IMG/VR virus record: IMGVR_UViG_3300032311_000461
Location: 1 to 63,641 of that record
Length of the DNA: 63,641 bases
Direction: 5' to 3' (one strand)
DNA from: a virus
Lineage: Duplodnaviria > Caudoviricetes
The notes under the pieces are model-generated. The model had not been told where the DNA came from and ran no database searches. It worked only from the letters and a program-made list of their open reading frames with translations. Position 1 is the first letter of the stretch. The number at the start of each line of letters is the position of its first letter. Made by a program: the position numbers and the translations under genes. This document shows, in pieces, positions 1 through 63,641 of this stretch.

Positions 1-123
1 CCAACTGGTCGAACAGTACCCGATGAGTCCCGCACTAATCCACGCTTGCCATACCCTTGGTAGATGTAGACCTCTCCTCTGCGACCTTGGGAGAAGGCCA
101 CTGGGTGATCCCCGGTGAACTGA
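1..123. repeat. Terminal direct repeat (circular assembly overlap), copy 1
   Basis: 1..123 is identical to 63519..63641, and a CDS reads through the join. Confidence 0.95.
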
Positions 124-398
124 CCAGCCAGCTTGGTGGTTTCAGTGCCACCGTCGAACTCTACGATGTCACCGTTTTCACTCTGACCAAGAATGATGTC
201 GGTCTTGGCGGTGCCGGTGGACAGGCCCCATAGCTCGACCATCCGCTTGCTGGTGGGAATGATTTTCTTTGAGCCGCCGCGAACGGCAATCTGGCCGGGA
301 GTGAGACAGGTGAAGTTGACCTGCTCTACTGCACCACCCGGGGGCAGGATGTACCGGGAGAAGGCAGGGGCCCACCCCTTGAACTTGTTTATCTTCAT
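1..398 (-). CDS. 5' part of the tail tubular/stabilisation protein (continues at 63518..60980)
   Basis: ATG at 398 overlaps the stop of 395..1465 (ATGA). Frame MKINKFKGWAPAFSRYILPPGG...GQFTGDHPVAFSQGRRGEVY joins the 879-aa ORF in frame across the repeat. Confidence 0.85.
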   Translation of the reverse strand, partial: MKINKFKGWAPAFSRYILPPGGAVEQVNFTCLTPGQIAVRGGSKKIIPTSKRMVELWGLSTGTAKTDIILGQSENGDIVEFDGGTETTKLAGQFTGDHPVAFSQGRRGEVYIYQGYGKRGLVRDSSGTVRPV

Positions 399-1465
399 GC
401 GATGGGGTTCCCGCAACTATCGTAGACCGTATCGGAGGAGCCACCGTTGATTTCACCCGGGATGGGACAGGTGCCTTCAGCGTTTGGCCCGCCGGTTGTT
501 CCGCAGTAGGTGCCCTGATCCACACCCGGTCGGAGATACCAGAGCGCGTAGTAGCCGCCGCCACCAGCTTGGCCACCGTTGTGGTTTCTCTGACCAGAAA
601 GAACGGCAATGGCATCGCTCTCAAATGCCATCCTGAGATCACGCCCGTAGACTCCAGTCGCACCCTCGACATTTTTGCCGGTGATCCTCGCCATCCAGAC
701 CTCAGAGCCAGAGAGCAAAGCCGTGTACATCCCGGGCGATATGTCCAGATAGTCGGTGATTACGAACTTAGTCCCATCTGGATAAGCCATCTTGCCCGCC
801 GGGGAGTAGGCATACAGCTTGCCGGTGTTGGCAACCCCGTAGATCAAGCCCTCGTCGCTGTAGGCATTCATCCCGGTAAGGGATTCGGGGTGCTTTCTGG
901 GGTCAGCACTTACCCTCAACACAGACCCGATCATCAGATTGGTGAAGGTAGTGCCATTACCCATTGCCTCTTGGCCGGTCCAAGAAATCGTGCCGTTTCG
1001 GGTCTGCGGCTCCCAGCCCGTGAACCTGAGATCACGGGGGCGGCGACGGTAGGTGACCGACACGCAGCTATCAGATGCCCAGCCGTTGTAGACAATGAGG
1101 TCGAATCGGTCAGGGACCTGAGTGGAAGGGGCGACCGTCCACGCAATGCGGGCAAACCCCCGGAACTGCAAATGAACCAGCCGGTTGAACTCGGTGGGGC
1201 TCAGGTACTCAGCGATCACGCCCGTCTGTGGCAGCATGAACGAGTCCACTGAGGTCACGCCCCACGGCAGGGTATGCCGGGAGATGGTGTCCTGACCACA
1301 GATGTCGATCATCTCCTCGGCCTGATACCAACGCCAATCCCGCACAGACACAAGGTCCCTGTAGGCGGAGAACAAAGCCTGCCTGAGGACCCGGTTCTCT
1401 TGGTCTTGGGCACCGCCGCCAGTAGAGTCCATTAGGTAGCTGATTGCGTCAAAAGCTGTGTACAC
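395..1465 (-). CDS. Putative head-tail adaptor / tail tubular protein A-like
   Basis: 356 aa, WRWY motif after an N-terminal helix, directly upstream of the large tail stabilisation gene as in podoviruses. Confidence 0.55.
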   Translation of the reverse strand: MYTAFDAISYLMDSTGGGAQDQENRVLRQALFSAYRDLVSVRDWRWYQAEEMIDICGQDTISRHTLPWGVTSVDSFMLPQTGVIAEYLSPTEFNRLVHLQFRGFARIAWTVAPSTQVPDRFDLIVYNGWASDSCVSVTYRRRPRDLRFTGWEPQTRNGTISWTGQEAMGNGTTFTNLMIGSVLRVSADPRKHPESLTGMNAYSDEGLIYGVANTGKLYAYSPAGKMAYPDGTKFVITDYLDISPGMYTALLSGSEVWMARITGKNVEGATGVYGRDLRMAFESDAIAVLSGQRNHNGGQAGGGGYYALWYLRPGVDQGTYCGTTGGPNAEGTCPIPGEINGGSSDTVYDSCGNPIA

Positions 1466-1472
1466 AAATCAC

Positions 1473-3071
1473 CTACTTGGAGTAGAGGGATACGCCCGTT
1501 GTGCTGGACATGAGGAACTGGCCGTTGCCGTAAGCCACGCTCGTCCATGTTGCAGACCTAGGCAGAGTCACCTTCGTCCAGTTGATCCCGTCCGAAGAGA
1601 TGGCTGAGACTGCGGATGGGCCACCAACGGCAACCCAAGTCCCGTTACCAAATGCGATGCCCGTCCAGTTCAAGGTGGCGGGCATTCTGATGACTGCCCA
1701 GTTCACCCCATCAGTGCTAGTGACCGCATTGGCACCATCGCACACTGCCACAAACCGGCCATTTCCATAGGCAACGTCATTCCATACGGCTGCGAATGGA
1801 AGGGTTGTGCCCACCCAGCCGCTGGAGTCTGCCGCACGAATGCACTTGTTGGTGGTGTATCGCGTGACCGTAGCTAAGGAATTCTGGTAGAAGCCAGTAC
1901 CAACAGCCACTGCCATTGTAGTGCTGCTTGCCACACCGTTGACGTAGGCCAGATCATATTGCCTGTCTGGAGTGGTAATAGAGGTCAAGCCAGAAGTTAC
2001 TCCCCTTACCCACGTTGATGCGTCTGTGGAGGTGTATGGAGTTACGTTGTAGACGATCTGAGAAGGCGAGAAACCGGCAGGGGTCACCTTGGCGAACGAG
2101 AAGAACTTGCCGTTCAGGAAGGAAACCCACTTGGTTCCCATATAAGAAACGGGCAGTGCGGTTCGGCTCGTCCAGTTGATGCCGTCTGGGCTTGTGCATG
2201 GAGTCACCCCGTCGAAACCTGACCATGTACCCTGACCAAAGGCTGGCACTGTCTCAAGGGTGTTGATGCCAGCCCATGTCAGGCCATCGACAGAAAAGCC
2301 GCCGCCAAGGCCAGCAAATTGCCCTTCGTAAAATTGGATCAGTGATGGTGTTTTGCTGAACCCATCTCGCCATGTCGAGCCCGGGATGCTGGGCAGAACG
2401 CTCAGGTCAGCCAACAGGGAGTAGGCGGGACCCAAGGTGGCAGTGCTGGCCTTGCATCTGTAGGTCTTGCCGTTGTCCGCAAGAACAGCCTTAAACTTGA
2501 GGGACTGGCCGGGGGCAACATCAGTCCAGTTCGCCCCACCGTCTGTGGTCATCTGCCACATATAGACGATAGGAGTCTCGGTTGACTGGGCATTGGCATA
2601 GAGGCTGACCTCATCACCAACGTAGACACTCTTGTCTGCCGGGGAGGACACAAAGGTCAGACTGTCAGTGCCGCCGCCGCCACTGCTTGGCAGGACTAGG
2701 TTCAGGGTCTGGGTGGGTGGTGTGCCCGTGATGGTGGCCATCGGCACCGGGCCGGAAGTCACAGACCCGATGACCAGTGAGTACAAGGGGGCCGCAGGGC
2801 CCACAGCACCAGCGGGACCAGCGGGACCAGCTTCCCCCGGGGGTCCAGCTACACCGGGCTCGGCCTGATAGGGAAGCTCCATGTAGGCCCTGATGCCGTC
2901 ACCGATCTTCCACTTGCCAGTGTCTGACTCATAGGCAGTAGCACCCGCACAGAGAACGGGGTTAGCCAGTGCCCACTCCATAGAGGTCTTGGAGGGCATA
3001 GCAAACGGAGATGGAGAGCCGCAGCCGCAGCCAGCGGGGGTGCCGGTGCAGGTGCTTGGGACAAAGCTCAT
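1473..3071 (-). CDS. Tail fibre / receptor-binding protein (Mtd-N-like motif, short collagen stretch, Ig-like domain, beta-propeller-like repeats)
   Basis: WALANPVLCAGATAYESDTGKWKIGDG; GPAGPAG; YMWQ...TYRCKA Ig pattern; repeated W..VAYGNG.FVAV...SxDGINW. Confidence 0.75.
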   Translation of the reverse strand: MSFVPSTCTGTPAGCGCGSPSPFAMPSKTSMEWALANPVLCAGATAYESDTGKWKIGDGIRAYMELPYQAEPGVAGPPGEAGPAGPAGAVGPAAPLYSLVIGSVTSGPVPMATITGTPPTQTLNLVLPSSGGGGTDSLTFVSSPADKSVYVGDEVSLYANAQSTETPIVYMWQMTTDGGANWTDVAPGQSLKFKAVLADNGKTYRCKASTATLGPAYSLLADLSVLPSIPGSTWRDGFSKTPSLIQFYEGQFAGLGGGFSVDGLTWAGINTLETVPAFGQGTWSGFDGVTPCTSPDGINWTSRTALPVSYMGTKWVSFLNGKFFSFAKVTPAGFSPSQIVYNVTPYTSTDASTWVRGVTSGLTSITTPDRQYDLAYVNGVASSTTMAVAVGTGFYQNSLATVTRYTTNKCIRAADSSGWVGTTLPFAAVWNDVAYGNGRFVAVCDGANAVTSTDGVNWAVIRMPATLNWTGIAFGNGTWVAVGGPSAVSAISSDGINWTKVTLPRSATWTSVAYGNGQFLMSSTTGVSLYSK

Positions 3072-3331
3072 TGTTGCTCCTCAGTTTTCAGTGCCGCCCG
3101 GTACGCATCACACTCGCTCTTGACCACTTGCATGGCCGCATCCTGTTCGGCAGCGATCTTTTTCTCTGCCTCAATTCTTAGCTCCATCTCTGCCAGCATG
3201 GCTTCGTGAGCCACCATGTCGATCTCGCCTAGCTCCTGAAGCTCCGCATCCTTCTTTTCGCGTTCGGCTGCGGCCATGTCGATCACGGGTTCAGTTACGG
3301 TTTCGGTCACTACTTCGTTTTCAGTGGTCAT
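3068..3331 (-). CDS. Acidic coiled-coil protein, possible fibre chaperone
   Basis: 87 aa Glu/Ala-rich, AGGAG SD, overlaps the next gene. Confidence 0.6.
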   Translation of the reverse strand: MTTENEVVTETVTEPVIDMAAAEREKKDAELQELGEIDMVAHEAMLAEMELRIEAEKKIAAEQDAAMQVVKSECDAYRAALKTEEQQ

Positions 3332-3339
3332 GGTTACTC

Positions 3340-4557
3340 CTAGAAAGCAGTTAGGGCTACACGTTTCCAGCTACCACTGGCGACACAAATATAAAGGTAG
3401 TTGGCATCCCATCTCATTGTTCCAGCCACACCGGCAGCGGCAGAGTTGGCGGGAGTGAATGCAGCGTTCCCAATTACAGCGGGTGAGGGAATGCTGTTGG
3501 CCGCGAACGAATGGGCAAGTCCGGTGCTGGTGATGTTGCCAACTACTTCCACTGCCCCTCGCAGAGCAGTGTCGCCACCCACTTCAAGCTGCTTAGTCGG
3601 GACAGCAAAGTTCAGCCCAGTGCGACCCTTGAAGTAAACGTCTGCGGCTGCCTGAGACTCAATCGCATAGCTTCCAGTTGCCGCGACAAGTTCCGCACCG
3701 ATATACAAGCCGACATTGCGGGTAGCTCCACCACTGGCAAAGGCTTGCAGTCCGTAGTTGGTGTTCGCCGTTCCGGTAGCTTCCCCACGAACCCCAACAC
3801 CAACACTGCACGTTCCACTTGCAGCACCCGCAATGGCTGTGACGCTACCGCTGGTGAGGCTTGAGCCGATTGTGCTGGCAGCAAGTGCGACCGATGTTTG
3901 TCCTGTGCCGGTGCCGGTCTGGTCGATGCGGACAGCATCACCAAACTCCGTCCGCTTTATTCTCACCCCGCCCGTATCATTGACGAAGAAATTATCGGCA
4001 CCGATTGAAAGCGTTCTCCCTTTGGCAGCGGAGCAGGCGAGGGCAATGTCCGCGCCGGGCTGACCTGATGCGTAGCCGGTTGTGGTGAACGACATCACGC
4101 TCTCAAAGTACCCGTCTGCCGTTTCAGCACTTGTCGCGGTAACTTGTATCTGAGCCGTAGTCCTGTCGGCAGCACCATTGCTTGGCTTGGTCTGCCAACG
4201 CATAAACCCCAGCGAGGTGTTTACGGTGACGGCGGTTGGTGCGGCGAGAGTGCCGAGTTTTTTGCGGAAGAGTAGACCGGCGGCTCCTGCTCCTACGTTG
4301 TAAATCTCAGCAAAAGACGAGCCGCCCTCACGAACTGCGTGAAGCACTGTCGCCGGATGGATAGCCGTTGCCGGTGTCGTGAACGTCGCACCGACTTGAA
4401 TGCCCAGCGAGCCGGTCATGTTATCGCCAGCCTTCTTCACATAGCGAGCGTCAACGTCTGTGGTGCTGGTCAGTACGTTGCCATCAGCGTCCAGCTTGGT
4501 GACGTTGGTTGGGTCTTTGGATACAGCCCGCAGGGGCCAGAGAATTGTGTCGGACAT
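3340..4557 (-). CDS. Tail fibre protein
   Basis: ARYVKKAGDNMTGSL fibre motif, Gly/Ala/Thr-rich beta repeats, C-terminal GTMRWDANYLYICVASGSWKRVAL. Confidence 0.75.
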   Translation of the reverse strand: MSDTILWPLRAVSKDPTNVTKLDADGNVLTSTTDVDARYVKKAGDNMTGSLGIQVGATFTTPATAIHPATVLHAVREGGSSFAEIYNVGAGAAGLLFRKKLGTLAAPTAVTVNTSLGFMRWQTKPSNGAADRTTAQIQVTATSAETADGYFESVMSFTTTGYASGQPGADIALACSAAKGRTLSIGADNFFVNDTGGVRIKRTEFGDAVRIDQTGTGTGQTSVALAASTIGSSLTSGSVTAIAGAASGTCSVGVGVRGEATGTANTNYGLQAFASGGATRNVGLYIGAELVAATGSYAIESQAAADVYFKGRTGLNFAVPTKQLEVGGDTALRGAVEVVGNITSTGLAHSFAANSIPSPAVIGNAAFTPANSAAAGVAGTMRWDANYLYICVASGSWKRVALTAF

Positions 4558-4566
4558 GTAACTTCC

Positions 4567-6003
4567 TTATGACGAAATCAACACCCAGTTGGTGGTGCCG
4601 GTTTTGTACAGAGTGGCTTTTGAGTATGGGCCAGCTAGGGACACCTGAGCCCCAAGACCACCGCTGGAGCCGCCCGTAATCTGTGGGTTGTAGTTAAGCG
4701 TCACGGTCGGCTCGGCCTGCACGGTCGTTGTGGACGTTACAGACAGATCAACAATCTCAAACCGTGATCCAATCGGAATGCCGCTGTCGGCTGCGGGAAG
4801 GGTGATTACAAGCGCAATGGCATCAGTGCGGACATTTGCCAGCACACAGCCTCTGTCGGGCCCAGAGAGGATTCTGCCGCTGGTCAGCGGAATGTACTTG
4901 GGGCTTCCTGTGATAAAACCCGTTACGTTCAGGTCGCCGCCAAGGCTAGAGGGAGCGGGGCCCTGCGAGTAGAAGGCATACTCGTTTGGCTTGGGTGATG
5001 TCGGGCTTGCGGCTGGGCCAGTGTTTATTGCGTAGAAAGCCGCAACTGGGTTGGAGTAGCCAGATGTACTACTGCTCCTTGTGTCCGCGGAAATAGCCCC
5101 CGTGTTGGGGCCGATGAAGTTACTTGGCAGAGTGACGGTGACCGATTCTGTGTTGGAGCTACTGGTCAGCCGAAGTACGCCGTTGACTGTACTAAGGCCG
5201 GACAGTGCCACAGCACCGACGTTGGCTGCCGTTGGGAACGGGTGCGTGTGATCGGCTCTGGCAAAAGAAGTGGAAGTCCCAACCGTGCCGGTGCTTGTGT
5301 CCGCGAGGGCAGCGGTCGTGCTGGCGGTGCCGCCCGGTGCGGTTCCAGTTAGGTCAGAGTAGTTCAGGGCAGCGTTGACAAAGTTCGTGCCATTCCACCG
5401 GAGAACCTGCCCCGCAGCCGGTGCCGTGACCGTAACGTCCGAGAGAGAGTCAGCGTTCAGGCCAGAGATTGCATTGACCAGAATGGAGTTGGGCTGGAAG
5501 TTGTGGGCGGTGCCAGTGCTTGTGATGTTGCCAGCGACCGAGATGCCCGTACCGGATATTGCGAGCGTCTGAACCGAGTTGGCAAAGAACCTGATTAGAC
5601 CGTTGCCAGTCTGACTAAATGAGGTGGCACCACCAGATGCGTAGTTCACAAAGTTAAACGAGGTGCCCGTCTGGACAAGCTGCCCTGTGTTCGTGCCAGC
5701 CGAGATGTTCAGAGTGGCATTGCCGCCGTCTGTAGACCTAAGGGTCTGTGTAGTGTTGCCTGTGCCGCCGACAACAAGCTGGGCGGCGGCTGGAGATATG
5801 ATGAGGTTGCCCGTCATCGTGTCGCCGGTCATGTTGACATAGCGAGCGTCAAGGTCAACAGACGAGACAAGGACGAGGTTGTCAGTGCCTAGCTTTGCAA
5901 GCTGGCCTGCATTGGCAGACACAGCCGATGGCCCAGCGGGGCCGGTTGGCCCTTTTAGGCTCACCCACGCCGCACCGTCATAAATTCTTACATCAGAAGG
6001 CAT
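4567..6003 (-). CDS. Tail fibre protein
   Basis: ARYVNMTGDTMTGNL, LSDVTVTAPAAGQVLRWNGTNF, ARADHTHP metal-binding knot. Confidence 0.8.
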   Translation of the reverse strand: MPSDVRIYDGAAWVSLKGPTGPAGPSAVSANAGQLAKLGTDNLVLVSSVDLDARYVNMTGDTMTGNLIISPAAAQLVVGGTGNTTQTLRSTDGGNATLNISAGTNTGQLVQTGTSFNFVNYASGGATSFSQTGNGLIRFFANSVQTLAISGTGISVAGNITSTGTAHNFQPNSILVNAISGLNADSLSDVTVTAPAAGQVLRWNGTNFVNAALNYSDLTGTAPGGTASTTAALADTSTGTVGTSTSFARADHTHPFPTAANVGAVALSGLSTVNGVLRLTSSSNTESVTVTLPSNFIGPNTGAISADTRSSSTSGYSNPVAAFYAINTGPAASPTSPKPNEYAFYSQGPAPSSLGGDLNVTGFITGSPKYIPLTSGRILSGPDRGCVLANVRTDAIALVITLPAADSGIPIGSRFEIVDLSVTSTTTVQAEPTVTLNYNPQITGGSSGGLGAQVSLAGPYSKATLYKTGTTNWVLISS

Positions 6004-6065
6004 GGTTCGTTCCTGTGCCGTGAAGGGGAGGCCCTATTGCCATCCCCTGTTGCTATGACCAGAGA

Positions 6066-6857
6066 TCAAGGAACGAGCCAGATAGCACCTTGCAGCATTC
6101 CGGTCGGGGTGGTGACGGTGGTGTAGACCTGATAGTTGGTCCCAGCATCGCCCTTTGCACCCTGCGGGATCGTGAAGTTCAGGACGCTGTTGTTGGGCGA
6201 AGCATCAGTGTCGGTAACGGAAGCCTGTGTTCCGGCTGCCCCGGTTGTGGTTGTCCCTACCGAGACAGTGGCACTGGTGCCATTTGCTCCTGTGCTACCA
6301 GTATCGCCCTTAGGTCCCTTGATGGGTCCCACGTTTACCCACGCGGTGCCTGTCCAAGTGATGCCATCACCGTCTGCCTTCGTGCCGGTGCCTGTGTTGT
6401 TGGGAGCCGCAGTCGGAACTGGGGTGCCCAAGATGTACATATCACCCGTGGCAGGGCTTGTCGGCAGGGGAGTGGCTAGACCGGAGAGCGTTCCCTTGAT
6501 GGTTACGCCGCTACCAGCCGGTCCCTGTGGCCCAGTAACCACCTGAAAATCGAACTTGGCAGCCGAAGTGGAGCCCGAGTTCGTAATGGTAGGTGGTGTG
6601 CCGAACGGAACACTCGTAACAGTGCCCACGGTGATGGTGGCAGCCGTGCCCGCAGCACCCTGAGGAATGCCGAAGGTCAGGTTGGCAATGGCCGGATCGG
6701 GATTGCTGTCCGTAACCGTGGCCGGGGCTCCCGGGGCAAGGGTGTTCACGCCTGCAATAGTTACGGTAGCACCAGTACCTTGGGCACCAGTGTTGCCAGT
6801 AGGGCCTTTCAGGCTAACCCACGCGGCCCCGTCCCAAATTCTTACATCGGATGGCAT
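6066..6857 (-). CDS. Collagen-like tail fibre protein
   Basis: Repeated A.VT...LxFxIPQG units and G-X-Y stretches; first 21 aa nearly identical to 4567..6003. Confidence 0.8.
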   Translation of the reverse strand: MPSDVRIWDGAAWVSLKGPTGNTGAQGTGATVTIAGVNTLAPGAPATVTDSNPDPAIANLTFGIPQGAAGTAATITVGTVTSVPFGTPPTITNSGSTSAAKFDFQVVTGPQGPAGSGVTIKGTLSGLATPLPTSPATGDMYILGTPVPTAAPNNTGTGTKADGDGITWTGTAWVNVGPIKGPKGDTGSTGANGTSATVSVGTTTTGAAGTQASVTDTDASPNNSVLNFTIPQGAKGDAGTNYQVYTTVTTPTGMLQGAIWLVP

Positions 6858-6882
6858 ATTCAATACCTTTCAGGTCGAAGTG

Positions 6883-7209
6883 TTACGAGAGATAAATTAC
6901 ATCAGGGGGCAGGTCCGGTGGTAGATAAACTATCACAGGGTCTGGTGTCGGCGGAAGTCTTTTTACTAGGACTATCTCAGGCTCTGGGGTGGGCATCTGC
7001 TCCAAGATCACGTTGCCTGCATCCCTAACACCGCTATCAATCCACTCGTCACCCTTGCGGGGGTTTGTGGGTGGTGTGGGCTGTGGGCCATAAACAGTGA
7101 TGGAGATACCGTCAGCACCGGGAGGGCCTTGTGGGCCAACACCACCGCCGCCACCCGATGAGATCGGTTGCCAGCCTGTGCCGTCGAAGTAGTAGAGGTT
7201 GTTAGCCAT
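6883..7209 (-). CDS. Short fibre-associated protein
   Basis: YYFDGTGW N-terminus, GPQGPPG, PTNPRKGDEWID motif. Confidence 0.65.
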   Translation of the reverse strand: MANNLYYFDGTGWQPISSGGGGGVGPQGPPGADGISITVYGPQPTPPTNPRKGDEWIDSGVRDAGNVILEQMPTPEPEIVLVKRLPPTPDPVIVYLPPDLPPDVIYLS

Positions 7210-8897
7210 TACGCAACCTTTGCTTTGAGTTCTGCAATGTCAGCCTGTGCTTGCGTGAGTGCCGCCCGCAATGCCGTCAACTCGTCCACTAGGGTCAACT
7301 CATCAGCCACGAACTTTGGAGCGAAGTTGCCGTCAACGTAGTCCTTGCGGGTCAGGTGGCTGGCTGCCGTAGGGGCCGCAGCGGTGGACTCCACATTCGC
7401 GGAAACAGACACAACGCCAGAGACATTGGCTACGGTCGGGCCAACTGAGCCAAACCGAATGGCTGTACCAGTTGCCCTCACTTCCAGCATCACTACTGCC
7501 GCGACACTGGTAGTGGTCACAAGCAGCAAGTTGGAGTTGACATTTCTGACCGCCCAGCCACCGCTGGAGCCAAAGATGTTGTATGTGCTTGCCCAAGTCA
7601 TCGTGTTGACTGCGGTCGGGGCCACGATGGTTCCCGTCATAGTCCCGCCGGTAGTCTTCAGGAAGGCAGTGCTTCCTGAGACAGCCCCATCAACGTACTT
7701 CTTGTTGGTGAGGTCGTTATCATCGGCGGGAGTGAAGGGGGTTTGTGGGTTTGCGCCCAGAAACTGAACCTGTGCCGTGTCTGGTGCGGCTATAAAAGCC
7801 TGCTTGCCACCCGGCATATACAGCCGGTAATAGGAACCGTCGTAGTATGTATAAACGTCGGTTCCGTTGAACCCGGCGGGGCTGGCGTTTGGCGCGTACC
7901 TTAGGGGGCCGTTCATGACATCCCCTGCCTTGTTGACATAGTTGCCTGCAAGGGAAGCCGTGCAAACTCCATTGGCATCAATTGCCAAGCCATTGCCAAT
8001 CTTGATGCCACCCAGAATTGCAGCACTGGCCTTAGGCAAAATATAGTCACTACCAGCACTTGCACTGATGGTGCCGTCAGCCGTAACCGTGATTCCACTA
8101 CCGATCTTCACGCCACCAAGAACAGTGGCAGTGGCAATAGCGGTAGGGCCAGCGGGTCCGACTTCACCCTGCGGACCAGCGGGGCCAGTGACAGAATCAC
8201 CCTTGGGGCCAGCAACCCCGGGCTCGCCCTGAATGCCTTGAATGCCTTGGGGACCCGCCACGCCCTGTGGGCCTTGCACTGGGCCAGAGTCTTGCCATGC
8301 AGCCTTGGTATCATCCCAAACAAATCCCCTAGCTGGCTCGGGGGTCGAGACAACATAGAGATCGCCCTGAGTGGCAGAAGCTGGAAGGTCGCCTTGGGTA
8401 GCGACCGTGCCCATGTACTTAATGCCAAGGCCCGGTTGACCTTGAATGCCTTGAGGACCCTGAATGCCTTCTGTGCCTTGAATGCCCTGCTCGCCCTGAG
8501 GGCCAGCTTCACCAGCCACGCCGGGAACACCCTGAGGGCCAGCGGGACCAGCTACACCGGCCTCACCCTTCACGCCGGGTATCCCCTGCGGAATCTTGAA
8601 TGACAGGGATGCCTTGTTCTCGTTGCCGACATTGATCACTTCGGCTGGCAGTCCACCTTCAATCGTGATCGTTTCGGCTACTTCGATTGTGGCAGCAAGG
8701 CCCGGTTCGCCTTGAGGGCCGGGTTCACCTTCACCCGGGGAGCCGGGAGGGGCAGTGCCGTTGGGCTGAATCCACAAGTCACCGACAGCCGCCGGGTCGG
8801 TTGGCATGGTGTCAGACACAATGTGTGCGGAGTCAGAGCCGCCACCTGTGGAGATGGGCTCCCAACTTGTTCCTGACCAGTAGTACATTGCGGCCAT
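7209..8897 (-). CDS. Collagen-like tail fibre protein
   Basis: Long G-X-Y runs, ATxxxLGGVKIG repeats, LTNKKYVD / LTRKDYVD motifs, C-terminal coiled coil. Confidence 0.85.
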   Translation of the reverse strand: MAAMYYWSGTSWEPISTGGGSDSAHIVSDTMPTDPAAVGDLWIQPNGTAPPGSPGEGEPGPQGEPGLAATIEVAETITIEGGLPAEVINVGNENKASLSFKIPQGIPGVKGEAGVAGPAGPQGVPGVAGEAGPQGEQGIQGTEGIQGPQGIQGQPGLGIKYMGTVATQGDLPASATQGDLYVVSTPEPARGFVWDDTKAAWQDSGPVQGPQGVAGPQGIQGIQGEPGVAGPKGDSVTGPAGPQGEVGPAGPTAIATATVLGGVKIGSGITVTADGTISASAGSDYILPKASAAILGGIKIGNGLAIDANGVCTASLAGNYVNKAGDVMNGPLRYAPNASPAGFNGTDVYTYYDGSYYRLYMPGGKQAFIAAPDTAQVQFLGANPQTPFTPADDNDLTNKKYVDGAVSGSTAFLKTTGGTMTGTIVAPTAVNTMTWASTYNIFGSSGGWAVRNVNSNLLLVTTTSVAAVVMLEVRATGTAIRFGSVGPTVANVSGVVSVSANVESTAAAPTAASHLTRKDYVDGNFAPKFVADELTLVDELTALRAALTQAQADIAELKAKVA

Positions 8898-9073
8898 TAC
8901 TTGTACTTCTCCTCGTCTTCTTTGAGTTGGCGAATGTGTTCGTCAAGCCATCTCTGAAGGGCACGATGCTCTGCGTCCATCCACCAGCCAATGGCTAGGC
9001 CGACTAGGTATCCAGAGATGAATAGCCCGCCAAGGATGATGGTTGTCCAGACGATGAGCGTGTTGATCTGCAT
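8897..9073 (-). CDS. Small single-pass membrane protein
   Basis: MQINTLIVWTTIILGGLFISGYLVGLAIGWW followed by a charged tail; coupled to both neighbours. Confidence 0.55.
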   Translation of the reverse strand: MQINTLIVWTTIILGGLFISGYLVGLAIGWWMDAEHRALQRWLDEHIRQLKEDEEKYK

Positions 9074-10974
9074 CAGTAGGCTGCCTTCCATCGAATGCCA
9101 GAGAAGTTGCATTCGTTAGAGTTCAGGCCGGGGCTCACCCTGATGTCACGGCTGTTGTTGTAGACAGTGCAGAATCCGTAGGTGACGGCAGTGCCTTTAT
9201 TCCGAATCGCCAGCGGATACATGGCCTCAAGTTCTGCAAAGGGAAACTGAGGGGGCATTCGGAGCGGCACCCATTCGTTGATTCCAGTGGTGAATGTCAG
9301 TGTGCCCTTCAACTCAATGAACCCGCCAAGCATTCGGGCTTGAATCTGCGTTGAGGTAGTTTCCTTCGTGCCTTCCATTCGGATGATTGGTGTCCAGCCA
9401 ATGTCTGCCGGTGGCATTTTCGTGCCACCCACCAGCATCAACTTCACTTCATCCAGCACAGACTTCTTGAAAGCAGCGAGTGCTGGATCATTGATCGAAC
9501 TGGCACCAACAGGACTGATCGCCGCCAGCTTGTCATCGACTTGCTTGCGGGAGTACAGCATCAGGGCCATCTGGTTGTCGAAGTCAACCTTGCTGAAAGC
9601 CTTGTCAATCTGCATGAAGCGGTCATCAGCCTGCTTCTGGGTGTAAACGTCAGCCCGGTAAGCGAACTGGTCAATGTCCACAAGCGTCAGGAACTTGGCG
9701 TCGGCCTGAGTCTTCGTGTAGGCATCAATCGTCGGAGCGGCCTTGCTCTCAAGTGCGCCGATGCGGCTAACAAAAGGATCGAAGTCTGACCGCAGGGCCA
9801 CATAGTCGTTGACCATGCCAACTGCGAACACCAGCCGGGGGCCAAAGCCTTCTCCAGTATCGGTGTAAGTCAGAGCAACAGGGGGCAGGGCAGCGTCACC
9901 AAAGCCAACAGCTTGAGTCACAACAGTCTTGGCGAGGATAGCCTGCGTGTTGTCACTGATCTTGGCATAGGCAGTCAGGTCAACCGGGCCAACCTGAGAG
10001 ATGATTTCAGTGATCTGCTCTGGGGTAAGCTGACCGCTCACAGCACCAGCAATGGCCTCGTCTACTTCGGGCTTGGTGTAGGTGCCATCCTTCACTTCCA
10101 TGATGCTGTTCATCAGGGTGGTGCTAAGACCTGACACGGTGGTTTTGTCGGCCTTGAGTTCAAGACTCTCGCCAAGCTGGACGGCAACTTCGCGGGTCAA
10201 GCTCTCTATCCGCTGATGCTCTTGGTCGTTCTCCGAAAACGCTGTGTCCAACTCCGTCTTGGTGTAGGTCGTGGCTTTGTCAGCCTTCAGGTCGAGGGCG
10301 GCATCAACGTCAGGCTTCTGGGCCACAGTTGCAAAGCCCTGATTCAGGAGTCTGAAATACTCCCTGAACTCAGACTCCAATGTGCCGTACTGGCCTTGAA
10401 AGGCAGCAAGCTCAGACTGATCGGCCTTGCCAGCAACAACGCCATCAACCTCTTGTTTGGTGTAGTAGCCAGATAGGTCAGCCGTCACAGGGTCGCCGCC
10501 GGTCAGCGAGAATATGTCCACCTGCTGCGGATTGCCAAAAGCCTTGTCCAACTCATCGCTGGTCAGCTTGAGCCACTGGCCTTCAGCCCTCTGCATGACG
10601 ATCATGGAGGGGTTCTGGGGAGTGGGCAGGCCCGCCTCGCTCTTGACGATCTTGGCGAACGAACTCAACTGACCAGACAACACGATGGTGGTCTGGTATT
10701 CCTGCCGCGTAATGGAGACAAGGGTGCCAACATCTTTGTAGTAGTGCAGCCCGTCAGCCAGAACTGCAAACGCATCCTCTAGCCCTTTAGGTGTGTCGGC
10801 CCCAGCGTCAGGAACTGCACCGGCGTGAGCGGTAATGGCAGCTTCTGGAATGGCAGCAATGGCATCGGTGACGAACTGTTCCGTTGCCAGACCAGCCGTG
10901 TCCACAGTGCCGCCGCCCAGAGGGATGGCAACCCACTCCTGCTTGTCCTTGTCGAAGTAATTCAGGCTTGGCAT
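9073..10974 (-). CDS. Tail fibre / minor structural protein
   Basis: Repeated YTKxEVD...KAD units typical of fibre shafts; C-terminal beta-sandwich-like domain. Confidence 0.75.
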   Translation of the reverse strand: MPSLNYFDKDKQEWVAIPLGGGTVDTAGLATEQFVTDAIAAIPEAAITAHAGAVPDAGADTPKGLEDAFAVLADGLHYYKDVGTLVSITRQEYQTTIVLSGQLSSFAKIVKSEAGLPTPQNPSMIVMQRAEGQWLKLTSDELDKAFGNPQQVDIFSLTGGDPVTADLSGYYTKQEVDGVVAGKADQSELAAFQGQYGTLESEFREYFRLLNQGFATVAQKPDVDAALDLKADKATTYTKTELDTAFSENDQEHQRIESLTREVAVQLGESLELKADKTTVSGLSTTLMNSIMEVKDGTYTKPEVDEAIAGAVSGQLTPEQITEIISQVGPVDLTAYAKISDNTQAILAKTVVTQAVGFGDAALPPVALTYTDTGEGFGPRLVFAVGMVNDYVALRSDFDPFVSRIGALESKAAPTIDAYTKTQADAKFLTLVDIDQFAYRADVYTQKQADDRFMQIDKAFSKVDFDNQMALMLYSRKQVDDKLAAISPVGASSINDPALAAFKKSVLDEVKLMLVGGTKMPPADIGWTPIIRMEGTKETTSTQIQARMLGGFIELKGTLTFTTGINEWVPLRMPPQFPFAELEAMYPLAIRNKGTAVTYGFCTVYNNSRDIRVSPGLNSNECNFSGIRWKAAY

Positions 10975-10976
10975 GG

Positions 10977-11651
10977 CTATCCCTTTGGATTGATCCAGAT
11001 ACTAGAGGTGGTCGTTGGGGCTAGGTCAGACACCACGAACGGCGGCTCGACAGTGGGAGCAATGCCGCCACCAGCCGGGTTCAGCCAAAGCGTGGAGAGG
11101 TTGCCCGGTGCGGTGGTGCCAACGTGGATGTTGCCGGTGTTGGCAAGCACCCAATCTTCAGTGGCAAAGAAGTTGTCTAGGCGGGAGCCCTTGGAGTCAG
11201 ACCGCAGACTCAGCTTCACACTGCCATCTGCATCTTGGGCGATGTAGAGAGTGTTGGGGCCGTCCAAGTCGATGGCCTTGGGGGCAATGACCTTGCCTTT
11301 GATCTCAGCCAGAACGTCAATGGTCGCGGCTTGGGTGTCGGCAGTGGGGTCAATCCACAGGTCGCCAATCTCTTCCCCGGGAGGTGGCTCGACCTCGGAG
11401 ACAATGTGGGCACCGGAGTGGGAGTCGCCGCCAGACCCACTGGCTATCCAAGGAAGCTGGGACCACCTCACCCACCCGTCGCCTACCTTGAGGTTCGGGC
11501 CTTCGGTGTTGCCGATTACATACCCCATCTCACCAGAGGCAAGGATCGGGTCGTTCTTCAGCCAGTTCTCAGCAGTGTCCTGACGAAACCTGATCCGCTG
11601 GTAGCCCCTCTCATCAGAGGCACAGTTGGGATGGGTGCTGGGTGTGGACAT
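10977..11651 (-). CDS. Fibre anchor protein with Mtd N-terminal-like motif
   Basis: RIRFRQDTAENWLKNDPILASGEMGY...LKVGDG..RWSQLPW plus three GDLWI/TLWLN/SIWIN motifs. Confidence 0.7.
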   Translation of the reverse strand: MSTPSTHPNCASDERGYQRIRFRQDTAENWLKNDPILASGEMGYVIGNTEGPNLKVGDGWVRWSQLPWIASGSGGDSHSGAHIVSEVEPPPGEEIGDLWIDPTADTQAATIDVLAEIKGKVIAPKAIDLDGPNTLYIAQDADGSVKLSLRSDSKGSRLDNFFATEDWVLANTGNIHVGTTAPGNLSTLWLNPAGGGIAPTVEPPFVVSDLAPTTTSSIWINPKG

Positions 11652-11669
11652 GGGACTCTCCTGCCCTAT

Positions 11670-11680
11670 TTATGTCCCGG
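11670..11680 (-). promoter_or_regulatory. Late-promoter-like motif CCGGGACATAA, copy 1
   Basis: Exact 11-mer also at 26080 and 58321, each just upstream of a leftward gene. Confidence 0.55.
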
Positions 11681-11698
11681 CCAGACAAAACTGAACCG

Positions 11699-12238
11699 CT
11701 ACTTGCTGCGCTTCCACGCAGGTGCGTGTTTGTCCTTGACCTGACGAACGGCTTCTTGGCGGGTCAACTTGGAGTTACTCGCCATAGCCTGCTTGGCCAG
11801 CTTGTCCACGATCTTGGGATTCAGGGCGGGCTTGACTGGCTCGACCTCATGGCCCTGCACGTTCACGATCCCGCTGACGTTGAGGTTACGGGACTTGGCT
11901 ACACGCTTAATGTCGCTTACAGAGTCCACCCAAGCCCCCGGGTCCATGTGCCCGCGTTTGTCAGCCAGCCCGCCCAAGTAATACTTGCCGTTGATGTTGA
12001 TGCCCGCCGCCTTGGCTTCCCGTGCCATCTTCTTGGCCATCCTTGCCGGGATGCCGTCCATCCAGTTGCCGTCGAGCCGCCCCTGCATGAAGGCCCGGTC
12101 GGTTCCTTGGGTGCCCGGGGGTTGCTGGAGGGCACACATCTCTGCGAACCGGGGTGACTGCCCCGCGTTGACCATGCGGATGTAATGCTCTCGGACCTCC
12201 AAGCTGGCCCGCTGAATGTCAAAGGGAAGCTCAATCAC
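11699..12238 (-). CDS. Hypothetical protein downstream of portal
   Basis: 179 aa, coupled to the portal stop. Confidence 0.75.
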   Translation of the reverse strand: MIELPFDIQRASLEVREHYIRMVNAGQSPRFAEMCALQQPPGTQGTDRAFMQGRLDGNWMDGIPARMAKKMAREAKAAGININGKYYLGGLADKRGHMDPGAWVDSVSDIKRVAKSRNLNVSGIVNVQGHEVEPVKPALNPKIVDKLAKQAMASNSKLTRQEAVRQVKDKHAPAWKRSK

Positions 12239-14337
12239 GGTGCCATCTCCGGGGGAATGGGCTCAGGTGGCGGCACCGATGCCTCCCCGCCACCTTCCGG
12301 GGCCGGGGAGGCGGCATCGGCTGGTCCGGCTGGTGGCTGGGGAGGCTGCGGCGGCGGCTCGGGGATCATGTAGGGCGTGTAATCAACGTCGATGGCCTCG
12401 CAGTAATCCCTCAGAAGGGCATTCATCGGCCCCGGCATCCCCTGCATCACAAGTGGCTGGAGGACCGGGCCCAGCGTCTGGAGAGCGATCTGGAGGGCTT
12501 CGATACGCCCAGCCTTGTTTGGCTTCCTCGCGCTGCCCGCCTCAATGCGGTAGTCATAGTTCATGGCAAGCTGGCCAAGGCTCACTTGCTCTTGAAGACT
12601 CTTCCAGACCGATGCACCGATGGGGCCAAGCACGGGAGCGATGTCCTGTTCTTGGAGTAACCAACGGGCTGCCAGAGCTTCACGGCGGGCCAGCATGGAC
12701 ATAGCGTCCTCAAGCACGTTCGCCATATCGTCTGGCCGCACAGAAATCTGTTCCGACTTCACCTGCGCTTCTGCGGCACTTCTATAGGAATTTCTCGTCA
12801 TACCGTAAGTGAGTTCTGTGAGTCCGACTCTTTTGTCGAACATCTCTGAAACGGCTTGGACAATCGTCCATAATTCCGGCGTGACCTGAGGAAGCTGGAG
12901 GACAGACACGATGTCATTCACCGACCGGCCAAGAGTCTCGGACAACTCAATGAGTGAGAACCCCGATTGCTCATGTCGGAGCAACTGTTCCTTGATGTCA
13001 TCCCCCGCTGCCTTGCTCACGCCCACCATTGTCTTGGACGAGATCATCACCCGGGTGGCAAGGAAAGAAAGTGCCCAGTTCAGGAACTTCAATTCCGGCA
13101 TCCCCGGTTTCATGTGGGAGATAGGCCACACTGAACCCGGCTTGCGGTGACACTGGAACGGAGTGAAAGGCCAGCCGTTGTGATCCGCGTAAAACGGGAT
13201 GGGCCAGCGAGTCCGCGTGAACAAGCTGTTGGGAAGACCTGTCTCGTCAGGCTCCTCTAGGCCAATAGCCTTGGGAACATTCAAGGGGTAATCGACACCC
13301 TCTGCCACCACCAGATAACAGTTCGGGCCCAGCCCATCGAACATCTGGGCGAACTCTTTGGGGGAACCCTTGAGATTGTGGCCGAATCCAGTCTTTGACC
13401 AGATTTTCCAGTAGACGATCAGGTCGTTCGTCTTACCGTTCTTTTTCTTCATCTTGTAGCCACGGTCTTCTTCCATAGACCGGGCCACGAAGCTCTCCAT
13501 GTGCCCCTTCAGTTCCGACCGCTCCAAGCCGTACTTCTCAGCCACCTCGGCAATCGGGTGAACACAGCGACGGGCACACCACAGGATGTCTTCCTGTTCG
13601 TCCGCGTCAGGGTCCAGAAGTAGGTTGTCCACGTTGTCGTGGAATGAACCGATGAGCCCAACCGGCGGGCCATCCTCGCCACCCATCTCAATCAGTTCGG
13701 TCCACCACACACCCATCCCCTTGAGAATGCCCTCGTCCACCACCTTGCGGGTGTGTTCCTTCAAGTTCAACTGGCCGGGGGTGTAGTTCAAGTACGCGCT
13801 GATGATTTCAGAGAACGCTTCCCGCTGCTGCTCGACCATGCCAATCTGTTGACTGGCTTGGATGTACTGCTCGACCTCCGGGGGCAGCATCGGCTGCCCG
13901 GTCATCGGGTCCATCTGCGGCGGCTGGCTCGTATCAATCCCAACAGCTTCAGGCGGGACGGGGGGGAACTTCTTTGCCGTGACCGTCCGCACCGGGTTGC
14001 GAGAATAGATGACTGAGCCGATGAGCTTCACAGCCTCGAAAGCACGGTTCACAGTCATGCGAAAGCTGGGGGGAGAAATCTTGGAGTAGGGGGCCGCACC
14101 CTCTTTCCAGAAGAAGTTCTCTCCACCATCGAAGAAATTACACGCTTCCTTGGCATCGTCCGAAAAAGCCTTCTTTGCCTTGCGGGCAAGTTCCAGCTTC
14201 TTCAGCCAGCCGGTGGAGATGCTTCTGAGGGCATCCTCCATCTGACGCTGTGGCACAACATCCGGCGGTGGGTCAGCCAGTTGGCTGGGATCACCACCGG
14301 ACATGGGAACGTCTGGGTCGATGTTAGCTTCGCTCAT
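12235..14337 (-). CDS. Portal protein
   Basis: 700 aa, near terminase. SAAEAQVKSEQ (TATE-like), IEAGSARKPNK and a Pro/Gln-rich tail, as in P22/T7-type portals. Confidence 0.8.
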   Translation of the reverse strand: MSEANIDPDVPMSGGDPSQLADPPPDVVPQRQMEDALRSISTGWLKKLELARKAKKAFSDDAKEACNFFDGGENFFWKEGAAPYSKISPPSFRMTVNRAFEAVKLIGSVIYSRNPVRTVTAKKFPPVPPEAVGIDTSQPPQMDPMTGQPMLPPEVEQYIQASQQIGMVEQQREAFSEIISAYLNYTPGQLNLKEHTRKVVDEGILKGMGVWWTELIEMGGEDGPPVGLIGSFHDNVDNLLLDPDADEQEDILWCARRCVHPIAEVAEKYGLERSELKGHMESFVARSMEEDRGYKMKKKNGKTNDLIVYWKIWSKTGFGHNLKGSPKEFAQMFDGLGPNCYLVVAEGVDYPLNVPKAIGLEEPDETGLPNSLFTRTRWPIPFYADHNGWPFTPFQCHRKPGSVWPISHMKPGMPELKFLNWALSFLATRVMISSKTMVGVSKAAGDDIKEQLLRHEQSGFSLIELSETLGRSVNDIVSVLQLPQVTPELWTIVQAVSEMFDKRVGLTELTYGMTRNSYRSAAEAQVKSEQISVRPDDMANVLEDAMSMLARREALAARWLLQEQDIAPVLGPIGASVWKSLQEQVSLGQLAMNYDYRIEAGSARKPNKAGRIEALQIALQTLGPVLQPLVMQGMPGPMNALLRDYCEAIDVDYTPYMIPEPPPQPPQPPAGPADAASPAPEGGGEASVPPPEPIPPEMAP

Positions 14338-14852
14338 CACAGGGACTCCAGTGCCTCAAACTCTTCAATGATTTGCTTGGCATTCTGGTGCGCCGCCAAG
14401 GCTTCTTTCTCTGTGCCAAACCCACCCAAGGAATGTTCCTTGCCGTGACGCTTGATTCGGGCAAAAAACCTTTCGCGGATTTTCCTTACACCGCGAGACT
14501 GCTTGTTGCGATTGTTCAGCGACCCACTGGCGGGACGAAGATTCTCCAGCCTGTTGTCGAGCCGGTTGCGGTTGATATGGTCAATCTGGCGGGGAGCCCA
14601 GCCATACTCAGCCTTCCACACCAAGCGATGGAGGTACTCCATGCGACTTCCTACCGAAGCGACTACATAGCCGTTGGTGTGGGTGCGCCACTTGAGCCCG
14701 CCAACCACTCCCTCAAAACGCTCGTCTACAAGAAACAGTGGCCTGACAACGCTTTTGCCGCGACATTCAAGGCTGCACCCAAGACAGCGGCTGTGCCCTT
14801 TTCGGCTGGTGCAACTGCCGCAATCAACGCACTTCCCGGGCTTGCGTGGCAT
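14337..14852 (-). CDS. HNH homing endonuclease with AP2-like domain
   Basis: YLHRLV...IDHINRNRLDNRLENLR; LGGFGTEKEALAA; start at MPRKPGKCVDCG. Confidence 0.85.
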   Translation of the reverse strand: MPRKPGKCVDCGSCTSRKGHSRCLGCSLECRGKSVVRPLFLVDERFEGVVGGLKWRTHTNGYVVASVGSRMEYLHRLVWKAEYGWAPRQIDHINRNRLDNRLENLRPASGSLNNRNKQSRGVRKIRERFFARIKRHGKEHSLGGFGTEKEALAAHQNAKQIIEEFEALESL

Positions 14853-14854
14853 AA

Positions 14855-15187
14855 CTACCTCCCCCGGATGCAGGCATACCACATCCCGTTCGGACCTTGG
14901 GCGACACCCTGATCCATGATCTGAATTTGGCCGTAGTAACAGCACCTGCGGACGGCAGCCTCTGGGGTGGATGCCATACCTATCCCTTCCATCATTCCGC
15001 CGTTTCCGCCCAAATGGCGAAAATCCCCTGTACGAGCAAGAGCTTCCGCGACACCCTGAGCGGTGTTGGTAGCCGCCCGTGCCATGTTCTGGACCGGCTG
15101 GCCTTGCTGGTACTGGCGACGAGGCTTTGCGTGAGCTACCCCCGTCAAGATCGAACACATAGCGAAAGCCGTAAGAAGGCGACTCAT
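14855..15187 (-). CDS. Secreted CAP-like small protein
   Basis: Signal peptide; H...EGIG...AVRRCCY...GVAQGPNGMWYACIR resembles a reduced CAP fold. Confidence 0.55.
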   Translation of the reverse strand: MSRLLTAFAMCSILTGVAHAKPRRQYQQGQPVQNMARAATNTAQGVAEALARTGDFRHLGGNGGMMEGIGMASTPEAAVRRCCYYGQIQIMDQGVAQGPNGMWYACIRGR

Positions 15188-15576
15188 TCGGCCACCTCCA
15201 CTTCCGCCACCTCTTCCTTGCGGGGGCGACCGGGGCCACGGCGAACAGGCTCGTCACTGGGGGTGCGGGCCTCTGCCATCTTGAGCTTTGTCAAGAAAGG
15301 CTTGAGTTCCTTGATGATCTCGGTGGTCGGGTGGACCGTGAAACAGCCCCACTGGAGCCAGTTACCAGCGATCTCAGACTCACGCCAGAACGGATCGTCC
15401 TTGTGGCGAACGCTCTTCTTCTCAACAAGACCGGAGTTCTCGGAGAAGATCAGGATGGAGATTGTCTCTCGCCCCTTCTGGATCATCCAGCCCAAGCTGG
15501 GAGGGGTGGAGTTCGACATGGGGTCATCGTGCCACAACACTAGGTCGCCAATCGACAGTTCCGAAATAATCTGCAT
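15184..15576 (-). CDS. Hypothetical protein with RRGPGRPRK basic motif
   Basis: 130 aa, GGAGG SD. Confidence 0.7.
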   Translation of the reverse strand: MQIISELSIGDLVLWHDDPMSNSTPPSLGWMIQKGRETISILIFSENSGLVEKKSVRHKDDPFWRESEIAGNWLQWGCFTVHPTTEIIKELKPFLTKLKMAEARTPSDEPVRRGPGRPRKEEVAEVEVAE

Positions 15577-15631
15577 GGTTTTGCCTCCACCACGGGGAAA
15601 GGTACTGGCAGTAGCGTACTGACCCCCGGAG

Positions 15632-15651
15632 GGCGGGCAATAGTTACGCGA
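15632..15651 (-). promoter_or_regulatory. Conserved motif TCGCGTAACTATTGCCCGCC
   Basis: 20/20 identical to 26357..26376 (+); core also at 23305 and 19619. Confidence 0.55.
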
Positions 15652-17305
15652 CGTATGTCTGGGAGGTGTAACTTGAGGGGGCTAGGTACACCACGCTGGC
15701 TTCCTCGCCACGATCCCGCCGCCTCTTGGCAAGCCACGGCTCCCACCACGCAACCTCGGCCTTAACCTCTGGCTTGTGGTACTTGGGGTCTGCGGCAAAT
15801 ATGTAACGCATACAGTCCATCAAGTGAGACACAGACCGGGGGTGGGGCTTGTCGAGGACGATTGAGTGACCACCCACCACTGTGGACTGCCGCTTGTAAC
15901 GCTTGATCTCTCGGATGAAGTTGGGCATGGCCCCTTCAAGGACCCGGAGGTAAGGGGTCCCCTTCGACCGGATGTGCATGGCGTTACGGACGCTCTCAAT
16001 GCCAGCCATGATGTCATCGCTGCCGTGCATGAATGACGAGCCGGTAGCCTTCGACCGCACCCCAAGTAACTCAAGCTGTTCCGCGTACTGTTGGCCGGGG
16101 GACTTGCCGCCGCCGATGTCTGTCAGGCGGGCACCATGCGAGTCGATAATGAACGCATAGAACTGGGGCTGCCCTGCCAGCTTGGCCGCGAACTTCTCGG
16201 CAAACACCACGGCGGAACAGTTGGGGATGTAGAGTTCGTCATAGATCAGGACGAAATCCCCGGAGGGCGGGACTGCCGCGAACATCACAGCACAGATCGC
16301 ATGGCCCGGGTCAATCGCCGCATACCGGCACCAGTCTGCGGGAATCTGACCTTCCGGCAGTTCCCTGCGGGAGAAGCCGTGGATGCCCATGTTGAAATTG
16401 CCGTACATCAAAACAGAGTCGAAGGTGAACTCGCCCTCCGCTCTCATCCGCAGGACTTCCTCGCCCTGCGCGGCCCACTGCTCCACTGCCAAGGCGCGGG
16501 CCTCTTTGGAGATGTGTTCGTTGTCGAGGAACCTCAGGACGAACTTCTTGGGGTTGCTGTGCCCTTCCTCTGCCGCTTTATCCGCCCGTTCGCACAGGCC
16601 GAAGAGTGCGTCATTCTTTGAGTGCGGGGTTGCCGACCACACCAGCCTTCCCTTGTAGTCCGCAAGACGAGCCTGCAACTCAGCCAGCCAAGTGCTTTCG
16701 GATGACAAGTCCTCGTCAATCCACGCGAGATGGGCCCGGTAGCCCTGAGGAGGATCGCCCTCAGAGCTAAAGAAGTAGATTTGCCAGCCGTTGGTCAGTT
16801 CGCAGGACTGCATATATCCAGCGGACTTCAGCACCCAACTGATGTTCTTGATCATCCGGGGTGGGATCAAGGGTGGGGATGGCTTGGCCTCGGACTCCCG
16901 GGCCTTGTCCGCTACCGGGTCATACGCGCGCCACTCTTTAGTATGGGCATCCTGAATGATCTTAAATGCGCCAGCCTTGAATAAGCCGCGAACACAGACC
17001 ATCCCGATGTGCCGCCAGTCGGCCCCCACCACCACCGCCGTGCCGTTCTCTTTCGGGTACTTGCCCTCGACTGGGTGCGTCCCGGTTACAGCCCACGCAA
17101 ACTCCAGCATGGCAGCCGTAGTCTTGCCGCTCCGATTGCCGCCCAGCACGATCCGCTCGGAAGCCATGTCATCGTGGAAGGGCTTCTGATTGGCATTGGG
17201 CCGGTAGAGCCTTACAGACTCAAGCTGGCGGGATGCCAACTCCCGCTGGAGGTCGAGCATCTCCTGTCTGGAGTGCTGCGAGACATTATCAAGAGGGTTC
17301 GCCAT
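15644..17305 (-). CDS. terL: Terminase large subunit
   Basis: Walker A GGNRSGKT, Walker B AWIDE, SATP coupling motif, nuclease AIDPG...HLMDCMRY. Confidence 0.93.
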   Translation of the reverse strand: MANPLDNVSQHSRQEMLDLQRELASRQLESVRLYRPNANQKPFHDDMASERIVLGGNRSGKTTAAMLEFAWAVTGTHPVEGKYPKENGTAVVVGADWRHIGMVCVRGLFKAGAFKIIQDAHTKEWRAYDPVADKARESEAKPSPPLIPPRMIKNISWVLKSAGYMQSCELTNGWQIYFFSSEGDPPQGYRAHLAWIDEDLSSESTWLAELQARLADYKGRLVWSATPHSKNDALFGLCERADKAAEEGHSNPKKFVLRFLDNEHISKEARALAVEQWAAQGEEVLRMRAEGEFTFDSVLMYGNFNMGIHGFSRRELPEGQIPADWCRYAAIDPGHAICAVMFAAVPPSGDFVLIYDELYIPNCSAVVFAEKFAAKLAGQPQFYAFIIDSHGARLTDIGGGKSPGQQYAEQLELLGVRSKATGSSFMHGSDDIMAGIESVRNAMHIRSKGTPYLRVLEGAMPNFIREIKRYKRQSTVVGGHSIVLDKPHPRSVSHLMDCMRYIFAADPKYHKPEVKAEVAWWEPWLAKRRRDRGEEASVVYLAPSSYTSQTYVA

Positions 17306-17945
17306 GCGGAACCTCCACAAGGCGGCGCATGGACATGGCCTGCTCTATTTCCACTACGGGAATCTGGTTGGCCTGAATCATCCCATCGGGGATTTCCACC
17401 TCAGTGGACTGGTTCAGGTACTCCAAATTCTTCTGGGACTCCGCAGCCAGAGCAATCTTCTGCGCCAGCCTCGCCTCTAGCTCATCGTCGGTCATCAAGC
17501 TGACTGGCTTCTGGACCGCCCCGCTATCCGCCACGTTGTTCGTGAGCCTGACCACAGTCTCCAGAATGCTGGTGCGGATACGCCCGCCGGGTGGGGCTGA
17601 GTGGTAGGTGTGCGCCAGTTCGTTAGCCAGCCCGTTGACACCACCAAAGAGCGTATAGATCGACTCCAGTAGCTCTGTGCTGTGCGGGATGTTGCTGCCA
17701 CCCTTGCGGACAAGAGGGGCCTGCATGAACGCTTCCGCTGCCCGCCGGGAGGTTGTCTCTACCTTCTGCCGGTGCTTGACCAGCTTGTAGCAGGCTTTGC
17801 AGATCGGCTGGAGGGTGTGCTGGGTTCCGGGGACCAAGGGCCACCGCCGCCGGTCGAGCGGCTTGACCAGACCACACGCCTCGCAGGCACGGCTACTATC
17901 CAGAGGACCGTCCGGGGCAACGTCTGGGATGTCGATCTCTTCCAT
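17289..17945 (-). CDS. Putative terminase small subunit (zinc finger)
   Basis: CxxC...CxxC, SLMTDDELEARL motif, directly upstream of terL. Confidence 0.5.
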   Translation of the reverse strand: MEEIDIPDVAPDGPLDSSRACEACGLVKPLDRRRWPLVPGTQHTLQPICKACYKLVKHRQKVETTSRRAAEAFMQAPLVRKGGSNIPHSTELLESIYTLFGGVNGLANELAHTYHSAPPGGRIRTSILETVVRLTNNVADSGAVQKPVSLMTDDELEARLAQKIALAAESQKNLEYLNQSTEVEIPDGMIQANQIPVVEIEQAMSMRRLVEVPHGEPS

Positions 17946-17948
17946 GCT

Positions 17949-18164
17949 TCACCGATCAAGCTGGAGGTTAGACACGCTGGGGTCAGGTCGAACGCCAGAA
18001 GCCATCTTCTGCATCTTCACCAGAGGGCTTTCTTCCTCAGGTGGCTGGCCATCTTGTCGGGCCATCAGGTCGCCAACGCTCTGACCAGTCAGGAAGTTCC
18101 CAAGTCCAGCTACCGCATCAGAGGGCAGCCGGGAGTCGAGGAGCTTGCGGATCATGTCGCTCAT
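17949..18164 (-). CDS. Small hypothetical protein (MSDMIRKLL N-terminus)
   Basis: 71 aa with AAGGAGG SD. Confidence 0.7.
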   Translation of the reverse strand: MSDMIRKLLDSRLPSDAVAGLGNFLTGQSVGDLMARQDGQPPEEESPLVKMQKMASGVRPDPSVSNLQLDR

Positions 18165-18240
18165 GGGGCCTCCTTGCGTAAAGCCCGGGGGGAGCGTCGT
18201 GACTCACTCGCCCCCGGGCCCCACACAACACACACTCAGA

Positions 18241-18663
18241 TCAGTTACCGAAGAAAGCCTTCGCGGTGGCACCTTCCGCAGCCGCAGCACCGGCAGCTTC
18301 CTGCGCCTTAGCAGCGGCCTTGGCAGCCTTGCGACCAGCCGAAGCCTCTTCCCGCATGGCCTTGCTGACCTTGTGGGCATTCTTGCGGGCACCACGGCGG
18401 CTCATCGGGGCCTTGTCAGACGGGGAGCCTTCGCCCACCGACACTTCTTCGGTCACGGTCACATCACCGGCACCATCGACCTCGACAGTTTCCTTGACCT
18501 TGACACCGGGGGTCACGGTCACATCCTGCTCGACTTCGACAGCCACCGGGGCAGCGACGGTCTTCTTGGTCTTCTTGCCGTGGCAGTCCGTACCGGCGTT
18601 GACAACACCGGAGGTAAGACAGCCAAGGAGGAAGGCAAGGGTGAACACAACAAACTTATTCAT
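18241..18663 (-). CDS. Secreted or membrane-anchored protein
   Basis: Signal peptide MNKFVVFTLAFLLGCLTSGVVNAG, Val/Glu/Thr repeats, Ala/Lys-rich helix. Confidence 0.65.
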   Translation of the reverse strand: MNKFVVFTLAFLLGCLTSGVVNAGTDCHGKKTKKTVAAPVAVEVEQDVTVTPGVKVKETVEVDGAGDVTVTEEVSVGEGSPSDKAPMSRRGARKNAHKVSKAMREEASAGRKAAKAAAKAQEAAGAAAAEGATAKAFFGN

Positions 18664-18692
18664 GGGAGCAATTCCTAGGGGGGAGGGGGGCA

Positions 18693-19145
18693 CTAACGGA
18701 AGACTTGGGTGTAAGACGCGCCGACTTGACCAACACCAATCGTAGTATAGCGGCTACTTAGTATGTTTCTGCGGTGACCGGGGGAGTGCATCCAAGCTCT
18801 TACTGTTGCCTCTGGGCTAGAGTAACCCTTTGCGACATTCTCTCCATAGGGGCCTTTGCTGTGGTGCATCCTGCCTGCGTTCATTACTGCCGACCAGTTA
18901 CGAGCGAACCTCATCATCTCTGGTACGGGTTTCAACGAGGCAAGACCGTGTTTGTTTCTCTCTATGTTGGTGAGCCGGATTACTTCCATCTCGCACTGAT
19001 TACCGATTGGCGGCGGCTTCTTGACTACCTTCTTGGGAGGCGGGCAAGCTACGGGCTCTGGGATCAGTAGGGGAACAACTTGGTTGAGACATAGCAACGC
19101 AAAGGCTGCCATAGCCAATCCGAATGCCGCTCTCAGCGGAGTCAT
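18693..19145 (-). CDS. CAP/SCP-domain protein with N-terminal membrane anchor
   Basis: LTNIERNKHGL...HHS...GENVAKG...WMHSPGHRRNIL...IGVG canonical CAP motifs. Confidence 0.9.
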   Translation of the reverse strand: MTPLRAAFGLAMAAFALLCLNQVVPLLIPEPVACPPPKKVVKKPPPIGNQCEMEVIRLTNIERNKHGLASLKPVPEMMRFARNWSAVMNAGRMHHSKGPYGENVAKGYSSPEATVRAWMHSPGHRRNILSSRYTTIGVGQVGASYTQVFR

Positions 19146-19438
19146 TTTGGATTACTTTCGAGCTTGAACTTCTCCAGCTTCTCTGGCGGCTTGGCATCGT
19201 AGATCACCGCATACACAAGGTCCCGGGTTACACTCGCCGCAACCTCACACCCCTGCCGCTCCAAGCTGTTCTTGAGTTCCAGTAGTTGAATGACCGTTCC
19301 GATCTCACGGGACTGTTCGCGGTTTCTCCTCCACAGGAGAGAGGACAGCCACAAGCTGATTGTCTTGGTTACAAACGGGCTCGTCAGAAGCAATACGCCA
19401 ACGATCAAGATCAGGTTCTGTGGTGTGGCCCAGTCCAT
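19142..19438 (-). CDS. Membrane protein (holin/spanin-like candidate)
   Basis: N-terminal hydrophobic helix, within a cluster of membrane-targeted genes. Confidence 0.5.
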   Translation of the reverse strand: MDWATPQNLILIVGVLLLTSPFVTKTISLWLSSLLWRRNREQSREIGTVIQLLELKNSLERQGCEVAASVTRDLVYAVIYDAKPPEKLEKFKLESNPK

Positions 19439-19439
19439 C

Positions 19440-20225
19440 TTATTCCTTTGTTAGGGAGGCGAATCTGTCGGACTGCCAGTCGATGAAGTTGGAGAGGTGC
19501 TGGAGGTCGAGGTAGTCTGGGTCACGCTTCTTGACCACTGCCAACATCGTCCGGCAGTACCTCTCCATCTCTCTGGCAAAATCCTCTGTCTCGCTACGTT
19601 TCTCCCATCCAAGTTGGCGGCGGGCAATAGTTCCGGTGATGTAGGCATTCCACTCGTCCAGCAAATAGATCGGACTCTTGTTCCAGTCCTTCCGTTGCTC
19701 GACCATGTAGAGCTTGTAGATCGCCCCCCGCTGGTTCTTGGGGACCGTGTTGGCCACCTGTTCAATGGTGATCTCTGGGTGTCTGAGGACGATTCCCTTG
19801 CCGTTCCCTACATAAATGCCGTGTTTGACCGTGCTGGCGTGAAGCCGGTTGGACACCCCGTGGTTCATCTCATGCGCCCAAGTCACCAGATCACCGGGCT
19901 CTGTGGGGTCAGCCCAGTAGTGAGGGTTCTCAAGGCGGCAGTAGAGGTCAGTAAGAACGTCGCACTTCTGCGGTGTTGGCTTCCTGAGGGGCGGGCAGAT
20001 TCCAGTGACAAAGGGAAGGTCCGGCTTGACCAGCACCGACACAGTTTTGGGTTTGGGCGGGGGTGGGTCAGGAAGCCGGACTTGAGTTGGTTCTGTTCTT
20101 AGCTGGTAGGGCTGAAAAGATTTCGGCTGGCGGGGAGCTTTGGGCTCATCCCGCCAGCCGAAGATCGCAAGCACTAGGCCAACCAGAATGGCAATCCGCC
20201 CAGCGGTGATTGCTAGGGATTCCAT
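19440..20225 (-). CDS. Membrane-anchored HExxH metallopeptidase-like protein
   Basis: N-terminal TM, Pro-rich linker, WAHEMNHG and downstream LLDEWNAY (third-ligand Glu). Confidence 0.6.
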   Translation of the reverse strand: MESLAITAGRIAILVGLVLAIFGWRDEPKAPRQPKSFQPYQLRTEPTQVRLPDPPPPKPKTVSVLVKPDLPFVTGICPPLRKPTPQKCDVLTDLYCRLENPHYWADPTEPGDLVTWAHEMNHGVSNRLHASTVKHGIYVGNGKGIVLRHPEITIEQVANTVPKNQRGAIYKLYMVEQRKDWNKSPIYLLDEWNAYITGTIARRQLGWEKRSETEDFAREMERYCRTMLAVVKKRDPDYLDLQHLSNFIDWQSDRFASLTKE

Positions 20226-20236
20226 TCTTGGGTTGG

Positions 20237-21010
20237 TCAGACGGTGGGCTCAGGCGTGACAGCCGGATCGACAACCGGAGCGGGTTCCACCACCGGAGCA
20301 ACTTCCGGGGCGACAACCGGCTCGACCACCGGCTCCGGTGCAGCGACCGGGGCAGCATCGACCGATGGGGCCGGGGCAACCTCGACCACGGGCTCAACCG
20401 CCGTGGAAGGAGCCGCAACCGGATCAACGGCAGCGTCTTCAGTCGCAGGAGCTTCCTCGTCGGCACCCTTCGTCACCGGCACCACCGAACTACCAGCTTG
20501 CACGTTGACGAGCGTCCGAACCTTGCCCTTGGCCGCAGCCGAGATCGCAACGCCAATCGAAGTGCCAGCCGCACCAACCGCCGCAGTACCACCGGCACCG
20601 ACACCCACCAGCGCACCGGGGGCAAAGGTAGCCGAGGTCATGATGGCAGTCGGGCCAGCGGTCACCAGCCAGAAGACATCGCCAACGGCAACACCAGCGG
20701 GCGGGAGGTACTCGTCAACCACACCCATCGGAGCGTCGGCCACCGCAGCCGCAGTGCCGTCCACCTCTTCAAGAATGGCACTCTTCTTGAACTTGGCGAC
20801 CTGTCCCGCGAGAAGGGGGCCAGTCGAGGTGTTGCGAACCGCGATGCAGGTCACAAGCCGGTTGCTAAGGAACGAACCGGCATTGCTCGTCCGGGGGTCG
20901 GTGTCGGTGAACACCTTGGACGATCCAACGACGGCACCACCCTGAGTCGGGTCGGTAACACCGAGAGTCTGACCCCGGCCAAACCAAGGATCGGCACTGA
21001 TGATGGACAT
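20237..21010 (-). CDS. Putative capsid decoration/cement protein with acidic Pro/Val/Ala tail
   Basis: Directly after the MCP; GVVDEYLP...GDVFWLVTAGP. Confidence 0.6.
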   Translation of the reverse strand: MSIISADPWFGRGQTLGVTDPTQGGAVVGSSKVFTDTDPRTSNAGSFLSNRLVTCIAVRNTSTGPLLAGQVAKFKKSAILEEVDGTAAAVADAPMGVVDEYLPPAGVAVGDVFWLVTAGPTAIMTSATFAPGALVGVGAGGTAAVGAAGTSIGVAISAAAKGKVRTLVNVQAGSSVVPVTKGADEEAPATEDAAVDPVAAPSTAVEPVVEVAPAPSVDAAPVAAPEPVVEPVVAPEVAPVVEPAPVVDPAVTPEPTV

Positions 21011-21040
21011 GAAGTTCTACTTTCAGGTGAGGGGTTGGGA

Positions 21041-22174
21041 TCAGGCAATCGCTTGCAGCTTAAAGAAATTACGCGGACTTTTCAGCTTGATGTTCCCGAG
21101 GACACTCACGACGTACCTGTACGCCTGTGTATCTTCGTTATAGAACGGTCCCTCGCTTGTGAGGAGGTTCCCTTCCATGCAGTACAGTTCCATGTTGGCG
21201 ATTGACAATCCGTAGCCGCAGCCTGCCGGAACGGCATACTCGGTCGTGATGTCACAGCCATCCTGCATGAAGGAGTCATTAAATCCGTACTGCTTCAAGC
21301 CGGTGTTACTGGAGATGAGAGCCCGCTCCTTGCTGTCCAACTTGTTCATGTAGTTGATGTACAGCTTCCGGTCGAGGACAACCATGTCGATCTGGCTCTC
21401 CTTAGTATCATTGCGTTTTGCCTGTTGGATGCCCTCGCGCACAGCCTGAACGCACTGGTCATCCCAAGTGAAAGAGTCGCCACCCGTGGCGTTCTTGCCC
21501 TTGAAGTAACGGCTGGTGTAGTTGACCACGATTGGCGACCAGTGGTCATACTCTGGATCGGCCACACCGTTGGGCCAGCTACCCTCAAGCTGCGAGCCAG
21601 CCACGGCACCAAGGCCAGTGCTGAGTCCAGCGTAGTTGTCGGCGGGCCAGCCAAACGGATCGTCTGGGTTGGCAGTCCGCTTGCTACCATCGGTGATGTT
21701 GACCGTACCGTCGATGGCGAATACGGATTCCAGCCCATGAAATCGCAATTCATTGCCGGACTTATTACCGTCGATGTAGATTTCCTTCGACAGGTGCTGG
21801 CTCATCGACTCCTCAAGCCGCGTGGCCATGCCACCAGCGACGTTGATAAGTGCAGCCTGACCGCGATTCTCAAGCATTTCACGCTTGTAAATCGAATCCG
21901 TGACCTGATACCCACGGTACGGGAGGGTCGCGGTCGAGAAGAGATTCTGACGGGCAAAGACTCGGGGAGTCTCACCGTTGTTACCAGACACCGGCTGGTT
22001 CCGCATACGGACCTGCCAGTTGAGATTGAGGCCAGCACTGTTCATCACCACATTGCCGGAACCTTCCAGCATGGCGAAAACTTTGAAGCGACGGAACGTG
22101 GTCTGCTCAGTCTCCCGCAAATAGTTCTGGATCGTAGTCTGAATAACGCGGGCCCAGTCAGTGCTATTAGCCAT
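21041..22174 (-). CDS. Major capsid protein
   Basis: 377 aa after the scaffold; LENRG..ALIN, IYIDG, FHGLESV, C-terminal SPRNFFKL. Confidence 0.8.
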   Translation of the reverse strand: MANSTDWARVIQTTIQNYLRETEQTTFRRFKVFAMLEGSGNVVMNSAGLNLNWQVRMRNQPVSGNNGETPRVFARQNLFSTATLPYRGYQVTDSIYKREMLENRGQAALINVAGGMATRLEESMSQHLSKEIYIDGNKSGNELRFHGLESVFAIDGTVNITDGSKRTANPDDPFGWPADNYAGLSTGLGAVAGSQLEGSWPNGVADPEYDHWSPIVVNYTSRYFKGKNATGGDSFTWDDQCVQAVREGIQQAKRNDTKESQIDMVVLDRKLYINYMNKLDSKERALISSNTGLKQYGFNDSFMQDGCDITTEYAVPAGCGYGLSIANMELYCMEGNLLTSEGPFYNEDTQAYRYVVSVLGNIKLKSPRNFFKLQAIA

Positions 22175-22188
22175 TTGGCTCTCCTAGG

Positions 22189-23265
22189 TCAGATGTAACC
22201 GGCGGCATTAAGGTTTTCCGCCAACATTTGCTCAAAAGTAAGTTTCTGCTTCGGCTGTCGAGGATCGTTGTTGGCGGCACCGGCTGACCGACTTGGATTT
22301 CGGCTGGCTTCCCGGCGTAAGTAACTCATGTTCTGCTGGGCAAGGTCTTGGGGTGCTGGTGCTTGGGCCACTGGGGCTTGCTGCACTGGCGGTGCCGCCT
22401 GAGGTGGCTGGGGCTGATACTGCGGTTGAGGAGGAGCGGCTTCCTGAGCGTACCGTTGCCGGAACAACTCAAGCTCGACCTTCTCGACCGCGTAATCAGC
22501 CCGGGGCTTACCGGGCGGAATACCTTTTGACATTGCTTCGTCAACATACTTATGGAGTAGCAAGCCCGCTGGTGAAACGCTACCTGTGTTCTGGTCGAAC
22601 AACCAGTCAGCGTTTTCCTTCTCAAAGTTGGTTACAAAGCTCTCCCGATCACGGGACTCAAGCTGTTGCTGAACGATCTCTTGTGCCTGTTTTTGAGCCA
22701 ATTCCGCAACCATCGGACCAAGGGCATCCTCCGGGTTACTCAGGAACTTCTGGGCAAAGTCGGCCCGGTAGTTCTGCCACTCGGAAAGTGCCAGCTTCGC
22801 GTCATACGGAGCGTCCGGGTGGATTACATCCCGGCCATTCTCGTCCTTGGTCAGGTAACGCTTGTAGGAATCCTTCAGTTCTGGAGGGTTCCACCACTTC
22901 TTGGCCTGAGGGGCAGCTTGCTGGGGAGCCTGTTGCTGGGGCTGTTGAGCTTGCTGCTGCTGAGAAGCCATCCACTTCTCAAACTCAGGCCGCTTGGAGA
23001 TGTACTCCTGAGCAATCGGCATGATCGAAACATATTGCTGCAACTGCCGGGAAGCAGCTTGTTCACGCTGCATCGACTGATACAGACTTGCCGCTATCGC
23101 CCGATCATCCTGCCCCTGAAACTGGGGCAGTTGCTTGAAACCGTCCCACGGCGAGTACGCGACTTCAGCCTGTGGGGACTGTTCCGGCTGCGAATCCGCA
23201 ACAGGAGCATCATTCTCAACTGGAATGGAATCTTGCTCAATGTCTTCTGACATGGTGGCCTCCAT
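22189..23265 (-). CDS. Putative scaffolding protein
   Basis: Acidic, Gln/Pro-rich helical protein upstream of the MCP with terminal TFEQML helix. Confidence 0.65.
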   Translation of the reverse strand: MEATMSEDIEQDSIPVENDAPVADSQPEQSPQAEVAYSPWDGFKQLPQFQGQDDRAIAASLYQSMQREQAASRQLQQYVSIMPIAQEYISKRPEFEKWMASQQQQAQQPQQQAPQQAAPQAKKWWNPPELKDSYKRYLTKDENGRDVIHPDAPYDAKLALSEWQNYRADFAQKFLSNPEDALGPMVAELAQKQAQEIVQQQLESRDRESFVTNFEKENADWLFDQNTGSVSPAGLLLHKYVDEAMSKGIPPGKPRADYAVEKVELELFRQRYAQEAAPPQPQYQPQPPQAAPPVQQAPVAQAPAPQDLAQQNMSYLRREASRNPSRSAGAANNDPRQPKQKLTFEQMLAENLNAAGYI

Positions 23266-23304
23266 TTAAGAAGTAAGACCACCGAATTGTGTCAAGGGTC
23301 TGGC

Positions 23305-23320
23305 GGCGGGCAATAGTTAC
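23305..23320 (-). promoter_or_regulatory. Conserved motif GTAACTATTGCCCGCC upstream of scaffold/capsid operon
   Basis: Repeat of the 15632 and 26361 motif. Confidence 0.55.
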
Positions 23321-24678
23321 TTGGAGATTAATCCGCGTAACCAACTGCCAGCACCATAAGCAGCATTGCCAGCCGGTGCGATTGCGTTACCTATTTTGGT
23401 TACAGTTGTCTGTGGGCGAACGATCTGGCTGTTGAGGTTTTCCAGCACCTTGAACGATTGGTCGCGGGTTTTATCCTTCTGTTGCTGTGCAACTTCCCAC
23501 TCGCTGTTGCTGCGGGTGTCGCCACCAAGTAACTCCGCACCTAGCTCAACAGCGTTGGTTACATCCGCCGCCTCGTCCTTGATGTGGTGGGCAATTCTGC
23601 CGCCCGCAGTGGGATTGGCGACAAGGTTTTTGGCGATGTCATCGGCTGTACTCTGGGCAAATTTCGCCACACCGGGGACCCCGGTCCTTGCAGCCGCACC
23701 AGCCACACCCCGAACTGCATTGGGAATGGCCTTGTGGGAACCAACGAAACCAGTGCCGTCAAGCATTCCGTTGCCGAAACTGAGGCCAGCATTGATCACG
23801 GGCTGGATGTATGGGACCTGCCCATTCATTCGCTCTGGGAGAAATCGGTTTCCGACTGCACCCCGGAACGTATCCCCGGCACTCATCCCCTCGGAGCCGT
23901 ACCAAGCGTTCTGGCCTTGCTGGATCAGACCGTCGTTGCCCCTCCAGCCATTGTCATTTGCCAACACGGGATTGGTGCGGAAGAAGTCAGACCCCTGTGA
24001 GCGAACTGCCGCATTGCCCATAGCCGCAGTTGGGTCTGTAGTTCTGAGGATCGCCGTCCCAAGTTGGCTCATGCCGTCCGAAACCGCTCCACCCATCTTG
24101 GTCGTGAAGCTGCCAACGAAGTTCTCGGGGTTCCATAGCTCCTGAACACCACCCTCTGGGATGCCCGGGAACATGGTGCCGGGGCCTGAGCCCGGGATGT
24201 AGGCGTGAGTCCGGCCTACCTGTTGTGCGTAATTCTTGGCGTGACCCTCATTCAGCTTGTTGGGAGAGCCGCCAGCCCATGCCGCCGCGCTTGGGAACCA
24301 ACTGTTGTCGGCTTGCTGCGGGGCAATGGAGTCATAGAGCCGGTTTCGGTTCTCAAGCTGGTCGAGGTACTGACCACCCGGCGAGAACTCATAGGACTCC
24401 GGGGCCCTGCCAAGAGCTTTCGATTGCTCGGGAGTCCAGCCCTTCCCCGAATACCCACTGAGCATCTGATCCTGAAGGGCCCGCTCATCGTCATCTTGCG
24501 GCTGGTAGCTGGGGTGACCCACCTGCCGGTAATACTTGAAGTCATCAAGCTGCGGGTGCTGCTTGCCAGCCGCGTGGGCAGCCGCCATAGCTTTCGCATT
24601 GAAACGAAGCTGTTGCTCCGGGGGCAACCGGGCAATGTCACGGGAGTAGGCGTGATAGAGTGCTTCTTCAGGTGTCAT
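23317..24678 (-). CDS. Hypothetical protein, possible internal virion protein
   Basis: 453 aa Gly/Ala/Gln-rich, coupled ORF. Confidence 0.7.
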   Translation of the reverse strand: MTPEEALYHAYSRDIARLPPEQQLRFNAKAMAAAHAAGKQHPQLDDFKYYRQVGHPSYQPQDDDERALQDQMLSGYSGKGWTPEQSKALGRAPESYEFSPGGQYLDQLENRNRLYDSIAPQQADNSWFPSAAAWAGGSPNKLNEGHAKNYAQQVGRTHAYIPGSGPGTMFPGIPEGGVQELWNPENFVGSFTTKMGGAVSDGMSQLGTAILRTTDPTAAMGNAAVRSQGSDFFRTNPVLANDNGWRGNDGLIQQGQNAWYGSEGMSAGDTFRGAVGNRFLPERMNGQVPYIQPVINAGLSFGNGMLDGTGFVGSHKAIPNAVRGVAGAAARTGVPGVAKFAQSTADDIAKNLVANPTAGGRIAHHIKDEAADVTNAVELGAELLGGDTRSNSEWEVAQQQKDKTRDQSFKVLENLNSQIVRPQTTVTKIGNAIAPAGNAAYGAGSWLRGLISK

Positions 24679-25910
24679 GCGAGTAGGGCAGTCCGTAGGC
24701 TGGGATTGGTGGCACCCGTCTTGAAGTTCATGTCCTTGATGTCCCGCAAGCCATCTTTCCCGGCGGCATCAATGATCTCCTGCATCTTCTGCATCCCGCT
24801 CTCGTAGCCGTGGGCAGGCTGGTCGAACTGCCGGTGTCCGGGGAGGTTGATCATGGGATCAGCACCCGTGGCATCGTAATGCCGAACGTAATCAATGAAG
24901 TTGTCCGCTGTGTTCTTGTTGAGCCCGATGTCACGCATCTTCGGGTTGACCGTTTCGGTCTGCCGCTTCAGGTGAAACAGGAGATTGCTCATCTCTGTCC
25001 CGTTGCTGCCCAGATAGTACGAACCGGGGCCAAGCTCCCACTGCCTGTCGGTTACGGCAGGTCGCATTCGCTGCTCATTTATGAACGCTTGCGAAGGATT
25101 GACACCATCAAGGATCGAATGGATTGCTTCATGCTGGCCCACATTGAAGCCGTTTAGTCCGGGGGTGCCGCGACCATTGACGTAGGGGTCACCGAAAGCG
25201 TTGTGGTAAATCTGCTTGTGGAGGGCAGATGCAAACCCCTGCTTGCCGTCCACGTTGGCAAAGCTGTTAGGGCTAAGACCCCGGAACATGAGCCACTTCC
25301 GCTTCCACTCGTCCTCAAGGTTTCCTAGGTGGTAAACGGAAGAGTTGTCTCCCATGCCGTCCGAACCGTCCGGGTGGTTCCTGTCCCTGATTCTGGTGAG
25401 TACCCGGTCGCTCTGGGCCCGGTCACCAGTGATGCCGTCGAGCAACCTCCACGGGGAGGTGCGGGTCACTGCCGTATCAAAGCTGTGGCCCATCATGTCC
25501 GGGGCTCGACTGTCCACCGCCACCTCGGTGCCAAGCAACCCCCTTTTCCTTACGGTGGGGGCATTTCCGGTGAGGGTGTTGCGAAGTTTGTTCGTGTAGT
25601 TGCCGTTCTGGGCAAGGTCAGCCCACATGATGTCATTGGCTACCCGGGCGGATCGGCCAGTCCCGGTACTCTCAATCGCATCAGAGGCAATTCCCATCGG
25701 CATGAGCGGCCAAAGCGGAGAGTCCTTGCTGTCCTGAATGTGTTCTTCAGTCATCTTGATTGCGGTCTGGTCTGCCGAATCAATGTTAGTGGGGTGCGGC
25801 TTGATGCCCCGGTAGGCATCCTCCAGATTGGTTCGCCGGATAGCGCGGGCAGCATCATCGGGAATGAAATACGGAGCCGCCCCAACCAGCTTCCTGATCA
25901 TCTCTGCCAT
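24675..25910 (-). CDS. Hypothetical protein with HExxH zincin-like motif
   Basis: GQHEAIHS...TEMSN; GGAGG SD; MAEMIRKL N-terminus. Confidence 0.7.
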   Translation of the reverse strand: MAEMIRKLVGAAPYFIPDDAARAIRRTNLEDAYRGIKPHPTNIDSADQTAIKMTEEHIQDSKDSPLWPLMPMGIASDAIESTGTGRSARVANDIMWADLAQNGNYTNKLRNTLTGNAPTVRKRGLLGTEVAVDSRAPDMMGHSFDTAVTRTSPWRLLDGITGDRAQSDRVLTRIRDRNHPDGSDGMGDNSSVYHLGNLEDEWKRKWLMFRGLSPNSFANVDGKQGFASALHKQIYHNAFGDPYVNGRGTPGLNGFNVGQHEAIHSILDGVNPSQAFINEQRMRPAVTDRQWELGPGSYYLGSNGTEMSNLLFHLKRQTETVNPKMRDIGLNKNTADNFIDYVRHYDATGADPMINLPGHRQFDQPAHGYESGMQKMQEIIDAAGKDGLRDIKDMNFKTGATNPSLRTALLA

Positions 25911-25928
25911 CAGACTCGCCCTCCGAAA

Positions 25929-26072
25929 CTACTTGTGGTGTCGCTCACGCCACTCTTTCCACCGGAACGCAAGCTCGGCAATCCCGCCTACGAGCGCAAC
26001 GCCACCAACGACAAAAGCGAGGTAGCACACCATCGCGTAAGTCAGGTCAACAACGAAGCGGGCGGGTTCCAT
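25929..26072 (-). CDS. 47-aa membrane protein (not in ORF track)
   Basis: MEPARFVVDLTYAMVCYLAFVVGGVALVGGIAELAFRWKEWRERHHK; ATG 7 nt after CCGGGACATAA. Confidence 0.55.
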   Translation of the reverse strand: MEPARFVVDLTYAMVCYLAFVVGGVALVGGIAELAFRWKEWRERHHK

Positions 26073-26079
26073 GCACTAC

Positions 26080-26090
26080 TTATGTCCCGG
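26080..26090 (-). promoter_or_regulatory. Late-promoter-like motif CCGGGACATAA, copy 2
   Basis: Exact repeat at the head of the leftward structural block. Confidence 0.55.
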
Positions 26091-26286
26091 CTGGCGGATT
26101 TTGCTCCGCTGCCCGCTTCTTGGCCCGGTACTGCTTCATGTAAGCCGCCTTCTTGTCCTTGAAAGCCTTGTAGGCAACCGGGTCCTGCTTCAGCACCCGG
26201 CGACGTTCGTGATAGCCACGGCGACCAGTCTCTCGGTCAGCGTCAGCGTTGATAGCGAGGTAGGCAGCGGACTTGTGCAGCGGCAT
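26080..26286 (-). CDS. Small basic protein
   Basis: 68 aa, KKAAYMKQYRAKK helix. Confidence 0.5.
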   Translation of the reverse strand: MPLHKSAAYLAINADADRETGRRGYHERRRVLKQDPVAYKAFKDKKAAYMKQYRAKKRAAEQNPPAGT

Positions 26287-26339
26287 GGGGAATCTCCCGG
26301 GGGTAATCGAACTGCATTGATTACAAGCACCCTCAGGGA

Positions 26340-26376
26340 GGCGGGCAATCCTTTGATCGCGTAACTATTGCCCGCC
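26340..26376. promoter_or_regulatory. Inverted pair GGCGGGCAAT-N17-ATTGCCCGCC at the divergence point
   Basis: Two opposed copies of the ATTGCCCGCC motif between divergent genes. Confidence 0.5.
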
Positions 26377-26385
26377 GCGTAACTC

Positions 26386-27129
26386 ATGCAGATAATGCGG
26401 TTTCAGGCTGAGTTAGTAGACATTGCCACACGGGGGACACAACCAATGAGGCTGCACGAAATCGGCGCGATATATGACCCGAAACATGAGGAAGCTCTGG
26501 CCAAGCTGAACTGGAACATCCGCAGTGGATATGCCGGGGCAAGCAAGCCCAACCCCGAAACCGGAAAAACGATGTATGCAGGAGCCATGCACCGCATCGT
26601 CTGGGAGCTTGAGTACGGCAGCCCAGCCCCAAAGCTGATCGACCACATAAACCGCAATCGGCTAGACAACCGGGTGTGCAACCTGCGGGCCGGAACACCA
26701 ATCCTGAACGCAGCCAACAACAGCGGGCAGCCAAGCCAACGGAAGTACGGGAACCCGCAGGGCTGTTACTTCGACAAGCGGTCGAGAACATTCAATGCCG
26801 CCATCACGCACAACGGCAAGGCAATCCCTCTCGGCTCCTTTGATACGCCAGAGGAAGCTCACGCCGCATACCTCAAGGCACAAGAATCGGTTCTGAAGCA
26901 CCTGACCACAGGGGAGCCGCTGGCCATCAGGGACACGACAGCAAGGCGGCAAGAAGTGCTGGCGTTACTGCAAGAGCTTGCCGCCAACAGGGCGACCCGA
27001 TCTGAGATTTGCAGAAAGGCTGACATCTCCCGGGTAACGCTTCGCAAGTACGAGAGGCTTCTGGGGCTGGAAATCACGCAGGCAAAGCGTGGAAGACCGT
27101 CAAAACGTGAAAGAAAACTGTCAGCGTAA
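26386..27129 (+). CDS. HNH endonuclease with AP2-like and C-terminal HTH domains
   Basis: MHRIV...IDHINRNRLDNRVCNLR; LGSFDTPEEAHAAY; TRSEICRKADISRVTL. Confidence 0.85.
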   Translation: MQIMRFQAELVDIATRGTQPMRLHEIGAIYDPKHEEALAKLNWNIRSGYAGASKPNPETGKTMYAGAMHRIVWELEYGSPAPKLIDHINRNRLDNRVCNLRAGTPILNAANNSGQPSQRKYGNPQGCYFDKRSRTFNAAITHNGKAIPLGSFDTPEEAHAAYLKAQESVLKHLTTGEPLAIRDTTARRQEVLALLQELAANRATRSEICRKADISRVTLRKYERLLGLEITQAKRGRPSKRERKLSA

Positions 27130-27581
27130 CCCCGTTTGTGTTTTTCGATTTACTCCAGCACCAGAACTAACAGATATACGCCCACACGCGGGGGGGCCCG
27201 GGAGCCCGCCTGCAAGCCCGCACAGGCCCGCGATTCTTCGCCCGCCCGCCCCTAGCCGCGACCGCCCGCCGCCCCGCAGAACCGCAGCCACGCGGCCACA
27301 CGGGCACTCCCGGGCATGGGCATGGCGTGGAAGCCCCGGTTGGCCCTTGGTTCCAAGGGGCAACCTCCCCACTTTTTGGGGGTTTTTCGGCTGACCAGCG
27401 GTGATTTTTTCACCACCCGGTGAACTTTTCCTCACCACCAAGGGGGGGTTTGTTGTCACCTTCGGTGGTCAGGCTGGCAGCTTTCCGCCACGGGCTGCGC
27501 GTTTGCGGTCATGGGCCCGCGCTGTCTTCCCCGGGTGTGTGCGTCCCCTCGCGTGCGCTGTCTTCGTGTGTGTGCGCCCGG

Positions 27582-27611
27582 AATCCCCGGAGGGGATTTT
27601 GGCCCTCTGGT
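27582..27611 (+). repeat. Hairpin-box element 1 (AATCCCC-GGA-GGGGATT-T-TGGCCCTCTGGT)
   Basis: 7-bp stem, 3-nt loop, 1 nt, conserved 12-mer. Confidence 0.9.
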
Positions 27612-27670
27612 TGTTGTCGGCAACGGCCAGTGTGGTCGCTGCGGCACAGCACACAACGGGAGGCACGGTC

Positions 27671-27874
27671 ATGCACACAGTCGAGCAGTACGTCAACGGG
27701 GAGTTCGTGGTGGCGGCACGGTTCACCGACATTCAGGACGCATACGAGTTCGCCAACGACATCGACGGGCTCGTCATCCCTGAAGGGATGACCGACGAGG
27801 GGGCGATTGCCAACCGGCGGCTGGATTTCATGGAGGCCGCTTGCGGGTGGTTCTGTGCGGCTGACGAGCGGTGA
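27671..27874 (+). CDS. Early hypothetical protein
   Basis: MHTVEQYVNGEF, GGGAGG SD. Confidence 0.75.
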   Translation: MHTVEQYVNGEFVVAARFTDIQDAYEFANDIDGLVIPEGMTDEGAIANRRLDFMEAACGWFCAADER

Positions 27875-27892
27875 GCCCTCGCACACACGCGG

Positions 27893-27922
27893 AGTCAGGG
27901 GACCTGACTGTGGCCCTCTGGT
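27893..27922 (+). repeat. Hairpin-box element 2 (AGTCAGG-GGA-CCTGACT)
   Basis: Same geometry, covarying stem. Confidence 0.9.
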
Positions 27923-27927
27923 TGGTG

Positions 27928-27973
27928 GCGGTGGCTGATCGGCAGCCTGACGGGTTCGATGCCCGTTCACCGC
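27928..27973 (+). ncRNA. Anticodon-less tRNA-like element 1
   Basis: GCGGTG/CACCGC closing stem, GCTG-ATCGG-CAGC hairpin, GACGGG-TTCGATG-CCCGTT T-arm. Confidence 0.7.
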
Positions 27974-28009
27974 ACTGGGTTCGGTTGTCCATTCACGGGA
28001 GGAACGATC

Positions 28010-28414
28010 ATGCAAGGGGTCATGCGGCAGGCAGTGACGGGGCGGAAGATTGAGCAGCGCATGGAGCGGGCCATGCGATGGGGCTTTGAAGACTGGCGGC
28101 AGACGAACACTGCGGTCACTTCGTTCTACGAAGGGCCCCTGTGGGTGCAGGAAATTCGCCTGCACGGCAACCTGATTGCCCGGGTCGAAAGGGGCTGCAT
28201 CGGGACCCGAAAGTTCGGCCACCGTCAAGTGAAACTTGACCACTGCGGCTGGAAGACGGCGACCACGAAAAGCCGCATGAACGCAGTGCTGAAAGCACTC
28301 GACCTGCCCATCAGCGTGTACCAGAGCAAGGGCGAGTGGTTCCTCTGGAACCAGACGGCGACCGTTCCGGCTGGTCGCTTTGACGATTTCAACGTGATCA
28401 CGCTCAACCCGTAA
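28010..28414 (+). CDS. Conserved phage early protein
   Basis: IRLHGNLIA...GWKTATTKSRMNA motif seen in many phage proteins; GGGAGG SD. Confidence 0.8.
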   Translation: MQGVMRQAVTGRKIEQRMERAMRWGFEDWRQTNTAVTSFYEGPLWVQEIRLHGNLIARVERGCIGTRKFGHRQVKLDHCGWKTATTKSRMNAVLKALDLPISVYQSKGEWFLWNQTATVPAGRFDDFNVITLNP

Positions 28415-28426
28415 TCACACACGCCT

Positions 28427-28456
28427 ACTCAACGGAGTTGAGTGTGGCCCTCTGGT
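28427..28456 (+). repeat. Hairpin-box element 3 (ACTCAAC-GGA-GTTGAGT)
   Basis: Same geometry. Confidence 0.9.
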
Positions 28457-28460
28457 TGGC

Positions 28461-28506
28461 AGCGACGGTGATCGGCACCGTCCGGGGTTCGACTCCCCGG
28501 GTCGCT
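28461..28506 (+). ncRNA. Anticodon-less tRNA-like element 2
   Basis: AGCGAC/GTCGCT, GGTG-ATCGG-CACC, CCGGGG-TTCGACT-CCCCGG. Confidence 0.75.
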
Positions 28507-28547
28507 CTGTTTCGTGTTCGGTTGTCTCACACACAAGGGGTTTTCAC

Positions 28548-28808
28548 ATGACGGCTACGCAAATTCGGGCGGCACTTCAGGCGGAACGCGACGAGCTTTG
28601 CACCACCTTTGGCTTCGCCAACCGATGGACGGCGATGATTTTCCAGTGGTGCCGCGATGCGGGGTTTGGGGATGACGGCAGTGACCGGGAACTGGGCGAC
28701 ATTGCCTATGACCTGCGGGCCTTCGTGGAGGGGGCGAAAAACGTGCCCGCCTACCGGCTCGACAACGTGGACTTCGTGCAGATCGCACTCTGCTTGCAGA
28801 TCGACTAA
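28548..28808 (+). CDS. Early hypothetical protein
   Basis: 86 aa after the CACACACAAGGGG leader. Confidence 0.75.
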   Translation: MTATQIRAALQAERDELCTTFGFANRWTAMIFQWCRDAGFGDDGSDRELGDIAYDLRAFVEGAKNVPAYRLDNVDFVQIALCLQID

Positions 28809-28860
28809 GGCCGAAACCGGGGAAACCCGGTCGCACCGTAACGCGGTGCCTGACGAGGCC
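28809..28860 (+). ncRNA. Hammerhead ribozyme (type II) 1
   Basis: GGCC-GAAA-CCGGG(GAAA)CCCGG-TC^-GCACCG(TAACG)CGGTGC-CTGACGA-GGCC; full catalytic core, cleavage after C28832. Confidence 0.92.
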
Positions 28861-28897
28861 ATTCGTCCCCCTGATTGGTCGATGGGGTCACTCGACT

Positions 28898-28938
28898 GCC
28901 TCCCGGTGGACGTTCCATCGGGGGGCTTTTCTTTTCTT
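28898..28938 (+). terminator. Intrinsic terminator
   Basis: GCCTCCCGGTGGA/TCCATCGGGGGGC stem plus TTTTCTTTTCTT. Confidence 0.75.
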
Positions 28939-28957
28939 CACGCGAAGGATCACACCC

Positions 28958-29227
28958 ATGTTGGTGCCTGACTATGACCGGATGATCGACGTTTTCCCGG
29001 GCGAAACCTATGAGGTTCTCATGCCCTATTCCGAAGTGTGTATGCACATGGGAATCGCGGGGACCGTTCGACGGATTCTGGTCCGCGAAGCGGGGCAGGG
29101 CGTTTACCTGCTGAACGATGACCTGACAACGGGCCCGCACATGACGAGCGGCGAGGCCGGGATTCTGGGTTGCTCACACAGCCATCCCTACACCTACGGG
29201 TTCAAGTACGAGCCCTCCCGTGCGTAA
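28958..29227 (+). CDS. Early hypothetical protein
   Basis: 89 aa, AAGGA SD. Confidence 0.7.
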   Translation: MLVPDYDRMIDVFPGETYEVLMPYSEVCMHMGIAGTVRRILVREAGQGVYLLNDDLTTGPHMTSGEAGILGCSHSHPYTYGFKYEPSRA

Positions 29228-29256
29228 TTCCCCGGAGGGGAATGTGACCCTCTGGT
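29227..29256 (+). repeat. Hairpin-box element 4 (ATTCCCC-GGA-GGGGAAT)
   Basis: Same geometry, box TGACCCTCTGGT. Confidence 0.9.
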
Positions 29257-29260
29257 TGGC

Positions 29261-29310
29261 AGCGGTTGGCTGACGGAAGCCTCTCCCCGGTTCGACTCCG
29301 GGGAACCGCT
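29261..29310 (+). ncRNA. Anticodon-less tRNA-like element 3
   Basis: AGCGGTT/AACCGCT, GGCT-GACGGA-AGCC, CCCCGG-TTCGACT-CCGGGG (T-stem inverted relative to element 2). Confidence 0.75.
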
Positions 29311-29346
29311 CTGTTTCGGGTTCGATCACACACAAGGGGCACCATC

Positions 29347-29676
29347 ATGGCATGGTCGATTTCGATTACAGCCGAAGGCTGGGCTGACATCCGCAAGGAA
29401 CTGGAAACGTGGGACCGGCAGCGGATTATCGACGCACTGGCTGACGATGCGTTTGAAGCTGCGGAGCAGGCCAACGGCGACGATGGCAAGGGCTACGAGG
29501 AAACCGTGTCGCCCGACGATGCGGCGGATGCCTGCCGTGCCAGTCTGGAATCGGCGGCGGATGACACGCTGGTTGACGCTGCGATGGACTGCATTGAGCG
29601 CAACAACACTTGCGACAACGGCGGCTTCCGGTACTGGATCGACCGGGAGGGGTATCACGGGGTAACGCTCGACTGA
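29347..29676 (+). CDS. Acidic early hypothetical protein
   Basis: MAWSISITAEGW, 109 aa. Confidence 0.75.
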   Translation: MAWSISITAEGWADIRKELETWDRQRIIDALADDAFEAAEQANGDDGKGYEETVSPDDAADACRASLESAADDTLVDAAMDCIERNNTCDNGGFRYWIDREGYHGVTLD

Positions 29677-29678
29677 CA

Positions 29679-29730
29679 AGCCGAAACCGGGGCAACCCGG
29701 TCTGCCAGTAACGCTGGCACTGACGAGGCT
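29679..29730 (+). ncRNA. Hammerhead ribozyme (type II) 2
   Basis: AGCC-GAAA-CCGGG(GCAA)CCCGG-TC^-TGCCAG(TAACG)CTGGCA-CTGACGA-GGCT; stems covary with copy 1. Confidence 0.92.
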
Positions 29731-29755
29731 ACACACTCACAACGGGAGCCATTCA

Positions 29756-30097
29756 ATGGCCGAAAAACTGACGATTGGTGGCGTGGAAATCACGGTGGTG
29801 GCAGGCGACTGCGACCGGGAAGGCCGGACGGTTTTCACCTACACCCTGAAGGGTGCCGGGATCGACCACGAAGCCAGCGACCTGAAATCCGGCTGCGGTA
29901 GCAGGGGCCGGAAGGACCGTGACGGGATGGAATCCCTCCTGTCCTTCCTTGGTGCGGCGGCGGAAGCCTACGGATACCACCTTCGGATGGGCGGCGGGAG
30001 TGACAACGGCGACCTTTTCCCCCCGGAGGTCATGGAATGGGCCTATCAACACGACAACGAAATCAGCATGGCTGCCGACGAGTACGCATATGCGTAA
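29756..30097 (+). CDS. Early hypothetical protein
   Basis: 113 aa, GGGAG SD. Confidence 0.75.
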   Translation: MAEKLTIGGVEITVVAGDCDREGRTVFTYTLKGAGIDHEASDLKSGCGSRGRKDRDGMESLLSFLGAAAEAYGYHLRMGGGSDNGDLFPPEVMEWAYQHDNEISMAADEYAYA

Positions 30098-30125
30098 CCA
30101 ACGGAGTTGGTTCTGGCCCTCTGGT
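30096..30125 (+). repeat. Hairpin-box element 5 (AACCAAC-GGA-GTTGGTT)
   Basis: Same geometry. Confidence 0.9.
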
Positions 30126-30129
30126 ATTC

Positions 30130-30178
30130 GACGGTTGTGGTTCGGCCACCGTCCGGGGTTCGATGCCCCGGAACCGTC
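30130..30178 (+). ncRNA. Anticodon-less tRNA-like element 4
   Basis: GACGGTT/AACCGTC, GTGG-TTCGG-CCAC, CCGGGG-TTCGATG-CCCCGG. Confidence 0.75.
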
Positions 30179-30211
30179 CTGTGTTCGATTGCCCACACTT
30201 GGAGAGCGACC

Positions 30212-30526
30212 ATGACGAAACAGGAAGAGATTGACCTTCTCAAGACCTTTGTGGGCAACCTGCCCGAAGGGTATCTCAAGGATGCACTGGCACCGTTTGT
30301 GCCTGACTTTGAGTGTGGCATTCGTAGCGACATCGTGCCCTCAGTGTGGGATTCCTACCACGCTCGGGTCAAAGCTGACGAAGACCGGGATCGGTCAGAG
30401 CGGCTGGCCCGGATTGCAAAGTCTCAGGCCGACAAGGAAGAGCAACGTCTGCTTGCCGCACAGCGGGCGGTGGACGGCTATGCGGCTTCAATCAAGCAAA
30501 CGCTGCGGAGCTTGACCGGGAACTGA
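30212..30526 (+). CDS. Early hypothetical coiled-coil protein
   Basis: MTKQEEIDLL, GGAG SD. Confidence 0.75.
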   Translation: MTKQEEIDLLKTFVGNLPEGYLKDALAPFVPDFECGIRSDIVPSVWDSYHARVKADEDRDRSERLARIAKSQADKEEQRLLAAQRAVDGYAASIKQTLRSLTGN

Positions 30527-30602
30527 CGGTATCCAACCACCCTCTCCCTTCGGGGAGGGGGAAATTGGGGATCGTTGGTTACACACACAAGAGGGTTCGA
30601 CC

Positions 30603-30995
30603 ATGAAATTCGACCGGAAATTCGACAAGTTTGTCGGCGTTGGGGACACGATCAAGGCAGACATCACCGACAAGATGCAACTCGTTGCCACTCTCGTCTA
30701 TGACGATCAGTGCCAGCCCACAGACTTCGACTGCTACGAGGAAGCCGACATTGAGCGGTGGAAGAATGACGAGTGGATTTTCGTGGGGATCGTGTTGTCC
30801 ATTCAATCGCACGACGGCACGATCCACACACGCCTTGATTCCCTTTGGGGAAACGAGGCCAACCTCGGTGACAACAACGATCACCTGACCGACGTTGCCA
30901 ACGAGTTGATTGACGAGCGGGACATCGTTGACGCACTGCGGAAGATTTACGAACCCGTAACCCGGGCGATTGAGACTCTCACACGCACAGCCTAA
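30603..30995 (+). CDS. Acidic early hypothetical protein
   Basis: 130 aa, WKNDEWIFVGI...SLWG motif. Confidence 0.8.
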   Translation: MKFDRKFDKFVGVGDTIKADITDKMQLVATLVYDDQCQPTDFDCYEEADIERWKNDEWIFVGIVLSIQSHDGTIHTRLDSLWGNEANLGDNNDHLTDVANELIDERDIVDALRKIYEPVTRAIETLTRTA

Positions 30996-31019
30996 CAGAG
31001 TTAGGCATGACCCTCTGGT
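30990..31019 (+). repeat. Hairpin-box element 6 (GCCTAAC-AGA-GTTAGGC)
   Basis: Same geometry, AGA loop, overlaps the upstream stop codon. Confidence 0.9.
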
Positions 31020-31038
31020 TGGTATCGGTTGGATGACG

Positions 31039-31070
31039 GCCCCGGCAATTTCGCCGGGGCTTTTCTTTTT
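31039..31070 (+). terminator. Intrinsic terminator
   Basis: GCCCCGGC/GCCGGGGC plus TTTTCTTTTT. Confidence 0.8.
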
Positions 31071-31092
31071 CACACACAAGGGGACCGCAACG

Positions 31093-31467
31093 ATGGCAAA
31101 CGACAACTACACCGAGAACATGGCCGACATTTTCCAGTGCCCCCGGGAAAGGCGGATGGTGCTGGAAATCCTGAAGGCATGGGAGTCCGGCGGGCTGCCG
31201 AAGGACTTCGATGACAGGGGCGTGAAGCTGGCGTTCAACCGCAGTAGCGGCAACGTCTTCCTCGTCAACGAGGAATATCAGGTGGCAATGGTGGAGGGGC
31301 TCTGTCTGGAGTCCTTCTACTCCAGCCCATACGAGGGCAAGGAGGGGTTCTTCACCGACCTCCTGAGCGAGTACCCGTCGATGCACCGCGAGGATCAGGA
31401 GTGGTTCCGCGACATCGCAGAGGCGACCGGCAAGCAGGACTTGCTGCCCGCCTTGGACGACGAGTGA
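31093..31467 (+). CDS. Early hypothetical protein
   Basis: FNRSSGNVFLVNEEYQVAM...SPYEGKEGF, 124 aa. Confidence 0.8.
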   Translation: MANDNYTENMADIFQCPRERRMVLEILKAWESGGLPKDFDDRGVKLAFNRSSGNVFLVNEEYQVAMVEGLCLESFYSSPYEGKEGFFTDLLSEYPSMHREDQEWFRDIAEATGKQDLLPALDDE

Positions 31468-31469
31468 CA

Positions 31470-31566
31470 GGGCGAAACCGGGGCGGGCTGGGTAGGGGCA
31501 TTGCGTCCCCACTAAATCCGGCAAGCCTGCCCCGGTCTGTGGGTACTTTCCCACACTGACGAGCCC
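31470..31566 (+). ncRNA. Hammerhead ribozyme (type II) 3 with extended stem III
   Basis: GGGC-GAAA-CCGGGGCGGGCT...AGCCTGCCCCGG-TC^-TGTGGG(TACTTT)CCCACA-CTGACGA-GCCC; cleavage after C31537. Confidence 0.88.
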
Positions 31567-31581
31567 ATTACGAGGTGCAGC

Positions 31582-32043
31582 ATGAAGCGGTATCAGGTGC
31601 GGTTCCACCTTGCCAAAGGTGAAAACCACGGGAAGTGGCAGGTCAAGAGCATGGCCGGGGTGCGGTACTACGATCCCGCTGCCGTGAGCCTGACCCTGTT
31701 GGATTGCCAACTGCGGAACCAACCCGCGACGGCAAAGAAGGTCTATGACGGTGCGAACAAGTCGGTGTGTGCGTGGATCGACTGCAACGAGGTGCTGACG
31801 GCAGCACCGCACACCCCGGCGGGACTGCCGGTGTCCTACGATCCCCGGGTTGCACCGCATTGGCGGAACCTGACGGGCGGGAACATCGACGGCATGAGCC
31901 TGTCTGTCCTGCGGACGGTGAGCAAGAGCGTGTTCTTTACGGGAGAGCGGACGATCACAGTCGGCGGTCTGGTGCAGCTTGCACCACCGGCTGATGAGCG
32001 GGAGGAAGAACTGCGGATGACCCGCATGAGGAGGGAGCGATGA
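31582..32043 (+). CDS. Early hypothetical protein
   Basis: VRFHLAKGENHGKWQVK...KSVCAWIDC, GAGG SD. Confidence 0.8.
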   Translation: MKRYQVRFHLAKGENHGKWQVKSMAGVRYYDPAAVSLTLLDCQLRNQPATAKKVYDGANKSVCAWIDCNEVLTAAPHTPAGLPVSYDPRVAPHWRNLTGGNIDGMSLSVLRTVSKSVFFTGERTITVGGLVQLAPPADEREEELRMTRMRRER

Positions 32044-32261
32044 GCCACACAACGACGATGATGGACCTGACCCGGGGTGAGCTTTCCATCCTTGCTACCG
32101 CTCTTGAGAGAGAGTGGCAGCGGACTGGCAAGCTGTGGACCGATGGTAACCGGGACGGTTGGTATGACGAGAAGGCGAAGGAGCGGGTGGCCGTCCACCT
32201 GCATGAGACTGAGCGGCTTTTCAACAAGGTAAACACACGCATCAAGGAGCTTGACGCATGA
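32040..32261 (+). CDS. Early hypothetical protein
   Basis: 73 aa, ATGA coupling. Confidence 0.7.
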   Translation: MSHTTTMMDLTRGELSILATALEREWQRTGKLWTDGNRDGWYDEKAKERVAVHLHETERLFNKVNTRIKELDA

Positions 32262-32279
32262 ACTGGTAACGCACACACG

Positions 32280-32309
32280 GCTCAACAGAGTTGAGCATGA
32301 CCCTCTGGT
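32280..32309 (+). repeat. Hairpin-box element 7 (GCTCAAC-AGA-GTTGAGC)
   Basis: Same geometry. Confidence 0.9.
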
Positions 32310-32318
32310 TGGTATCTG

Positions 32319-32351
32319 ACCCCCGGCAATTTCGCTGGGGGTTTTTCTTTT
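32319..32351 (+). terminator. Intrinsic terminator
   Basis: ACCCCCGGC/GCTGGGGGT plus T-run; same AATTTC loop as 31039. Confidence 0.8.
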
Positions 32352-32367
32352 AACAAGGGGATGAGCG

Positions 32368-32781
32368 ATGGCAACGTCAGACATTATTGCGGCAATGGCA
32401 GCGGGCACCACGGCGACGGCAACCAAGCGGGTTGGACGGGGCAAGGCGGCGGTGGAGGTGACCATCACCCGGACTGCCCCGGAGGTGGTGGTGGTGGACG
32501 AGACAGTGAAGGAGGAGCCGGTCAGCTACAGCAACAAGCTGCCGGTGGACGAGGGCAAGCGGGCGGTGGATGTGCTGCCGGGGCTGCGACTGTGGGCCTA
32601 CTCCCGGGGCTATCGAGTCTTGGAGCAGACCGGAAAGACCTACACCGGCAGCAAGGCAAAGCTGCGGCGGGTTCTGTACCGGGATGACCTGATCCACCTC
32701 GCCAACATCCTGTTGGAAGAAGCGGAGAACACGCTGACCTATGACGAGGCTCACGGCAATGCGGATGCCGTGCCCTTCTAG
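32368..32781 (+). CDS. Early hypothetical protein
   Basis: 137 aa, ends DAVPF. Confidence 0.7.
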   Translation: MATSDIIAAMAAGTTATATKRVGRGKAAVEVTITRTAPEVVVVDETVKEEPVSYSNKLPVDEGKRAVDVLPGLRLWAYSRGYRVLEQTGKTYTGSKAKLRRVLYRDDLIHLANILLEEAENTLTYDEAHGNADAVPF

Positions 32782-32863
32782 TCCTGCGGCCCACTGCCAA
32801 CTCCCGTGACTGAGACACGGGAGCCAGTTGTGGATCGGGGTTCGATGACACAGGAGACACACG

Positions 32864-33466
32864 ATGACACAGGCAACGAGCATTCTGGGCGACACGATCA
32901 TGGCACAGGCGAAGGCTTTCAAGGAGGCCCGGTCGCAGTTCGATGAGCAGTTCATGGACTGGTCCCGGGGCATCCCGCCTCTGGCACCGGAACACTTCTG
33001 GCCGATGGTCGATGAGTTCCGCGAGGTGCTGATCTACACCATGCAGCACAGGAAGGAAGGCTATGTGGAGGCAGCGGCAGACGAGTTCATGCGGCGGACT
33101 GTGGTAAACAGCGGCGACCTTGCTGCGGCTGTTCACTTCGCCCTGTCGTGGACCCACTACAAGGGCAAGGCGTATGCGGCTGGCGACAAGATGGGATTCT
33201 CGTTCGACCGGGGTGATGACAGCTACGGTGACTTGATGGATGCCGTGCCGCTGCTGGGCCAGAGCTTCAACGAAAGGATGGAGCTTGGCAAGTTCGACAC
33301 GCTGCGTGAGTTCAACGAGCAGGTCGATGCCACCTGCAATGTGGCAGGCCGGTGCCTGAGGAATGAGGTGCTGTTCGGGGAGAACTACTTCTCCATGTGC
33401 CTGCAAGATGCGGCACAGAAGTGGTTGGTGATTGAGTCTCGCAACTACGGAAAGGGAGGTGAGTGA
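32864..33466 (+). CDS. Hypothetical protein
   Basis: 200 aa, CAGGAG SD, GDDSYGDL motif. Confidence 0.8.
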   Translation: MTQATSILGDTIMAQAKAFKEARSQFDEQFMDWSRGIPPLAPEHFWPMVDEFREVLIYTMQHRKEGYVEAAADEFMRRTVVNSGDLAAAVHFALSWTHYKGKAYAAGDKMGFSFDRGDDSYGDLMDAVPLLGQSFNERMELGKFDTLREFNEQVDATCNVAGRCLRNEVLFGENYFSMCLQDAAQKWLVIESRNYGKGGE

Positions 33467-33789
33467 TGAACCGGCAAGAGATGTTGCGAAAGCAGGGAAC
33501 GACGCGGCTGTGGCGGGAGCGGGTTCCCTTTATGAAAGAGGAGCGTTGCTCCAAGGTCCGGGTGCTGGGCATCGCACCCTTCACCATCGACAGGGTGGAA
33601 GGGACTTACCTTGTGGAGTTCAACGCTCACACGGGGAAGTCGCTGACCTACGGTGAGATGTACCGGGTGCCGGTGGTTGCGTTCGACCTGCGTTACCCGG
33701 ATGGCAAGGTGGTGCGTTACCAATCCCTGCGGCAAGCACGGGCGGCGGCTGCCCTGATGGCAGCGGAACGAAGAAAGGTGGTGAAGTGA
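33463..33789 (+). CDS. Hypothetical protein
   Basis: Coupled ORF, GGAGG SD. Confidence 0.7.
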   Translation: MMNRQEMLRKQGTTRLWRERVPFMKEERCSKVRVLGIAPFTIDRVEGTYLVEFNAHTGKSLTYGEMYRVPVVAFDLRYPDGKVVRYQSLRQARAAAALMAAERRKVVK

Positions 33790-33974
33790 TGAAGCGGACG
33801 CTTGAGTTGGCGCAGGTCGGGGCACTGAATGGTGTCGGTGTCGGATACCGGGTGGTCAAGCTGACCAATACGGTGGAGCCCTGCATCGGGGAGTATCTCA
33901 GCACCAGTGAGGTGAAGGATTTCATTCGCCGTCCGGGTTGGACGGTGGTCATCAAGAAAGGGAACGGTGAGTGA
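33786..33974 (+). CDS. Hypothetical protein
   Basis: Coupled 62-aa ORF. Confidence 0.65.
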   Translation: MMKRTLELAQVGALNGVGVGYRVVKLTNTVEPCIGEYLSTSEVKDFIRRPGWTVVIKKGNGE

Positions 33975-34252
33975 TGGCAACGATTCGACTGCAATCCCTG
34001 AAGGGGGAGAAGCGAGAAGGGTTCACGCCGATGGGTGTTCACACCCCCGGCCTGATCGGCTGGGCAGTAGCTGGGTTCACGGGCAATGGGAATGATCCCA
34101 TTGTGCGGATCATCGCGGAGTCCTTCAGCCTCAAGCGGGAGGTGGCACTGGCCATCCTGACCGGCGAGGTGGACTACCGGGTGGACGGGGACGATGTGGT
34201 GTTCGACTGGCCGGGGGATGACCCCATTGTCAAGGAGGTGAGCGGTGGATGA
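33971..34252 (+). CDS. Hypothetical protein
   Basis: Coupled 93-aa ORF. Confidence 0.7.
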   Translation: MMATIRLQSLKGEKREGFTPMGVHTPGLIGWAVAGFTGNGNDPIVRIIAESFSLKREVALAILTGEVDYRVDGDDVVFDWPGDDPIVKEVSGG

Positions 34253-34427
34253 GGACATCAAGGTGAATCTGGAGGGGCTAAAGTTCATGGCCCGTCTGGT
34301 GGATGCGGTGGTGCAACTGAGGCAGTACATCCACACCCATACCCCGGGAGGATGGGAAGGGTATGACTATGCCGATAAGGTCGATCAACTTTTAAGCGAA
34401 GCAGATGCCTTCGGGGAGGACGAGTGA
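34245..34427 (+). CDS. Hypothetical protein
   Basis: AAGGAGG SD, 60 aa. Confidence 0.65.
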   Translation: MDEDIKVNLEGLKFMARLVDAVVQLRQYIHTHTPGGWEGYDYADKVDQLLSEADAFGEDE

Positions 34428-34597
34428 TGGACTGTTCGATTTGTGGGAAGCCGATCCCCGCTGTTGGGGACTGGACTGAGGGTAACAGTGCGGAGCCCGT
34501 GAATGACGGGCGGTGCTGCGACCAATGCGACATGGCTGTGGTGATCCCGGCCCGCATTCAAGAGATGAAGCAACGCAGAAAGGTAGGTGGCAAGTGA
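34427..34597 (+). CDS. 56-aa zinc-finger protein (not in ORF track)
   Basis: MDCSICGKPI...GNSAEPVNDGRCCDQCDMAVVIPARI; GGAGG SD, TGATG coupling. Confidence 0.75.
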   Translation: MDCSICGKPIPAVGDWTEGNSAEPVNDGRCCDQCDMAVVIPARIQEMKQRRKVGGK

Positions 34598-34908
34598 GGA
34601 CAACGATGACTCTGGTGCTGGCCCTTGTGGCTGGCGTGGCACAAGCACAGTACCCCTACGTCCAGCCGGGATGGGGGTACTGGAACAAGGCGGAAGCCAT
34701 GCGACAGCAAGCGTGGCAGAACCAACAGTGGCAGCGGGATCAGTGGCAGCGTGAGCGTGACTACCTTTGGGGCGGCGACTCCATTGACTACGGGCAGCGG
34801 GCAGCCAACCTTCGCAAGACAAAGGAGGAAGCGAGGGGCCTGCGATTGCAGAACGACAGGATGGAAAGCCAAGGCAACCCATACCTGAACAATCCGTTTG
34901 AACGATAG
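34594..34908 (+). CDS. Secreted Gln/Trp-rich protein
   Basis: Signal peptide MTLVLALVAGVAQA|QYPY. Confidence 0.65.
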   Translation: MRTTMTLVLALVAGVAQAQYPYVQPGWGYWNKAEAMRQQAWQNQQWQRDQWQRERDYLWGGDSIDYGQRAANLRKTKEEARGLRLQNDRMESQGNPYLNNPFER

Positions 34909-34909
34909 C

Positions 34910-34939
34910 TTGACAGTATACGCATGTATACTTTAGGAT
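34910..34939 (+). promoter_or_regulatory. Sigma70-like promoter with palindromic operator in the spacer
   Basis: TTGACA-N18-TAGGAT; AGTATAC-GCAT-GTATACT perfect inverted repeat at 34915..34932. Confidence 0.7.
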
Positions 34940-34949
34940 AGCGGGCACA

Positions 34950-34979
34950 AGGTAACGGAGTTACCTCTGGCCCTCTGGT
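34950..34979 (+). repeat. Hairpin-box element 8 (AGGTAAC-GGA-GTTACCT)
   Basis: Same geometry, a few nt after the predicted +1. Confidence 0.9.
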
Positions 34980-35002
34980 TAGTAGCAGCAACAACGGACT
35001 TG

Positions 35003-35039
35003 ACCCGGCAGCCACTTTGGCTGACCGGGTTTTCTTTTT
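35003..35039 (+). terminator. Intrinsic terminator
   Basis: ACCCGG-CAGCC/GGCTG-A-CCGGGT plus TTTCTTTTT. Confidence 0.8.
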
Positions 35040-35057
35040 CCCATAAGGAGATTCGCA

Positions 35058-35939
35058 ATGAACGTCCAGACTTCCGGTATCGCTGATCGTATGCGGGCCA
35101 CCTTCCCCACCGTCATCAAGGCTCCCTTGCATGGGCCGGATGGGCTGACAACCGACTGGCATGGGCTGTGGCGGATGGACAACCACCAAGCGGTGGGCCC
35201 CGGCTCAGTCAGTGCAAGGTATGCACCTCACACCAGCGAGGACGTAATCGCTCTGGTCGAGGCGGCGGAACACACCTTCGGTGAGGTGGGGGACGTTGAG
35301 ATGGGCTTCAACCACGGGCACTTCATCAGCGTGGCACCCAAGCTGTCGAAGGAGAAGCGGCTGGAACTGTACGAGAACGACATCGTATTCCCCCGGCTGA
35401 TGATCAATGCCCCCTATGGGTCCAGCTTTCGGGCCAACGTGGGCCTGTTCCGTATCGTGTGCAGCAATTTGTACACGATGCGGGAAGTGTCGGGGATCAG
35501 CGTCACCTTCCGCCATACCCACAGCCTGCGGTCGAAGATGGACGAACTCATCTCCGACTTCCGGTTGCTGGAGCATGGGTGGGACCGGCTGTCGGAGCGG
35601 GTGACCGCGATGACGCAGGCCAAGACTCAGGTGGCCGACTTCCTCGACTCCATATACGGGGTGCCAGCGGACGAGGCCAGTGAGCGGAGCGTGACCATGC
35701 ACAAGAACCGCACCCGGGCAATCATCACCCGGATGGCACAGGAACGCATCCGGGTTCACGGCAATGCCGGTGACCTGATGCAGGCCACCCACTGGGAAAT
35801 GTTCAACGCCATTCAAGGCTTTGTCCAGCACGACAAGTCCCGCAAGGGGAACGTGTCGGCGGTGGATCGCATCATCCTTGCCAACGAGGACGAGACTGTG
35901 CGGCGGGCTGAGAAGTTGCTGTTGGAGTTGGCGGTCTGA
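35058..35939 (+). CDS. DUF932/DUF945-like protein
   Basis: VSARYAPH...INAPYGSS...FRIVCSN...RHT...WEMFNAIQGFVQH. Confidence 0.75.
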   Translation: MNVQTSGIADRMRATFPTVIKAPLHGPDGLTTDWHGLWRMDNHQAVGPGSVSARYAPHTSEDVIALVEAAEHTFGEVGDVEMGFNHGHFISVAPKLSKEKRLELYENDIVFPRLMINAPYGSSFRANVGLFRIVCSNLYTMREVSGISVTFRHTHSLRSKMDELISDFRLLEHGWDRLSERVTAMTQAKTQVADFLDSIYGVPADEASERSVTMHKNRTRAIITRMAQERIRVHGNAGDLMQATHWEMFNAIQGFVQHDKSRKGNVSAVDRIILANEDETVRRAEKLLLELAV

Positions 35940-36005
35940 CCACAAGGCAGAGCGGGGCGGGGAGTGCGTTGCTCCTCGCCCCGCTGGCCACAAGGGGAAC
36001 TAACC

Positions 36006-36314
36006 ATGAACAGGCTGTCCGAATACCGAATGAGTGAACGACGGCTACTGAAACCGGGCACACGATTCACCGCGAAGGGCGGGCCGGTCTACCAGCTATC
36101 TGATGGGACCGCCGTGCCACTGGCATCGCGGGGCCCCTTTGAGTTCATCGCTTACTGCCAAGCGGATGGATATGACTTCATCCAAGCACGGGATAGGGAC
36201 GGGTGTAGTGCAGTGCTGCACCTAACAGGGGAGAGAAAAACAGCCAGCCCTGAGATTATCGGCAGGCCATACACGTTGGGGAAAGTGTTCCGCAAGAAAC
36301 AACCAAGGAGGTGA
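36006..36314 (+). CDS. Hypothetical protein
   Basis: MNRLSEYR, 102 aa. Confidence 0.7.
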   Translation: MNRLSEYRMSERRLLKPGTRFTAKGGPVYQLSDGTAVPLASRGPFEFIAYCQADGYDFIQARDRDGCSAVLHLTGERKTASPEIIGRPYTLGKVFRKKQPRR

Positions 36315-36317
36315 GCG

Positions 36318-36479
36318 ATGTTCAAGTACCGTTACAAGGATGGACTAGCCCAGTCGGAGAGCGAGATGATTCGTGCCCTGCGATTGCGAGGCTATGCGGT
36401 AGTTGTGGTGAAGGCAGGAGCCATGCAGCGGGGGCTGGTCGAAGACGCTATGAAGAAAGCAGCAAAGGTGAAAGCATGA
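36318..36479 (+). CDS. 53-aa hypothetical protein (not in ORF track)
   Basis: AAGGAGGT SD, MFKYRYKDG...ALRLRGYAVVVV. Confidence 0.6.
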   Translation: MFKYRYKDGLAQSESEMIRALRLRGYAVVVVKAGAMQRGLVEDAMKKAAKVKA

Positions 36480-36736
36480 TCGCTATAGTCGAGTTGGGTT
36501 ACGTCATCTACTGGCTGAAAACCTTTTACCCCAGCCTAGAGAACGCGGAGGTGTACAAGCAGCGGCTGTGGGTTACAGCCGGGATGCTTGCGGTCCTGTC
36601 GGTGGCTGGCCACCTATCCTCAAAAGAATTGGGGGCGGTGGTTTCGGGCTGGGCGATTGCCATTGAACTGGCGAGTGTGGTTCTCAACGTGATGAACCTT
36701 GACGATAGACTCTTTCCCCGGAAGGAAACCTACTGA
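36476..36736 (+). CDS. Membrane protein
   Basis: Two to three hydrophobic segments, ATGA coupling. Confidence 0.6.
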   Translation: MIAIVELGYVIYWLKTFYPSLENAEVYKQRLWVTAGMLAVLSVAGHLSSKELGAVVSGWAIAIELASVVLNVMNLDDRLFPRKETY

Positions 36737-36942
36737 TGGAACATGACCCCTACGAAGAGAATCGCAGCCTGCCCAAGGTGGATTACGCCAGCCTTGAGTA
36801 CCGGCTGTACCGGCTGGCATCAGCCTGTTACGCCTACCTTGACGAGAACGATCCCAAGCAGGCGCGGCTCAAACAACTGTGTAACGATCTGCCTCAGGAG
36901 TACGAAGAACGATCCATGCGGCAACACAAGGAAAGGAACTGA
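36736..36942 (+). CDS. Hypothetical protein
   Basis: 68 aa, TGATG coupling. Confidence 0.65.
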   Translation: MEHDPYEENRSLPKVDYASLEYRLYRLASACYAYLDENDPKQARLKQLCNDLPQEYEERSMRQHKERN

Positions 36943-36947
36943 CCACC

Positions 36948-37184
36948 ATGACCAGCACCACGGTAGCCTTGACTGAGCGGCAGGAGGAAATCCTGCGGTT
37001 CATTGCCATGCACATCGACATCAATGGGTTCCAGCCCAGCTTCAGAGAGATGATGGATCGGTTCAAGATCAGGAGCCCCAACGGAATCACTGCCCACCTC
37101 AGGGCACTGGAGAAGAAGGGGGTCATCGCGTCCAACTACCAAACCTCACGGGCAATCAGCTTTGCATGGAAGGAGTGGCTTTGA
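36948..37184 (+). CDS. LexA-type winged-HTH DNA-binding domain only (no peptidase domain)
   Basis: LTERQEEILRFI...GFQPSFREM...SPNGITAHLRALEKKGVI...SRAI. Confidence 0.88.
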   Translation: MTSTTVALTERQEEILRFIAMHIDINGFQPSFREMMDRFKIRSPNGITAHLRALEKKGVIASNYQTSRAISFAWKEWL

Positions 37185-38020
37185 TGAAGGCATACATCTA
37201 CACCCGTGTCTCAACCACGGATCAGAACCTGAGCCCAGAGTGGCAAGGCAACGTGTGCAAGAGCTACTACGAGGCCAGCCTGAAACACAGGGGCTACGAG
37301 TTTGGTGGTATGCTCCACGATCACGGTGAGTCGGCATACAAGATCGACTGGCGTGACCGCACTGCGGGCCGGGAGTTGTTCAACGCTGCCAAGCCCGGTG
37401 ACATCATCATCGTGGCGAAGATGTGCCGTGCCTTCCGGTCTACCCGGGACAGGGAAAACTGCCTCCATTTCCTAGGGCAGGTGGGCATCGACATTGCCAT
37501 CCTCGACTGTGCGATGGACACCACCACGGCAGCCGGGAAGTTCGCGGCTGGGATCATTGCGCTTCAGGTTCAGTGGGAGTCAGACGTTAAGAGTGAGCGG
37601 GCACGGGCTGCCCACTCTGTGCGTAAGGCCCGCCATAACCCAATGAAGAAACGCCCACCGGCTGGGTGGAAGTGGGACCGGGCGATTGATGAACTGGTCC
37701 CAGACTGGGACGAGCGGCGATTGCTGGCCATGATCTATGACCTGAGGGATCGCGGCATCCAGCACATAGCTGGCTCTGCCCGCACCCTCAAGGACAACGG
37801 GGTCAAGCGTGACTGCGGCTACGGCTACAACAAGGCGTGGCTGTGCCGTGCATACGGAGCCTTCCTGAGGAACTTCCCCCGGGAAGGGTTCGTCAAGTCA
37901 CGCGGCAACACCAAGGTGGCAGTCAAGGCTGGGCGTATCAAGGCATCCCTGCCCCGGGCTGAACGCGAAAGGATACTGCGGTCTTCCGAAGTCTCTCCAG
38001 CTTTGCGGCCATCAACTTAG
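37184..38020 (+). CDS. Serine recombinase (resolvase/invertase family)
   Basis: YIYTRVSTTDQ catalytic Ser, DHGESA, RAFRS, DTTTAAGK, WESDVKSER. Confidence 0.9.
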   Translation: MKAYIYTRVSTTDQNLSPEWQGNVCKSYYEASLKHRGYEFGGMLHDHGESAYKIDWRDRTAGRELFNAAKPGDIIIVAKMCRAFRSTRDRENCLHFLGQVGIDIAILDCAMDTTTAAGKFAAGIIALQVQWESDVKSERARAAHSVRKARHNPMKKRPPAGWKWDRAIDELVPDWDERRLLAMIYDLRDRGIQHIAGSARTLKDNGVKRDCGYGYNKAWLCRAYGAFLRNFPREGFVKSRGNTKVAVKAGRIKASLPRAERERILRSSEVSPALRPST

Positions 38021-38495
38021 CCACCTGCCGGGTGCTGATCCCTCTGTCCCGTGCCATCTGCCGGATGCTGGTGCCTTCTATGACATGATCCGTGATCCAC
38101 TGCCGGTCCTCGGGAGGCATGGCATGGAGGGCAACCAGCATCTCGGCAGTGTGGCCGTCATCACTCTCTAGGTCCCGGGCTGGAATCTTTCTCTCTATGA
38201 CTTCCAGCGTTACCCGGTAGGCGACCATCCCTCCCAGCCCGCCATTGGATCGCAACTCTGTCCTGCAACTCTTGAGCAACTCATGCAGGATCGCCCGGGA
38301 GAAGTACCCCCTCAACTCCCGGGACGGGTCATACGTCCTCGCCGCCAACACACAGGCGAAGCGGGCGGCACTCTCTAGCTCTTCCCTGTCCACCACTTCT
38401 CTCAGGCATGGATAGGACCCAAGGAAATAATGCAGGCACGGAGTGATTAACTCCAGAGCCTGCTCTGCGTAACCCTGCTGGTCTTGTGTGAGCAT
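37938..38495 (-). CDS. Sigma-70 family sigma factor (regions 2 and 4)
   Basis: EELESAA...AARTYDPSR..LRGYFSRAI; SIRQMARDRGISTRQV HTH. Confidence 0.75.
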   Translation of the reverse strand: MLTQDQQGYAEQALELITPCLHYFLGSYPCLREVVDREELESAARFACVLAARTYDPSRELRGYFSRAILHELLKSCRTELRSNGGLGGMVAYRVTLEVIERKIPARDLESDDGHTAEMLVALHAMPPEDRQWITDHVIEGTSIRQMARDRGISTRQVAKLMAAKLERLRKTAVSFRVQPGAGMP

Positions 38496-38498
38496 GAT

Positions 38499-38681
38499 CT
38501 ACATACGCGCATGGGCTGCCTCCCGATACACGCGGCTGCAATGTAATTCATAGCAGTCCCGACACCGGCAATCTTCCGTTGTCATCCCATACGGGTCAAC
38601 AGTAACGGTGGCCTTGGCACCGCAATCAACGCACTCACCACGGGCAGGGGCTGGGCCTGTCTCTTCGACGGGCATGGGCAT
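38499..38681 (-). CDS. Small zinc-finger protein
   Basis: CVDC...CRDC, GAGGAG SD. Confidence 0.6.
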   Translation of the reverse strand: MPMPVEETGPAPARGECVDCGAKATVTVDPYGMTTEDCRCRDCYELHCSRVYREAAHARM

Positions 38682-38979
38682 ACTCCTCTATCTTCTTACG
38701 GGCTACCTCAGGGGCCACCTCCAGCACAGCACAGCAATCCTCAAAGGTTACGGTGCCCACCCCACCCTGCATCCAACGCTCGGCAGCTTCCCATGAGTCA
38801 CGCTGCCTCATCCCAAAGCTGCGACAGGCGTAATGATCGGGGCCCCGGGCCTGCCGGTAGAGGTTACGGGCCTCCTTGATCCGCGTGGTTGCGTCAGCCA
38901 TGAGCCCCACGCACAGCATCCGCCAGCCACCCCGGATGGTCAGGTCATCCATGCTCTTTGTCTCAAGATCGGCTTCCAT
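38635..38979 (-). CDS. Hypothetical protein
   Basis: AERWM...TFEDCCAVLEV motif, GGAGG SD. Confidence 0.7.
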   Translation of the reverse strand: MEADLETKSMDDLTIRGGWRMLCVGLMADATTRIKEARNLYRQARGPDHYACRSFGMRQRDSWEAAERWMQGGVGTVTFEDCCAVLEVAPEVARKKIEEYAHARRRDRPSPCPW

Positions 38980-39268
38980 TCTTTGCCTCCGTATCTATTG
39001 CCATCAGCAAGTTCGCTGCGGCGTGACCTAGGTGATCCTCTGACCTGTCGCCAGCCAGATGGTTAAAGATGTGAGCCAACGCATGGTTCAGGATGTCGTT
39101 GACCGGGAACCCCTTCTCCCAGTTATTGAGCCCGTACTTCTCGGCACCCTCTGCCATCGTCAAGGCGACTCGCTTGAGCCCGATGAGGGGGACGAGATCG
39201 TACCGCTCGGTGAGGTGGGATCGCCGCGCCCCGGTGTCATAGAGCTTGAAAGCATCGACACCAGCCAA
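38963..39268 (-). CDS. dATP/dGTP diphosphohydrolase-like (DUF5664) protein, start uncertain
   Basis: TGARRS...RYDLVP...GAEKYGLNNWEKG...EDHLGHAAANL. Confidence 0.8.
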   Translation of the reverse strand: MAGVDAFKLYDTGARRSHLTERYDLVPLIGLKRVALTMAEGAEKYGLNNWEKGFPVNDILNHALAHIFNHLAGDRSEDHLGHAAANLLMAIDTEAKNGSRS

Positions 39269-39585
39269 GGCAGGTCGGTCAGCCTCAGGGTGATCAGCCA
39301 GTCTGTCCTCTTCTTTTTGTGGCAGACCACGGCTAACTTGCTGGTGCCAGCTTCCTGCACTGCCCGCTCCATCGTTGGATGGATCGAAAGGGCCTCGACC
39401 ATCTTGCTCTCCACATGGAGAAGCGGAACCTCCGCTATCACTAGGTCCGCTGCCCCACCCTCCACACAACCGTTGAACTGCTGTGACCGACGCGCCGATT
39501 CCCATCCCATCACCTCCCTTAGTGTTTGTGCTAGTAACCTTTCCGCCCGTGCCCCCTTGGCCCTGCTATTCAGAGGCATGGTCAT
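39160..39585 (-). CDS. Holliday junction resolvase-like PD-(D/E)XK nuclease
   Basis: NSRAKGARAER...ADL...HVESK. Confidence 0.8.
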   Translation of the reverse strand: MTMPLNSRAKGARAERLLAQTLREVMGWESARRSQQFNGCVEGGAADLVIAEVPLLHVESKMVEALSIHPTMERAVQEAGTSKLAVVCHKKKRTDWLITLRLTDLPWLVSMLSSSMTPGRGDPTSPSGTISSPSSGSSESP

Positions 39586-39826
39586 CCTCCTTCTCCCGCT
39601 TCGCCATTGCCCGCTTCAACCAAGCTGGCAGCTTCGGCTTGTAACCCATGAACAAGTATCTGTGCTGCACCCTCAGGGTCCCGTTGGTGACCGGCCTGAG
39701 AACGTGCTGGTAGGTGAACCTCTTGCCCGCACAGTCGTAGGTCAGGTACTCCACGATGTCATCGTCATGCAGCTTCTCTGCCCTTCCGCACAGCGGGCCA
39801 CCCACATAGACAACCCTTCTCTTCAT
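39566..39826 (-). CDS. Hypothetical protein
   Basis: YVGGPLCG motif, coupled ORF. Confidence 0.65.
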   Translation of the reverse strand: MKRRVVYVGGPLCGRAEKLHDDDIVEYLTYDCAGKRFTYQHVLRPVTNGTLRVQHRYLFMGYKPKLPAWLKRAMAKREKEDDHASE

Positions 39827-40137
39827 GCGTCACCTTCTTTCTTGAATGCCCCGCCCGGTGTCATGTGCCCCTTCCGATCCTTGATCTCCTCATAGGCCGC
39901 AGCCAGACACACCGGCAGCGTCAGCCCCGACAGCTTGGCGAGGATCACCAGCACCACGGTGCAATCCCCAATGCCGTCGATCACCCCAGCCTCATCGTTC
40001 TTGATGATGGCATCTGCCAACTCCCCAACTTCCGACACCAACTTGAGGGCCTGAGCCTTGGCATCGGAGTGGGTGAGTATCTGCCGGTCGGCAGCCCACC
40101 TCTCAGTCAGTTCGATCAGGTAGTCCGTACTCTTCAC
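39823..40137 (-). CDS. MazG-like nucleotide pyrophosphohydrolase
   Basis: KLVSEVGELADA...DGIGD...AAYEEIKDRKG; GTG start with AGGAG SD. Confidence 0.85.
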   Translation of the reverse strand: MKSTDYLIELTERWAADRQILTHSDAKAQALKLVSEVGELADAIIKNDEAGVIDGIGDCTVVLVILAKLSGLTLPVCLAAAYEEIKDRKGHMTPGGAFKKEGDA

Positions 40138-40205
40138 GGCATCTCTCCTTGGGGTTAGGGCACTGGCCACGATCTGTTGCGCCACTGTCATGCAGCGTTG
40201 AAGCA

Positions 40206-40640
40206 TCACTCCCCCTTCTCTATGTAAGGTGCTCGGGATGTCAGGAGTCGAGCATTCTTCACCCGCTCCTCCGTCACCCACGCTGGCAATGGCTTGGGGT
40301 CTTCCTTGAGTCCTGCCCTCCGTAGCAGCTTGGCCAGAAACTCAAGGTCAAACATCTCTTCCCCGTCCTCCTCCAGCTTGGCCTGCAACATATGCCCAAG
40401 AGTGAGCGGCCTCTGGCTGTGCCCTTGGTGGTAGTCCTCATGGCAGCGGGCACAGACACAAATCAGATTCCGGTGATCGTGAGCGTCGAGCCCGCCGCGC
40501 CGCCCAACGAGGTGGTGAAGCTGGGCCTCCCTGCGATAAGCCTTCAGATGACGAGGGAAGTAGCACACGGCACACCTCTCAGACATGAAGGCATAGGCTT
40601 CAAGCTGGCGGCGGATGCGTTCCGATTTCTTTGAAGGCAT
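40206..40640 (-). CDS. HNH-type nuclease
   Basis: CAVC...LHHL...RNLICVCARCH. Confidence 0.75.
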   Translation of the reverse strand: MPSKKSERIRRQLEAYAFMSERCAVCYFPRHLKAYRREAQLHHLVGRRGGLDAHDHRNLICVCARCHEDYHQGHSQRPLTLGHMLQAKLEEDGEEMFDLEFLAKLLRRAGLKEDPKPLPAWVTEERVKNARLLTSRAPYIEKGE

Positions 40641-40702
40641 GATGATTCCTTGTGTATTGAAAGCCGGTTTTGATGGCCCGGGTCCGGCAACCGGGATGCA
40701 AA

Positions 40703-41059
40703 CTAGAAAGCGTCATCGAAGGCGGCGGCGGCGGATGGTGCTGCATCGCGGGGCTGCCACTTCACCCAGCCATTGCCACTGAGGAAGGAACCATCCTTGC
40801 CCTTACGTCTGGGGTAGAGCTTGTTGCCCACTCTGGTCTGACCAAACGAGAGGGTTGCGTTGCAGGAGTTGCAGCGCATTTCGTGATAGGAATTTCCATC
40901 ACGCTCTCTCACGGTGGGCATGGTGTCTGGGCTTTGGCAGGCACCGCACACAGTCTGGGAAAACACTTCGATGGACTGTGCCAACTCCACGAAACATTCC
41001 TTGACATCACTGCCCTCGACTTCAATCTCCATACGATCCGTTTTGTGCTTCACTCGCAT
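40703..41059 (-). CDS. Zinc-ribbon protein with SSB-like acidic tail
   Basis: CGAC...CNSC, ends AFDDAF. Confidence 0.7.
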   Translation of the reverse strand: MRVKHKTDRMEIEVEGSDVKECFVELAQSIEVFSQTVCGACQSPDTMPTVRERDGNSYHEMRCNSCNATLSFGQTRVGNKLYPRRKGKDGSFLSGNGWVKWQPRDAAPSAAAAFDDAF

Positions 41060-41562
41060 TGACCTGCCTCCTTAGGAAACTCACTGGGTACAATGACAGG
41101 CTGCCCACCACCCCAGTAAATGGATGGACCTGTGTAAGTATAACTATTGGTATCAAACGGGCACTCGTCCGCATCACCATCAGCACGATCAAACTCAAGC
41201 CGCAGTCTCTGGTACTCGCAGCCCTCTTTGTAATCACCTGAATGATTGCGAGTCTGTGTTTCTTTCTTTGGTTTCGGTGGGGGAGAAGACTTCTTTGGGG
41301 AAGGCAGGGTGGCGTATCTTCTGGCCATCTCTGCCTTCGCCCATCCCCAGTTCATCTTTTCCACAGCCCACTCTAGGTAATCCAATGGCAGGTCTTTGAT
41401 GGCCCTGCCTGCCCACTTACCATTTCTCATCACATAATCAGGGTCGCCAAACCGCACCGGCTGGGCACCAACAACTGGCGCGACCACTGCCGACCGCTCA
41501 CTATCACTGGCGTGGCTAGACTGCCATCCCCGCCATCGTGTACTAACCCTGTGCTTGCTCAT
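41050..41562 (-). CDS. Hypothetical protein with DUF3820-like motif
   Basis: MRNGKWAGRAIKDLPLDYLEW. Confidence 0.65.
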   Translation of the reverse strand: MSKHRVSTRWRGWQSSHASDSERSAVVAPVVGAQPVRFGDPDYVMRNGKWAGRAIKDLPLDYLEWAVEKMNWGWAKAEMARRYATLPSPKKSSPPPKPKKETQTRNHSGDYKEGCEYQRLRLEFDRADGDADECPFDTNSYTYTGPSIYWGGGQPVIVPSEFPKEAGQCE

Positions 41563-41738
41563 CGAACTTCCTTTCTCAATGGTGTTCTTCCGAATCACAC
41601 ACCGCATCGTCGCATCTAACCCGCCTACACCGGGGGCAATGGCACCTAAAAAATAGGACCTAAAGCCCATTGCAAAACGACCTCATTGCCCCTGTGCAAG
41701 CGAGACTAAGCTGCCTGCATTTCCTTACTGCGACCTCA

Positions 41739-42189
41739 GTCCTCCCGTAGACGAGAGAGTTGGGTGTCACCTTTACGCGAACTGCATGGTGGAAGCAGCG
41801 GTTCAGCTACCACCTCGGGCACCTTTCGGCTGTTGCCTACTCCCGGCCCTTCGTCTGTCGCCTTGTGAACATCGTCACGCCCGTCTGTCTTACCTCTGGG
41901 TTAGACCCTGTGGAGGATAGGCCCCTACATCGAACGGTTCAGGGCTTTAATCGTCCCTCATAGTCTGACAGCCACTCTCGGCTGACAGCTTGTTGCTTCT
42001 GTCTCAGGTGCCCGGCCTCTCCCTTTTCGTTAGGAGTTGCGGTAGGTGCGACCCGGGAAAGCTAGAGCCGAAGGTAACACTGAAGTTACTTCCTCAGATT
42101 GCAGTCGCTGCCGGTCGGCCTTGCCTTACTCCATCCGTTACCACGGCTGCCCAACTCCACGGCGGGTGATCGGGTCAGTGCGAGAGGAC
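41739..42189 (-). ncRNA. Candidate large structured ncRNA
   Basis: No convincing ORF; at least five nested long-range helices whose wobble pairs are G-U only on the minus strand. Confidence 0.6.
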
Positions 42190-42254
42190 GGGCACCCAAG
42201 ACAAAAGCGTTTGTGTTCTCCTTGCTATTGCTGATTGTGTCGTTGTGACCAGCG

Positions 42255-42782
42255 TTACCCTGCCCGTGATTTTTGGTCAAGGGTTAGGTCAACAGATTTC
42301 TCGTACCGTTTTGTTTTTGTTCCGGTCATGTCGATGTATGCGTTGCAGCGGTTGGCCACACCACCGTTGATGGTTGCTTGGGTGTTGGTGTTGGCGATTC
42401 GCATGGGCACAACAAACTCCCCATCTTCCGCCAGCTTGCGAACGAGTAGCACCTGCGAAGGGACCAGATAGAGGAAGCCAACCAGAGGGATGCACAAGCC
42501 GTGGGCCAACTGCTTGGCTTTCTCCAGCTTGGAGAACGTCACCAGCCACTCACCCGCGAAGTCCTCAAAGAACACGCTCTCCTCAACGATGCGGCACTTG
42601 GTTTCAACCAGAGCCGCTATGCCATTGCCGTTGATCAGGATGCCGTCTACGGGGCAGGGGGAGTCCTTGTCGGTGGGAGCGTATGCCCACCCCGGATTGA
42701 ACCCCTGCCACAGCGCAACGGCATCATGCTCTTGGCGAAGGGACTCCTGACCACGGGGAGTGTTGATGTCGAGGCTCACCAT
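42255..42782 (-). CDS. PD-(D/E)XK nuclease-like protein
   Basis: PVDGIL...LVETKCR. Confidence 0.7.
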   Translation of the reverse strand: MVSLDINTPRGQESLRQEHDAVALWQGFNPGWAYAPTDKDSPCPVDGILINGNGIAALVETKCRIVEESVFFEDFAGEWLVTFSKLEKAKQLAHGLCIPLVGFLYLVPSQVLLVRKLAEDGEFVVPMRIANTNTQATINGGVANRCNAYIDMTGTKTKRYEKSVDLTLDQKSRAG

Positions 42783-44353
42783 TGGCCCACCCCCCGCTCT
42801 TCAAGGGCCTTCATCCGCCGGTCCACTTCCTGCTTGAAGGCGACCGTCCACATGGCGTTCAACTTGGCATCCCTGAGGGCCCACTGGAGCCACGACAATG
42901 GGATGGCAGGGTCCCGTAGGGGGCGACGTTTCCACTTGCCAAAGGGAACGTAGTAGCCCTTGATCTTGGGGGTCTTAACGTCCGGCCTGTCGAACAGGTC
43001 CCGGGACCGGGAGTCGAACGTGACCCCGACCACACAGGACTTCCTCCGCTCCCGCTCGGCCTCCCGCTCCAGCCGCTCCATCTCCTTGAGGGCATCAAGC
43101 TCGGCCTGAAGGGCAGCGTCGAGTTCATCCAGCGTGACTTCCTCGTCAGCGTTGTCCTGCTTGATTTTGTCGATGATTTCCTTGGGGCCAGCCAGCAACA
43201 TATCTATGGCAGTGACCGGGGAGTGGAACCGGCTGGTGTTCGTGATGTCATGGAAATCCCATGTGGGCTTGGCACTGGCAGCGATGGCAGCGATCCTCTC
43301 CTCTGCCGTGTTCAGCCCATCCAGAGTCCCGGTCAGTGCCCGTGTGCCCCGGCCCAGTCCTTGGAGGAACGTGCCCTTATGCTTGGTGGGGGCCGCATTA
43401 AAAATCTCGTTGACCATTGGGCAATCCCAACCCCTCCCCAAGACACGGCAGTTGGTGATGAGCGTGTTCTCCCCGCTCTCAAACTTCTTGATCTCAAGGT
43501 CCCGCTCCTCCGGTGGTTGCTCACCCCACACGCACGACACCTTCAATCCATAGCGGTCGGTCAGCATCTCCCTGATGGCCTTGGCTTGGGGCACAGACCG
43601 GCAGCGGATCACCCCGTGGGACTTCTTGTGGTGCTGCACAACAAGCTGGCAGATGTCATTCCTGACTGCCTCGGACATGAGGATGCCGTCGATCTCATGG
43701 GGCAGGAAGTCAACCTTGGTCTTGGACAGTTCATCGAAGTTGATGGACCGCACCGTGTGGACAGTCACCCTTGGCTTGACCAGCCAGCCCTGTGAGAAAG
43801 CCTCGCTCAACTCCATGCTGTAGGGGCATGAGGTATAGAAGCCGAACAGCGGGCTCCGCTTGTCGGCGCGTTGGGGAGTCGCGGTTACTCCCAGCACCCG
43901 TGCCCCGGCAGCAATGAACTCCTGCATCATCTCCCTGAATTTCACAGAGAAATGGATGTCAGCCTCGTCAATGATGATCAGGTCAACGTGCCCCACGAAA
44001 CGCTTGTAGCGACCGTCACTCTTGAGGGTCTGGTGGGTGGCGACGATCCACTCATCACCCGGGTCAGCCTTGAGCATGGCCTGCTCGACACTGGCAACCC
44101 GGCCCCGGAGCCTGCGGATGGTGGCCACGGTCTGCTTATTCACATTGTCTTGACCCGACACCACCATCACCCGTGCCCCTTCGCGGGGCAGGGCGACGAA
44201 CGTGGTGGTTTTGCCGACACCCGTAGGCAGGACGAGAAGGACCGCTTGGTTCCCCTCCCGAAATGCCTGCCGGATGGCGACGATGGCTTCCTTCTGGTAG
44301 GGGCGAAGAACTTCAGTGTCGAACAGGGGCAGGAAGACTTGTCCTTTCCTCAT
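42776..44353 (-). CDS. Superfamily 2 DEAD/DEAH-box helicase
   Basis: LRPYQ, LPTGVGKT, IIIDEAD, TATP, GWDCP, QGLGRGTR; C-terminal DUF3820-like PFGKW. Confidence 0.93.
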   Translation of the reverse strand: MRKGQVFLPLFDTEVLRPYQKEAIVAIRQAFREGNQAVLLVLPTGVGKTTTFVALPREGARVMVVSGQDNVNKQTVATIRRLRGRVASVEQAMLKADPGDEWIVATHQTLKSDGRYKRFVGHVDLIIIDEADIHFSVKFREMMQEFIAAGARVLGVTATPQRADKRSPLFGFYTSCPYSMELSEAFSQGWLVKPRVTVHTVRSINFDELSKTKVDFLPHEIDGILMSEAVRNDICQLVVQHHKKSHGVIRCRSVPQAKAIREMLTDRYGLKVSCVWGEQPPEERDLEIKKFESGENTLITNCRVLGRGWDCPMVNEIFNAAPTKHKGTFLQGLGRGTRALTGTLDGLNTAEERIAAIAASAKPTWDFHDITNTSRFHSPVTAIDMLLAGPKEIIDKIKQDNADEEVTLDELDAALQAELDALKEMERLEREAERERRKSCVVGVTFDSRSRDLFDRPDVKTPKIKGYYVPFGKWKRRPLRDPAIPLSWLQWALRDAKLNAMWTVAFKQEVDRRMKALEERGVGQW

Positions 44354-44841
44354 GCTATGTGCCTCCAGCATTTCCCAGTTGCAATGCGGCTGATGGCTGA
44401 CTGACGAACTCCGTACACTTTGGCAATCGAAAGCTGTGGAAAACCAAGTTCGATAGCCCTGCGAATACAGCGAACGTCTTCAGCACTCAGCTTGCAGACC
44501 CCATCACGCCCCTTGTTGTGCATATCCTTTACGTTGTCCTTCGCCGTGCCAGCAAAAAGGTGCAGGTGGTTGCAGCAAACCGGGTTGTCACAGTGGTGGC
44601 AGACGTAAAGCCCATCTGGAACTGTGCCGTAGTGATGCTCGTAGGCAACCCTGTGGGTGCTGTACAGCTTCGCGTTGCCTTCGTATCGGCTCCCAACGCG
44701 AATGTTGCCGTACCCGTCCCCGCTGCAACCACCTGTCCACTCAAGGCACGGTGATCCATCCCATGCGTTGATGATGCTGGTCACGCACTTCCGCATGACT
44801 CGCTCGTAAGCTGGGATTGGAGTTGGCCCCTTCTTCCTCAT
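44350..44841 (-). CDS. HNH endonuclease with C-terminal HTH
   Basis: CLEWTG..GYG..THRVAY..VCHHCDNPVCCNHLHLF.GT..DN..DM..KGR. Confidence 0.9.
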   Translation of the reverse strand: MRKKGPTPIPAYERVMRKCVTSIINAWDGSPCLEWTGGCSGDGYGNIRVGSRYEGNAKLYSTHRVAYEHHYGTVPDGLYVCHHCDNPVCCNHLHLFAGTAKDNVKDMHNKGRDGVCKLSAEDVRCIRRAIELGFPQLSIAKVYGVRQSAISRIATGKCWRHIA

Positions 44842-45059
44842 GCGTCACCTCCTTGCCGATCTCGCTCCTCACGTTCTGCCTGCGCTTGAAGGGCCCCATA
44901 TTTTTTCACAAGCTCTTCACGCAGAATTACATACTCGGGCGGCGCGTCGATGCCGATGCGGACAGCACCACCGCTCGACACGTTGGTCACCGTGATCCTG
45001 ATGCCGCCCGGTTCGATCACGATGGTCTGATTCACTCGTCTGCCTAGCACCAACATCAC
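44838..45059 (-). CDS. csrA: Carbon storage regulator CsrA/RsmA-family RNA-binding protein
   Basis: MLVLGRRVNQTIVI...VRIGIDAP..YVILREEL. Confidence 0.9.
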   Translation of the reverse strand: MMLVLGRRVNQTIVIEPGGIRITVTNVSSGGAVRIGIDAPPEYVILREELVKKYGALQAQAEREERDRQGGDA

Positions 45060-45610
45060 TCACCTCCGTGTTTGATTGGCTCAATCCCAAGCACCGCATC
45101 CAACACAGCCGACTTCTTCGATGGGCGACCGCGCCTCTTCTTCACTGCAACATCAGGCTGGCTGCCTGTTGCAGGTCTGTGTCCCTCTTCTGTGCGAACC
45201 TCCCCACCCACCGCTGGCCCCACTCCCGCTCCGACCATTGGGACTGCACGAACTTGATCCTCTCCGTTAGGTCCGGCGGGACCGGACGCATCTTTCCGCT
45301 GCGGGCTGACCGGGTGTACTGCGTGTACTGACTCCGCAGTTCGTGCTGCCTGAGGTGCGGCAGCCGCTTCTTGACTTCCAGAAAAGACAGCCCCTCCGAC
45401 ACCAGTTCCGCCAACAGCAACTCGTCCTCGTCCGTCATGTCCCGGTATCCCACGAAAGAAGTCCTCCGCTTGGTTGTCGAGTGCCCGCTGCATAGTCCTG
45501 AGTTCCGCAAACAGGAGCGGCAGCACCTTCATCAGCACGTTGGGCAAGTCATTGAGGCTGGCCTTGCAGAGGTAACCCTCAAGCTGGTCGATGTCGCTCT
45601 GACTAAGCAC
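45056..45610 (-). CDS. Hypothetical protein with disordered middle and KKRRGRPSKK
   Basis: GGAGGAGG SD, coupled to both neighbours. Confidence 0.6.
   Translation of the reverse strand: MLSQSDIDQLEGYLCKASLNDLPNVLMKVLPLLFAELRTMQRALDNQAEDFFRGIPGHDGRGRVAVGGTGVGGAVFSGSQEAAAAPQAARTAESVHAVHPVSPQRKDASGPAGPNGEDQVRAVPMVGAGVGPAVGGEVRTEEGHRPATGSQPDVAVKKRRGRPSKKSAVLDAVLGIEPIKHGGE
45142..45438 (-). CDS. Nested alternative-frame ORF (98 aa)
   Basis: MTDEDELLLAELVSEGLSFLEVKKRL...LTERIKFVQSQWSEREW reads as a globular helical protein. Confidence 0.5.
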   Translation of the reverse strand: MTDEDELLLAELVSEGLSFLEVKKRLPHLRQHELRSQYTQYTRSARSGKMRPVPPDLTERIKFVQSQWSEREWGQRWVGRFAQKRDTDLQQAASLMLQ

Positions 45611-46298
45611 TGGCCACCTCCTCCTCCTTGGGAAGCAGTTGCCCGAACTGGCGGCGCAGCTTGGTGATCTCGTCAGCCGTCAGGTCGCCGCTCTCGGCAA
45701 GGCTCTCGGCCTGAGCGAAGACCTTTGCAAGCTCGGCGGGCAGCTTGACCAGCGTCTTGCACTTGGCTTCCACCCTCTTGAACAGGTCGTTCTTGGGTGC
45801 AGGGGCAGGGGCAGGGTCCTTCTCCTTGGCCACCTCGGCGTTGACCTGAGAGTGAGCCTCTTCGGCTTGCTCCAAGTCTTCGGCACCAACGCTCCAGCCA
45901 CCGGCAAGCTGGAGGAACAACTGCTTCTTCGTGTAGGTGGACGCAGCCTCAAGGGACTGGTTGTCCTCACGCCTGTTACCATTTTTGTCGATCATGTCCC
46001 GCATCGGGAGAAGGCAGGACACCCACTCGCCCGTGTTGTGAACAAGCCTGCCGACCATGACCAACTCGGAGCCCATGTACCCAGTCTGGAACAGCGGCAT
46101 GGGGAAGCCATGCTTGTTCAAGGCAGGGAGCAAGGCCACGCAGATGTCGCCCAGAGTTGAATAGTCAAACTTGCCGTACTCGTTGCGGCCCGTCTTCCTG
46201 ATCGGCTTGTACTCCATCTGTGCCTTTGCCAACGCAGTTACTAACTGCTTGGTTTCCGGGGAAGAAGTTACGCCGCGAATGTAGTTGTCGATCTCCAT
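45603..46298 (-). CDS. ERF-family single-strand annealing protein
   Basis: ALAKAQ..PI.K...N...FDYSTL...LVHNTGEW...QSLEAASTY. Confidence 0.85.
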   Translation of the reverse strand: MEIDNYIRGVTSSPETKQLVTALAKAQMEYKPIRKTGRNEYGKFDYSTLGDICVALLPALNKHGFPMPLFQTGYMGSELVMVGRLVHNTGEWVSCLLPMRDMIDKNGNRREDNQSLEAASTYTKKQLFLQLAGGWSVGAEDLEQAEEAHSQVNAEVAKEKDPAPAPAPKNDLFKRVEAKCKTLVKLPAELAKVFAQAESLAESGDLTADEITKLRRQFGQLLPKEEEVASA

Positions 46299-46315
46299 GT
46301 GTTACTCCTTTGTTA

Positions 46316-47188
46316 CTATTCGACTGTGAAGAAAGACCGATCCCCAAACCCGGGCATAGTCAATTCGTTGACTTTGCCGTAACCGTCCTCAAGCCAATCA
46401 CCCGTCGCACGGCGACGGGCAATGTCGGTGAGCAGTTCGTCAAGCCGCCGCCTCGCCCAGTCCATGTAGACCGGGGGCAACGTGACCACCTGCGTGAGAT
46501 AGGGATGCACCGTCTGAGTGACGATGAAGTGCATGGGTGGCTCGGCCAACCCGCTGACCACTGCCCCCTGTTCGTAGAGGGCGGCACTGATTCCGTACCC
46601 GTAAGCCCTTACGGATCGGGACCAGTCCTTGAGAATGTTCTTCTCGCTGGTGGTCTTGTAGTCGCCTAACTGTCCGTTGTTGCCAACGAAGTCAGGGCGG
46701 CAGCGGACCATCACCCCAGCCGTGGACTCCCAGCGGATGCTGGCTTCCCGATGGAGGATGTCCTCTTCAAGCTCGACTGCCTTGGGGTTCAGGCCAAAGC
46801 GGTCCTGCATCTTCCCAAGAATTTCCCCCATCTCGGGGGACAGGATGATGGCATCCGGGGACAGGGTGGCCAGCCAGTCCTTGGTTGCCTTTTTTGTTGA
46901 CAACCCCCTAGATGCGGTACAATGTTCTTCAGGGGCAGTGACCGCCCGCTCCGAGAACTGGTCGTAACCAATCTCTCGGAGTGTATGCCAAACTCTTCCT
47001 AGCTGGAGGGCTGCCGACTTGGAGTCGGACATCCACCCCATCTCCACCGCGTCATGGAAGACGGTGGCTGACTCTGCCAGTCTGATCTGGGTAGAGCCGA
47101 CATGAGCCAGATCACTGTGATAGGTAGTGATCGGCTCGTCGTAGAGAACTGAAAAGCGGGCGACACCATGGACAGAGGGCTCGGTCAT
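46316..47188 (-). CDS. RecE/exonuclease VIII-like PD-(D/E)XK nuclease (DUF3799-like)
   Basis: YH...GR.WH...RCRPD...DYKTT...YGY..SAALY. Confidence 0.85.
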   Translation of the reverse strand: MTEPSVHGVARFSVLYDEPITTYHSDLAHVGSTQIRLAESATVFHDAVEMGWMSDSKSAALQLGRVWHTLREIGYDQFSERAVTAPEEHCTASRGLSTKKATKDWLATLSPDAIILSPEMGEILGKMQDRFGLNPKAVELEEDILHREASIRWESTAGVMVRCRPDFVGNNGQLGDYKTTSEKNILKDWSRSVRAYGYGISAALYEQGAVVSGLAEPPMHFIVTQTVHPYLTQVVTLPPVYMDWARRRLDELLTDIARRRATGDWLEDGYGKVNELTMPGFGDRSFFTVE

Positions 47189-47937
47189 GCCGCCACCCCC
47201 TTCCCCATTTCTTGGGTCAGGGCAGTGAACAGAACCAAGGCTTCCGGCTGGATGGTGTCGCCCTTGGTGGCGTTCTCCTCAAACCACAGGGGTTGCAGGT
47301 TTCTGAAGTTATTGGCTGCGAGGAACTGGGTGCGGTCTGTCAGGTCTGCCGCAGCCAGCGGGTACAGGTGGTCTATGCACCACTTCCCCGGGCCGTTTCC
47401 CCAGTTCCCCCATGTCATCCCGGGCTTGAACTGGGACTCCAGCCAGCCCTTCAGGAACTCGCCAGTGCATCCAAGGTCGCGGACGGCAGAGCCAGCCTTC
47501 AGCCCAAGGGTTACTGCATCGCTGACGCGGCTGCGAAGGTACTTCCTGAGCCTGTACTGGATGTCTGCATCACGACGCTCACGCTCACGGCAAGCGCGCT
47601 TGACCTTGGACTCTGGCTTGGCCTTGTACCGGCGGTCAGCCTCTCGCCTCTTCTGTCGGCTGGCTGGAGCGGATGACCACTTGGCGTCCCGCTCTCGACT
47701 CTTGGCCCTCTGGTCAGGCCGCGACGAGAGCCGCCGCATGTATAGGAGATATGCCGCCCACTCTTCGGGGGTGGCCTCTGACTTCTTCTTGTTGCATTTC
47801 CGGGGGGCTACCCCCTGTGCAATGAAGAACTTGACCGATTCGTCAAAAGCGGGCGAGGGGAATCGAACCCCTGCCACTAGCTTGGGAAGCTCCGGGCCGT
47901 CATGACCGGCAGCGTCCGCAGAACTGGAGTAATCCAT
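47185..47937 (-). CDS. HNH endonuclease (WxIDH..P...NLQPLW type), start uncertain
   Basis: LGCTGEFLKGWLESQFKPGMTWGNW...WCIDHLYPL...NLQPLWFEENATKG. Confidence 0.8.
   Translation of the reverse strand: MDYSSSADAAGHDGPELPKLVAGVRFPSPAFDESVKFFIAQGVAPRKCNKKKSEATPEEWAAYLLYMRRLSSRPDQRAKSRERDAKWSSAPASRQKRREADRRYKAKPESKVKRACRERERRDADIQYRLRKYLRSRVSDAVTLGLKAGSAVRDLGCTGEFLKGWLESQFKPGMTWGNWGNGPGKWCIDHLYPLAAADLTDRTQFLAANNFRNLQPLWFEENATKGDTIQPEALVLFTALTQEMGKGVAA
47848..47919 (-). other. Putative attP: tRNA-Gly(CCC)-like sequence with intact 3' half and degenerate 5' half
   Basis: AGC-TTCCCAA-GCTAG-TGGC-AGGGG-TTCGATT-CCCCT-CGCCCGC-T, 170 bp from the integrase start. Confidence 0.75.
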
Positions 47938-48088
47938 GAGGGTCAACAATCCTTTGTTTTCTGCGGGAAAAGCGAGGGGCAACGCACCCCCCCAAAATGC
48001 GTCCTTAACTAGAGGGGGCGGTGGCAAACCCCCCACTGCGTGGCACGGTTGGCCAAGCAACTTGAATGACACTCAACTGAGGGGAGCC

Positions 48089-48910
48089 ATGCCTCTGACT
48101 GCTGTTGTGGATGAGTACGTTGATAGCCGTGACCTGTGTCACAATTATCGACGGCACCTAATGCGAACCGCTGAGATGCTTGAAGCATCGGGCATAACCT
48201 CCGTGGCCGACTTGACTCCTCAACGGGTCACCCGTTGGCTCGACTCTCTTGCGGTCAGTAAGACCACGAAGTCGAACTACCGTCGCCAAGCCCTCACGAT
48301 TATTCGTGCTGCGCTCGGTCCCCGTTGTGCAGATTTTATCGAAGGAGTCAGGCGTGTCAAGCACTCGGTTCCGCCGCCGGTTGCGTGGACGAGAGAAGAG
48401 TTGTCGAGGTTGCTGCACGTTGCCCGCCACCTCCCCGGCAAGCTGCAATGCGGATGCCCGGTCCACGTTTTCTTCACAGCTTGGGTGCTTGCAGGGTACT
48501 CCTGTGGGCTGCGGTTCAGTGACCTGTTGAACCTGAGGTGCAGTCAGATCAGGGATGGGCGGCTCTATACGATCCAGCACAAGACGGGGGACTCCTTGGT
48601 TCAGGTGCTGCCCCACGAATGCGTGGATGCCCTCAACGAACTGATGGAGCTATCCCCGGACGGCAGGGTCTTCCGCTGGGCCCTGTCGGAGAAGTGGCTG
48701 CGGATCAGGTGGGACCGCATGGTGGCGGCAGCGAAGCTCACAGGCACCTGCAAGTGGATGCGGCGCACGGGGGCCACTTGGGTTGAGGCTACCCAGCCCG
48801 GGAGTTCCAGCCGATTCCTTGGGCATCGGAGCCCTGAACTGGCCATGAAGCATTATGTGGACCGGACGCTCCTGCCCAACTCCTGCCCCATGCCCCCGCC
48901 CATCCGTTAA
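48089..48910 (+). CDS. int: Tyrosine recombinase / integrase
   Basis: GLRFSDL, KTG, KWMRRT (HxxR position), LGH, HY; GGGGAG SD. Confidence 0.9.
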   Translation: MPLTAVVDEYVDSRDLCHNYRRHLMRTAEMLEASGITSVADLTPQRVTRWLDSLAVSKTTKSNYRRQALTIIRAALGPRCADFIEGVRRVKHSVPPPVAWTREELSRLLHVARHLPGKLQCGCPVHVFFTAWVLAGYSCGLRFSDLLNLRCSQIRDGRLYTIQHKTGDSLVQVLPHECVDALNELMELSPDGRVFRWALSEKWLRIRWDRMVAAAKLTGTCKWMRRTGATWVEATQPGSSSRFLGHRSPELAMKHYVDRTLLPNSCPMPPPIR

Positions 48911-51900
48911 AGGAGGAAGGGGTTGCCCAGATCGCCAACTGACTGGGCTTGGGCTTTCTTGGCCTTCCTCGCCTCTTGCCGCATCTGCCGGTCGAGCCGG
49001 TAGAGAAGGACATCCTCGGGGTTGGCGTATGGCAACAACTCCTCGGGAATGTACTTGGACTCAAATTTCTTGATTGCTGGTGAGTCGGAGAGCATATCCC
49101 CCAGTTCCCGGCTGGCATCCATCCTCGCCGCATCCTCGGAGATGTTGGTCACCTTCATCCCGGTGAGGGTATTGAAGGCATTCTGGCCCAGCCGCGCCGA
49201 CAAGTCCGGCACCCGCTCATCGTCCATCAATCGGTTGAGCAACTGGAGGGCCCGGGGTGCGTGGGGCACGAAGTCGAACAGCATATTGCTGCCTTTGAGC
49301 AAGCTGTCGGTGGTGGTGTAGGGGTCCACTCCAAGCTCTCGCCCAATCTTTTGTATGGTCGGCTCAAATTCCGCCATGCTCTTGCCGGTGTGCAGGTTCC
49401 GGCCTGACAGTAGCTCCACCCCGTCCCTGATGATGGGGTGCATGAGTTGGCTGGTGGTGTCGAGGAACGTGTTGTATGCGGAGTCCCCGTATTTGACGCT
49501 CCCATCCAAGCCCTGCTTGACGTTGATCATGTTGATCAGCGAGGAACCCGGCACATCGAAGGAGTTGATGAAGCTGTTGACCCCTTCGGTCTTGGGTGCC
49601 AGCGCGTCGATGGCACTGCCCAGCCCGGGAACATCTCTCAGCCCCTCAAGCGAGAAGCCGATGCTCTCTTTGATTTGCTTGGGGATGTAGCTGTCATCAG
49701 GGTTGTCGAGGCTGGTGCCCTTGGTCAGAGCATCCGGCCCTCTCAGAGCAACCTGTGTGTAGGGACCGCCGGGACGCTCAAACATCTTGGCAGCCACCCA
49801 CGCACCAGTCCTACTGGAGTAACTCCAGAAGGGTATGAAGCTCTTCACGAACCGTTGCTCAAACCTTGTTAGTGAACCGAAGTCCACCTGACTCGCCGCA
49901 GTTCTACGCGCCGCCTCTTGCGGACTCACCCCCTGAAGAAGGAGGGCTGCGTAACCGCCAAGTCGATTGATGCTGTCGGTAGCGTCACCTTGCTTGGCAC
50001 CCCACCGCAGGATCGGGTCAGTCAGTTGACGATCACCGATGTATTCGCTGAAGGACTCTCCGACTGGGATGCCCATGCCCCGCTTGGTGGCAGCCACACC
50101 CGGGATGTCATTGGCAAAGTTGGTGGTGGCACCAACGAATCTCCTGAGCGGAGCCATGACCTGTGCAGTGAGTGGATTGAGTTCGGAGTAGGGAGCGTAT
50201 CGCGGGCTGAGAGGCATCCTGCCCCGCAGTGCATCACCCAACTGATAGCCCACGGTGGTGACAGGTCGTGCCCCGGGAAGAGCGGAGTCGAGGATGGTTT
50301 CGCCAGTCTGGCTTCCAGTCCACCGGGCACCAACGTCTTCGATGCGGCGACCGCTCAACACACCAGATGCACCAAGCTCGTCCCTGAATGCAGCTACGGC
50401 AGCGTCTACTCCTTGGCTTTGAGCTACAGCCCTATACCTCGGCATCTTGACAACCATTGCCTCAAGCCGCTGGAACTGACCCTGCATCAAATACTTTGCA
50501 GTGGAGTAGCCATTGATCAGGTCTACCGGATTGCCCACCTCAATGAAGTTGCTGATCGCTCCTGAATAGCGGTCCCTCACAAATCGACTTGGAAAACTGA
50601 GGACCGATGACTTCCAAAGGTTGGTGAGATCGTCCATAAATTTGCCCATCACACCCTGCACCTCGGGCTGGGCGTAATAGTCAGCGATGCGGTTGAATCT
50701 CTGCACCAACCGCTGGTCAATCGACACGTTGGCGAGGTCATCCATTTCGATAGGTGGCTGACCAGCCGCCGCCAGTCGAGCATTGATCCGCTCTAGCACC
50801 TGATGCTTGGCACCGATAGCGTTGGCAACAGGGGGCAGGCCGGATGCAAGCTGGGGGGTAGCTGGAGCCGGTCCAGTTGGCACACCCTGACTGTTACGGG
50901 GCAGGTTCTGGGGGCCATAAGGAACCCCCGGAACTGGGCCTTGTTGCGGAAGGGATGGGGTCCGCAGGTCAAGCTGTTGGAGCGTCCGGTTCATGGAGTC
51001 ATGGCGACCACCCGGCACGTTCAGGTAGTTGTCATGGACTGCGGATGCACCCAGTGCGTCATACATGACACGGGCACGTTCAATCGCACGTTCCCGGCCA
51101 CGCACATAGCGGGCGGCATCCTCAGTGAAGTGCTGATCGAACAGCCCCCGCCCAGAATCCCGGGCTTGCTGGGTCATGGAGCGGATGTCGCGGGCCAGCT
51201 TGACGGCATGGGCCCGGGAGTAGGTGGGCTGCCCCGGCTGCACCATCCCGTTGATCGTGTTGTAGATGTGATCCGCAGCCAGCCCGTCATTGGCGGCATT
51301 GAGAACACGGGCATCCCGGGACAGGTCATTGATCGTCTGAGTGCCACCGGGAACGGAATAGGCGGCATCGCGGGCGATCTGATCACCCGTCATCACGCTC
51401 CAGTCTTTCCCCTTGCCGCCCATCTGGGGCAGGCCAGTGCGGTCGAACACTCCCTTGTCCACGCCACGGGGGAAATACTCTGTGCCGTATGTGTCCCGTA
51501 GCTCACCGTCACCCAGACCCGCACGGCGGCTGCGGTCGAGGTACTCATTGGCAGTCTGCTTCCACTGAGTGACGAAGCTGTCGAGGTTGTTGCTGGTGAC
51601 GAGTGCTTGGTCGGCAGCACTGGCAGTGCCCTCGACTACATTCCGCACCGCATTGGAGATGGCAGGGTTGCCAAAGACTGCGGGGGATCGCTCCTGCAAC
51701 TCCCGCAGCATCTGGGTGTTTCGCAGGCCAGCCCGCACATCGGCAGCCCTCTCTCCACGCCGCATACTCTTGGCGAAAATCTGGTCACCCTCGTCCACCG
51801 CACCAACCACCTCGTCACCAAACATGGTGGACATGGAGACAAGGTGGCGACCGGGGCCGGACCAACGAACGGCTTGACCAGTTCTGTCAAGGAGGGCGGC

Positions 51901-52710
51901 AGACCGGGCACCACCCAACGCATCGGGAATCTGCCCCGCTATGGACCCACCCAGAAACTTGGGAAGAGCAATGCCAACATCGTTGTAGAGCCTGTCTCCA
52001 GCTACCTCATCGAAGCTCGTCTTGTAGTTCTTCTGGAGCCATTGCTCGACCCCTTCCCGTGCGGCAGTGGGATCAGCCTGAGCATCCACCAATTCCCTGA
52101 GGGTGGTGTTCCTGCCAGCCGTTCTCTTCCCAATGATCGGGCGGGAGAGAAGGTCATCGTCTGTGAGCCGGTCGAGCCCGTGATTGAAGTTCTCTTGGAG
52201 GGAGCGGGTGGCATTCCTCGCGTAACCAAAGTCACCAAGCTCATCGATGTTGCGGACACCACCGGCAAGGTCATCCGCCAGCCGCCGCCCAGCCACACGG
52301 GTAACGTCATCCGCCAGCCCCGCAGCCTTGGCCGCAAGGGATGCCTTGCTGGCAGCACCACCGCCAAACGTCACAAGGTTGAGGGGATCGGTGCCGATGC
52401 CCAGACCAAGCTCTGCCAGCGGTCGGCCCCACCCACCAAGAGCATCCTCGCTGGGACGCATCCCAAAGTCTTCAAGCGTGTCGCCCGGGGAGGAGAACGT
52501 CCCGATGGGCTGCCCTCTGGCAATGTCCAGAATGGTGGCACCGGGGATGTTGATGAGGTCTAGCAGCTTGCTGACCGTAGGGCGGGTGCCACGGGTCAGC
52601 TTCTCCAGAGCCTCGTCCCTCTGCCAAGCTGGGAGTGCAGACGTAGCGGGCTTGTCATCCGGCAAAAACGGATTGCTGCCCGCATCCATGAATGGATCAC
52701 GCCAAGGCAT
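48907..52710 (-). CDS. Large internal virion (ejection) protein
   Basis: 1267 aa; TDPLNLV, VDFGSLTRFEQRFVKSFIPFWSY motif typical of podovirus internal/large polyvalent proteins. Confidence 0.65.
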   Translation of the reverse strand: MPWRDPFMDAGSNPFLPDDKPATSALPAWQRDEALEKLTRGTRPTVSKLLDLINIPGATILDIARGQPIGTFSSPGDTLEDFGMRPSEDALGGWGRPLAELGLGIGTDPLNLVTFGGGAASKASLAAKAAGLADDVTRVAGRRLADDLAGGVRNIDELGDFGYARNATRSLQENFNHGLDRLTDDDLLSRPIIGKRTAGRNTTLRELVDAQADPTAAREGVEQWLQKNYKTSFDEVAGDRLYNDVGIALPKFLGGSIAGQIPDALGGARSAALLDRTGQAVRWSGPGRHLVSMSTMFGDEVVGAVDEGDQIFAKSMRRGERAADVRAGLRNTQMLRELQERSPAVFGNPAISNAVRNVVEGTASAADQALVTSNNLDSFVTQWKQTANEYLDRSRRAGLGDGELRDTYGTEYFPRGVDKGVFDRTGLPQMGGKGKDWSVMTGDQIARDAAYSVPGGTQTINDLSRDARVLNAANDGLAADHIYNTINGMVQPGQPTYSRAHAVKLARDIRSMTQQARDSGRGLFDQHFTEDAARYVRGRERAIERARVMYDALGASAVHDNYLNVPGGRHDSMNRTLQQLDLRTPSLPQQGPVPGVPYGPQNLPRNSQGVPTGPAPATPQLASGLPPVANAIGAKHQVLERINARLAAAGQPPIEMDDLANVSIDQRLVQRFNRIADYYAQPEVQGVMGKFMDDLTNLWKSSVLSFPSRFVRDRYSGAISNFIEVGNPVDLINGYSTAKYLMQGQFQRLEAMVVKMPRYRAVAQSQGVDAAVAAFRDELGASGVLSGRRIEDVGARWTGSQTGETILDSALPGARPVTTVGYQLGDALRGRMPLSPRYAPYSELNPLTAQVMAPLRRFVGATTNFANDIPGVAATKRGMGIPVGESFSEYIGDRQLTDPILRWGAKQGDATDSINRLGGYAALLLQGVSPQEAARRTAASQVDFGSLTRFEQRFVKSFIPFWSYSSRTGAWVAAKMFERPGGPYTQVALRGPDALTKGTSLDNPDDSYIPKQIKESIGFSLEGLRDVPGLGSAIDALAPKTEGVNSFINSFDVPGSSLINMINVKQGLDGSVKYGDSAYNTFLDTTSQLMHPIIRDGVELLSGRNLHTGKSMAEFEPTIQKIGRELGVDPYTTTDSLLKGSNMLFDFVPHAPRALQLLNRLMDDERVPDLSARLGQNAFNTLTGMKVTNISEDAARMDASRELGDMLSDSPAIKKFESKYIPEELLPYANPEDVLLYRLDRQMRQEARKAKKAQAQSVGDLGNPFLL

Positions 52711-52713
52711 TGA

Positions 52714-53997
52714 TTACTTCCAGCCGGGGAAGAGGAAGTCAGGGACCGCCCAGTCGCGGAGAGTGCCCAGCGGTCCAAGCTGCTCGTTCGACTGCGCCCA
52801 CGTTGCGTTCTTATTGAAGATTCGCTGGTAGTTCTTCTGGTTCTCGGGGGTGTCAGCCGCCCCCGAATACTTCAGGAATTGCTGGTAGTTCATGTGACCA
52901 GCAACTTGCTGAAGCTCACTCGTTTCCTCAGGGGATAGCTGGCCCAGCCGACTGCCCATGTCCTTGACGATGGTCTGGTAGTGGTTCTCCACGCTGGCCT
53001 TTGCCGCCTTGGGATCACCGTTGGCACCGGCGTTGTAGAACGCTTCAATCGCAGCCTTGCGGGCAGGACCCGGAGGCATGGCCTGAATCTTTGCCATGTT
53101 CTCCTGAACGGAATCAGCGATTGCCTTGGGAGGCGGCTTCTGTCCGGCGATCTCAGCTTTGGCCCTCTCGCTGGCAGAGTGCTGGTCAGTCATGTTCTTG
53201 GCGGCATAGAGGAAGCCCGGTCCATACCGCTGCGAATACATGGCCGCAGCCGCGCTGGCAGAGGCAACGTCACCACGGGCAGCGTGACGCTGGACATCCT
53301 CCATAGCCATCACATACCCACGGTCCACACCCATCTGGTTGGCCACGTTCTGTTGCTTGGCCCGGTTGTCGATGTTTGTCCAAATCTGCGCTTCTTTCTG
53401 TGCATCCAAGTGCGCAGTCAACGCGCGGGTGGCAACAGCCCTAGCTGAGTGGGCAGAGCCGGGGACGTTGGTGGTGTTTGCTTGGTCGTATGAAGCAACT
53501 ATGTCTCCATAAATCTTAGGGTTGTCTGCAATCTGTGTGCGGTATCGACGCGCCTGATCCTTGAGGAACCGCTCACGCTGACCACGGGTGGCTGGTGTTC
53601 CCGGGGCGACAAACCCATTACCGTAATCCCGGTATCCAGCCGCAACCATCTCATCAATCGTTGCCGTCTTCGGATCGAACGGGGGCTGGGCTGGTGGAGC
53701 CGGGGGCTGCGGAGGAGGAGCCTGATTGCCACCGTTGTTCATGGCATTGATAACGTAACCAAGAACACCACCACCTGCGGCAAGGGCAGCACCAGCACCA
53801 AGTGCAGCACCCCACCCATTCCCTCTAGCCGGAACGTCAGGCGGCGGAAGGTTCCTGCCAGAAGGGGGCGGCGGAACATCCGGCGGCGGTGGCGAGAGAT
53901 TGCGACCGGGCGGAATGGAAGGCGGGCCACTACCACCCGGAGTCATAGACGAGGGGCCGGTCAGCCATTTGAGTGCATTGCGGATTTGCTGACTCAT
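52714..53997 (-). CDS. Putative internal virion protein
   Basis: Pro-rich repeats, Gly/Ala TM-like segment, helical remainder. Confidence 0.6.
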   Translation of the reverse strand: MSQQIRNALKWLTGPSSMTPGGSGPPSIPPGRNLSPPPPDVPPPPSGRNLPPPDVPARGNGWGAALGAGAALAAGGGVLGYVINAMNNGGNQAPPPQPPAPPAQPPFDPKTATIDEMVAAGYRDYGNGFVAPGTPATRGQRERFLKDQARRYRTQIADNPKIYGDIVASYDQANTTNVPGSAHSARAVATRALTAHLDAQKEAQIWTNIDNRAKQQNVANQMGVDRGYVMAMEDVQRHAARGDVASASAAAAMYSQRYGPGFLYAAKNMTDQHSASERAKAEIAGQKPPPKAIADSVQENMAKIQAMPPGPARKAAIEAFYNAGANGDPKAAKASVENHYQTIVKDMGSRLGQLSPEETSELQQVAGHMNYQQFLKYSGAADTPENQKNYQRIFNKNATWAQSNEQLGPLGTLRDWAVPDFLFPGWK

Positions 53998-56504
53998 CGG
54001 TTGTAGCTCTGAAGGATTTGGGTGTGGGGATTGACACGCATCTCAAAATTCTGGAGTGCCCTGATTCGATCCTCAGGCTTGGCACCAAGGTCTTGCCCCA
54101 TCGGGCCACCGGGAGGTCCGTAGGGGACGTAACCACCGGGTCCACCCGGCGGGTCCATAGGCCCACCGCCACCACCGCCACCACCACCCGGCGGCGGTCC
54201 ACCGTTGATCGGCGGCTGGCCACCCTGCCTCAGGAGTTCGTAGCCCAAGATGCCGCCGCCAACCACGCCAGCCCGCTTGGCCCACTTCTTCCAAGCTGGC
54301 TCTGGTGTCGGGGCGGGCTTCTTCACCTCAAACTCAACGTCGATGGGCTCGTTGTTGAGGTCGAGGTCCCTTTGCCGGGGAGGCAGAATCTCGTCAGCAT
54401 CAATGGGTGTGGAGGATGCAGCCAAATTGTTGGCGTGTAGGTCGGCCACCTCGGTCGGCTGCCGGGTCGGGATCATTGCCCCAGCGTTTGGATTTAAAGT
54501 TCCGGTGTCAGGGTCGCGTGGCCCCCGCATGGAGTTGATGCCAGACATTCTGTCCAGCCGCTCGGACAGTCTCAGCCGTTGCTGGAGGTCTGCAATCTGG
54601 GTGGCCTTCGCCGCCGCAGCACGGGTGCCCGGTGCCTCGGGCTCGTTGGATTCCATGAGGGCCCGCAACTGTCTGCGAAGGGTAGAGGAACGCTCAGTCT
54701 CGCCGCCCTCCGTCTGGAACATCCGCCTCTGCTCTAGGTCGTGATCGCTGACGATCCGGTTCTCGCGGTTGTAGGCAGCAAAGGGCTGTTGGTCCTGATA
54801 CTCACCCGGCTTGTTGCCCGGGAGTTCCTTGGTCTTAGTCCGGCCCATGCCAGTGCGGTCACCCAAGTCTCGACCACGGGCGAAGCTGGGCTCCACCTCT
54901 TCGGTCGAGATGGGTTCGCCGTCGCCACCCACTCGCTGTTGGTGAAGGTCGGCAAGGTCATCGGCATCAACGTCCTCGCCAATCTCCATCCCGGGCTTGC
55001 CGGGGCGGGCGACTGCCTTGAGTGGAGGAGCCTCGCCACGCACGTTCGGAGTGCCAAGGTTGGGGACGTTGGCAGGGTCCTGACTGGTGGCAACACCTTC
55101 ACCAACGCCACCAGCCGGGGCCGCAGGCTCACTCGTACCCGGGCGAGTGCTGGGCTTGTAGTTTTCGCCCCACCCCTCATGCCCGAAAATGTCCTGAAAC
55201 TTGCGGGCAAGGGAGGCAACAGCTTGCTCCTGCATGAGTGCCCGCTCGGCAGTCTTGGTGGAACGAACCGTGTCGCTCATGTTCTGCCGCATCATGCGAC
55301 CGGCGGCAGCTTCAGTCATCTCGCCGGGGGGCGGCATATACATCCCCTGATTGCCAAGCCCCGGACTGGTGCGTTCCGTTATGAAATCGTCATCGTAGTT
55401 GTAGCTCTGCAACATCTCTGTCGCATCCGCCCGCTCACGGGCAGTGACCGGCGTGACGTTCAGACCTTCCTGATCCACGCTCTCAACGAACGCACGGGCG
55501 AAGTCTTCAGCGGAGTTGAATTGCTGGTTTGGGTGGGTGAACTCACCCTTCTTCACAAAGCTAAACGCCCGCAAGGCATCGCTGTGGTCGGCAGGCCGGA
55601 CACTCGTAACGTGCCGCTTCATCTTGCTGCCGGTGTTGCCGGGAGCAAAGACGCTGGGGTTGTCTTGCTGGACATCCGCCGTGTCGTACATCAGCGGATC
55701 GTCTGCCCGCTTGCTGTCGATTACACCGTGAGCATTGCTGGTTTCTGCCAGCCTGTGCATGAGCTTGGTGGCTTCTTGCTGCGGAGTCTGAGTGCCAGCG
55801 GACAGGGCTCGACCGGGCTTGCGATTGCCGGGGGTGTTGGCGGCATCGTCATAGATAGGGCCAACAGGCAGACCTTCCTTGGCGCGTTCGATGGAACGCT
55901 TGGTCTGACCGTCGAGGTGCTGGTCGGTGTGCTTGATTCGGAAGCTGCCGTCCTTGTTCTCCGCGATCTCCTCGTTGCTGCGGAAGGATGCAGTGTCCTT
56001 GAGTTTCCGGCTTTGCTCTGACTGCTTGTCAGGCCGGAACGTCTTTGGCTCAAGGTCGGCCTCGGCACTAACGAGGTCGAGCCGCTGCCCACCGCCCGGG
56101 GTGGCTGGCTTGCTGGTAATCCATGACGGGTCCGGGTCCTTCTTGTTGAACACCGCATCAACGAGCATCTGCCCCTCGGGGGTCAGGCTGATTGCCTTGG
56201 CCGGGGACTGCGGGTCGCGTGTCTCTCTGGCAATGGATGCCATGAGGTTGGCCTTGGCCCGGGGCGACAAGCCGTCCACGATCTGCCGCAACTGGGCAAG
56301 GTCTTGCGGGGCACCGCTGTAGATCAGGTTGCGAACCACGCTGATCGGCAGGCCATCGTCTGCATTGTTCAGGGTGGTGTTTGGGCTCTGGGCGAGGGGC
56401 TTGCGCAGAGCGGTATCGCCCGTCTTTAAAGACGGGGCATCAGGAGCGGCTGGAGCGTTCGCCCCGCTGAGTGCCTTGAGTGATTTGCGGATTGTCTCGC
56501 TCAT
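53994..56504 (-). CDS. Putative internal virion protein (largely disordered)
   Basis: 836 aa, coupled, Gly/Pro-rich C-terminus. Confidence 0.6.
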   Translation of the reverse strand: MSETIRKSLKALSGANAPAAPDAPSLKTGDTALRKPLAQSPNTTLNNADDGLPISVVRNLIYSGAPQDLAQLRQIVDGLSPRAKANLMASIARETRDPQSPAKAISLTPEGQMLVDAVFNKKDPDPSWITSKPATPGGGQRLDLVSAEADLEPKTFRPDKQSEQSRKLKDTASFRSNEEIAENKDGSFRIKHTDQHLDGQTKRSIERAKEGLPVGPIYDDAANTPGNRKPGRALSAGTQTPQQEATKLMHRLAETSNAHGVIDSKRADDPLMYDTADVQQDNPSVFAPGNTGSKMKRHVTSVRPADHSDALRAFSFVKKGEFTHPNQQFNSAEDFARAFVESVDQEGLNVTPVTARERADATEMLQSYNYDDDFITERTSPGLGNQGMYMPPPGEMTEAAAGRMMRQNMSDTVRSTKTAERALMQEQAVASLARKFQDIFGHEGWGENYKPSTRPGTSEPAAPAGGVGEGVATSQDPANVPNLGTPNVRGEAPPLKAVARPGKPGMEIGEDVDADDLADLHQQRVGGDGEPISTEEVEPSFARGRDLGDRTGMGRTKTKELPGNKPGEYQDQQPFAAYNRENRIVSDHDLEQRRMFQTEGGETERSSTLRRQLRALMESNEPEAPGTRAAAAKATQIADLQQRLRLSERLDRMSGINSMRGPRDPDTGTLNPNAGAMIPTRQPTEVADLHANNLAASSTPIDADEILPPRQRDLDLNNEPIDVEFEVKKPAPTPEPAWKKWAKRAGVVGGGILGYELLRQGGQPPINGGPPPGGGGGGGGGPMDPPGGPGGYVPYGPPGGPMGQDLGAKPEDRIRALQNFEMRVNPHTQILQSYNR

Positions 56505-56779
56505 GCGTCTTCTTTCTTCTTGCGGCGGAATGGCAGATCGTTGTCGCCAAGATCGTCCTTCGTGACTTTCGGAGTCTTGGGCTTGCCGTTCTTGGCTTCC
56601 TTCAGATCAGCGAGGGACTTGGATTTCGCCTCATCCTTGTCCGCGTGTTCTTCCTTCTCTTCGTCGGTCTTCTTGCCGTAGGGAAGCTGGTTGCGCACGA
56701 TCCCGTTCAGCACCTTGCGGAGTTGCTTGGGGGTGAGGTCATCCAGATCAAGGCCCGAAATCGCTTGGTGGCTCATCAC
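56501..56779 (-). CDS. Small charged protein
   Basis: 92 aa Lys/Glu/Asp-rich, AGGAG SD. Confidence 0.7.
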   Translation of the reverse strand: MMSHQAISGLDLDDLTPKQLRKVLNGIVRNQLPYGKKTDEEKEEHADKDEAKSKSLADLKEAKNGKPKTPKVTKDDLGDNDLPFRRKKKEDA

Positions 56780-56784
56780 TTCTC

Positions 56785-57282
56785 CTATGCAAGACCCTTG
56801 CCCAACATGGCAAGACGCAGACGTTGCTGTGCCTGTTGACGAGCGAATTGAATAGACGCTCGGTTACTTTGTTGATTGAACTTGTTGGCGAATCCCGCTT
56901 CGTTTGCTTCAGTCATCTGTCCGTAGTCGAAAGCCATAGCCCCTTGGCGAAGCATCTCGTTGTCGAATCTCGCCTGAGAGTTAAAGCCTTGGTCTTCCGC
57001 ACGAATGGCGGCAGCACCCTTGGCTCCCTCTGCGGCACCGGCTGCCTCGGCCTGAGCGGCATACATCTGTTGGTTGGCACCAACGGAAAAGCCCTTGCCA
57101 GCGTTGGCCTGCAACGCATCCCTGCCTGCGGTCTGCCCCTTCTGTAGACCACTGGCATAGACGTTGTTCGCCATGTCCTCGGTAGCTGAGTCGGCAATCA
57201 GCCGGGGCGGCTTGATGCGGAACGATGTGTTGCTTGCGCCTAGCATGGTTACCCAATCATTCCGATGAGGCTGGTCTGCCAC
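56785..57282 (-). CDS. Ala/Gln-rich putative internal virion protein
   Basis: 165 aa helical. Confidence 0.65.
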   Translation of the reverse strand: MADQPHRNDWVTMLGASNTSFRIKPPRLIADSATEDMANNVYASGLQKGQTAGRDALQANAGKGFSVGANQQMYAAQAEAAGAAEGAKGAAAIRAEDQGFNSQARFDNEMLRQGAMAFDYGQMTEANEAGFANKFNQQSNRASIQFARQQAQQRLRLAMLGKGLA

Positions 57283-57668
57283 TCAGAGTTCAGGCCGATC
57301 TGTTGCTCAAGCAGCTTGGCGGCGAGAGAGGACTGTTGGTTGCGCTGCCCCATCAGTTGCTTGTAGCGGCCCATCTGAGCCTGCCGCCATTGCTGGCCCA
57401 TCTGTTCGCCTTGCTTCGCCTGAGTGTTGCCCATCTCGGCATTGGCCTTCATCGTGTCACGGTTCACTTGGGCGGCATTTGAGAACGCCATCCCCTTGGC
57501 ATAATCGCTGGCAGCCCGGTCCCCGGTGGCCGTCCCGGTGTGCGGCGTGAAGGCAGAAGACTCTTTGAGAAGCCCCTGACGCAGGGACCCAGCGTTGAAC
57601 CCCTGCCCGTTGGTGGGCATCTTGGGGGCGGAATTGACGGTCGGTGCTTGTGGTAGTGGAGACTTCAT
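57249..57668 (-). CDS. Gln/Ala-rich putative internal virion protein
   Basis: 139 aa. Confidence 0.65.
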   Translation of the reverse strand: MKSPLPQAPTVNSAPKMPTNGQGFNAGSLRQGLLKESSAFTPHTGTATGDRAASDYAKGMAFSNAAQVNRDTMKANAEMGNTQAKQGEQMGQQWRQAQMGRYKQLMGQRNQQSSLAAKLLEQQIGLNSEWQTSLIGMIG

Positions 57669-57671
57669 GGA

Positions 57672-58313
57672 TTACCCCAACAGTGAGCGGGCAAGTGGGC
57701 TTTGAGCATAGGCGTGGGGAGTGAACGTCCGGTTCCCCTGCCCGTCATAGCGGAGCGTGTGCCCGCCCAATCCTGCCATCCCCAAGAGCAAACGGTTACG
57801 GGCCTGACGGGCGGCATCACTTCTCTGAAACCCGCCGCCAAATCCACCCTGAGGTTCAGCTTGTGCCCGCTGGTTGGCACCCTGTTGCCGCAGTGACTCC
57901 ATCTCGTATTCGTGCTGGCGTTCCCGCTCATGCTCTGCCAGCTTCCTGCGGGACTCCATCTCATGGCCGATGGCTGCGTTGGTGGCAGCGAACATATCCT
58001 GTTGGGCACCGAAGTGCTGGGCAGCCATCGGGTGCTGCCACTGCGGGAGAGGAGCGTCACCCATAGCGTTGGCGTGGGCTACCGCATGGCCTGCTGCGGC
58101 ACGGGGGCGGGCCTGACCGTGGCCTTGGTTACGCTCCTTGGCAGCTTGCTGAACCATTCCCTGCCGGAAGGACTGCCCCTTGTCGGGGGTCCAACGCGCG
58201 TGCATATCCTCATTCATCATCTTCTGGGCTTCTTCAGGGTCATCCGAATACATATCCGGGGTTACGCCCTGAGAGCGATAGGCCAAGCCGTAGTTGAAGT
58301 TGTTGAATGCCAT
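57672..58313 (-). CDS. Gln/Ala-rich putative internal virion protein
   Basis: 213 aa; ATG 7 nt after CCGGGACATAA. Confidence 0.7.
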   Translation of the reverse strand: MAFNNFNYGLAYRSQGVTPDMYSDDPEEAQKMMNEDMHARWTPDKGQSFRQGMVQQAAKERNQGHGQARPRAAAGHAVAHANAMGDAPLPQWQHPMAAQHFGAQQDMFAATNAAIGHEMESRRKLAEHERERQHEYEMESLRQQGANQRAQAEPQGGFGGGFQRSDAARQARNRLLLGMAGLGGHTLRYDGQGNRTFTPHAYAQSPLARSLLG

Positions 58314-58320
58314 GCCTTAC

Positions 58321-58331
58321 TTATGTCCCGG
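58321..58331 (-). promoter_or_regulatory. Late-promoter-like motif CCGGGACATAA, copy 3
   Basis: Exact repeat at the head of the internal-protein operon. Confidence 0.55.
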
Positions 58332-58336
58332 TCGGC

Positions 58337-58762
58337 TCAAACTGAAACGCTACCTTCGGCTTTTCGCTCTGCCAGCGTAACCGCAGCCATAACCAAGGCC
58401 CTCCCGGCCATGCGGACAAACGGCAGGCCCCGCTTCTTGGACTCTTCCCCTAGCCAATCAACCACTGTCTCAATGTTATCCTTAACCCACTGGCATCCCA
58501 TCTTGTCCATGTAAGCAGCCCTTGAGTTACAGCTACAAGTCGGGGAAGCCGTAATGCCAATCCGTTTCAACAGGCCCTTGAGTTGGACCCCGGCCAGACA
58601 CTTCGGCTGCTCAGGGCCACGGGCGTGGGGGTAGCTTTCGTGAGTCTCGTCTATGACCCACAGGTCCCCCTTCTGCTTGACTACACATGGCATGACCTCT
58701 TCAAGGGTGTAGCCCCGCTCTTGGCATCTGGCTATCAGGTTGTCTTTGTGGCAGGCGATCAT
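58337..58762 (-). CDS. Conserved hypothetical protein with CSC motif
   Basis: GVQLKGLLKRIGI...TCSCNSRAAYMD..G..W...NIETVVDWL; ATGA coupling. Confidence 0.75.
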   Translation of the reverse strand: MIACHKDNLIARCQERGYTLEEVMPCVVKQKGDLWVIDETHESYPHARGPEQPKCLAGVQLKGLLKRIGITASPTCSCNSRAAYMDKMGCQWVKDNIETVVDWLGEESKKRGLPFVRMAGRALVMAAVTLAERKAEGSVSV

Positions 58763-60327
58763 GGGAGGGGGTTCTCCTTTACCGCAGGACAAAGCGACTG
58801 ATCCGGCGAGAACTCTGGCTGTGCGCTGCCATCAATACAGCCACAGTCCGCGTTGTATTCGCAGCACACGCGGACACAGGTGACAAAATTACCGTCTGCG
58901 TCGTAATCAGCCTGCCACTCGTCACATACCTTTTGGCCTTCGCACGTTGGCGGCGGCGGCTCTCGGCAAGGGGCTTGAGTTGCCATAGGGGCACCACCCA
59001 TTTGCTCGCAATCTTTGATCGCGTCGAGTGTGTCCTGTAGATAGTCTCCGTTCTCCTCAAATCCGCAAGCAACCGGCGTGGATTTGATGCAAAAAATCGC
59101 CCCACCTGCCTCTATGCAGTCATACCCATCTGGGCACCCGTCGCACGTTTCCGGGTAAGCTCCAGAATCACACTCGACACAGCACTCCTTGTCCGGTGGT
59201 GGCGGCGGATTGCAGGCAGCTTCGCATTCCTTGCTGGTGTCGTAGGGTCCAGACACTATTTCCCAGATGTCTGGATTAAAGTCTGTTTCCCTCATGCAGA
59301 ACTTGCTTTGACCAACGCAGTCGGTAAGGGTTGCCTGCGGCCCGTCTATCGTCGCTGGGATTGATGGGTATTGGCAGCCTAAGCCCGGCGGGCACCCCAC
59401 GTTTCGGCAGTCTTGGAAACCGCCCTCCCAGCTAGGAACACCTCCATTTATAACAACTCGCCAGTTGCAGTAGTTCTTGCCCGCATCGCAATACGGCTGC
59501 ACACAGATATACCTAATAGGGGGCGGGCACAATCCGTCGTAGTCATCAGAGCCAGCGTCCAGCCCCTTTTCTTCCCATTTGCTTGGCGGGCAGTTGTTGC
59601 TGCTGTCTAGGATTCTGGCCCTCGCACTGCTGACTTGCCTGTCTTTGTTGGCTAGGTCGCAGGCCACTGACAACGGGCCACATAGCTCAAACAACTGCGG
59701 CCCTAGGTCTGCTGCCCCACCTGCGCCTTTGACTACAGCACCATCTTTGTTCAGGAACTCAATCTCCAAACTAGCCTTAGATCGACTGTCTGCGGAGTCA
59801 TCAAAGCAACCGTCTGGCGGGGACCAATCTGTCTCGATGATCACGCAGAGCAACTGACCGCCGCCATTTGGGTCATCCCGCTTCTCTAGTCTTAGGCTCG
59901 TTATGGAGGGAGGCGGGAAGCACTTGCACTCCTCCAAGCAATCCGCCTCGACATCTTCTTTGTTCGGATTGCCCCCTCTTCCAATGCAATCGTTGGTATA
60001 TGCGGGCCTGTTGACTAGCTCACCGCTTTCGCAGAACCAGCAATCACACGGGGGATTGGGGTTTTTTTCGTACCACTGATTGCAGGCATCCTCGCTGCGG
60101 CAGTCGTAGGGAGCATCACCGCACTGGCTTTCAAGGAATGGGTTGTCATCTATCCGGTCTGGCCTGCACTTGCCGGTAGAGCATGGATCAGGGGGAATCC
60201 ATGTGCAGTATTTGCCGGGAGGGCAGGGGCCGTCGCCACAGCATGAGCATTCCGCAATGTTGTCAGTCTTGACAAACTTGCCGTTCTTCTTCAGGAACTT
60301 GCCGTCCTTTTTGACCAACTTGCCCAT
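58759..60327 (-). CDS. Cysteine-rich protein
   Basis: Dozens of Cys, N-terminal KKDGKF repeats then ECSCC. Confidence 0.8.
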   Translation of the reverse strand: MGKLVKKDGKFLKKNGKFVKTDNIAECSCCGDGPCPPGKYCTWIPPDPCSTGKCRPDRIDDNPFLESQCGDAPYDCRSEDACNQWYEKNPNPPCDCWFCESGELVNRPAYTNDCIGRGGNPNKEDVEADCLEECKCFPPPSITSLRLEKRDDPNGGGQLLCVIIETDWSPPDGCFDDSADSRSKASLEIEFLNKDGAVVKGAGGAADLGPQLFELCGPLSVACDLANKDRQVSSARARILDSSNNCPPSKWEEKGLDAGSDDYDGLCPPPIRYICVQPYCDAGKNYCNWRVVINGGVPSWEGGFQDCRNVGCPPGLGCQYPSIPATIDGPQATLTDCVGQSKFCMRETDFNPDIWEIVSGPYDTSKECEAACNPPPPPDKECCVECDSGAYPETCDGCPDGYDCIEAGGAIFCIKSTPVACGFEENGDYLQDTLDAIKDCEQMGGAPMATQAPCREPPPPTCEGQKVCDEWQADYDADGNFVTCVRVCCEYNADCGCIDGSAQPEFSPDQSLCPAVKENPLP

Positions 60328-60980
60328 CAGCAATTCACCGTGTCTTTGAGTTGCTTCTCAATAGACTTAACCTTATCGTCTAGCTTTTCGAGTCGGTCGC
60401 AAATGCTGGCACGGTCAGTTCCGCAGTCTCCAAATCTGTTGGCTTGCTGTTCAAGGATTGAGCATGGGTCCTGACCCTTGAACTTCCCCTTACAGCACTT
60501 GAGGCAGTTAGTCGGCTTTTCGTCTTCTTCCTCAAGTGCTTTGATTCTTTTGGCAAGGTCTTTTAGCTGCTTGTACAGGTCGCTCAGGTCTACCCCGCCG
60601 CCACGGGTAATGATGGTGGTGATGCCGTCCTGACCGGCCTGACCCTGCATACCGTCTTGGCCGTCTTGCCCAGTGGCCCCGGTAGCACCCCTCGCCCATG
60701 CCCAGAGCCCGTCCTTGCCAGCCCTACCGGCAAGCCCGGGTTGTCGATCCTCTTCAGGGGCACTGAAGCGATTCCTGAAGGCAGCACCATCGCTGTTGGC
60801 CCGGGAGATGTTTTCGAGGTTGGCAGAAGAGTTATCACCACTGCCACCGTTTGCACGGTAGTCGTAGTACATTGCTATTGCTGAAGACAGTCGGGCGGCT
60901 ATGTCCTGTGACTGGCCGGGCGGGATGCCAGTCTGAGTAAGCAGGCTTTGGATTTCGTTGATTGCTTTTTCGTAGGACAT
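60327..60980 (-). CDS. Collagen/coiled-coil protein
   Basis: GATGATGQDGQDG, coiled coils, Cys cluster. Confidence 0.75.
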   Translation of the reverse strand: MSYEKAINEIQSLLTQTGIPPGQSQDIAARLSSAIAMYYDYRANGGSGDNSSANLENISRANSDGAAFRNRFSAPEEDRQPGLAGRAGKDGLWAWARGATGATGQDGQDGMQGQAGQDGITTIITRGGGVDLSDLYKQLKDLAKRIKALEEEDEKPTNCLKCCKGKFKGQDPCSILEQQANRFGDCGTDRASICDRLEKLDDKVKSIEKQLKDTVNC

Positions 60981-63518
60981 TACTCGCTCCCGGCGGCTGC
61001 AACTCCATCTAAATCTACAGAGTGGATTACAACGGGGCCAGAGTTACTTTGCTGCCCATGTAGGCGAACAGATACATGGGAGTCATTGCCATAGAAAGCC
61101 TCTATGGTCTTGCCCGCAAACAGGGCTCTGGCAATGCCGTGCGACTCGGCCTCTTGGTGGGGCAGCTTGACCATGTTGACAAAGGCTTCCGGTGCCTCCA
61201 TGTCATGGATGAACCCCACCCCGCGATCCCTCATGGCTACGTTGCCTCGGGGGGTGTTGCTGCCGTTGTAAAAGTTGGACAGTTTCAGCAAGGAATCGGA
61301 GTCAGTTGGCCGATAGACCACGGCGACATTGCGGGAGTTTTGCTGACCACCGTTCTTGGCAGTGGAATCGGTGATGAACTCCATGTTCCCGGTGCGGAAT
61401 GCGTAGTCCACAGGTGTGCCATCGTCCGTAAGACCATCGGCAAACAGGTGGAGGTTCGACTCACTGGCAGTGATGGCTTGGATAGAGCCATCTTCCATCC
61501 GCGCCTCGGTGGCGGCACTGAAAACGTAGGGGTATTTCTCCTGCCAGTAGGTCTTGGAGTCGGGGTCATAGACAATCTGGCGGGATGGGTAGATGCCCTC
61601 GTCCCCGTTGAATGAAACGTGGATGCGGATGACCCCCAAGTTCTTGTCTGCCCTCACGAAGAACCATTCCCGCTTGCTGAAATCAATGGTGTCCACGGTC
61701 GGATCGGGACTGGTTCGGAACAAGCTGGCGATGTTGTCCGATATGTCCTCGACCTGACCCTGAGGATCAAGCGTGTAGAAGCCGTTGTCATCCAAGAGGT
61801 AGCCAGTGCCCATCCAGATGTCCCAGCACCTCTGATTCAGGCAGCCTCGGTAGGCAACCAAGGAGGTGGTGGCATCCATCTCGGGCCGGGAGACAAAGTT
61901 CAGACGGTTTATGTGCCTCGACTGGCAGACCATCAAGGCTCCTGCGTAGGGGATCAGTGCCGTGACGTAGTCCGTATCGCGGACGTTGGACTGTAGAGGT
62001 AGCTCATTGGTTTCGGGAACAGCCTCGGGCTTGTCGGCCTCGGAGAACAGCAAGGTGTTGGGGCGTTTCCCTGTGGTGTCCACCCCCAGAAAAGTGCGGT
62101 CCTGAAACACCACACCCACCGCGAAATCAGAACTGGCTATACCGTACTTGTTCAGATTCAGGCTGCCGTCTGAGTAGAGAATAGGCTGGGTTTCGTAGCC
62201 TTCTCTCTTGGTGTCCTGAACTAAGTCGGCATCTGACAGAAGGTCTTCGTAGGTGATGATTCCCGGCGACAGCCTGCCATTGTCGGCAGTTGTTCCTATG
62301 GGAAGTTTTGCCACTCGGAATAGCTGGGTGGCCTGATTGCTACTGGACCGCCAAAGCTCTACATGAGTGGCAGTTGCTGGAGGGGTGCCCGGGAGCGTCC
62401 ATGTGAGCTTCTTTGCCACATCCCCGCAGTCCACCTCATTGACGGGACTGAGGTTTGAGTAGATCGGGCCACCGCTTTCCTTGCTCACGTTCTCGTTGGA
62501 GTATCTGTAGTAACACTGATATTTGCCCCGGAAGTGGGCCCTGACGATAGCCAGTCCCTTAGCACCACCAACGTCCCCGGCAGTGTTCACAATCTTGGGT
62601 GGGAAGAGATATAGCTTGTTGGGCTCATCAAGGATCAGCTTGGTGACCTTGCCGTCACAATCAACCTCGGTGTTGATGATGTCGCCATCTTCAGTCGTGA
62701 ATGTCGGGGGAGTGAGGTATCCCGAACCACCATTGGTCACGGTGGTTTTAATCTTCCTCTGCTTGTACGGGTTTGCGTCGATGATCGAAATAAGATCGGG
62801 TGCGCTAGGTCCGTACCGGGTGACACCTTCCGCTTTCAGTTGGCATTGCTGGTATGTTCTGCAATCTGGGCCGACACCACCCCAGCCTGACGAGAATGCG
62901 TTGGCTACATGAACCTGTGCAGTGACAACATCCCCGGGTTGGTAGCCAGAGCCAAAGTCATACACCTGAACGCGAACACCAAAGTCGCTCAGTTCAGTGC
63001 CGTCTGAGTTCTGGTCGAGGCAGTTGCCGTTGTATGGGCCACCGTCAAGCCAGAAGATAGCCTTGGCACCACTGCCAGAGCCGCCAGTTGCATTGACGAT
63101 GATGCCCTGCCCTTCGCGGGCGTAGCTAGACAAGCAGAACCAGAACCAAGTGGGAAGCTCGGAGATCTCCCAGTACACGATCCCAGTGTCAGGGTCACCC
63201 TTGGCGTGACCATCCTCTAGCTCAAGAACTGCCGTTGCTCCAGTTCCAGTTGCCGGGCCGTTGGGTGTGTCGGTGAATGTGACGCAGGGAACTGTTGTGT
63301 AGCCGGCACCGTTGCTGACCATCTCAGTCTCTGACACCCGTGCGTCAGCGATGCGGGAGAGTGCCGTGGCTTGCTTGCCACCTGCGGGAGGAGCAGCAAT
63401 GCTGACAGCAGGGGGAAGGTTGTAGCCGTTGCCTGCGTCGATGATGTCTACACGGGCAACATAGTAGCTGGCAGCGGTGTCGATGGTGATCTCGGGCTTA
63501 TCCGCTGGGGCATCTAAG
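60980..63518 (-). CDS. Tail tubular protein B / P22 gp10-like stabilisation protein (3' part; begins at 398)
   Basis: FQDRTFL...LLFSE..KPE beta-propeller pattern; inserted VTNGGSGY..PP repeats. Confidence 0.65.
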
Positions 63519-63641
63519 CCAACTGGTCGAACAGTACCCGATGAGTCCCGCACTAATCCACGCTTGCCATACCCTTGGTAGATGTAGACCTCTCCTCTGC
63601 GACCTTGGGAGAAGGCCACTGGGTGATCCCCGGTGAACTGA
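63519..63641. repeat. Terminal direct repeat (circular assembly overlap), copy 2
   Basis: Identical to 1..123. Confidence 0.95.

What the first reader, a model, noticed from the sequence alone, without database searches (positions are those of the whole stretch)
27582..35039. Early region punctuated by a modular RNA toolkit (hairpin-box, tRNA mimic, hammerhead, terminator)
Seen: most spacers between the small early genes are assembled from the same parts in a fixed grammar. Hairpin-box plus tRNA mimic occurs at 27893, 28427, 29227 and 30096. Hairpin-box plus intrinsic terminator occurs at 30990, 32280 and 34950. A hammerhead directly follows a stop codon at 28809, 29679 and 31470; the first is followed by a degenerate box (GTCCCCCTGATTGG) and a terminator. 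Many spacers end in a CA-rich leader. Established: hammerheads self-cleave, and tRNA-like folds are cut by RNase P/Z. Inference: the phage cuts one early transcript into single-gene mRNAs by two interchangeable routes and gates read-through with terminators. This is the best candidate for an undescribed system here.
Basis: partly seen in the sequence, partly recalled or inferred. Interest (0 to 1): 0.93.

Follow-up and report, generated by a model that had tools for sequence, protein, structure and literature searches.

The report
Ribozyme and tRNA-like phage operon punctuation
In a metagenomic phage, a block of small genes is separated by self-cutting hammerhead RNAs, stripped-down tRNA look-alikes, terminators and a previously undescribed hairpin-plus-box signal, which together probably cut and gate one long transcript into single-gene messages.

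Summary
The window is a complete 63.6-kb phage genome. Its + strand block of small ORFan genes (27.6-35.0 kb) holds 8 copies of a 33-nt hairpin-box (HB), 4 tRNA-like folds (TL) without an anticodon arm, 3 type II hammerheads (HH) and 4 intrinsic terminators.

- All three folds covary. HB: 7 of 7 pairs. HH: 9 of 13. TL: 7 of 11.
- My covariance models separate true copies (HB 40-58 bits, TL 56-70 bits) from background of 20 bits or less.
- The same grammar recurs, with swapped gene cassettes, in related viral and metagenome contigs.

New findings:
- The HB-terminator modules are degenerate HB-TL modules.
- One box position is C in 8 of 8 copies here and G in 7 of 7 in a sister genome, which points to a diffusible partner.

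Clustered hammerheads between prophage genes are already published (PMC3088659). My four literature searches found no description of TL punctuation in a phage or of the HB. No RNA-end data could be obtained, and the HB function remains open. Verdict: a new variant of a known kind, of moderately high interest.

The parts
27582..27614 (+). HB0: hairpin-box at the head of the operon, followed by neither TL nor terminator; start codon at 27671
   Evidence: (52.5 bits)
27893..27925 (+). HB1 hairpin-box
27928..27973 (+). TL1: tRNA-like fold (acceptor 7 bp, D-like hairpin, T arm 5 bp)
   Evidence: 66.3 bits
28427..28459 (+). HB2 hairpin-box
   Evidence: 57.8 bits
28461..28506 (+). TL2: tRNA-like fold
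   Evidence: (mascRNA-menRNA 32.8 bits, below the gathering score)
28809..28860 (+). HH1: type II hammerhead; predicted cleavage after C28832
28861..28939 (+). Small hairpin plus intrinsic terminator. The HB that precedes this unit in relatives L171 and L166 is missing here (40-nt deletion).
29227..29259 (+). HB3 hairpin-box (the stop codon overlaps the first base of the hairpin)
29262..29309 (+). TL3: tRNA-like fold
   Evidence: 70.5 bits
29679..29730 (+). HH2: type II hammerhead; predicted cleavage after C29702
   Evidence: (RF02276 31.1 bits against a gathering score of 37)
30096..30128 (+). HB4 hairpin-box
30130..30178 (+). TL4: tRNA-like fold
   Evidence: (mascRNA-menRNA 22.7 bits)
30990..31022 (+). 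HB5 hairpin-box (the stop codon lies inside the 5' arm of the hairpin)
31036..31072 (+). Intrinsic terminator homologous to the T arm of a TL module
31470..31566 (+). HH3: type II hammerhead with a large insert in stem III; predicted cleavage after C31537
32280..32312 (+). HB6 hairpin-box
32318..32352 (+). Intrinsic terminator
34910..34939 (+). Sigma-70-like promoter TTGACA-18-TAGGAT with GTATAC-N4-GTATAC between the hexamers; it places HB7 within a few nt of a predicted transcript start
   Evidence: -10 region conserved as TAGACT in L164
34950..34982 (+). HB7 hairpin-box
35002..35039 (+). Bulged GC-rich hairpin plus U tract (terminator) before gene 35058-35939

Best explanation
Proposed mechanism:
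- The + strand block 27.6-35.0 kb of this temperate-type phage is most likely transcribed by the host RNA polymerase into long RNAs.
- These are cut into gene-sized mRNAs in two ways: self-cleavage at three type II hammerheads, each wedged between a stop codon and the next leader, and cleavage by host RNase P (and probably RNase Z) at four tRNA 'top-half plus elbow' mimics.
- Intrinsic terminators, which are themselves degenerate TL modules, attenuate read-through at other junctions.
- Every TL, and 3 of the 4 terminators in the window, is preceded by the hairpin-box. This is a composite RNA signal: a 7-bp hairpin with an RGA triloop, a fixed spacer, then single-stranded CCUCUGG.
- I take the hairpin-box to be the docking site of a diffusible, probably phage-encoded factor that decides what happens at the element behind it. 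My best guess is a nut-like read-through signal.

Shown: the folds, their covariation, the grammar, its conservation, and the TL-to-terminator homology.

Inferred: every cleavage, the transcription unit, the timing ('early') and the HB function.
For: Hammerheads (HH):
- The core is invariant. All 129 cells over the 13 counted pairs form a standard pair, and 9 of 13 pairs show compensatory change. The alignment has 10 sequences, 2 of them from the unrelated contig L023.
- Each sits in a stop-HH-leader-SD-ATG layout.
- Published precedent for hammerheads flanking prophage genes, with in vitro cleavage shown (PMC3088659).

tRNA-like folds (TL):
- 98.8% of 86 cells are paired and 7 of 11 pairs are compensatory. 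GGTTCGA and the D-loop GG are invariant over 8 sequences.
- CM R2 finds 4, 3 and 3 copies in the genomes G000, G001 and G002, plus 5 in metagenome relatives. All 15 lie directly behind an HB, although R2's first columns are the tail of the box, so adjacency is partly built into the model. Background in 0.89 Mb of other sequence is 20 bits or less.

Terminators:
- The post-box part of the HB5-terminator module aligns with the HB3-TL module at score 56.5. Shuffles give 7.4 +/- 6.2, maximum 28 of 300.

Hairpin-box (HB):
- 22 distinct rows, 99.4% of 154 cells paired, 7 of 7 pairs compensatory, and no indel between hairpin and box.
- Found only in gene-sense orientation: 8 copies in G000, 7 in G001, 7 in G002 and 2 in G003.
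- HB7 lies between a sigma-70-like promoter and a terminator, a leader-attenuator layout.
- The first box base is C in 8 of 8 copies in G000 and G in 7 of 7 in G001, including orthologous copies.
Against: - No RNA ends could be examined.
- Rfam scores stay below the gathering score: 29-32 bits against 37 for Hammerhead_II. Two of the 3 window hammerheads are not reported at all.
- I saw no conserved loop I / 3'-flank pseudoknot by eye, which PMC3088659 says many type II hammerheads have. Cleavage speed is therefore unknown.
- The TLs have no encoded CCA and the host is unknown.

Against the nut-like reading of HB:
- RNase P would cut between the HB and the polymerase.
- The window has lost the HB before the 28898 terminator without losing the terminator or the downstream gene.
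- HB0 and the HB of the homing-endonuclease cassette are followed by no terminator.
- No N-, Q- or NusG-like protein was found among 20 ORFs.
- Genome G002 mixes C-type and G-type boxes, 3 and 4 of 7. This weakens strict co-evolution unless that contig is a recombinant or a chimeric assembly.
Confidence: 0.5

Rival explanations
1. The box is a DNA site, not an RNA signal. It would be an asymmetric, transcription-oriented binding site for a phage DNA-binding protein that blocks or silences transcription of each cassette in the lysogen, like the 'stoperators' of mycobacteriophage L5 (recalled, not looked up here). The hairpin would be a separate RNA feature.
For: - Multi-copy, asymmetric, intergenic and always in gene orientation.
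- Genome-wide concerted change of one box base between sister genomes.
- The phage looks temperate: repressor-like protein, two recombinases and an attP-like tRNA piece.
Against: - The hairpin covaries in all 7 pairs and keeps an invariant distance to the box in 22 of 22 rows. A double-stranded DNA site has no use for that.
- Copies occur only in the small-gene block and before one homing-endonuclease cassette.
- The promoter at 34910 already carries a separate palindromic operator-like sequence.
Confidence: 0.12
2. The modules make functional small RNAs rather than mere punctuation. HB-terminator units would be 3'UTR-derived or primary sRNAs with a conserved seed (CCUCUGGUU). Excised TLs would be stable tRNA-elbow mimics, for example decoys for host tRNA-directed enzymes or defences.
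For: - HB7 with its terminator, directly behind a promoter, would give a transcript of about 90 nt.
- The layout of hairpin, single-stranded conserved stretch and terminator resembles bacterial sRNAs (recalled).
- The TLs resemble mascRNA, an excised tRNA-like RNA (sub-threshold Rfam hits).
Against: - No complementary site in the phage switches with the box between G000 and G001, and no host is known against which to look for targets.
- The four TLs differ in acceptor and D-like sequence, which fits a structural cutting signal better than one specific decoy.
- The box masks the downstream SD in only 2 of 8 predicted folds.
Confidence: 0.15
3. The hairpin-box is a promoter, either a hairpin promoter of the N4 kind or a phage-specific one. 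Each cassette would then be its own transcription unit, and the TLs and 'terminators' would be 5' structures.
For: - A conserved 15-nt sequence precedes each cassette.
- The mobile HNH cassette in relatives carries its own HB at its very 5' edge.
- As I recall, N4 early promoters are short DNA hairpins with 3-nt loops.
Against: - No giant virion RNA polymerase: the largest ORF is 1267 aa with no RNA-polymerase family hit.
- A strong intrinsic terminator lies 11-25 nt behind 3 of the 8 boxes. That is the wrong order for a promoter.
- The purine loop is on the coding strand.
- HB7 lies downstream of a good sigma-70-like promoter.
- No -10/-35 match in the box by eye.
Confidence: 0.08
4. The repeats are mainly recombination scars or hot spots that shuffle gene cassettes, as with the promoter-stem-loop cassettes of T4-type phages (recalled). 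They would have little role in RNA processing.
For: - Cassette gain, loss and replacement between the window, L151/L163 and L162 breaks at the modules.
- One deletion joins module 1 to module 2.
- Several modules begin with a shared GCGTAA that supplies the stop codon.
Against: Recombination explains the spread but not the covariation that keeps three different folds and an intact hammerhead core in every copy.
Confidence: 0.1

Closest known systems
Clustered hammerhead ribozymes flanking genes in prophages (Perreault et al. 2011, PMC3088659; passages read)
   Same: Type II hammerheads between same-strand phage genes, read as cutting long transcripts into single-gene mRNAs. In vitro cleavage was shown for three such arrangements.
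   Different: Here the hammerheads alternate with tRNA-like folds, TL-derived terminators and a hairpin-box at equivalent junctions. That paper's figures and supplements were not seen.
tRNA punctuation of mitochondrial transcripts, plant mitochondrial t-elements and MALAT1 mascRNA (recalled; Rfam RF01684 hits are sub-threshold)
   Same: A tRNA or tRNA-like fold inside a long transcript serves as the cutting signal for RNase P/Z. The fold is reduced to acceptor, T arm and elbow.
   Different: This is a bacteriophage operon. The folds have no anticodon arm at all, always follow a hairpin-box and have evolved into terminators in sister modules. It is not a member of RF01684, which is a vertebrate family, and the score is below the gathering score.
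RNase III processing sites in the T7 early transcript (recalled)
   Same: One early polycistronic RNA is cut at structured intergenic sites into single-gene mRNAs whose ends carry protective hairpins.
   Different: The cutters here would be a ribozyme and RNase P, not RNase III. One spacer (30527-30602) does fold into a 20-bp interrupted hairpin that could be such a site.
Lambda nut sites and rrn boxB-boxA antitermination signals (recalled)
   Same: A small hairpin plus a short linear box in nascent RNA, placed before terminators. The order hairpin-then-box is that of rrn leaders.
   Different: Triloop rather than pentaloop. The box does not match the boxA consensus as I recall it. There are 8 copies per operon. 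No N-like protein was found. Function is untested.
Bacterial YrlA (Y RNA-like) tRNA-mimic domain (PMC4201824; search listing and abstract start only)
   Same: A non-tRNA bacterial or phage RNA with a T arm, D-like arm and acceptor-like stem.
   Different: YrlA is a stand-alone non-coding RNA bound by a Ro60 ortholog (abstract start; the gene name Rsr is recalled). Here the mimic is an intergenic part of an mRNA operon. Rfam gave no such hit at E <= 10.

Membership tests
Hammerhead ribozyme, type II (RF02276) | Catalytic core: CUGANGA, GAAA, A15.1-U16.1 pair and a cleavage-site H17 | tested here: met
   Invariant in all 10 aligned sequences: CTGA(C/T)GA, GAAA and the A-T pair before C.
Hammerhead ribozyme, type II (RF02276) | Three stems around the core; stems I and III closed by loops, stem II open (this defines type II) | tested here: met
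   Stems I, II and outer III: all 129 cells paired, 9 of 13 pairs with compensatory change. The ends lie in the 4-bp stem II.
Hammerhead ribozyme, type II (RF02276) | Rfam gathering score (37 bits) | tested here: not met
   31.1 bits for 29679-29737. The hammerheads at 28809 and 31470 are not reported even at E <= 10. Relatives score 29-32.3 bits.
Hammerhead ribozyme, type II (RF02276) | Self-cleavage; tertiary contact between loop I and the stem II side | not testable with these tools
   No conserved loop I / 3'-flank pairing seen by eye. An in vitro assay is needed.
Canonical tRNA | Cloverleaf with an anticodon arm | tested here: not met
   ARAGORN finds 0 genes. Between the D-like hairpin and the T arm there are only 1-4 nt.
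tRNA-like RNase P/Z substrate (mascRNA / t-element kind) | Acceptor stem stacked on a T stem (about 12 bp) with a 7-nt T loop TTCRANN | tested here: met
   Acceptor (6 pairs) and T stem (5 pairs): 98.8% paired and 7 of 11 pairs compensatory; GGTTCGA invariant in 8 of 8. Stack lengths of 6+6 or 7+5 were counted by eye on the sequences.
tRNA-like RNase P/Z substrate (mascRNA / t-element kind) | Elbow: GG in the D-like loop to meet the T loop | tested here: met
   Two invariant G columns in the D-like loop of all 8 sequences.
tRNA-like RNase P/Z substrate (mascRNA / t-element kind) | Actual cleavage by RNase P at the 5' end and RNase Z at the 3' end | not testable with these tools
   No reads available; host unknown.
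Intrinsic terminator | GC-rich hairpin directly followed by a U tract | tested here: met
   Consensus scan lists 28898, 31038 and 32318. Folds have z scores of -2.5 to -3.7. The 35002 hairpin has a bulge and was seen only in the fold.
Lambda-type nut / rrn boxB-boxA antitermination site | boxA consensus bound by NusB/NusE, a boxB loop bound by an N-type protein, and read-through of downstream terminators | not tested
   Only the layout is alike. The consensus is recalled, not compared by a tool. No N-like family among 20 ORFs. The host rrn leader could not be fetched because the host is unknown.
N4-type hairpin promoter | A phage-encoded giant virion RNA polymerase that reads DNA hairpins | tested here: not met
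   The largest ORF is 1267 aa, with no Pfam or PHROG hit.

The most novel reading that the evidence does not exclude
A bacteriophage has evolved mitochondria-like tRNA punctuation and uses it interchangeably with ribozymes. A dedicated new RNA signal, the hairpin-box, recruits a phage-encoded factor that couples polymerase read-through to RNA cutting at the element behind it. The tRNA mimics are also the evolutionary source of the operon's terminators.
Probability: 0.3. Interest if true: 0.8.

Novelty: new variant of a known kind. Interest (0 to 1): 0.66.

Why it matters
- It would be a natural counterpart of the engineered tRNA- and ribozyme-flanked polycistrons used to release several RNAs from one transcript, found in one phage operon with both devices side by side.
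- It gives a compact test bed for how a phage sets the stoichiometry and stability of many small early proteins.
- It shows a tRNA-like fold turning into a terminator.
- It offers a new 33-nt cis signal whose partner can be fished out. If that partner is an antiterminator or a nuclease, it would be a new phage regulator.
- The parts are short and portable, so they may be useful as tools.

Tried and rejected
- **Loop-box pseudoknot (CNGAG with CUCUG).** 96.4% compatible, but there is no informative variation: shuffles equal the observed value in 500 of 500. A 3-nt loop cannot pair while the stem stands.
- **Box as an anti-SD mask of the next gene.** Box-SD pairing is predicted for only 2 of 8 modules (HB0, HB6). 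SD accessibility is no lower than with shuffled boxes in 7 of 8.
- **Box as coding sequence.** The NTG 6 nt after GGAG looks like SD plus start. However, only 11 of the 22 rows carry ATG, GTG or TTG there. The frames end or join the next gene without pattern. The box shows no synonymous variation.
- **Sigma-54, ECF or sigma-70 promoter in the box.** Compared by eye only; the key positions vary.
- **N4-like promoter.** No giant polymerase.
- **CRISPR repeat, or an integron attC-like site.** The stems differ in every copy, and only about half end in AAC/GTT.
- **Trans RNA partner.** A 13-nt complement of the box lies in the mRNA of the HNH gene at 47702-47714, but that stretch is not conserved in G001. 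No complementary site switches G/C between G000 and G001.
- **A 'CTGATTG' motif** upstream of the homologue of gene 35058 in the more distant phages L125, L126 and L130 looked box-like, but it is the U-rich tail of ordinary terminator hairpins.
- **L142** scored 40.6 bits with R1 but lies inside a 1280-aa ORF with 6 of 7 pairs, so it is a chance match. It remains a row of A1 and R1.
- **The 14-mer box scan of viral contigs** gave single chance matches, apart from L021, which later proved a relative.
- **No cultured relative** was found in the phage collection by DNA or portal protein.
- **Host.** The terminase search of genome contigs found nothing, and the HB pattern gave 3 chance hits. The attP-like tRNA piece matched at best 93% over 44-45 nt in 301 genomes of one phylum and 84% in another. 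The idea that the box copies the host's rrn boxA could therefore not be tested.
- **The 220-nt conserved block before HB0** folds no better than shuffles, z 0.63.
- **Papers.** PMC3088659 and PMC7230728 were read as passages only; all others as search listings. Supplements are closed, so Figure 3 and Figures S1-S3 of PMC3088659 may show arrangements closer to this one than I could see.

Full report
**Context.** The window is a whole virus record of 63,641 bp with direct terminal repeats, rated 100% complete.
- Genes run on the - strand at 1-26 kb and 40-63 kb. These include a P22-like portal, a terminase, a head protein, a helicase and nucleases.
- Genes run on the + strand from about 27.4 to 40 kb.
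- The + block begins with about 20 small ORFs that match no informative Pfam or PHROG family. It ends with a repressor-like HTH protein and a serine recombinase.
- 'Early' is therefore an inference from layout.
- No cultured relative exists in the phage collection. No prophage or host was found.

**Hairpin-box (HB).**
- Eight copies lie at 27582, 27893, 28427, 29227, 30096, 30990, 32280 and 34950. Each has a perfect 7-bp stem of different sequence, a GGA (6) or AGA (2) loop, four variable bases and CCCTCTGGT.
- Three further exact 9-mer matches elsewhere have no hairpin.
- Over 22 distinct rows from the window and relatives, 99.4% of 154 cells pair, all 7 pairs show compensatory change, and there is no indel between hairpin and box.
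- One of the 22 rows, L142, later proved to be a chance match inside a large ORF.
- Only one G-U pair occurs, but the hammerhead stems have none either. That says nothing for a DNA-level role.
- A covariance model gives 40-58 bits for true copies and 10 bits or less for everything else in four related genomes. The counts are 8, 7, 7 and 2 copies, all in gene-sense orientation.
- Further copies occur in six metagenome contigs.

**tRNA-like folds (TL).**
- Four HBs are followed, 5-6 nt after the invariant CCCTCTGG, by an acceptor stem of 6-7 bp, a 3-4-bp hairpin whose loop holds an invariant GG, a 1-4-nt link, and a T arm with loop TTCGAnn that abuts the acceptor 3' strand.
- Acceptor plus T stem add up to about 12 bp (counted by eye).
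- Over 8 sequences, 98.8% of cells pair and 7 of 11 pairs are compensatory.
- There is no anticodon arm and no encoded CCA. ARAGORN finds nothing.
- Rfam gives only sub-threshold mascRNA-menRNA hits for two of the four.
- My TL model finds 4, 3 and 3 copies in three genomes and 5 in metagenome relatives, at 56-70 bits, all directly behind an HB. Background in 0.89 Mb is 20 bits or less. The first columns of that model are the tail of the box, so adjacency is partly built in.

**Hammerheads (HH).**
- Three elements start 0-3 nt after a stop codon and end 20-30 nt before the next start codon.
- The core is invariant. All 129 cells over the 13 counted pairs form a standard pair, and 9 of 13 pairs are compensatory. 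The alignment has 10 sequences, two of them from an unrelated contig with the same layout.
- The ends lie in stem II, so these are type II.
- Rfam scores stay below the gathering score, 29-32 bits against 37.
- Perreault et al. 2011 describe multiple hammerheads flanking single genes in prophages. They propose processing into gene-length mRNAs and show cleavage in vitro (PMC3088659). This part is a known kind.

**Terminators and their origin.**
- Strong terminators follow HB5, HB6 and HB7, and one follows HH1.
- Beyond the box, the HB5-terminator module aligns with the HB3-TL module. The T arm corresponds to the terminator hairpin, while the D-like 3' half and the acceptor 3' strand are missing. 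The score is 56.5 against 7.4 +/- 6.2 for shuffles, maximum 28.
- The two kinds of module are therefore homologous and interconvertible.

**Grammar in relatives.**
- Three genomes of 76-97% nucleotide identity keep the same order of modules while genes are gained, lost or replaced at module borders.
- The junction before the 28958 gene occurs as HH-hairpin-terminator in the window, HH-HB-hairpin-terminator in L171 and stop-HB-hairpin-terminator in L166. The window has lost a 40-nt HB there.
- In several relatives an HNH homing-endonuclease cassette inserted right after the terminase gene starts with its own HB.

**What the HB may be.**
- It always closely follows a stop codon, a hammerhead or a predicted transcript start. 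It precedes a TL, a terminator or a plain leader.
- HB7 sits between a sigma-70-like promoter and a terminator, which is a leader-attenuator layout.
- The first box base is C in all 8 copies of this genome and G in all 7 copies of genome G001, orthologous copies included. G002 is mixed.
- Such a concerted change suggests a diffusible partner. No complementary RNA site switches with it, so the partner is more likely a protein.
- I rank a nut-like read-through signal first. The evidence against is real, though: RNase P would cut behind it, it can be lost, and two copies precede no terminator.
- The promoter, anti-SD, pseudoknot and coding readings were tested and set aside.

**Limits.**
- No RNA data were available. 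The host is unknown.
- Four literature searches found no description of tRNA-like punctuation in a phage or of this box. The library is partial and supplements were closed.

**Verdict.** The processing model is plausible and partly precedented. The TL punctuation, the TL-derived terminators and the HB are new as far as I could search. The mechanism of the HB is unresolved.

Noticed in passing
window 47848-47919 (-) and 47936-48910 (+): A tRNA-Gly(CCC)-like sequence (Rfam tRNA 22.1 bits, below the gathering score of 29; good 3' half, degenerate D arm) lies next to a tyrosine-recombinase-like ORF. It is probably the attP. The best match to sampled bacterial genomes was 93% over 44-45 nt, so the host was not identified.
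   Followed up: partly
window 15632-15650 (-), 23305-23323 (-), 26358-26376 (+): A 19-nt repeat, CGCGTAACTATTGCCCGCC, occurs as two exact copies and one with 2 mismatches (0 expected by chance). It sits at gene ends. Two of the sites border HNH endonuclease genes or their insertion point in relatives.
   Followed up: partly
window 26386-27129 (+), 47185-48072 (-); L021 593-1309 (-): Free-standing HNH endonuclease genes are present or absent between close relatives. The one in L021 and its kin is inserted exactly after the terminase stop codon and carries its own hairpin-box.
   Followed up: partly
window 27176-27395 (+): A GC-rich non-coding block is conserved better than the neighbouring genes in four relatives and ends in a terminator-like hairpin. 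It folds no better than shuffles (z 0.63). Two exact copies of GCGCTGTCTTC follow at 27519 and 27555.
   Followed up: partly
window 30527-30602 (+): This spacer folds into a 20-bp hairpin interrupted by two internal loops (-33 kcal/mol, z -2.3). Relative L163 has a hammerhead at the same junction. It may be an RNase III-type site, a third cutting route.
   Followed up: no
window 32782-32863 (+): Relatives L162 and L163 have a hammerhead directly after the stop codon of the 137-aa gene. The window has a different structured spacer of about 80 nt that lacks the hammerhead core.
   Followed up: no
window 34910-34939 (+); 36948-37184 (+); 37181-38020 (+): A sigma-70-like promoter carries GTATAC-N4-GTATAC between its hexamers. 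It lies near a repressor-like HTH protein and a serine recombinase, so this is a likely lysogeny-control region.
   Followed up: no
all HB copies, the two bases around the start of the box: The dinucleotide is GC or AC in all 8 copies of this genome, AG in all 7 copies of G001, and mixed in G002 and L171. This is an unexplained concerted change.
   Followed up: partly
L023 (unrelated viral contig), 1291-1383 and 2560-2650 (-): Two type II hammerheads in the same stop-HH-SD-ATG layout turned up by chance in a contig fetched for a random 14-mer match. The layout is not peculiar to this phage.
   Followed up: no

Follow-up and report, generated by a model that had tools for sequence, protein, structure and literature searches.

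What is signalled by a small hairpin with a fixed sequence box that stands at the head of every block of early genes is the question raised by the window analysed here, the complete 63.6-kb record (63,641 nt) of an uncultured freshwater phage. Eight hairpin-box copies occur between positions 27582 and 34979, all on the + strand. Each unit consists of a 7-bp stem, a 3-nt loop, one spacer base and a TGRCCCTCTGGT box (8/8 copies), and in most copies the conserved box runs on to TGGTTGG. The first-pass annotation of this DNA had described eight covarying 7-bp hairpins, each followed by one base and the box. The same stems were recovered, with Watson-Crick pairing in 56/56 stem cells and compensatory changes on both sides at 7/7 stem pairs, values matched in none of 500 shuffles; control stems slid along the sequence paired in only 27–45% of their cells. 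The loops, annotated as GGA or AGA, were GGA in six copies and AGA in two. With up to one mismatch allowed, TGRCCCTCTGGT was found nine times in the window, without exception as an exact match on the + strand; shuffles had a mean of 1.11 occurrences, and nine were reached in 0/100. The ninth exact box, at 47703 (+), lacks a hairpin, as does a box-only copy on the other strand at 42478–89 (−). A covariance model scored the eight copies at 54.5–64 bits, compared to 15.7 bits for the next match in the window.

Across the family the stem sequence is free, while loop, spacing and box are fixed. Of 31 distinct copies, 29 have a GGA loop, 29 a C-G closing pair and 30 a purine as the third base past the stem, and in none is the stem extended by an eighth Watson-Crick pair. 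The 19 distinct stems comprise 132 Watson-Crick pairs out of 133, the remaining one being G-T. Just 5' of the hairpin, 7/8 copies carry an alternating purine-pyrimidine run of at least 8 nt, as opposed to 1.8% of 18-nt background windows, and this tract occurs in both CA and GT versions. No conserved pairing partner was found for the box, leaving an element of one helix only. In the Rfam comparison that had been suggested along with the annotation, the hairpin-box matched none of the Rfam 15 covariance models at gathering score in the whole window, nor any at E values up to 10 in region 27300–35200; it is a gene-control signal without a match to any described family. A sigma-54 promoter was considered as well, as TGGCCC-TCTGG-TTGG resembles one. 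The sigma-54 consensus has GG and GC doublets 10 nt apart (TGGCAC-N5-TTGC). This candidate was rejected: the GC doublet is missing in 8/8 copies and the GG in 3/8, and the boxes of the relatives G2, G4 and G5 lack the GG.

The copies are confined to early gene starts, where they stand directly behind a stop codon (0–18 nt past it, or overlapping it) or a promoter, 60–125 nt ahead of the next + strand gene. The + strand location of the downstream genes is given by their GC1/2/3 coding signature and by Pfam matches, and the GGA loop thus also lies on the coding strand. Copy 1 (27582–27614; hairpin 27582–98, AATCCCC GGA GGGGATT; box 27600–11) has GTGTGTGCGC directly 5' and a non-coding stretch of about 540 nt before it; it is followed by gene 27671–27874, with neither a tRNA-like element nor a terminator behind it. 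Copies 2 to 5 are each followed by a tRNA-like minihelix. In copy 2 (27893–27925; hairpin 27893–909, box 27911–22) the minihelix spans about 27927–73 (hand-counted) and the next gene is 28010–28414; in copy 3 (28427–28459; hairpin 28427–43, box 28445–56) these are 28461–28506 and 28548–28808. Copy 4 (29227–29259; hairpin 29227–43, box 29245–56) begins with the last base of the stop codon of gene 28958–29227 and precedes a minihelix at about 29261–310 (hand-counted) and gene 29347–29676. The stem of copy 5 (30096–30128; hairpin 30096–112, box 30114–25) is overlapped by the stop codon of gene 29756–30097, with a minihelix at 30130–78 and gene 30212–30526 downstream. Copy 6 (30990–31022; hairpin 30990–31006 with AGA loop, box 31008–19), whose 5' arm contains the stop codon of gene 30603–30995, is followed by a terminator and gene 31093–31467. 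Copy 7 (32280–32312; hairpin 32280–96 with AGA loop, box 32298–309) likewise precedes a terminator and then an eight-gene block (32368–34908), and copy 8 (34950–34982; hairpin 34950–66, box 34968–79) heads a seven-gene block (35058–38020).

Copy 8 had been placed about 10 nt behind a promoter and about 23 nt ahead of a terminator, and both statements held. The sigma-70-type promoter (34910–34939, + strand; TTGACA-N18-TAGGAT, with palindrome GTATACGCATGTATAC in its spacer) has a −10 element that ends 10 nt before hairpin 8 in the window and 10–13 nt before it across the versions compared; the expected start site is about 3–5 nt ahead of the hairpin. The order promoter, copy 8, terminator is kept in five distinct sequence versions (W, G2, G4/L259, G5/L258 and L260). 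With the promoter kept at this distance, the element would therefore be transcribed from its first bases. A second sigma-70-like promoter (26368–26396, + strand; TTGCCC-N17-GATAAT) lies at the left end of the + strand block and is identical in G4 and similar in G5. Scanning the + strand from 25900 to 35100 for sigma-70-like sites (at least 8/12) yielded only three, one of them intragenic, and no other promoter within 27.6–34.9 kb.

A scan for strong intrinsic terminators (at least 7 T in 9) listed only three in the entire window, all on the + strand and all in early 5' leaders: 31038–31070 behind copy 6, 32318–32352 behind copy 7, and 28898–28936, which has a hammerhead ahead of it and no copy in front. 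The terminator behind copy 8 (35002–35039, + strand), also in an early leader, was read by eye; it has an 11-bp GC-rich stem followed by TTTTCTTTTT, and the single bulge in its stem kept it off the scan lists. Box-to-terminator distances are 18, 8 and 22 nt for copies 6, 7 and 8; three of the four terminators thus follow a copy, and five of the eight copies have no following terminator. Among relatives, the T-run sites lie behind a copy in 4/4 cases in G5 and 4/5 in L258. Since the gap from terminator to ribosome site is too short for a promoter, read-through is required regardless of the nature of the element. The early region further contains three motifs that resemble type II hammerheads, with scores of 31.1, 21.3 and 19.7 bits against a gathering score of 37. 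It also holds four tRNA-like minihelices, the best of which scores 32.8 bits to mascRNA-menRNA; 10/15 of their pairs are compensatory, and unlike the hairpin-box stems they use G-U pairs freely. In four copies a putative RNase P-type site lies 4–5 nt past the box.

In 60 Pfam and 20 PHROG protein queries (some proteins in both), no phage RNA polymerase family was among the matches. The largest frame (1267 aa) has LPD38/LPD3 polyvalent proteins as its nearest named Atlas clusters and no sequence match in the PDB. Scripted motif scans revealed no motif B of single-subunit polymerases and no DxDGD in a plausible frame. Among the proteins scanned there was no recognisable N, Q or NusG-like/KOW protein, a search that a divergent small N could escape, and no phage ribonuclease was identified. 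The genome does encode a sigma-like protein of 185 aa, a serine recombinase, a weak integrase match, an endonuclease VII-like protein, ERF and three HNH proteins.

Related records carry 7–8 hairpin-box copies each. In one lineage the box has changed in concert to CCCTGTTGG (6/7 copies in G5, 7/7 in L258), while TGGTTGG is retained at a fixed distance from the stem, with TGG exactly 9 nt from it. This pattern suggests a specific partner that recognises the element at a fixed distance. In G5, a copy occupies the slot of the window's hammerhead ahead of terminator 28898–28936. At least nine related contigs have an HNH gene, inserted behind the terminase gene, with a copy at its head; the copy of this cassette is on the other strand, and its orientation is still that of the downstream gene. 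Metagenome joints fall at element borders, for example linking 27927 to 28462 (2 runs) and 27646 to 27881 or 27882 (3 runs), and others run from one copy's box into the downstream part of a second copy; further joints lie at hammerheads or within genes. The loop of copy 6, AGA in the window, is GGA in 4/4 metagenome runs. No gene ahead of the first terminator is common to the three lineages compared (W, G4 and G5).

Tentatively, and at somewhat less than an even chance, we regard the element as a strand-specific and lineage-specific signal that controls transcription and stands at the 5' border of each early expression module. Its anatomy, covariation and positions are shown, as are the promoters and terminators around it and the absence of any phage polymerase that could be recognised. 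Our best reading, which we hold with similar reserve, is that of a signal letting host RNA polymerase read through terminators. Host RNA polymerase would transcribe the early genes from a few sigma-70-type promoters (26368 and 34910). As it crosses an element, the nascent 7-bp hairpin would sit in the RNA exit channel, and the next 12–16 nt, the box, would fill the hybrid and the exposed non-template strand. The complex might pause there and convert to a terminator-resistant form, either alone, as with put, or with a phage or host factor loaded at this point, as with nut or ops. The converted polymerase would then pass the intrinsic terminators of the early leaders, and hammerheads and RNase P sites at the tRNA-like elements would cleave the long transcript into single messages.

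The missing polymerase, the small number of sigma-70-like sites, the kept order of promoter, copy 8 and terminator, the terminators in the leaders and the concerted box change all favour read-through, without lifting it to an even chance. A free stem with fixed loop, spacing and box is also the pattern of hairpin-dependent pause signals and nut-type signals. Against read-through, the hairpin looks DNA-like in its almost exclusive Watson-Crick pairing, its C-GGA-G loop and its CA/GT tract; a tract present in both CA and GT versions is a property of duplex DNA and counts against read-through at the RNA level. Most copies precede no terminator, and the terminator at 28898 has no copy ahead of it. 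An RNase P-type cut just past the box, as predicted for four copies, would sever the element from the polymerase. Neither an N, Q or NusG-like protein nor a shared gene before the first terminator was found. The exchange of copy and hammerhead in G5 and the copies heading HNH genes are more in line with a promoter or with a site that forms RNA ends.

Known antitermination systems resemble the hairpin-box in part. Lambdoid nut sites, two in number, consist of a boxB hairpin, whose 5-nt loop is GNRA-like, and a boxA 5' of it, and have a cognate N protein with an arginine-rich motif that is encoded ahead of the first terminator; HK022 put RNA has two adjacent stem-loops in about 70 nt. As in nut and put, a hairpin with a free stem and a fixed loop stands here beside a short conserved single-stranded box, and variants are lineage-specific; the location between an early sigma-70 promoter and terminators (copy 8, and copies 6 and 7 before terminators) is also nut-like. 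However, the loop has 3 nt and not 5, the box is 3' and not 5' of the hairpin, there are eight sites instead of two, the pair composition is DNA-like and a single 17-nt hairpin replaces the two stem-loops of put. The nut- or put-like signal proposed in the first-pass annotation is supported by terminators, promoter order and the absence of a polymerase match, whereas loop size, box side, the single hairpin and the lack of an N-like protein argue against membership in either family. The ops/JUMPStart element, a 12-nt leader element of long operons, is recognised in the paused complex, on the non-template strand, by NusG paralogues of the RfaH type. The hairpin-box likewise has a 12-nt conserved leader element, which would be read on the non-template strand and confer read-through, but its sequence is unrelated, no NusG/KOW protein was found among the proteins scanned, and ops has no covarying hairpin. 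In the early region of T7, repeated promoters, each a 23-bp duplex, are followed by RNase III sites. The arrangement is similar here, in that recurring conserved signals alternate with short early genes and many of them have a processing structure directly downstream; in contrast, processing is of the tRNA-like and hammerhead type, and there is neither a T7-type polymerase nor a 23-bp duplex promoter.

Instead of acting in RNA, the hairpin could be a promoter of the N4 kind, a reading that we consider possible but rather unlikely. Supercoiling would extrude the palindrome and a polymerase would start 2–3 nt past the stem; this would be either a phage enzyme that escaped recognition or the host polymerase aided by a phage factor, for instance the sigma-like protein of 185 aa. 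The tRNA-like elements and hammerheads would trim the 5' ends, in the way that RNase III sites act downstream of T7 promoters. According to PMC4496689, extrusion in N4 needs a 5–7-bp stem, a 3-nt loop 5'-G(A/G)A-3' and a C-G closing pair. The 7-bp stem, GGA loop and C-G closure correspond to these features, as they do to the early promoters of the virion polymerase of N4 (Schitoviridae) described there, in which the stem bases are also free if paired, the element is repeated before early genes and the distance from stem to the +1 purine agrees. In this respect, with the C-GGA-G exactly that of N4 and one G-U in 133 pairs, the N4 alternative is stronger than the annotation had held. The strictly Watson-Crick stem that is never extended to an eighth pair, the upstream tract in either polarity, the purine at the +1 of N4 geometry, the lack of other promoters in 27.6–34.9 kb, the lineage-specific box, as phage promoters are, and the presence of a sigma-like gene are all consistent with it. 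So are the copy heading the mobile HNH cassette and the exchange with a hammerhead, since a promoter and a ribozyme both create a new 5' end.

The annotation's two objections nevertheless hold: the coding strand carries the GGA loop, whereas in N4 this loop belongs to the template strand and the transcribed genes lie 5' of the hairpin on that strand, and the search gave no polymerase gene, be it for a giant virion RNA polymerase with T7-like motifs or of another kind, with the largest frame resembling polyvalent proteins. Three copies would fire directly into a strong terminator 8–22 nt past the box, a conserved sigma-70 promoter directly precedes copy 8, and the −8 position of N4 is mostly A here and not G. 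N4 has three copies and not eight, and differs from this phage, where a 12–16-nt invariant box stands 3' of the hairpin and terminators or tRNA-like elements directly behind. Extruded hairpin promoters without a recognisable polymerase gene, which we judge unlikely, would imply either a new polymerase hidden among unannotated virion or early proteins or a hairpin-assisted host polymerase. In the latter version a stable non-template C-GGA-G hairpin would keep the duplex open, and transcription would start at the fixed purine 3 nt past the stem, perhaps with the phage sigma-like protein. Either version, if true, would be N4's mechanism in mirror image, and a promoter built in a new way. Read-through and the N4-kind promoter, both put forward in the annotation, remain the two leading candidates, the annotation's interpretation as a whole being partly supported.

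Other explanations appear less probable. A site of RNA processing or stability, which we regard as quite unlikely, would use the hairpin as a protective 3' end of the upstream or 5' end of the downstream message and the single-stranded box as a target that an endoribonuclease of host or phage would cut or bind, a third type of punctuation next to the hammerheads and RNase P sites. The early region consists of RNA-end-forming devices, the G5 copy sits in the exact hammerhead slot, and copies adjoin or overlap stop codons. A hairpin 3–5 nt from the primary 5' end, as hairpin 8 would be, is well placed as a 5' stabiliser. Hammerheads flanking phage genes have been interpreted as message processing (PMC3088659). 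However, a cut 4–5 nt ahead of an RNase P site would add nothing, a host RNase E-type site requires no fixed loop and no lineage-concerted invariant box of 12 nt, a phage ribonuclease was not identified, and G-U pairs hardly occur; for a self-cleaving ribozyme one helix is too little, and no partner of the box was found. The DNA-like hairpin, the joints at element borders and from the box of one copy into another, the recombinase, integrase, endonuclease VII-like, ERF and HNH genes and the two box-only copies would suit a DNA site for recombination, nicking or repressor binding, be it as cassette borders for the phage's recombinases or endonuclease VII, as strand-specific nick sites of the kind seen in some podoviruses or as 'stoperator'-like operators. 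This appears very unlikely: the joints at hammerheads and inside genes are what plain homologous recombination between repeats predicts, the orientation always follows the downstream gene, even in the HNH cassette on the other strand, copies are confined to early gene starts, and a dimeric duplex-binding protein would not explain the free stem. Slightly more remote still are small RNAs or attenuator leaders with a 5' hairpin, the C-rich box as a seed and a 3' end made by a terminator or RNase P, acting in trans on host or phage messages. By inspection, the box has no consistent pairing to local ribosome sites and the G5-type box loses an existing match; the expressed strands of the window yielded no complementary target, five of the copies are not followed by a terminator, and the HNH cassette and hammerhead exchange would be left unexplained. 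Nonetheless, promoter 34910, copy 8 and its terminator form a unit of about 95 nt with the classic small-RNA layout, kept in 5/5 versions, and copies 6 and 7 could be 3'-UTR-derived.

The hairpin-box element, which consists of a 7-bp stem around a 3-nt loop, one spacer base and a fixed box, occurs eight times on the + strand between 27582 and 34979 (copies 1-8, 5' to 3'). The covarying hairpins described by the first-pass annotation held up at every position: all 56 stem cells are Watson-Crick with compensatory change at every pair, and a covariance model scored the eight copies at 54.5-64 bits and everything else in the window at 15.7 bits or less. The box that it had described was recovered in nine occurrences, every one on the + strand. 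Its type in the window is TGRCCCTCTGGT, and conservation extends beyond it to TGGTTGG. In seven of the eight copies, an alternating purine-pyrimidine run of 8-14 nt lies 0-3 nt upstream of the stem, a feature of 1.8% of random 18-nt windows; it is of the CA type at some copies and of the GT type at others. The copies abut the preceding gene: its stop codon falls within the stem or touches it in copies 4, 5 and 6, and in copies 2, 3 and 7 it precedes the stem by 10-18 nt. The next start codon follows at a distance of 60-125 nt. The exact 12-nt box, or its extension CCCTCTGGTTGG, was also found without a hairpin inside - strand genes (47703-14, +; 42478-89, -), in regions lacking a counterpart in the related uncultured phage records G2, G4 and G5. 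Several copies, not all, carry GGTTGG-N4-GGTTGG after the box (29252-29272 and 31015-31035, +), which we take to resemble the two-tetrad thrombin-aptamer quadruplex motif.

Pattern and protein searches yielded a small clade of uncultured phages with roughly 70-90% DNA identity, and the element is kept in every related record examined. Seven copies each are found in the homologous block of two complete records and of a fragment that is 62% complete, with one further weak match in G004 (14.5 bits); seven copies are present in L258, a 20.5-kb locus from a 52.8-kb contig. Six loci reached via a DUF932 anchor had none. Orthologous stems differ by compensatory changes (AGGTAAC to AGATAAC, AACCAAC to AATCAAC, ATTCCCC to ACTCTCC), and where the stem holds the stop codon (GCCTAAC to AACTAGC) the stop is retained and the opposite arm adjusted. 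The 19 distinct stems comprise 133 pairs, of which 132 are Watson-Crick and a single one is G-T; as the relatives are all close, this covariation reflects paralogues and a clade of little depth. Stem length is always exactly 7 bp (an eighth Watson-Crick pair in 0 of 31 distinct family copies), with a GGA loop in 29 of 31 copies and a C-G closing pair likewise in 29. The AGA loop of copy 6 in the window is GGA in all four metagenome runs compared.

The box is lineage-specific. It is mostly TGAGCCTCTGGT in G2 and G4, and TC[GA]CCCTGTTGG in six of seven G5 copies and in all seven of L258. TGG is 9 nt from the stem in every box type, and 30 of 31 distinct copies have a purine as the third base 3' of the stem. 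The one deviating G5 copy, set in a stretch with 86.6% identity to the window, is probably a recombinant. The element is strongly selected, and in one lineage it has changed in concert. A comparison of protein identities between lineages gave no clear candidate for a box-specificity factor; the protein encoded at 36006 was rejected as the determinant since it is 97% identical between the window and G5 despite their different boxes.

The window spans a complete IMG/VR virus record of 63,641 bp that carries direct terminal repeats. The - strand encodes a P22-type portal, the large terminase, tail proteins and three large ejection-protein-like products, and also the replication and recombination block (38-48 kb) with a helicase, ERF, a PDDEXK protein, an endonuclease VII-like protein, MazG, a dATP/dGTP diphosphohydrolase and a 185-aa sigma-like protein. 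The early block comprises about 28 short + strand genes from 26.4 to 38.0 kb, whose frames show the coding signature of the genome (GC per codon position about 0.6/0.43/0.75); by the same measure, the signature is absent from the long - strand frames of this block. The frame 27089-27394 was judged non-coding, which leaves about 540 nt of non-coding DNA ahead of copy 1. No cultured relative emerged: megablast with 27000-36000 against phages gave no match, the nearest terminases by tblastn were those of Arthrobacter phages at only 27% identity, and a portal search of GTDB genomes found no relative. Public DNA runs containing parts of the window are labelled lake or freshwater metagenomes; most contain only about a fifth of the sampled words, and this habitat is no more than a lead.

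The early block has an unusually explicit grammar of sigma-70 promoters, hairpin-box signals, hammerheads, tRNA-like putative RNase P sites and leader terminators. On the + strand between 25.9 and 35.1 kb, only two sigma-70 promoters look usable, named by their first coordinates 26368 and 34910. Promoter 26368 is also present in G4, and G5 has a similar version. Promoter 34910, which the first-pass annotation had placed before copy 8, is retained in five of five distinct sequence versions, 10-13 nt before hairpin 8 (34950-66; box 34968-79), and the terminator proposed behind this copy corresponds to a bulged GC hairpin and T run identified by eye at 35002-39 (+). A GC hairpin and T run follow each of copies 6-8. 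A whole-window scan listed three strong intrinsic terminators on the + strand (28898-28936, 31038-70 and 32318-52; listed at 28926, 31060 and 32341) and none at operon ends elsewhere. All four terminators are located in the leaders of early + strand genes just ahead of the ribosome site, leaving no room for a promoter in between. No gene upstream of the first terminator is common to the three lineages compared.

Four tRNA-like minihelices directly follow copies 2-5 on the + strand (about 27927-73, 28461-28506, about 29261-310 and 30130-78). Each has an acceptor-like stem, a 4-bp arm and a T arm with GGTTCGAnnCC, while the anticodon arm is absent; no tRNAs were predicted by ARAGORN. Compensatory changes occur at 10 of 15 pairs, G-U pairs are present, and the top Rfam match, mascRNA-menRNA, reached 32.8 bits, below the gathering score of 42.5. 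These minihelices are likely RNase P substrates. In addition, three motifs resembling type II hammerheads lie in early intergenic spaces on the + strand (28809-28864, 29679-29737 and 31470-31570), all with the full CUGAnGA, GAAA and GUC core and scores of 21.3, 31.1 and 19.7 bits, respectively, none reaching the gathering score of 37; in the third, stem I is interrupted by 45 inserted nt. In a pattern scan, the relatives had one to five such motifs each. Passages of an earlier report interpret hammerheads flanking phage genes as serving the processing of long transcripts (PMC3088659).

The relatives show two informative rearrangements. In G001 and at least eight other contigs (L153, L156, L163, L164, L183, L215, L224 and L246), an other-strand copy is positioned directly 3' of the terminase stop and heads an HNH endonuclease gene of about 228 aa. 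This mobile cassette of copy and gene (597-1369, -, in L124 (G001)) is missing from the window. In G5 and L258, a copy occupies the exact slot of a hammerhead in the window, G2 and G4, with the same small hairpin, terminator and gene downstream either way. DNA contigs from four metagenome runs displayed joints at element borders, including the box of one copy joined to the downstream part of another; since further joints occur at hammerheads and inside genes, this looks like ordinary recombination between repeats. Natural relatives represented among these contigs also differ by whole-gene gains and losses in 27300-35200, with borders that coincide with hairpin-box copies or hammerheads. The early block is a cassette mosaic, and the element provides a practical marker of module borders where early genes, possibly anti-defence genes, are shuffled in natural populations.

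Queries numbered 60 against Pfam and 20 against PHROG, with some proteins in both sets. No polymerase family was obtained, in agreement with the missing RNA polymerase gene of the first-pass annotation, and no family of N, Q or NusG. The 185-aa sigma-70-family-like protein (37938-38495, -), encoded by the last gene of the replication block, gave weak matches to Sigma70_r4_2 (E 7e-4), antitermination Q (E 3e-3) and a PHROG sigma factor (E 2e-3); its homologues extend down to 46% identity, and some of them carry the JGI names sigma-70 or sigma-24 family. Motif scans for a single-subunit polymerase detected neither motif B nor an aspartate triad in a credible frame. A 1267-aa protein had no PDB match, and its closest named Atlas clusters are polyvalent proteins (LPD38/LPD3 'polyvalent protein'). 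It is one of three consecutive large gene products (836, 427 and 1267 aa; 48907-56504, -), partly of low complexity and with predicted membrane segments, that are probably ejection or internal virion proteins.

To our knowledge, hairpin-plus-box signals occur in only a few phage systems, namely N4 promoters and the nut and put antiterminators. The element would work like one or another of these, yet fails defining features of each. Compared by description with the general definitions of nut, put, ops, sigma-54 promoters and pause signals, it differs from nut in loop size, in the order of parts and in that no N was found, and from put in having one hairpin instead of two. Of the nut- or put-like antitermination signal proposed earlier, the antitermination type stands as the top-ranked reading, while membership in either class does not. 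From the N4 promoter the element differs by the strand of its loop, the objection already raised at first pass, and by the lack of a recognizable polymerase. No family in Rfam 15 matches the element and the box letters retrieved only unrelated primers from the literature; no published description was found in either.

The transcription context and the DNA-like features of the hairpin pull in opposite directions, and we therefore ranked five readings. Tentatively placed first, at less than even probability, is an elongation or antitermination signal. The promoters are of the host type, no phage polymerase was found, terminators lie right behind the element, and promoter 34910 fires straight into copy 8; together, these facts point to a signal read by the elongating host polymerase. 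Any model requires a read-through mechanism, and between start and terminator nothing is conserved in sequence except the hairpin-box. By analogy with his-type pauses and ops, the geometry of the element, a hairpin and then a fixed stretch of 12-16 nt whose 10th-11th bases are TG, would also fit a hairpin-stabilized pause; the bubble of a polymerase paused in this manner would expose just the box. The hairpin itself, on the other hand, looks like DNA: G-U is almost never used, unlike in the neighboring RNA structures, and the flanking purine-pyrimidine tract occurs in either polarity. Both features, together with the loop and closing pair of N4 extrusion as described in excerpts of PMC4496689, favor a DNA hairpin promoter, and the HNH cassette and the hammerhead swap fit something creating a new message start. 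With the loop on the wrong strand and no recognizable polymerase, we regard this reading as possible though doubtful. An RNA processing or stability site appears unlikely; a DNA recombination, nick or operator site has only a slim chance, and a small-RNA module is the least probable of the five. The rest of the probability falls to none of the five.

Other explanations were rejected. A loop-box pseudoknot (CRGAG with CUCUG) fits the window and is lost with the G5-type box, and pairing of the box as an anti-Shine-Dalgarno sequence for the downstream gene is weak, inconsistent and absent in G5. The sigma-54 and ECF-type promoter readings fail by inspection, as the element is without the key doublets or a -35 element and its stem varies. 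A leftward N4-type promoter with a + strand template is contradicted by the element always heading the downstream gene, also in the other-strand HNH cassette, and the - strand frames of the region have no coding signature. A 'G4-type priming site' (hairpin then CTG) was ruled out, since all copies are confined to 7.4 kb.

If the RNA reading is true, the element represents a new antitermination signal; if the DNA-hairpin reading is true, N4-type promoter logic reaches beyond the Schitoviridae. The early region represents a compact model for the timing and cutting of early transcripts by a phage without a recognizable polymerase of its own.

Further sequence features were noted. The spacer of promoter 34910 contains a palindrome, GTATACGCATGTATAC (34916-34931, +), and the operon behind this promoter encodes a 78-aa LexA DNA-binding-domain protein (36948-37184, +; E 5.6e-22); the palindrome may be an autoregulated operator. 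A similar sequence, ACAGATATACGC, is found ahead of copy 1 in a GC-rich non-coding stretch of about 450 nt (27130-27580, +). Blocks of this stretch, such as GAACTAACAGATA and CCCGCAGAACCGCAGCCACG, are kept in the window, G1, G4 and G5, and it is a candidate origin, non-coding RNA or promoter region. Finally, four occurrences of a second repeat, G[TG]AACTATTGCCCGCC, were found (26361-76, +; 23320-05, 19634-19 and 15647-32, -). In two cases its TAA is the stop of the upstream gene (the terminase, 15644, and the gene at 23317-24678), and at 26361 its TTGCCC forms the -35 of a sigma-70-like promoter. The HNH cassette of G001 is inserted directly after GTAAC of this repeat, which may function as part of a promoter, in homing or in protein binding.

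Follow-up and report, generated by a model that had tools for sequence, protein, structure and literature searches.

Predicted type II hammerhead ribozymes adjoining stop codons in the early genes of a phage

Clusters of hammerhead ribozymes that flank phage genes were published in 2011, together with their cleavage in vitro and the proposal that they process mRNA (Perreault et al. 2011, PMC3088659). In Desulfovibrio vulgaris, three type II hammerheads near phage-like genes are reported to cleave in vivo (cyPhyRNA-seq; PMC8782182). A review still calls the role of hammerheads in bacteria and phages largely elusive (PMC6765202).

The three elements considered here, HH1, HH2 and HH3, add to a hammerhead kind already known from phages. 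They share the catalytic core and the topology of the type II hammerheads of Rfam family RF02276, and, like the hammerheads described in PMC3088659, they occur in a phage context near recombinase genes, with several close copies flanking single genes or short blocks. Unlike the RF02276 set, they belong to a compact 52-nt form whose 4-bp stem II is closed by a conserved A on the 5′ side and a purine on the 3′ side, in which a pseudoknot between loop I and the 3′ tail is not enriched, and whose scores lie below the Rfam cut-off. The D. vulgaris copies are likewise of type II and near hypothetical or phage-like genes, and two of them are close together; they are chromosomal and their cleavage has been measured (PMC8782182), whereas the present elements come from an uncultivated lake-water phage known from its sequence.

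The window, that is, the whole stretch of 63,641 nucleotides that was analysed, is a complete phage genome (63.6 kb) with terminal repeats, probably that of a temperate tailed phage; no RNA runs containing the window sequence were found. The three hammerheads sit on the plus strand in a row of small early genes. HH1 (28809–28860) and HH2 (29679–29730) are each 52 nt long; HH3 (31470–31566) reaches 97 nt because its stem III carries an extension of about 45 nt. A preliminary description had placed three type II hammerheads at these positions, and when every CTGANGA site of the window was examined with a descriptor (66 sites, 32 on one strand and 34 on the other), exactly those three were returned, all on the plus strand. 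The complete cores and the topology claimed for them are also borne out. In each copy the strand runs from an open 4-bp stem II through GAAA, a capped stem III, GUC, a capped stem I and CUGACGA back to stem II, so that loops close stems I and III while stem II is open. All three cores read CUGACGA and GAA(A) at C3 U4 G5 A6 N7 G8 A9 and G12 A13 A14, with the A15.1–U16.1 pair and a non-G nucleotide 17 in the GAAA...GUC context; none deviates from the consensus at any position. The GUC triplets end at C17, which is nucleotide 28832, 29702 and 31537, respectively, and cleavage is predicted after these residues, as had been proposed. Stems II, III and I span 4, 5 and 7 bp in both HH1 and HH2 and 4, 12 and 6 bp in HH3, and the three stem II sequences differ from one another. 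The hammerhead is the predicted minimum-energy fold of each element by itself (z −3.0 for HH1 and −3.4 for HH2). When 30-nt flanks are included, the predicted fold retains stems I and III in all three but not the 4-bp stem II, which is replaced; the 3′ flank is then predicted to pair with part of the core in HH1.

Matches of this quality are far beyond chance. Among 200 dinucleotide-preserving shuffles of the window, 15 contained one lenient match each, a mean of 0.075 per shuffled genome, and only one match in all 200 equalled the observed stem lengths. A covariance model of the 52-nt form, based on 26 sequences that included HH1 and HH2 but not HH3, was run across the whole window with filters off. 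Only the three hammerhead sites scored: HH2 and HH1 gave 75.4 and 74.5 bits, which are self matches, and HH3, from outside the training set, gave 21 bits (E 7e-4); the next-best site in the window reached 12 bits (E 0.4). The comparison with Rfam envisaged in the preliminary description falls short of the cut-off. All three copies match Hammerhead_II better than any other family, but at 21.3 bits for HH1, 31.1 for HH2 (E 0.0017) and 19.7 for HH3 none attains the gathering threshold of 37, and at gathering thresholds Rfam yields no match in the window. The alignments span the full model in every case; the short loops account for the missing bits, together with the 4-bp stem II and the 3′ tail. 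The low scores, the short stem II and the lack of an evident pseudoknot would suit sequences that no longer cleave, either as decayed relics or as chance resemblances. We find such an explanation scarcely credible, given intact cores, a chance expectation of less than one match in ten genomes and copies conserved more strongly than the neighboring genes, as described below; furthermore, a stem II as short as two pairs is reported to be common among natural hammerheads (PMC3088659).

Covariation had been claimed for stems I–III. Within the window it is seen for stems I and II, but HH1, HH2 and HH3 have the same first 5 bp of stem III, and covariation of this stem becomes visible only across the wider family. 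The compact hammerhead is common in viral contigs, with up to nine copies within 4.1 kb, and an alignment of 105 viral copies shows no variation in 13 core columns. An alignment of the 26 sequences has both-sided changes at 12 of 15 pairs; its 100% pairing is by construction, since its members were chosen by a pairing descriptor. Stem I was also assessed in copies selected by a pattern comprising only GAAA, stem III and GUC, that is, with no selection for its pairing. CUGANGA follows within 60 nt downstream in 77 of the 130 viral matches to this pattern, and stem I has at least five contiguous pairs in 58 of the 62 that are unique among these. The core, the topology and the compensatory changes in the helices, seen in related as well as unrelated viral copies, together support the identification of HH1–HH3 as type II hammerheads.

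Most type II hammerheads are reported to form a pseudoknot in which loop I pairs with the 3′ tail, and use it for fast cleavage. In 112 compact copies, the longest run of complementarity between loop I and the 16-nt 3′ tail is distributed as it is for shuffled tails; without enrichment of the pseudoknot, cleavage rates in this subclass could be low. Conserved instead are the bases bordering stem II, with A immediately 5′ in 93 and a purine 3′ in 99 of the 112.

Gene C (28548–28808, 86 aa) ends in a TAA at 28806–28808 that adjoins HH1 directly; gene E (29347–29676), which encodes an acidic protein of 109 aa (pI 4.05), and gene I (31093–31467, 124 aa) end in TGA codons at 29674–29676 and 31465–31467, each 2 nt before HH2 and HH3, respectively. 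The spacings of 0, 2 and 2 nt agree with the 0–2 nt given in the preliminary description. All three frames come from the list of open reading frames on the plus strand, and their products have no PHROG or Pfam match. Downstream on the same strand, gene D (28958–29227, 89 aa) starts 97 nt 3′ of HH1, beyond a terminator; gene F (29756–30097, 113 aa, phrog_21648) starts 25 nt 3′ of HH2, with a GGGAG ribosome-binding site in the spacer; and gene J (31582–32043, 153 aa, with a weak Pfam match to Phage_L5_gp82) starts 15 nt 3′ of HH3, which ends 6 nt upstream of a GAGG ribosome-binding site. The same arrangement recurs in other viral contigs. When a stop is counted as the end of an open frame of at least 50 codons, 63 of 96 hammerheads start between −3 and +5 nt from a stop, compared with 1080 of 20000 random positions (5.4%). 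The preceding stop lies at a median of 2.5 nt and the following start at 24.5 nt, and in 85 of the 96 the hammerhead is closer to the stop. In several copies the stop codon even forms part of stem II, for example a TAG in the related phage G003 and the copies that follow gene L in G001 and G002. The term "stop codon" does not occur in the main text of PMC3088659, so this placement rule is not stated in that text. Resting on 96 independent copies, the rule offers a simple positional prior for the annotation of viral metagenomes, in which such compact ribozymes go undetected at the Rfam cut-off.

Such proximity raises the possibility that cleavage is conditional on translation. A terminating ribosome would cover stem II, GAAA and half of stem III, and only poorly translated transcripts would be cut, making the ribozyme a trigger for decay or a switch for downstream translation rather than a constitutive separator. 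The tight spacing in the window and in other viruses, the stop codons embedded in stem II, the prevalent A on its 5′ side, the short distance from HH3 to the ribosome-binding site of gene J and the alternative pairing predicted for the HH1 core are all compatible with coupling. However, if a compact module is packed tightly into a short spacer, adjacency follows without any coupling, and a long hairpin in the same array also starts within a stop codon, which shows that adjacency is not specific to ribozymes. No ligand- or protein-binding domain is evident, and the stem III extension of HH3 is missing from its ortholog in G002. We regard coupling as rather unlikely.

The reading that we favor, with moderate confidence, is that HH1–HH3 are functional type II hammerheads in the rightward early-gene transcripts and cut them into single-gene mRNAs. 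The ribozyme would fold after the ribosome leaves the adjoining stop codon and would cut after GUC, 24 nt (HH1), 26 nt (HH2) or 70 nt (HH3) beyond that codon. The upstream mRNA would retain its stop codon and, at its 3′ end, the GC-rich hairpin of stem III, terminating in a 2′,3′-cyclic phosphate, and the downstream mRNA would begin with a 5′-OH right at the stem I hairpin, 15–97 nt ahead of the next start codon. Because the 4-bp stem II alone would join the two halves, the products should separate readily. A multi-gene transcript would in this way become a set of single-gene mRNAs with structured, nuclease-resistant ends, each expressed independently of its neighbors; that such ends would protect the mRNA is expected from general features of bacterial mRNA decay. 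Precedents for parts of this scheme exist. In phage T7, Dunn and Studier are said to have found RNase III sites between the early genes and mRNAs that end in a hairpin after cutting. Here too a structured RNA occupies each spacer of the early transcript, and one hairpin in the window (30524–30582) has that general shape; cutting in T7 is by a host enzyme, whereas three sites here would cut themselves and others resemble substrates of RNase P and RNase Z. RiboJ is an engineered ribozyme insulator that removes upstream context so that the downstream leader is always the same. The phage elements resemble it in placing a hammerhead a few tens of nucleotides ahead of a ribosome-binding site, but they are natural and lie directly on the upstream stop codon.

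That phage hammerheads act as separators is a reasonable supposition, and one already published for clustered copies (PMC3088659). The systematic use as gene separators asserted in the preliminary description gains from the stop-codon rule and from the exchange of elements between slots discussed below, but HH1 may be an exception. A strong intrinsic-terminator-like hairpin (28898–28936, plus strand; 13 bp followed by a T tract, fold z −3.2), detected by a terminator scan, lies 37 nt 3′ of HH1. The ribozyme is thus not needed there for separating cistrons, and HH1 may trim a 3′ end rather than divide two genes. The block holds two further strong terminators, so transcripts may be shorter than assumed.

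Pairs of hammerheads could instead excise the RNA between them. Two cuts 870 nt apart, releasing for example 28833–29702, would yield the right end chemistry (5′-OH and 2′,3′-cyclic phosphate) for joining by ribozyme reversal or by an RtcB-type ligase of the host, giving circular or spliced RNAs, a possibility raised in PMC3088659. At 9 of 16 multi-copy viral loci one stem II sequence is common to all copies and stems I and III vary, so that any 3′ half could pair with any 5′ half. In the window, by contrast, stem II has a different sequence in each of the three, the HH1–HH2 interval contains a terminator, and no RNA ligase was found among the 30 window proteins scanned, which are part of the proteome. 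PMC3088659 also reports that a circular or spliced product was not detected ("data not shown"). Excision appears very improbable.

The window was compared with four related phages (G001–G004). Matching intergenic slots are filled by a hammerhead in some cases and by a tRNA-like element or a long, conserved hairpin in others, and the linkers are 85–100% identical among related phages even though the flanking genes have been replaced. HH1 is identical at 51 of 52 nt in relatives (L048, L055, L089) whose gene C protein is only 47.6% identical, and HH2 at 52 of 52 nt in two of these (L055, L089); the hammerheads are therefore more strongly conserved than the genes beside them. In the slot before gene H, G001 and G003 carry a hammerhead, and the window and G004 the long hairpin; in that after gene I, the window and G002 carry a hammerhead, and G001 and G004 the hairpin; in that after gene L, G001 and G002 carry a hammerhead, and the window a different structure. 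The G002 ortholog of HH3 (54 nt) has the same stem II and flanks, and differs by three compensatory pairs in stem I. This phage and its four relatives form a compact test bed, in which one slot carries either a hammerhead or an element of the host-nuclease type ahead of the same leader and gene; if cleavage is confirmed, they would provide a direct argument for these ribozymes as devices that form mRNA 3′ and 5′ ends.

The same exchange could be explained if the modules, of 52–130 bp, act mainly as DNA, serving as short homology linkers for cassette exchange by homologous recombination, with ribozyme activity incidental or ancestral. A stretch of 84 nt in G002 is 100% identical to window 29677–29760, which comprises HH2 and the leader of gene F, and lies between open reading frames with no detectable similarity to E and F (blastp E >0.3). 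Likewise, the region of one tRNA-like element is 94.5% and that of the long hairpin 85% identical between unrelated reading frames, and among the phage's own proteins are an ERF-type annealing protein and a PDDEXK nuclease. A pure DNA linker, however, requires neither selection on RNA nor placement tied to codons, and both are observed: stems change by compensatory pairs around 13 invariant core positions, and placement is strand-specific and anchored to stop and start codons. Linker and ribozyme roles can coexist; a role mainly as DNA we hold to be distinctly unlikely.

On the favored reading, the hammerhead is one of several interchangeable intergenic modules in this lineage, alongside a tRNA-like element (likely a substrate of RNase P and RNase Z), an extended hairpin (likely an RNase III-type substrate) and intrinsic terminators, all of which form conserved linkers between replaceable gene cassettes. 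Tentatively, and with less confidence than for the favored reading, the early accessory-gene array may be viewed as punctuated by RNA-end-forming modules (self-cleaving hammerhead, tRNA-elbow mimic for RNase P/Z, RNase III-type hairpin, terminator) that both insulate cassettes and serve as swap junctions, each docking on the upstream stop codon and leading into a standard CA-rich leader. Orthologous slots with different modules would then be a natural experiment, in which phage hammerheads are functionally equivalent to processing sites for host nucleases.

Four tRNA-like elements lie on the plus strand, at 27912–27981, 28446–28513, 29246–29317 (between HH1 and HH2) and 30115–30185 (3′ of HH2 and gene F; the region shared with G002). 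Model R2 scores them at 83.1 (a self match), 73.4, 86.7 and 80 bits, and all are supported by their folds, the first also by covariation. In that element an acceptor-like stem is accompanied by a small hairpin and by a T arm whose loop reads UUCGANN; all four window copies have an acceptor stem of 6–7 bp and a 6-bp T arm with such a loop, and lack an anticodon arm. Across 12 distinct copies 96.1% of cells are paired, with both-sided changes at 9 of 13 pairs. In mitochondria, tRNA-shaped elements between coding regions punctuate the transcripts. The window elements, too, are tRNA-shaped, lie between genes and, like those tRNAs and mascRNA, would be recognized by RNase P and RNase Z. Unlike them, they are not tRNAs by ARAGORN, which finds no tRNA gene in the window, and they score below the mascRNA-menRNA threshold of 42.5 (Rfam RF01684; 32.8 bits for the second element, which aligns end to end with the mascRNA model, and 22.7 for the fourth); the tRNA-Sec score is 22.4, against a cut-off of 47. 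In a search of 178 other viral loci they proved confined to this phage lineage.

The alternation of hammerheads with tRNA mimics noted in the preliminary description is seen only as far as the order tRNA-like element, HH1, tRNA-like element, HH2, tRNA-like element; HH3 lies between terminator-type elements. One such intergenic element (31009–31071, plus strand) carries a 9-bp hairpin and a T tract downstream of a CCCUCUGGUUGG motif. The extended hairpin (30524–30582, plus strand) starts in the TGA stop codon of gene G and has 19 bp and two internal loops; in the consensus fold of five copies, 5 of the 19 pairs are kept through both-sided changes.

Three elements on the + strand of the window carry the hammerhead core in the type II arrangement. 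HH1 (28809-28860), HH2 (29679-29730) and HH3 (31470-31566) each comprise, in strand order, a 4-nt strand of stem II, GAAA, a capped stem III, GUC, a capped stem I, CUGACGA and the second strand of stem II. Cleavage is predicted after C28832, C29702 and C31537, and the upstream stop codons lie 0, 2 and 2 nt away, respectively. A descriptor scan of the 66 CTGANGA sites on both strands of the whole window returned exactly these three elements. The preliminary description had claimed the same coordinates, complete cores of type II topology, the same cleavage sites and a distance of 0-2 nt from the upstream stop, and the sequence reading agrees with it on all of these points. In 200 dinucleotide-preserving shuffles of the window, lenient hammerhead matches arose at a mean of 0.075 per shuffle, and only one match across all 200 had stems as long as those observed.

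In isolation, the hammerhead is the minimum-energy fold of HH1 and HH2 (z -3.0 and -3.4) and likewise of HH3, whose stem III is extended by about 45 nt. When flanks are included, the predicted folds of all three retain stems I and III and lose stem II. At HH1, pairing in context is predicted between GACGAG, at the 3' side of the core, and UUCGUC just downstream (28850-28867, +), which would give an alternative, inactive fold.

No family is reported by Rfam at gathering thresholds for the whole window, and evalue mode with E up to 0.5 finds only HH2 and one tRNA-like element; twister, pistol, hatchet and HDV-like ribozymes have no match in the whole window in evalue mode. Hammerhead_II (RF02276) is the top family for all three elements, with full-length alignments in evalue mode. 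The scores of 31.1 (HH2), 21.3 (HH1) and 19.7 bits (HH3) fall below its 37-bit cut-off because the loops are short, stem II has 4 bp and the 3' tail of the Rfam model is missing.

Hammerheads of this kind are found in other viral contigs. A search pattern consisting of GAAA, stem III and GUC only matched at least 118 viral contig stretches, and among the matches listed the descriptor finds type II hammerheads in 55 of 118 loci. Many of these loci hold several copies, such as L028 with nine in 4.1 kb, L065 and L104 with eight each, and L022 and L086 with seven each. Stem I pairing played no part in selecting these sequences. CUGANGA follows within 60 nt in 77 of the 130 pattern matches listed and is absent in 53; at least five contiguous stem I pairs can be formed by 58 of the 62 unique sequences from those 77 listed matches. 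Fewer than three direct stem II pairs are seen in 22 sequences, mostly a variant in which a single additional nucleotide, usually U, separates CUGANGA from stem II. The first descriptor was blind to this variant, which occurs at about 20 other viral loci and is the form taken by the HH2 ortholog in two sister phages, G003 (L121:4302-4354) and G004 (3659-3711, in the reverse complement of L123).

Thirteen core columns do not vary in an alignment of 105 copies. When 26 copies of the 52-nt form are aligned free of gaps, changes on both sides are seen at 12 of 15 pairs; pairing in this set is 100% by construction, because a pairing descriptor was used to pick it. A covariance model built from these copies, run over the whole window with filters off, finds only the HH1-HH3 sites, and its next best match scores 12 bits (E 0.4). 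That the three elements are inactive relics appears very improbable.

In 9 of the 16 loci with three or more hammerheads (L002, L022, L028, L064, L069, L079, L080, L086 and L093), all copies of a locus have one stem II sequence in common but not their stems I and III. A 3-4 bp helix may evolve slowly, or there may be a need for pairing between halves of different copies. Stem II is variable in the window's own lineage. Excision followed by circularisation is another conceivable role of the window's hammerheads, and we regard it as very improbable.

The position of the hammerheads relative to stop codons is not peculiar to the window. Other viral contigs supply 96 hammerheads with sufficient flank; with open frames of at least 50 codons considered, 63 of them start between -3 and +5 nt from a stop, as against 1080 of 20000 random positions in the same loci; a looser count of stop adjacency gives 75 of 109. 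The stop is a median of 2.5 nt away and the next possible start 24.5 nt, and in 85 of the 96 the gap on the upstream side is the smaller. In 93 of 112 copies an A directly precedes stem II, often as the last base of the stop codon; a purine directly follows stem II in 99 of 112. In the window, start codons lie 97, 25 and 15 nt past HH1, HH2 and HH3, with a ribosome-binding site between ribozyme and start at HH2 and HH3. With a stop codon so close to the ribozyme, and with alternative pairing predicted at HH1, it is conceivable that cleavage is conditional and coupled to translation; this seems unlikely. A pseudoknot between loop I and the 3' tail occurs in most type II hammerheads, according to Perreault et al. 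2011 (PMC3088659); in the present compact set it shows no enrichment over shuffled tails.

Slots, the intergenic positions that are orthologous between relatives, are not always occupied by the same module. Matches to the hammerhead model number 4, 5, 2, 1 and 1 in five related viral records; of the five in G002, one is weak and on the opposite strand. In four of these genomes (G001-G004) hammerheads are interleaved with T-loop motifs as in the window. The slot before gene H holds a hammerhead in G001 and G003 and an interrupted hairpin in the window and G004, with the same downstream leader in all. After gene I the window has the 97-nt HH3, G002 a 54-nt hammerhead, and G001 and G004 the interrupted hairpin; the two hammerheads agree in stem II and flanks, and three compensatory pairs in stem I set them apart. 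After gene L a hammerhead in G001 and G002 corresponds to a different structure in the window. Modules can also be more alike than their neighbours. HH1 is identical at 51 of 52 nt in relatives in which the protein of gene C, just upstream, shows 47.6% identity, and an 84-nt stretch around HH2 (29677-29760) is identical in G002, where it lies between ORFs without detectable similarity to E and F. Likewise, the region of tRNA-like element 4 is 94.5% and that of the hairpin 85% identical, with unrelated ORFs on both sides. To be weighed beside these identities and the compensatory changes in stem I is the idea that the conserved modules are DNA-level linkers for cassette exchange, which we consider quite unlikely. 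Mobile-element insertion was rejected because the relatives' slots show replacement by another module of similar size and no empty sites.

Our best reading, made from sequence, is that HH1-HH3 are active hammerheads, predicted to cleave early transcripts a short way beyond each stop codon. The stem III hairpin, bearing a cyclic phosphate, would then form the 3' end of the upstream mRNA, and the downstream mRNA would start at the stem I hairpin with a 5'-OH; the 4-bp stem II, being weak, would let the cleavage products part. Both 5' hairpins and 5'-OH ends have a protective effect, and T7 RNase III sites, mitochondrial tRNA punctuation and RiboJ are systems for comparison. The slot-for-slot exchange of hammerheads with elements shaped like substrates of RNase P/Z and RNase III points to a common end-forming role. 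To that extent it favors the gene-separator role proposed in the preliminary description, although a strong terminator 37 nt past HH1 and the loss of stem II in flanked folds count against it.

Hammerheads themselves are a known kind of phage element, and the reading of transcript-end formation offered here is the hypothesis of Perreault et al. 2011 (PMC3088659), which describes clustered hammerheads flanking phage genes and three arrays that cleaved in vitro. Type II copies near phage-like genes of Desulfovibrio vulgaris cleave in vivo (PMC8782182), and a 2019 review (PMC6765202) treats the role of hammerheads as still unsettled. The term 'stop codon' is absent from the main text of PMC3088659, and searches of openly accessible main texts found no paper in which phage hammerheads dock on stop codons or alternate with tRNA-like elements. 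The measured docking and the exchange of hammerhead, tRNA-like element and long hairpin at orthologous slots thus seem to be missing from the papers so searched, though they may be described elsewhere.

The small genes around the hammerheads form a block that runs rightward; most of them have no family assignment, and almost every spacer holds a structured element. The claimed alternation with tRNA mimics holds for the series tRNA-like element, HH1, tRNA-like element, HH2, tRNA-like element, but HH3 is flanked by terminator-type elements. Four tRNA-like elements of about 70 nt (27912-27981, 28446-28513, 29246-29317 and 30115-30185, all +) are built from an acceptor-like stem, a small hairpin and a T arm whose loop is UUCGANN. 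Nine of 13 pairs have changes on both sides among 12 distinct copies, and the fold is kept by compensatory changes in relatives. ARAGORN calls no tRNA genes in the window, and the best Rfam match, mascRNA-menRNA, scores 32.8 bits, below its cut-off of 42.5. A 9/4 tRNA-Sec-like fold, taken from the Rfam alignment, was rejected: it pairs in element 2, but in element 3 just 4 of 9 positions do. Covariation backs the acceptor/T-arm fold.

Among the 118 hammerhead-pattern loci listed, R2, a covariance model for the tRNA-like element, matches only the relatives used to build it. A motif scan returned 63 viral stretches, 60 of them new loci, in which R2 gave 11 matches at E up to 0.01, all weak (at most 26 bits) and three of them coinciding with tRNA-Ile genes called by ARAGORN. 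At this model sensitivity, the element is confined to the window's lineage among the 178 other viral loci listed. The T-loop motif, with one mismatch allowed, is not enriched window-wide (16 against 18.5 expected). A CCCUCUGGUUG-type motif on the + strand (27603, 27914, 28448, 29248, 31011, 32301, 34971 and 36248) recurs immediately upstream of the tRNA-like elements and of two terminator hairpins. In L137, L147 and L163 the same words make up the D stem and D loop of true phage tRNA-Ile genes. The motif thus resembles a tRNA D arm and may imitate the elbow of a tRNA on its D-loop side; the words common with tRNA-Ile genes suggest that the element may derive from a tRNA.

The interrupted hairpin (30524-30582, +) has 19 bp, and its basal stem includes the TGA stop of the upstream gene. 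Other copies lie at L120:5166-5237, L122:7963-8033, L123:8424-8494(-) and L123:9368-9438(-), and over five copies pairing is kept through both-side changes at 5 of 19 pairs. Its shape suggests a candidate RNase III-type site. A terminator scan found three strong terminator-like hairpins, at 28898, 31038 and 32318. As for the stretch past HH1 (28861-28936, +), if HH1 cleaves and the terminator at 28898-28926 works, they would free an RNA of about 100 nt that extends from the 5'-OH stem I hairpin to the terminator and includes a variant of the CCCUCUGGUUGG motif. Before most genes of the block, whatever the module upstream, the same CA-rich leader (CACACA...) precedes a ribosome-binding site of AAGGGG or GGGAG type (leaders at 28520-28547, 29320-29346, 30575-30602, 31070-31092 and similar, +).

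The 63,641 bp of the window make up a single, complete virus record; it has direct terminal repeats, and CheckV puts its completeness at 100. Among its genes are those for a large terminase, a portal, tail proteins and a helicase; others code for an ERF-type annealing protein, a PDDEXK nuclease, two HNH endonucleases and a serine recombinase, and there is a weak tyrosine-integrase match. Because of this gene set, the source is a tailed phage and probably temperate. It has no close cultivated relative. A terminase search gave nine phage records, Arthrobacter phages (about 27% identity) among them, all at 27-28% identity or less and none aligned over 80% or more of the query. No DNA match to the 4-kb hammerhead region was found among 50,697 phage records, and the portal protein found no relative or prophage kin in a collection of genome contigs. 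Parts of the phage occur in 20 DNA runs, mostly lake-water metagenomes, and no RNA run is among the 21 runs listed.

Family matches within the block are limited to B (Pfam Kyano_Gp96) and to F and H (PHROGs of unknown function). Nine of its 13 small proteins (27671-33463, +) have a pI below 5.2, those of E and A being 4.05 each; low pI is common among phage early anti-host proteins. Between an HNH-endonuclease gene and the first small gene lie about 540 nt without a convincing ORF (27130-27670), in which a very GC-rich run is followed by T-rich hairpins. This stretch could be an early promoter or regulatory region, or an origin.
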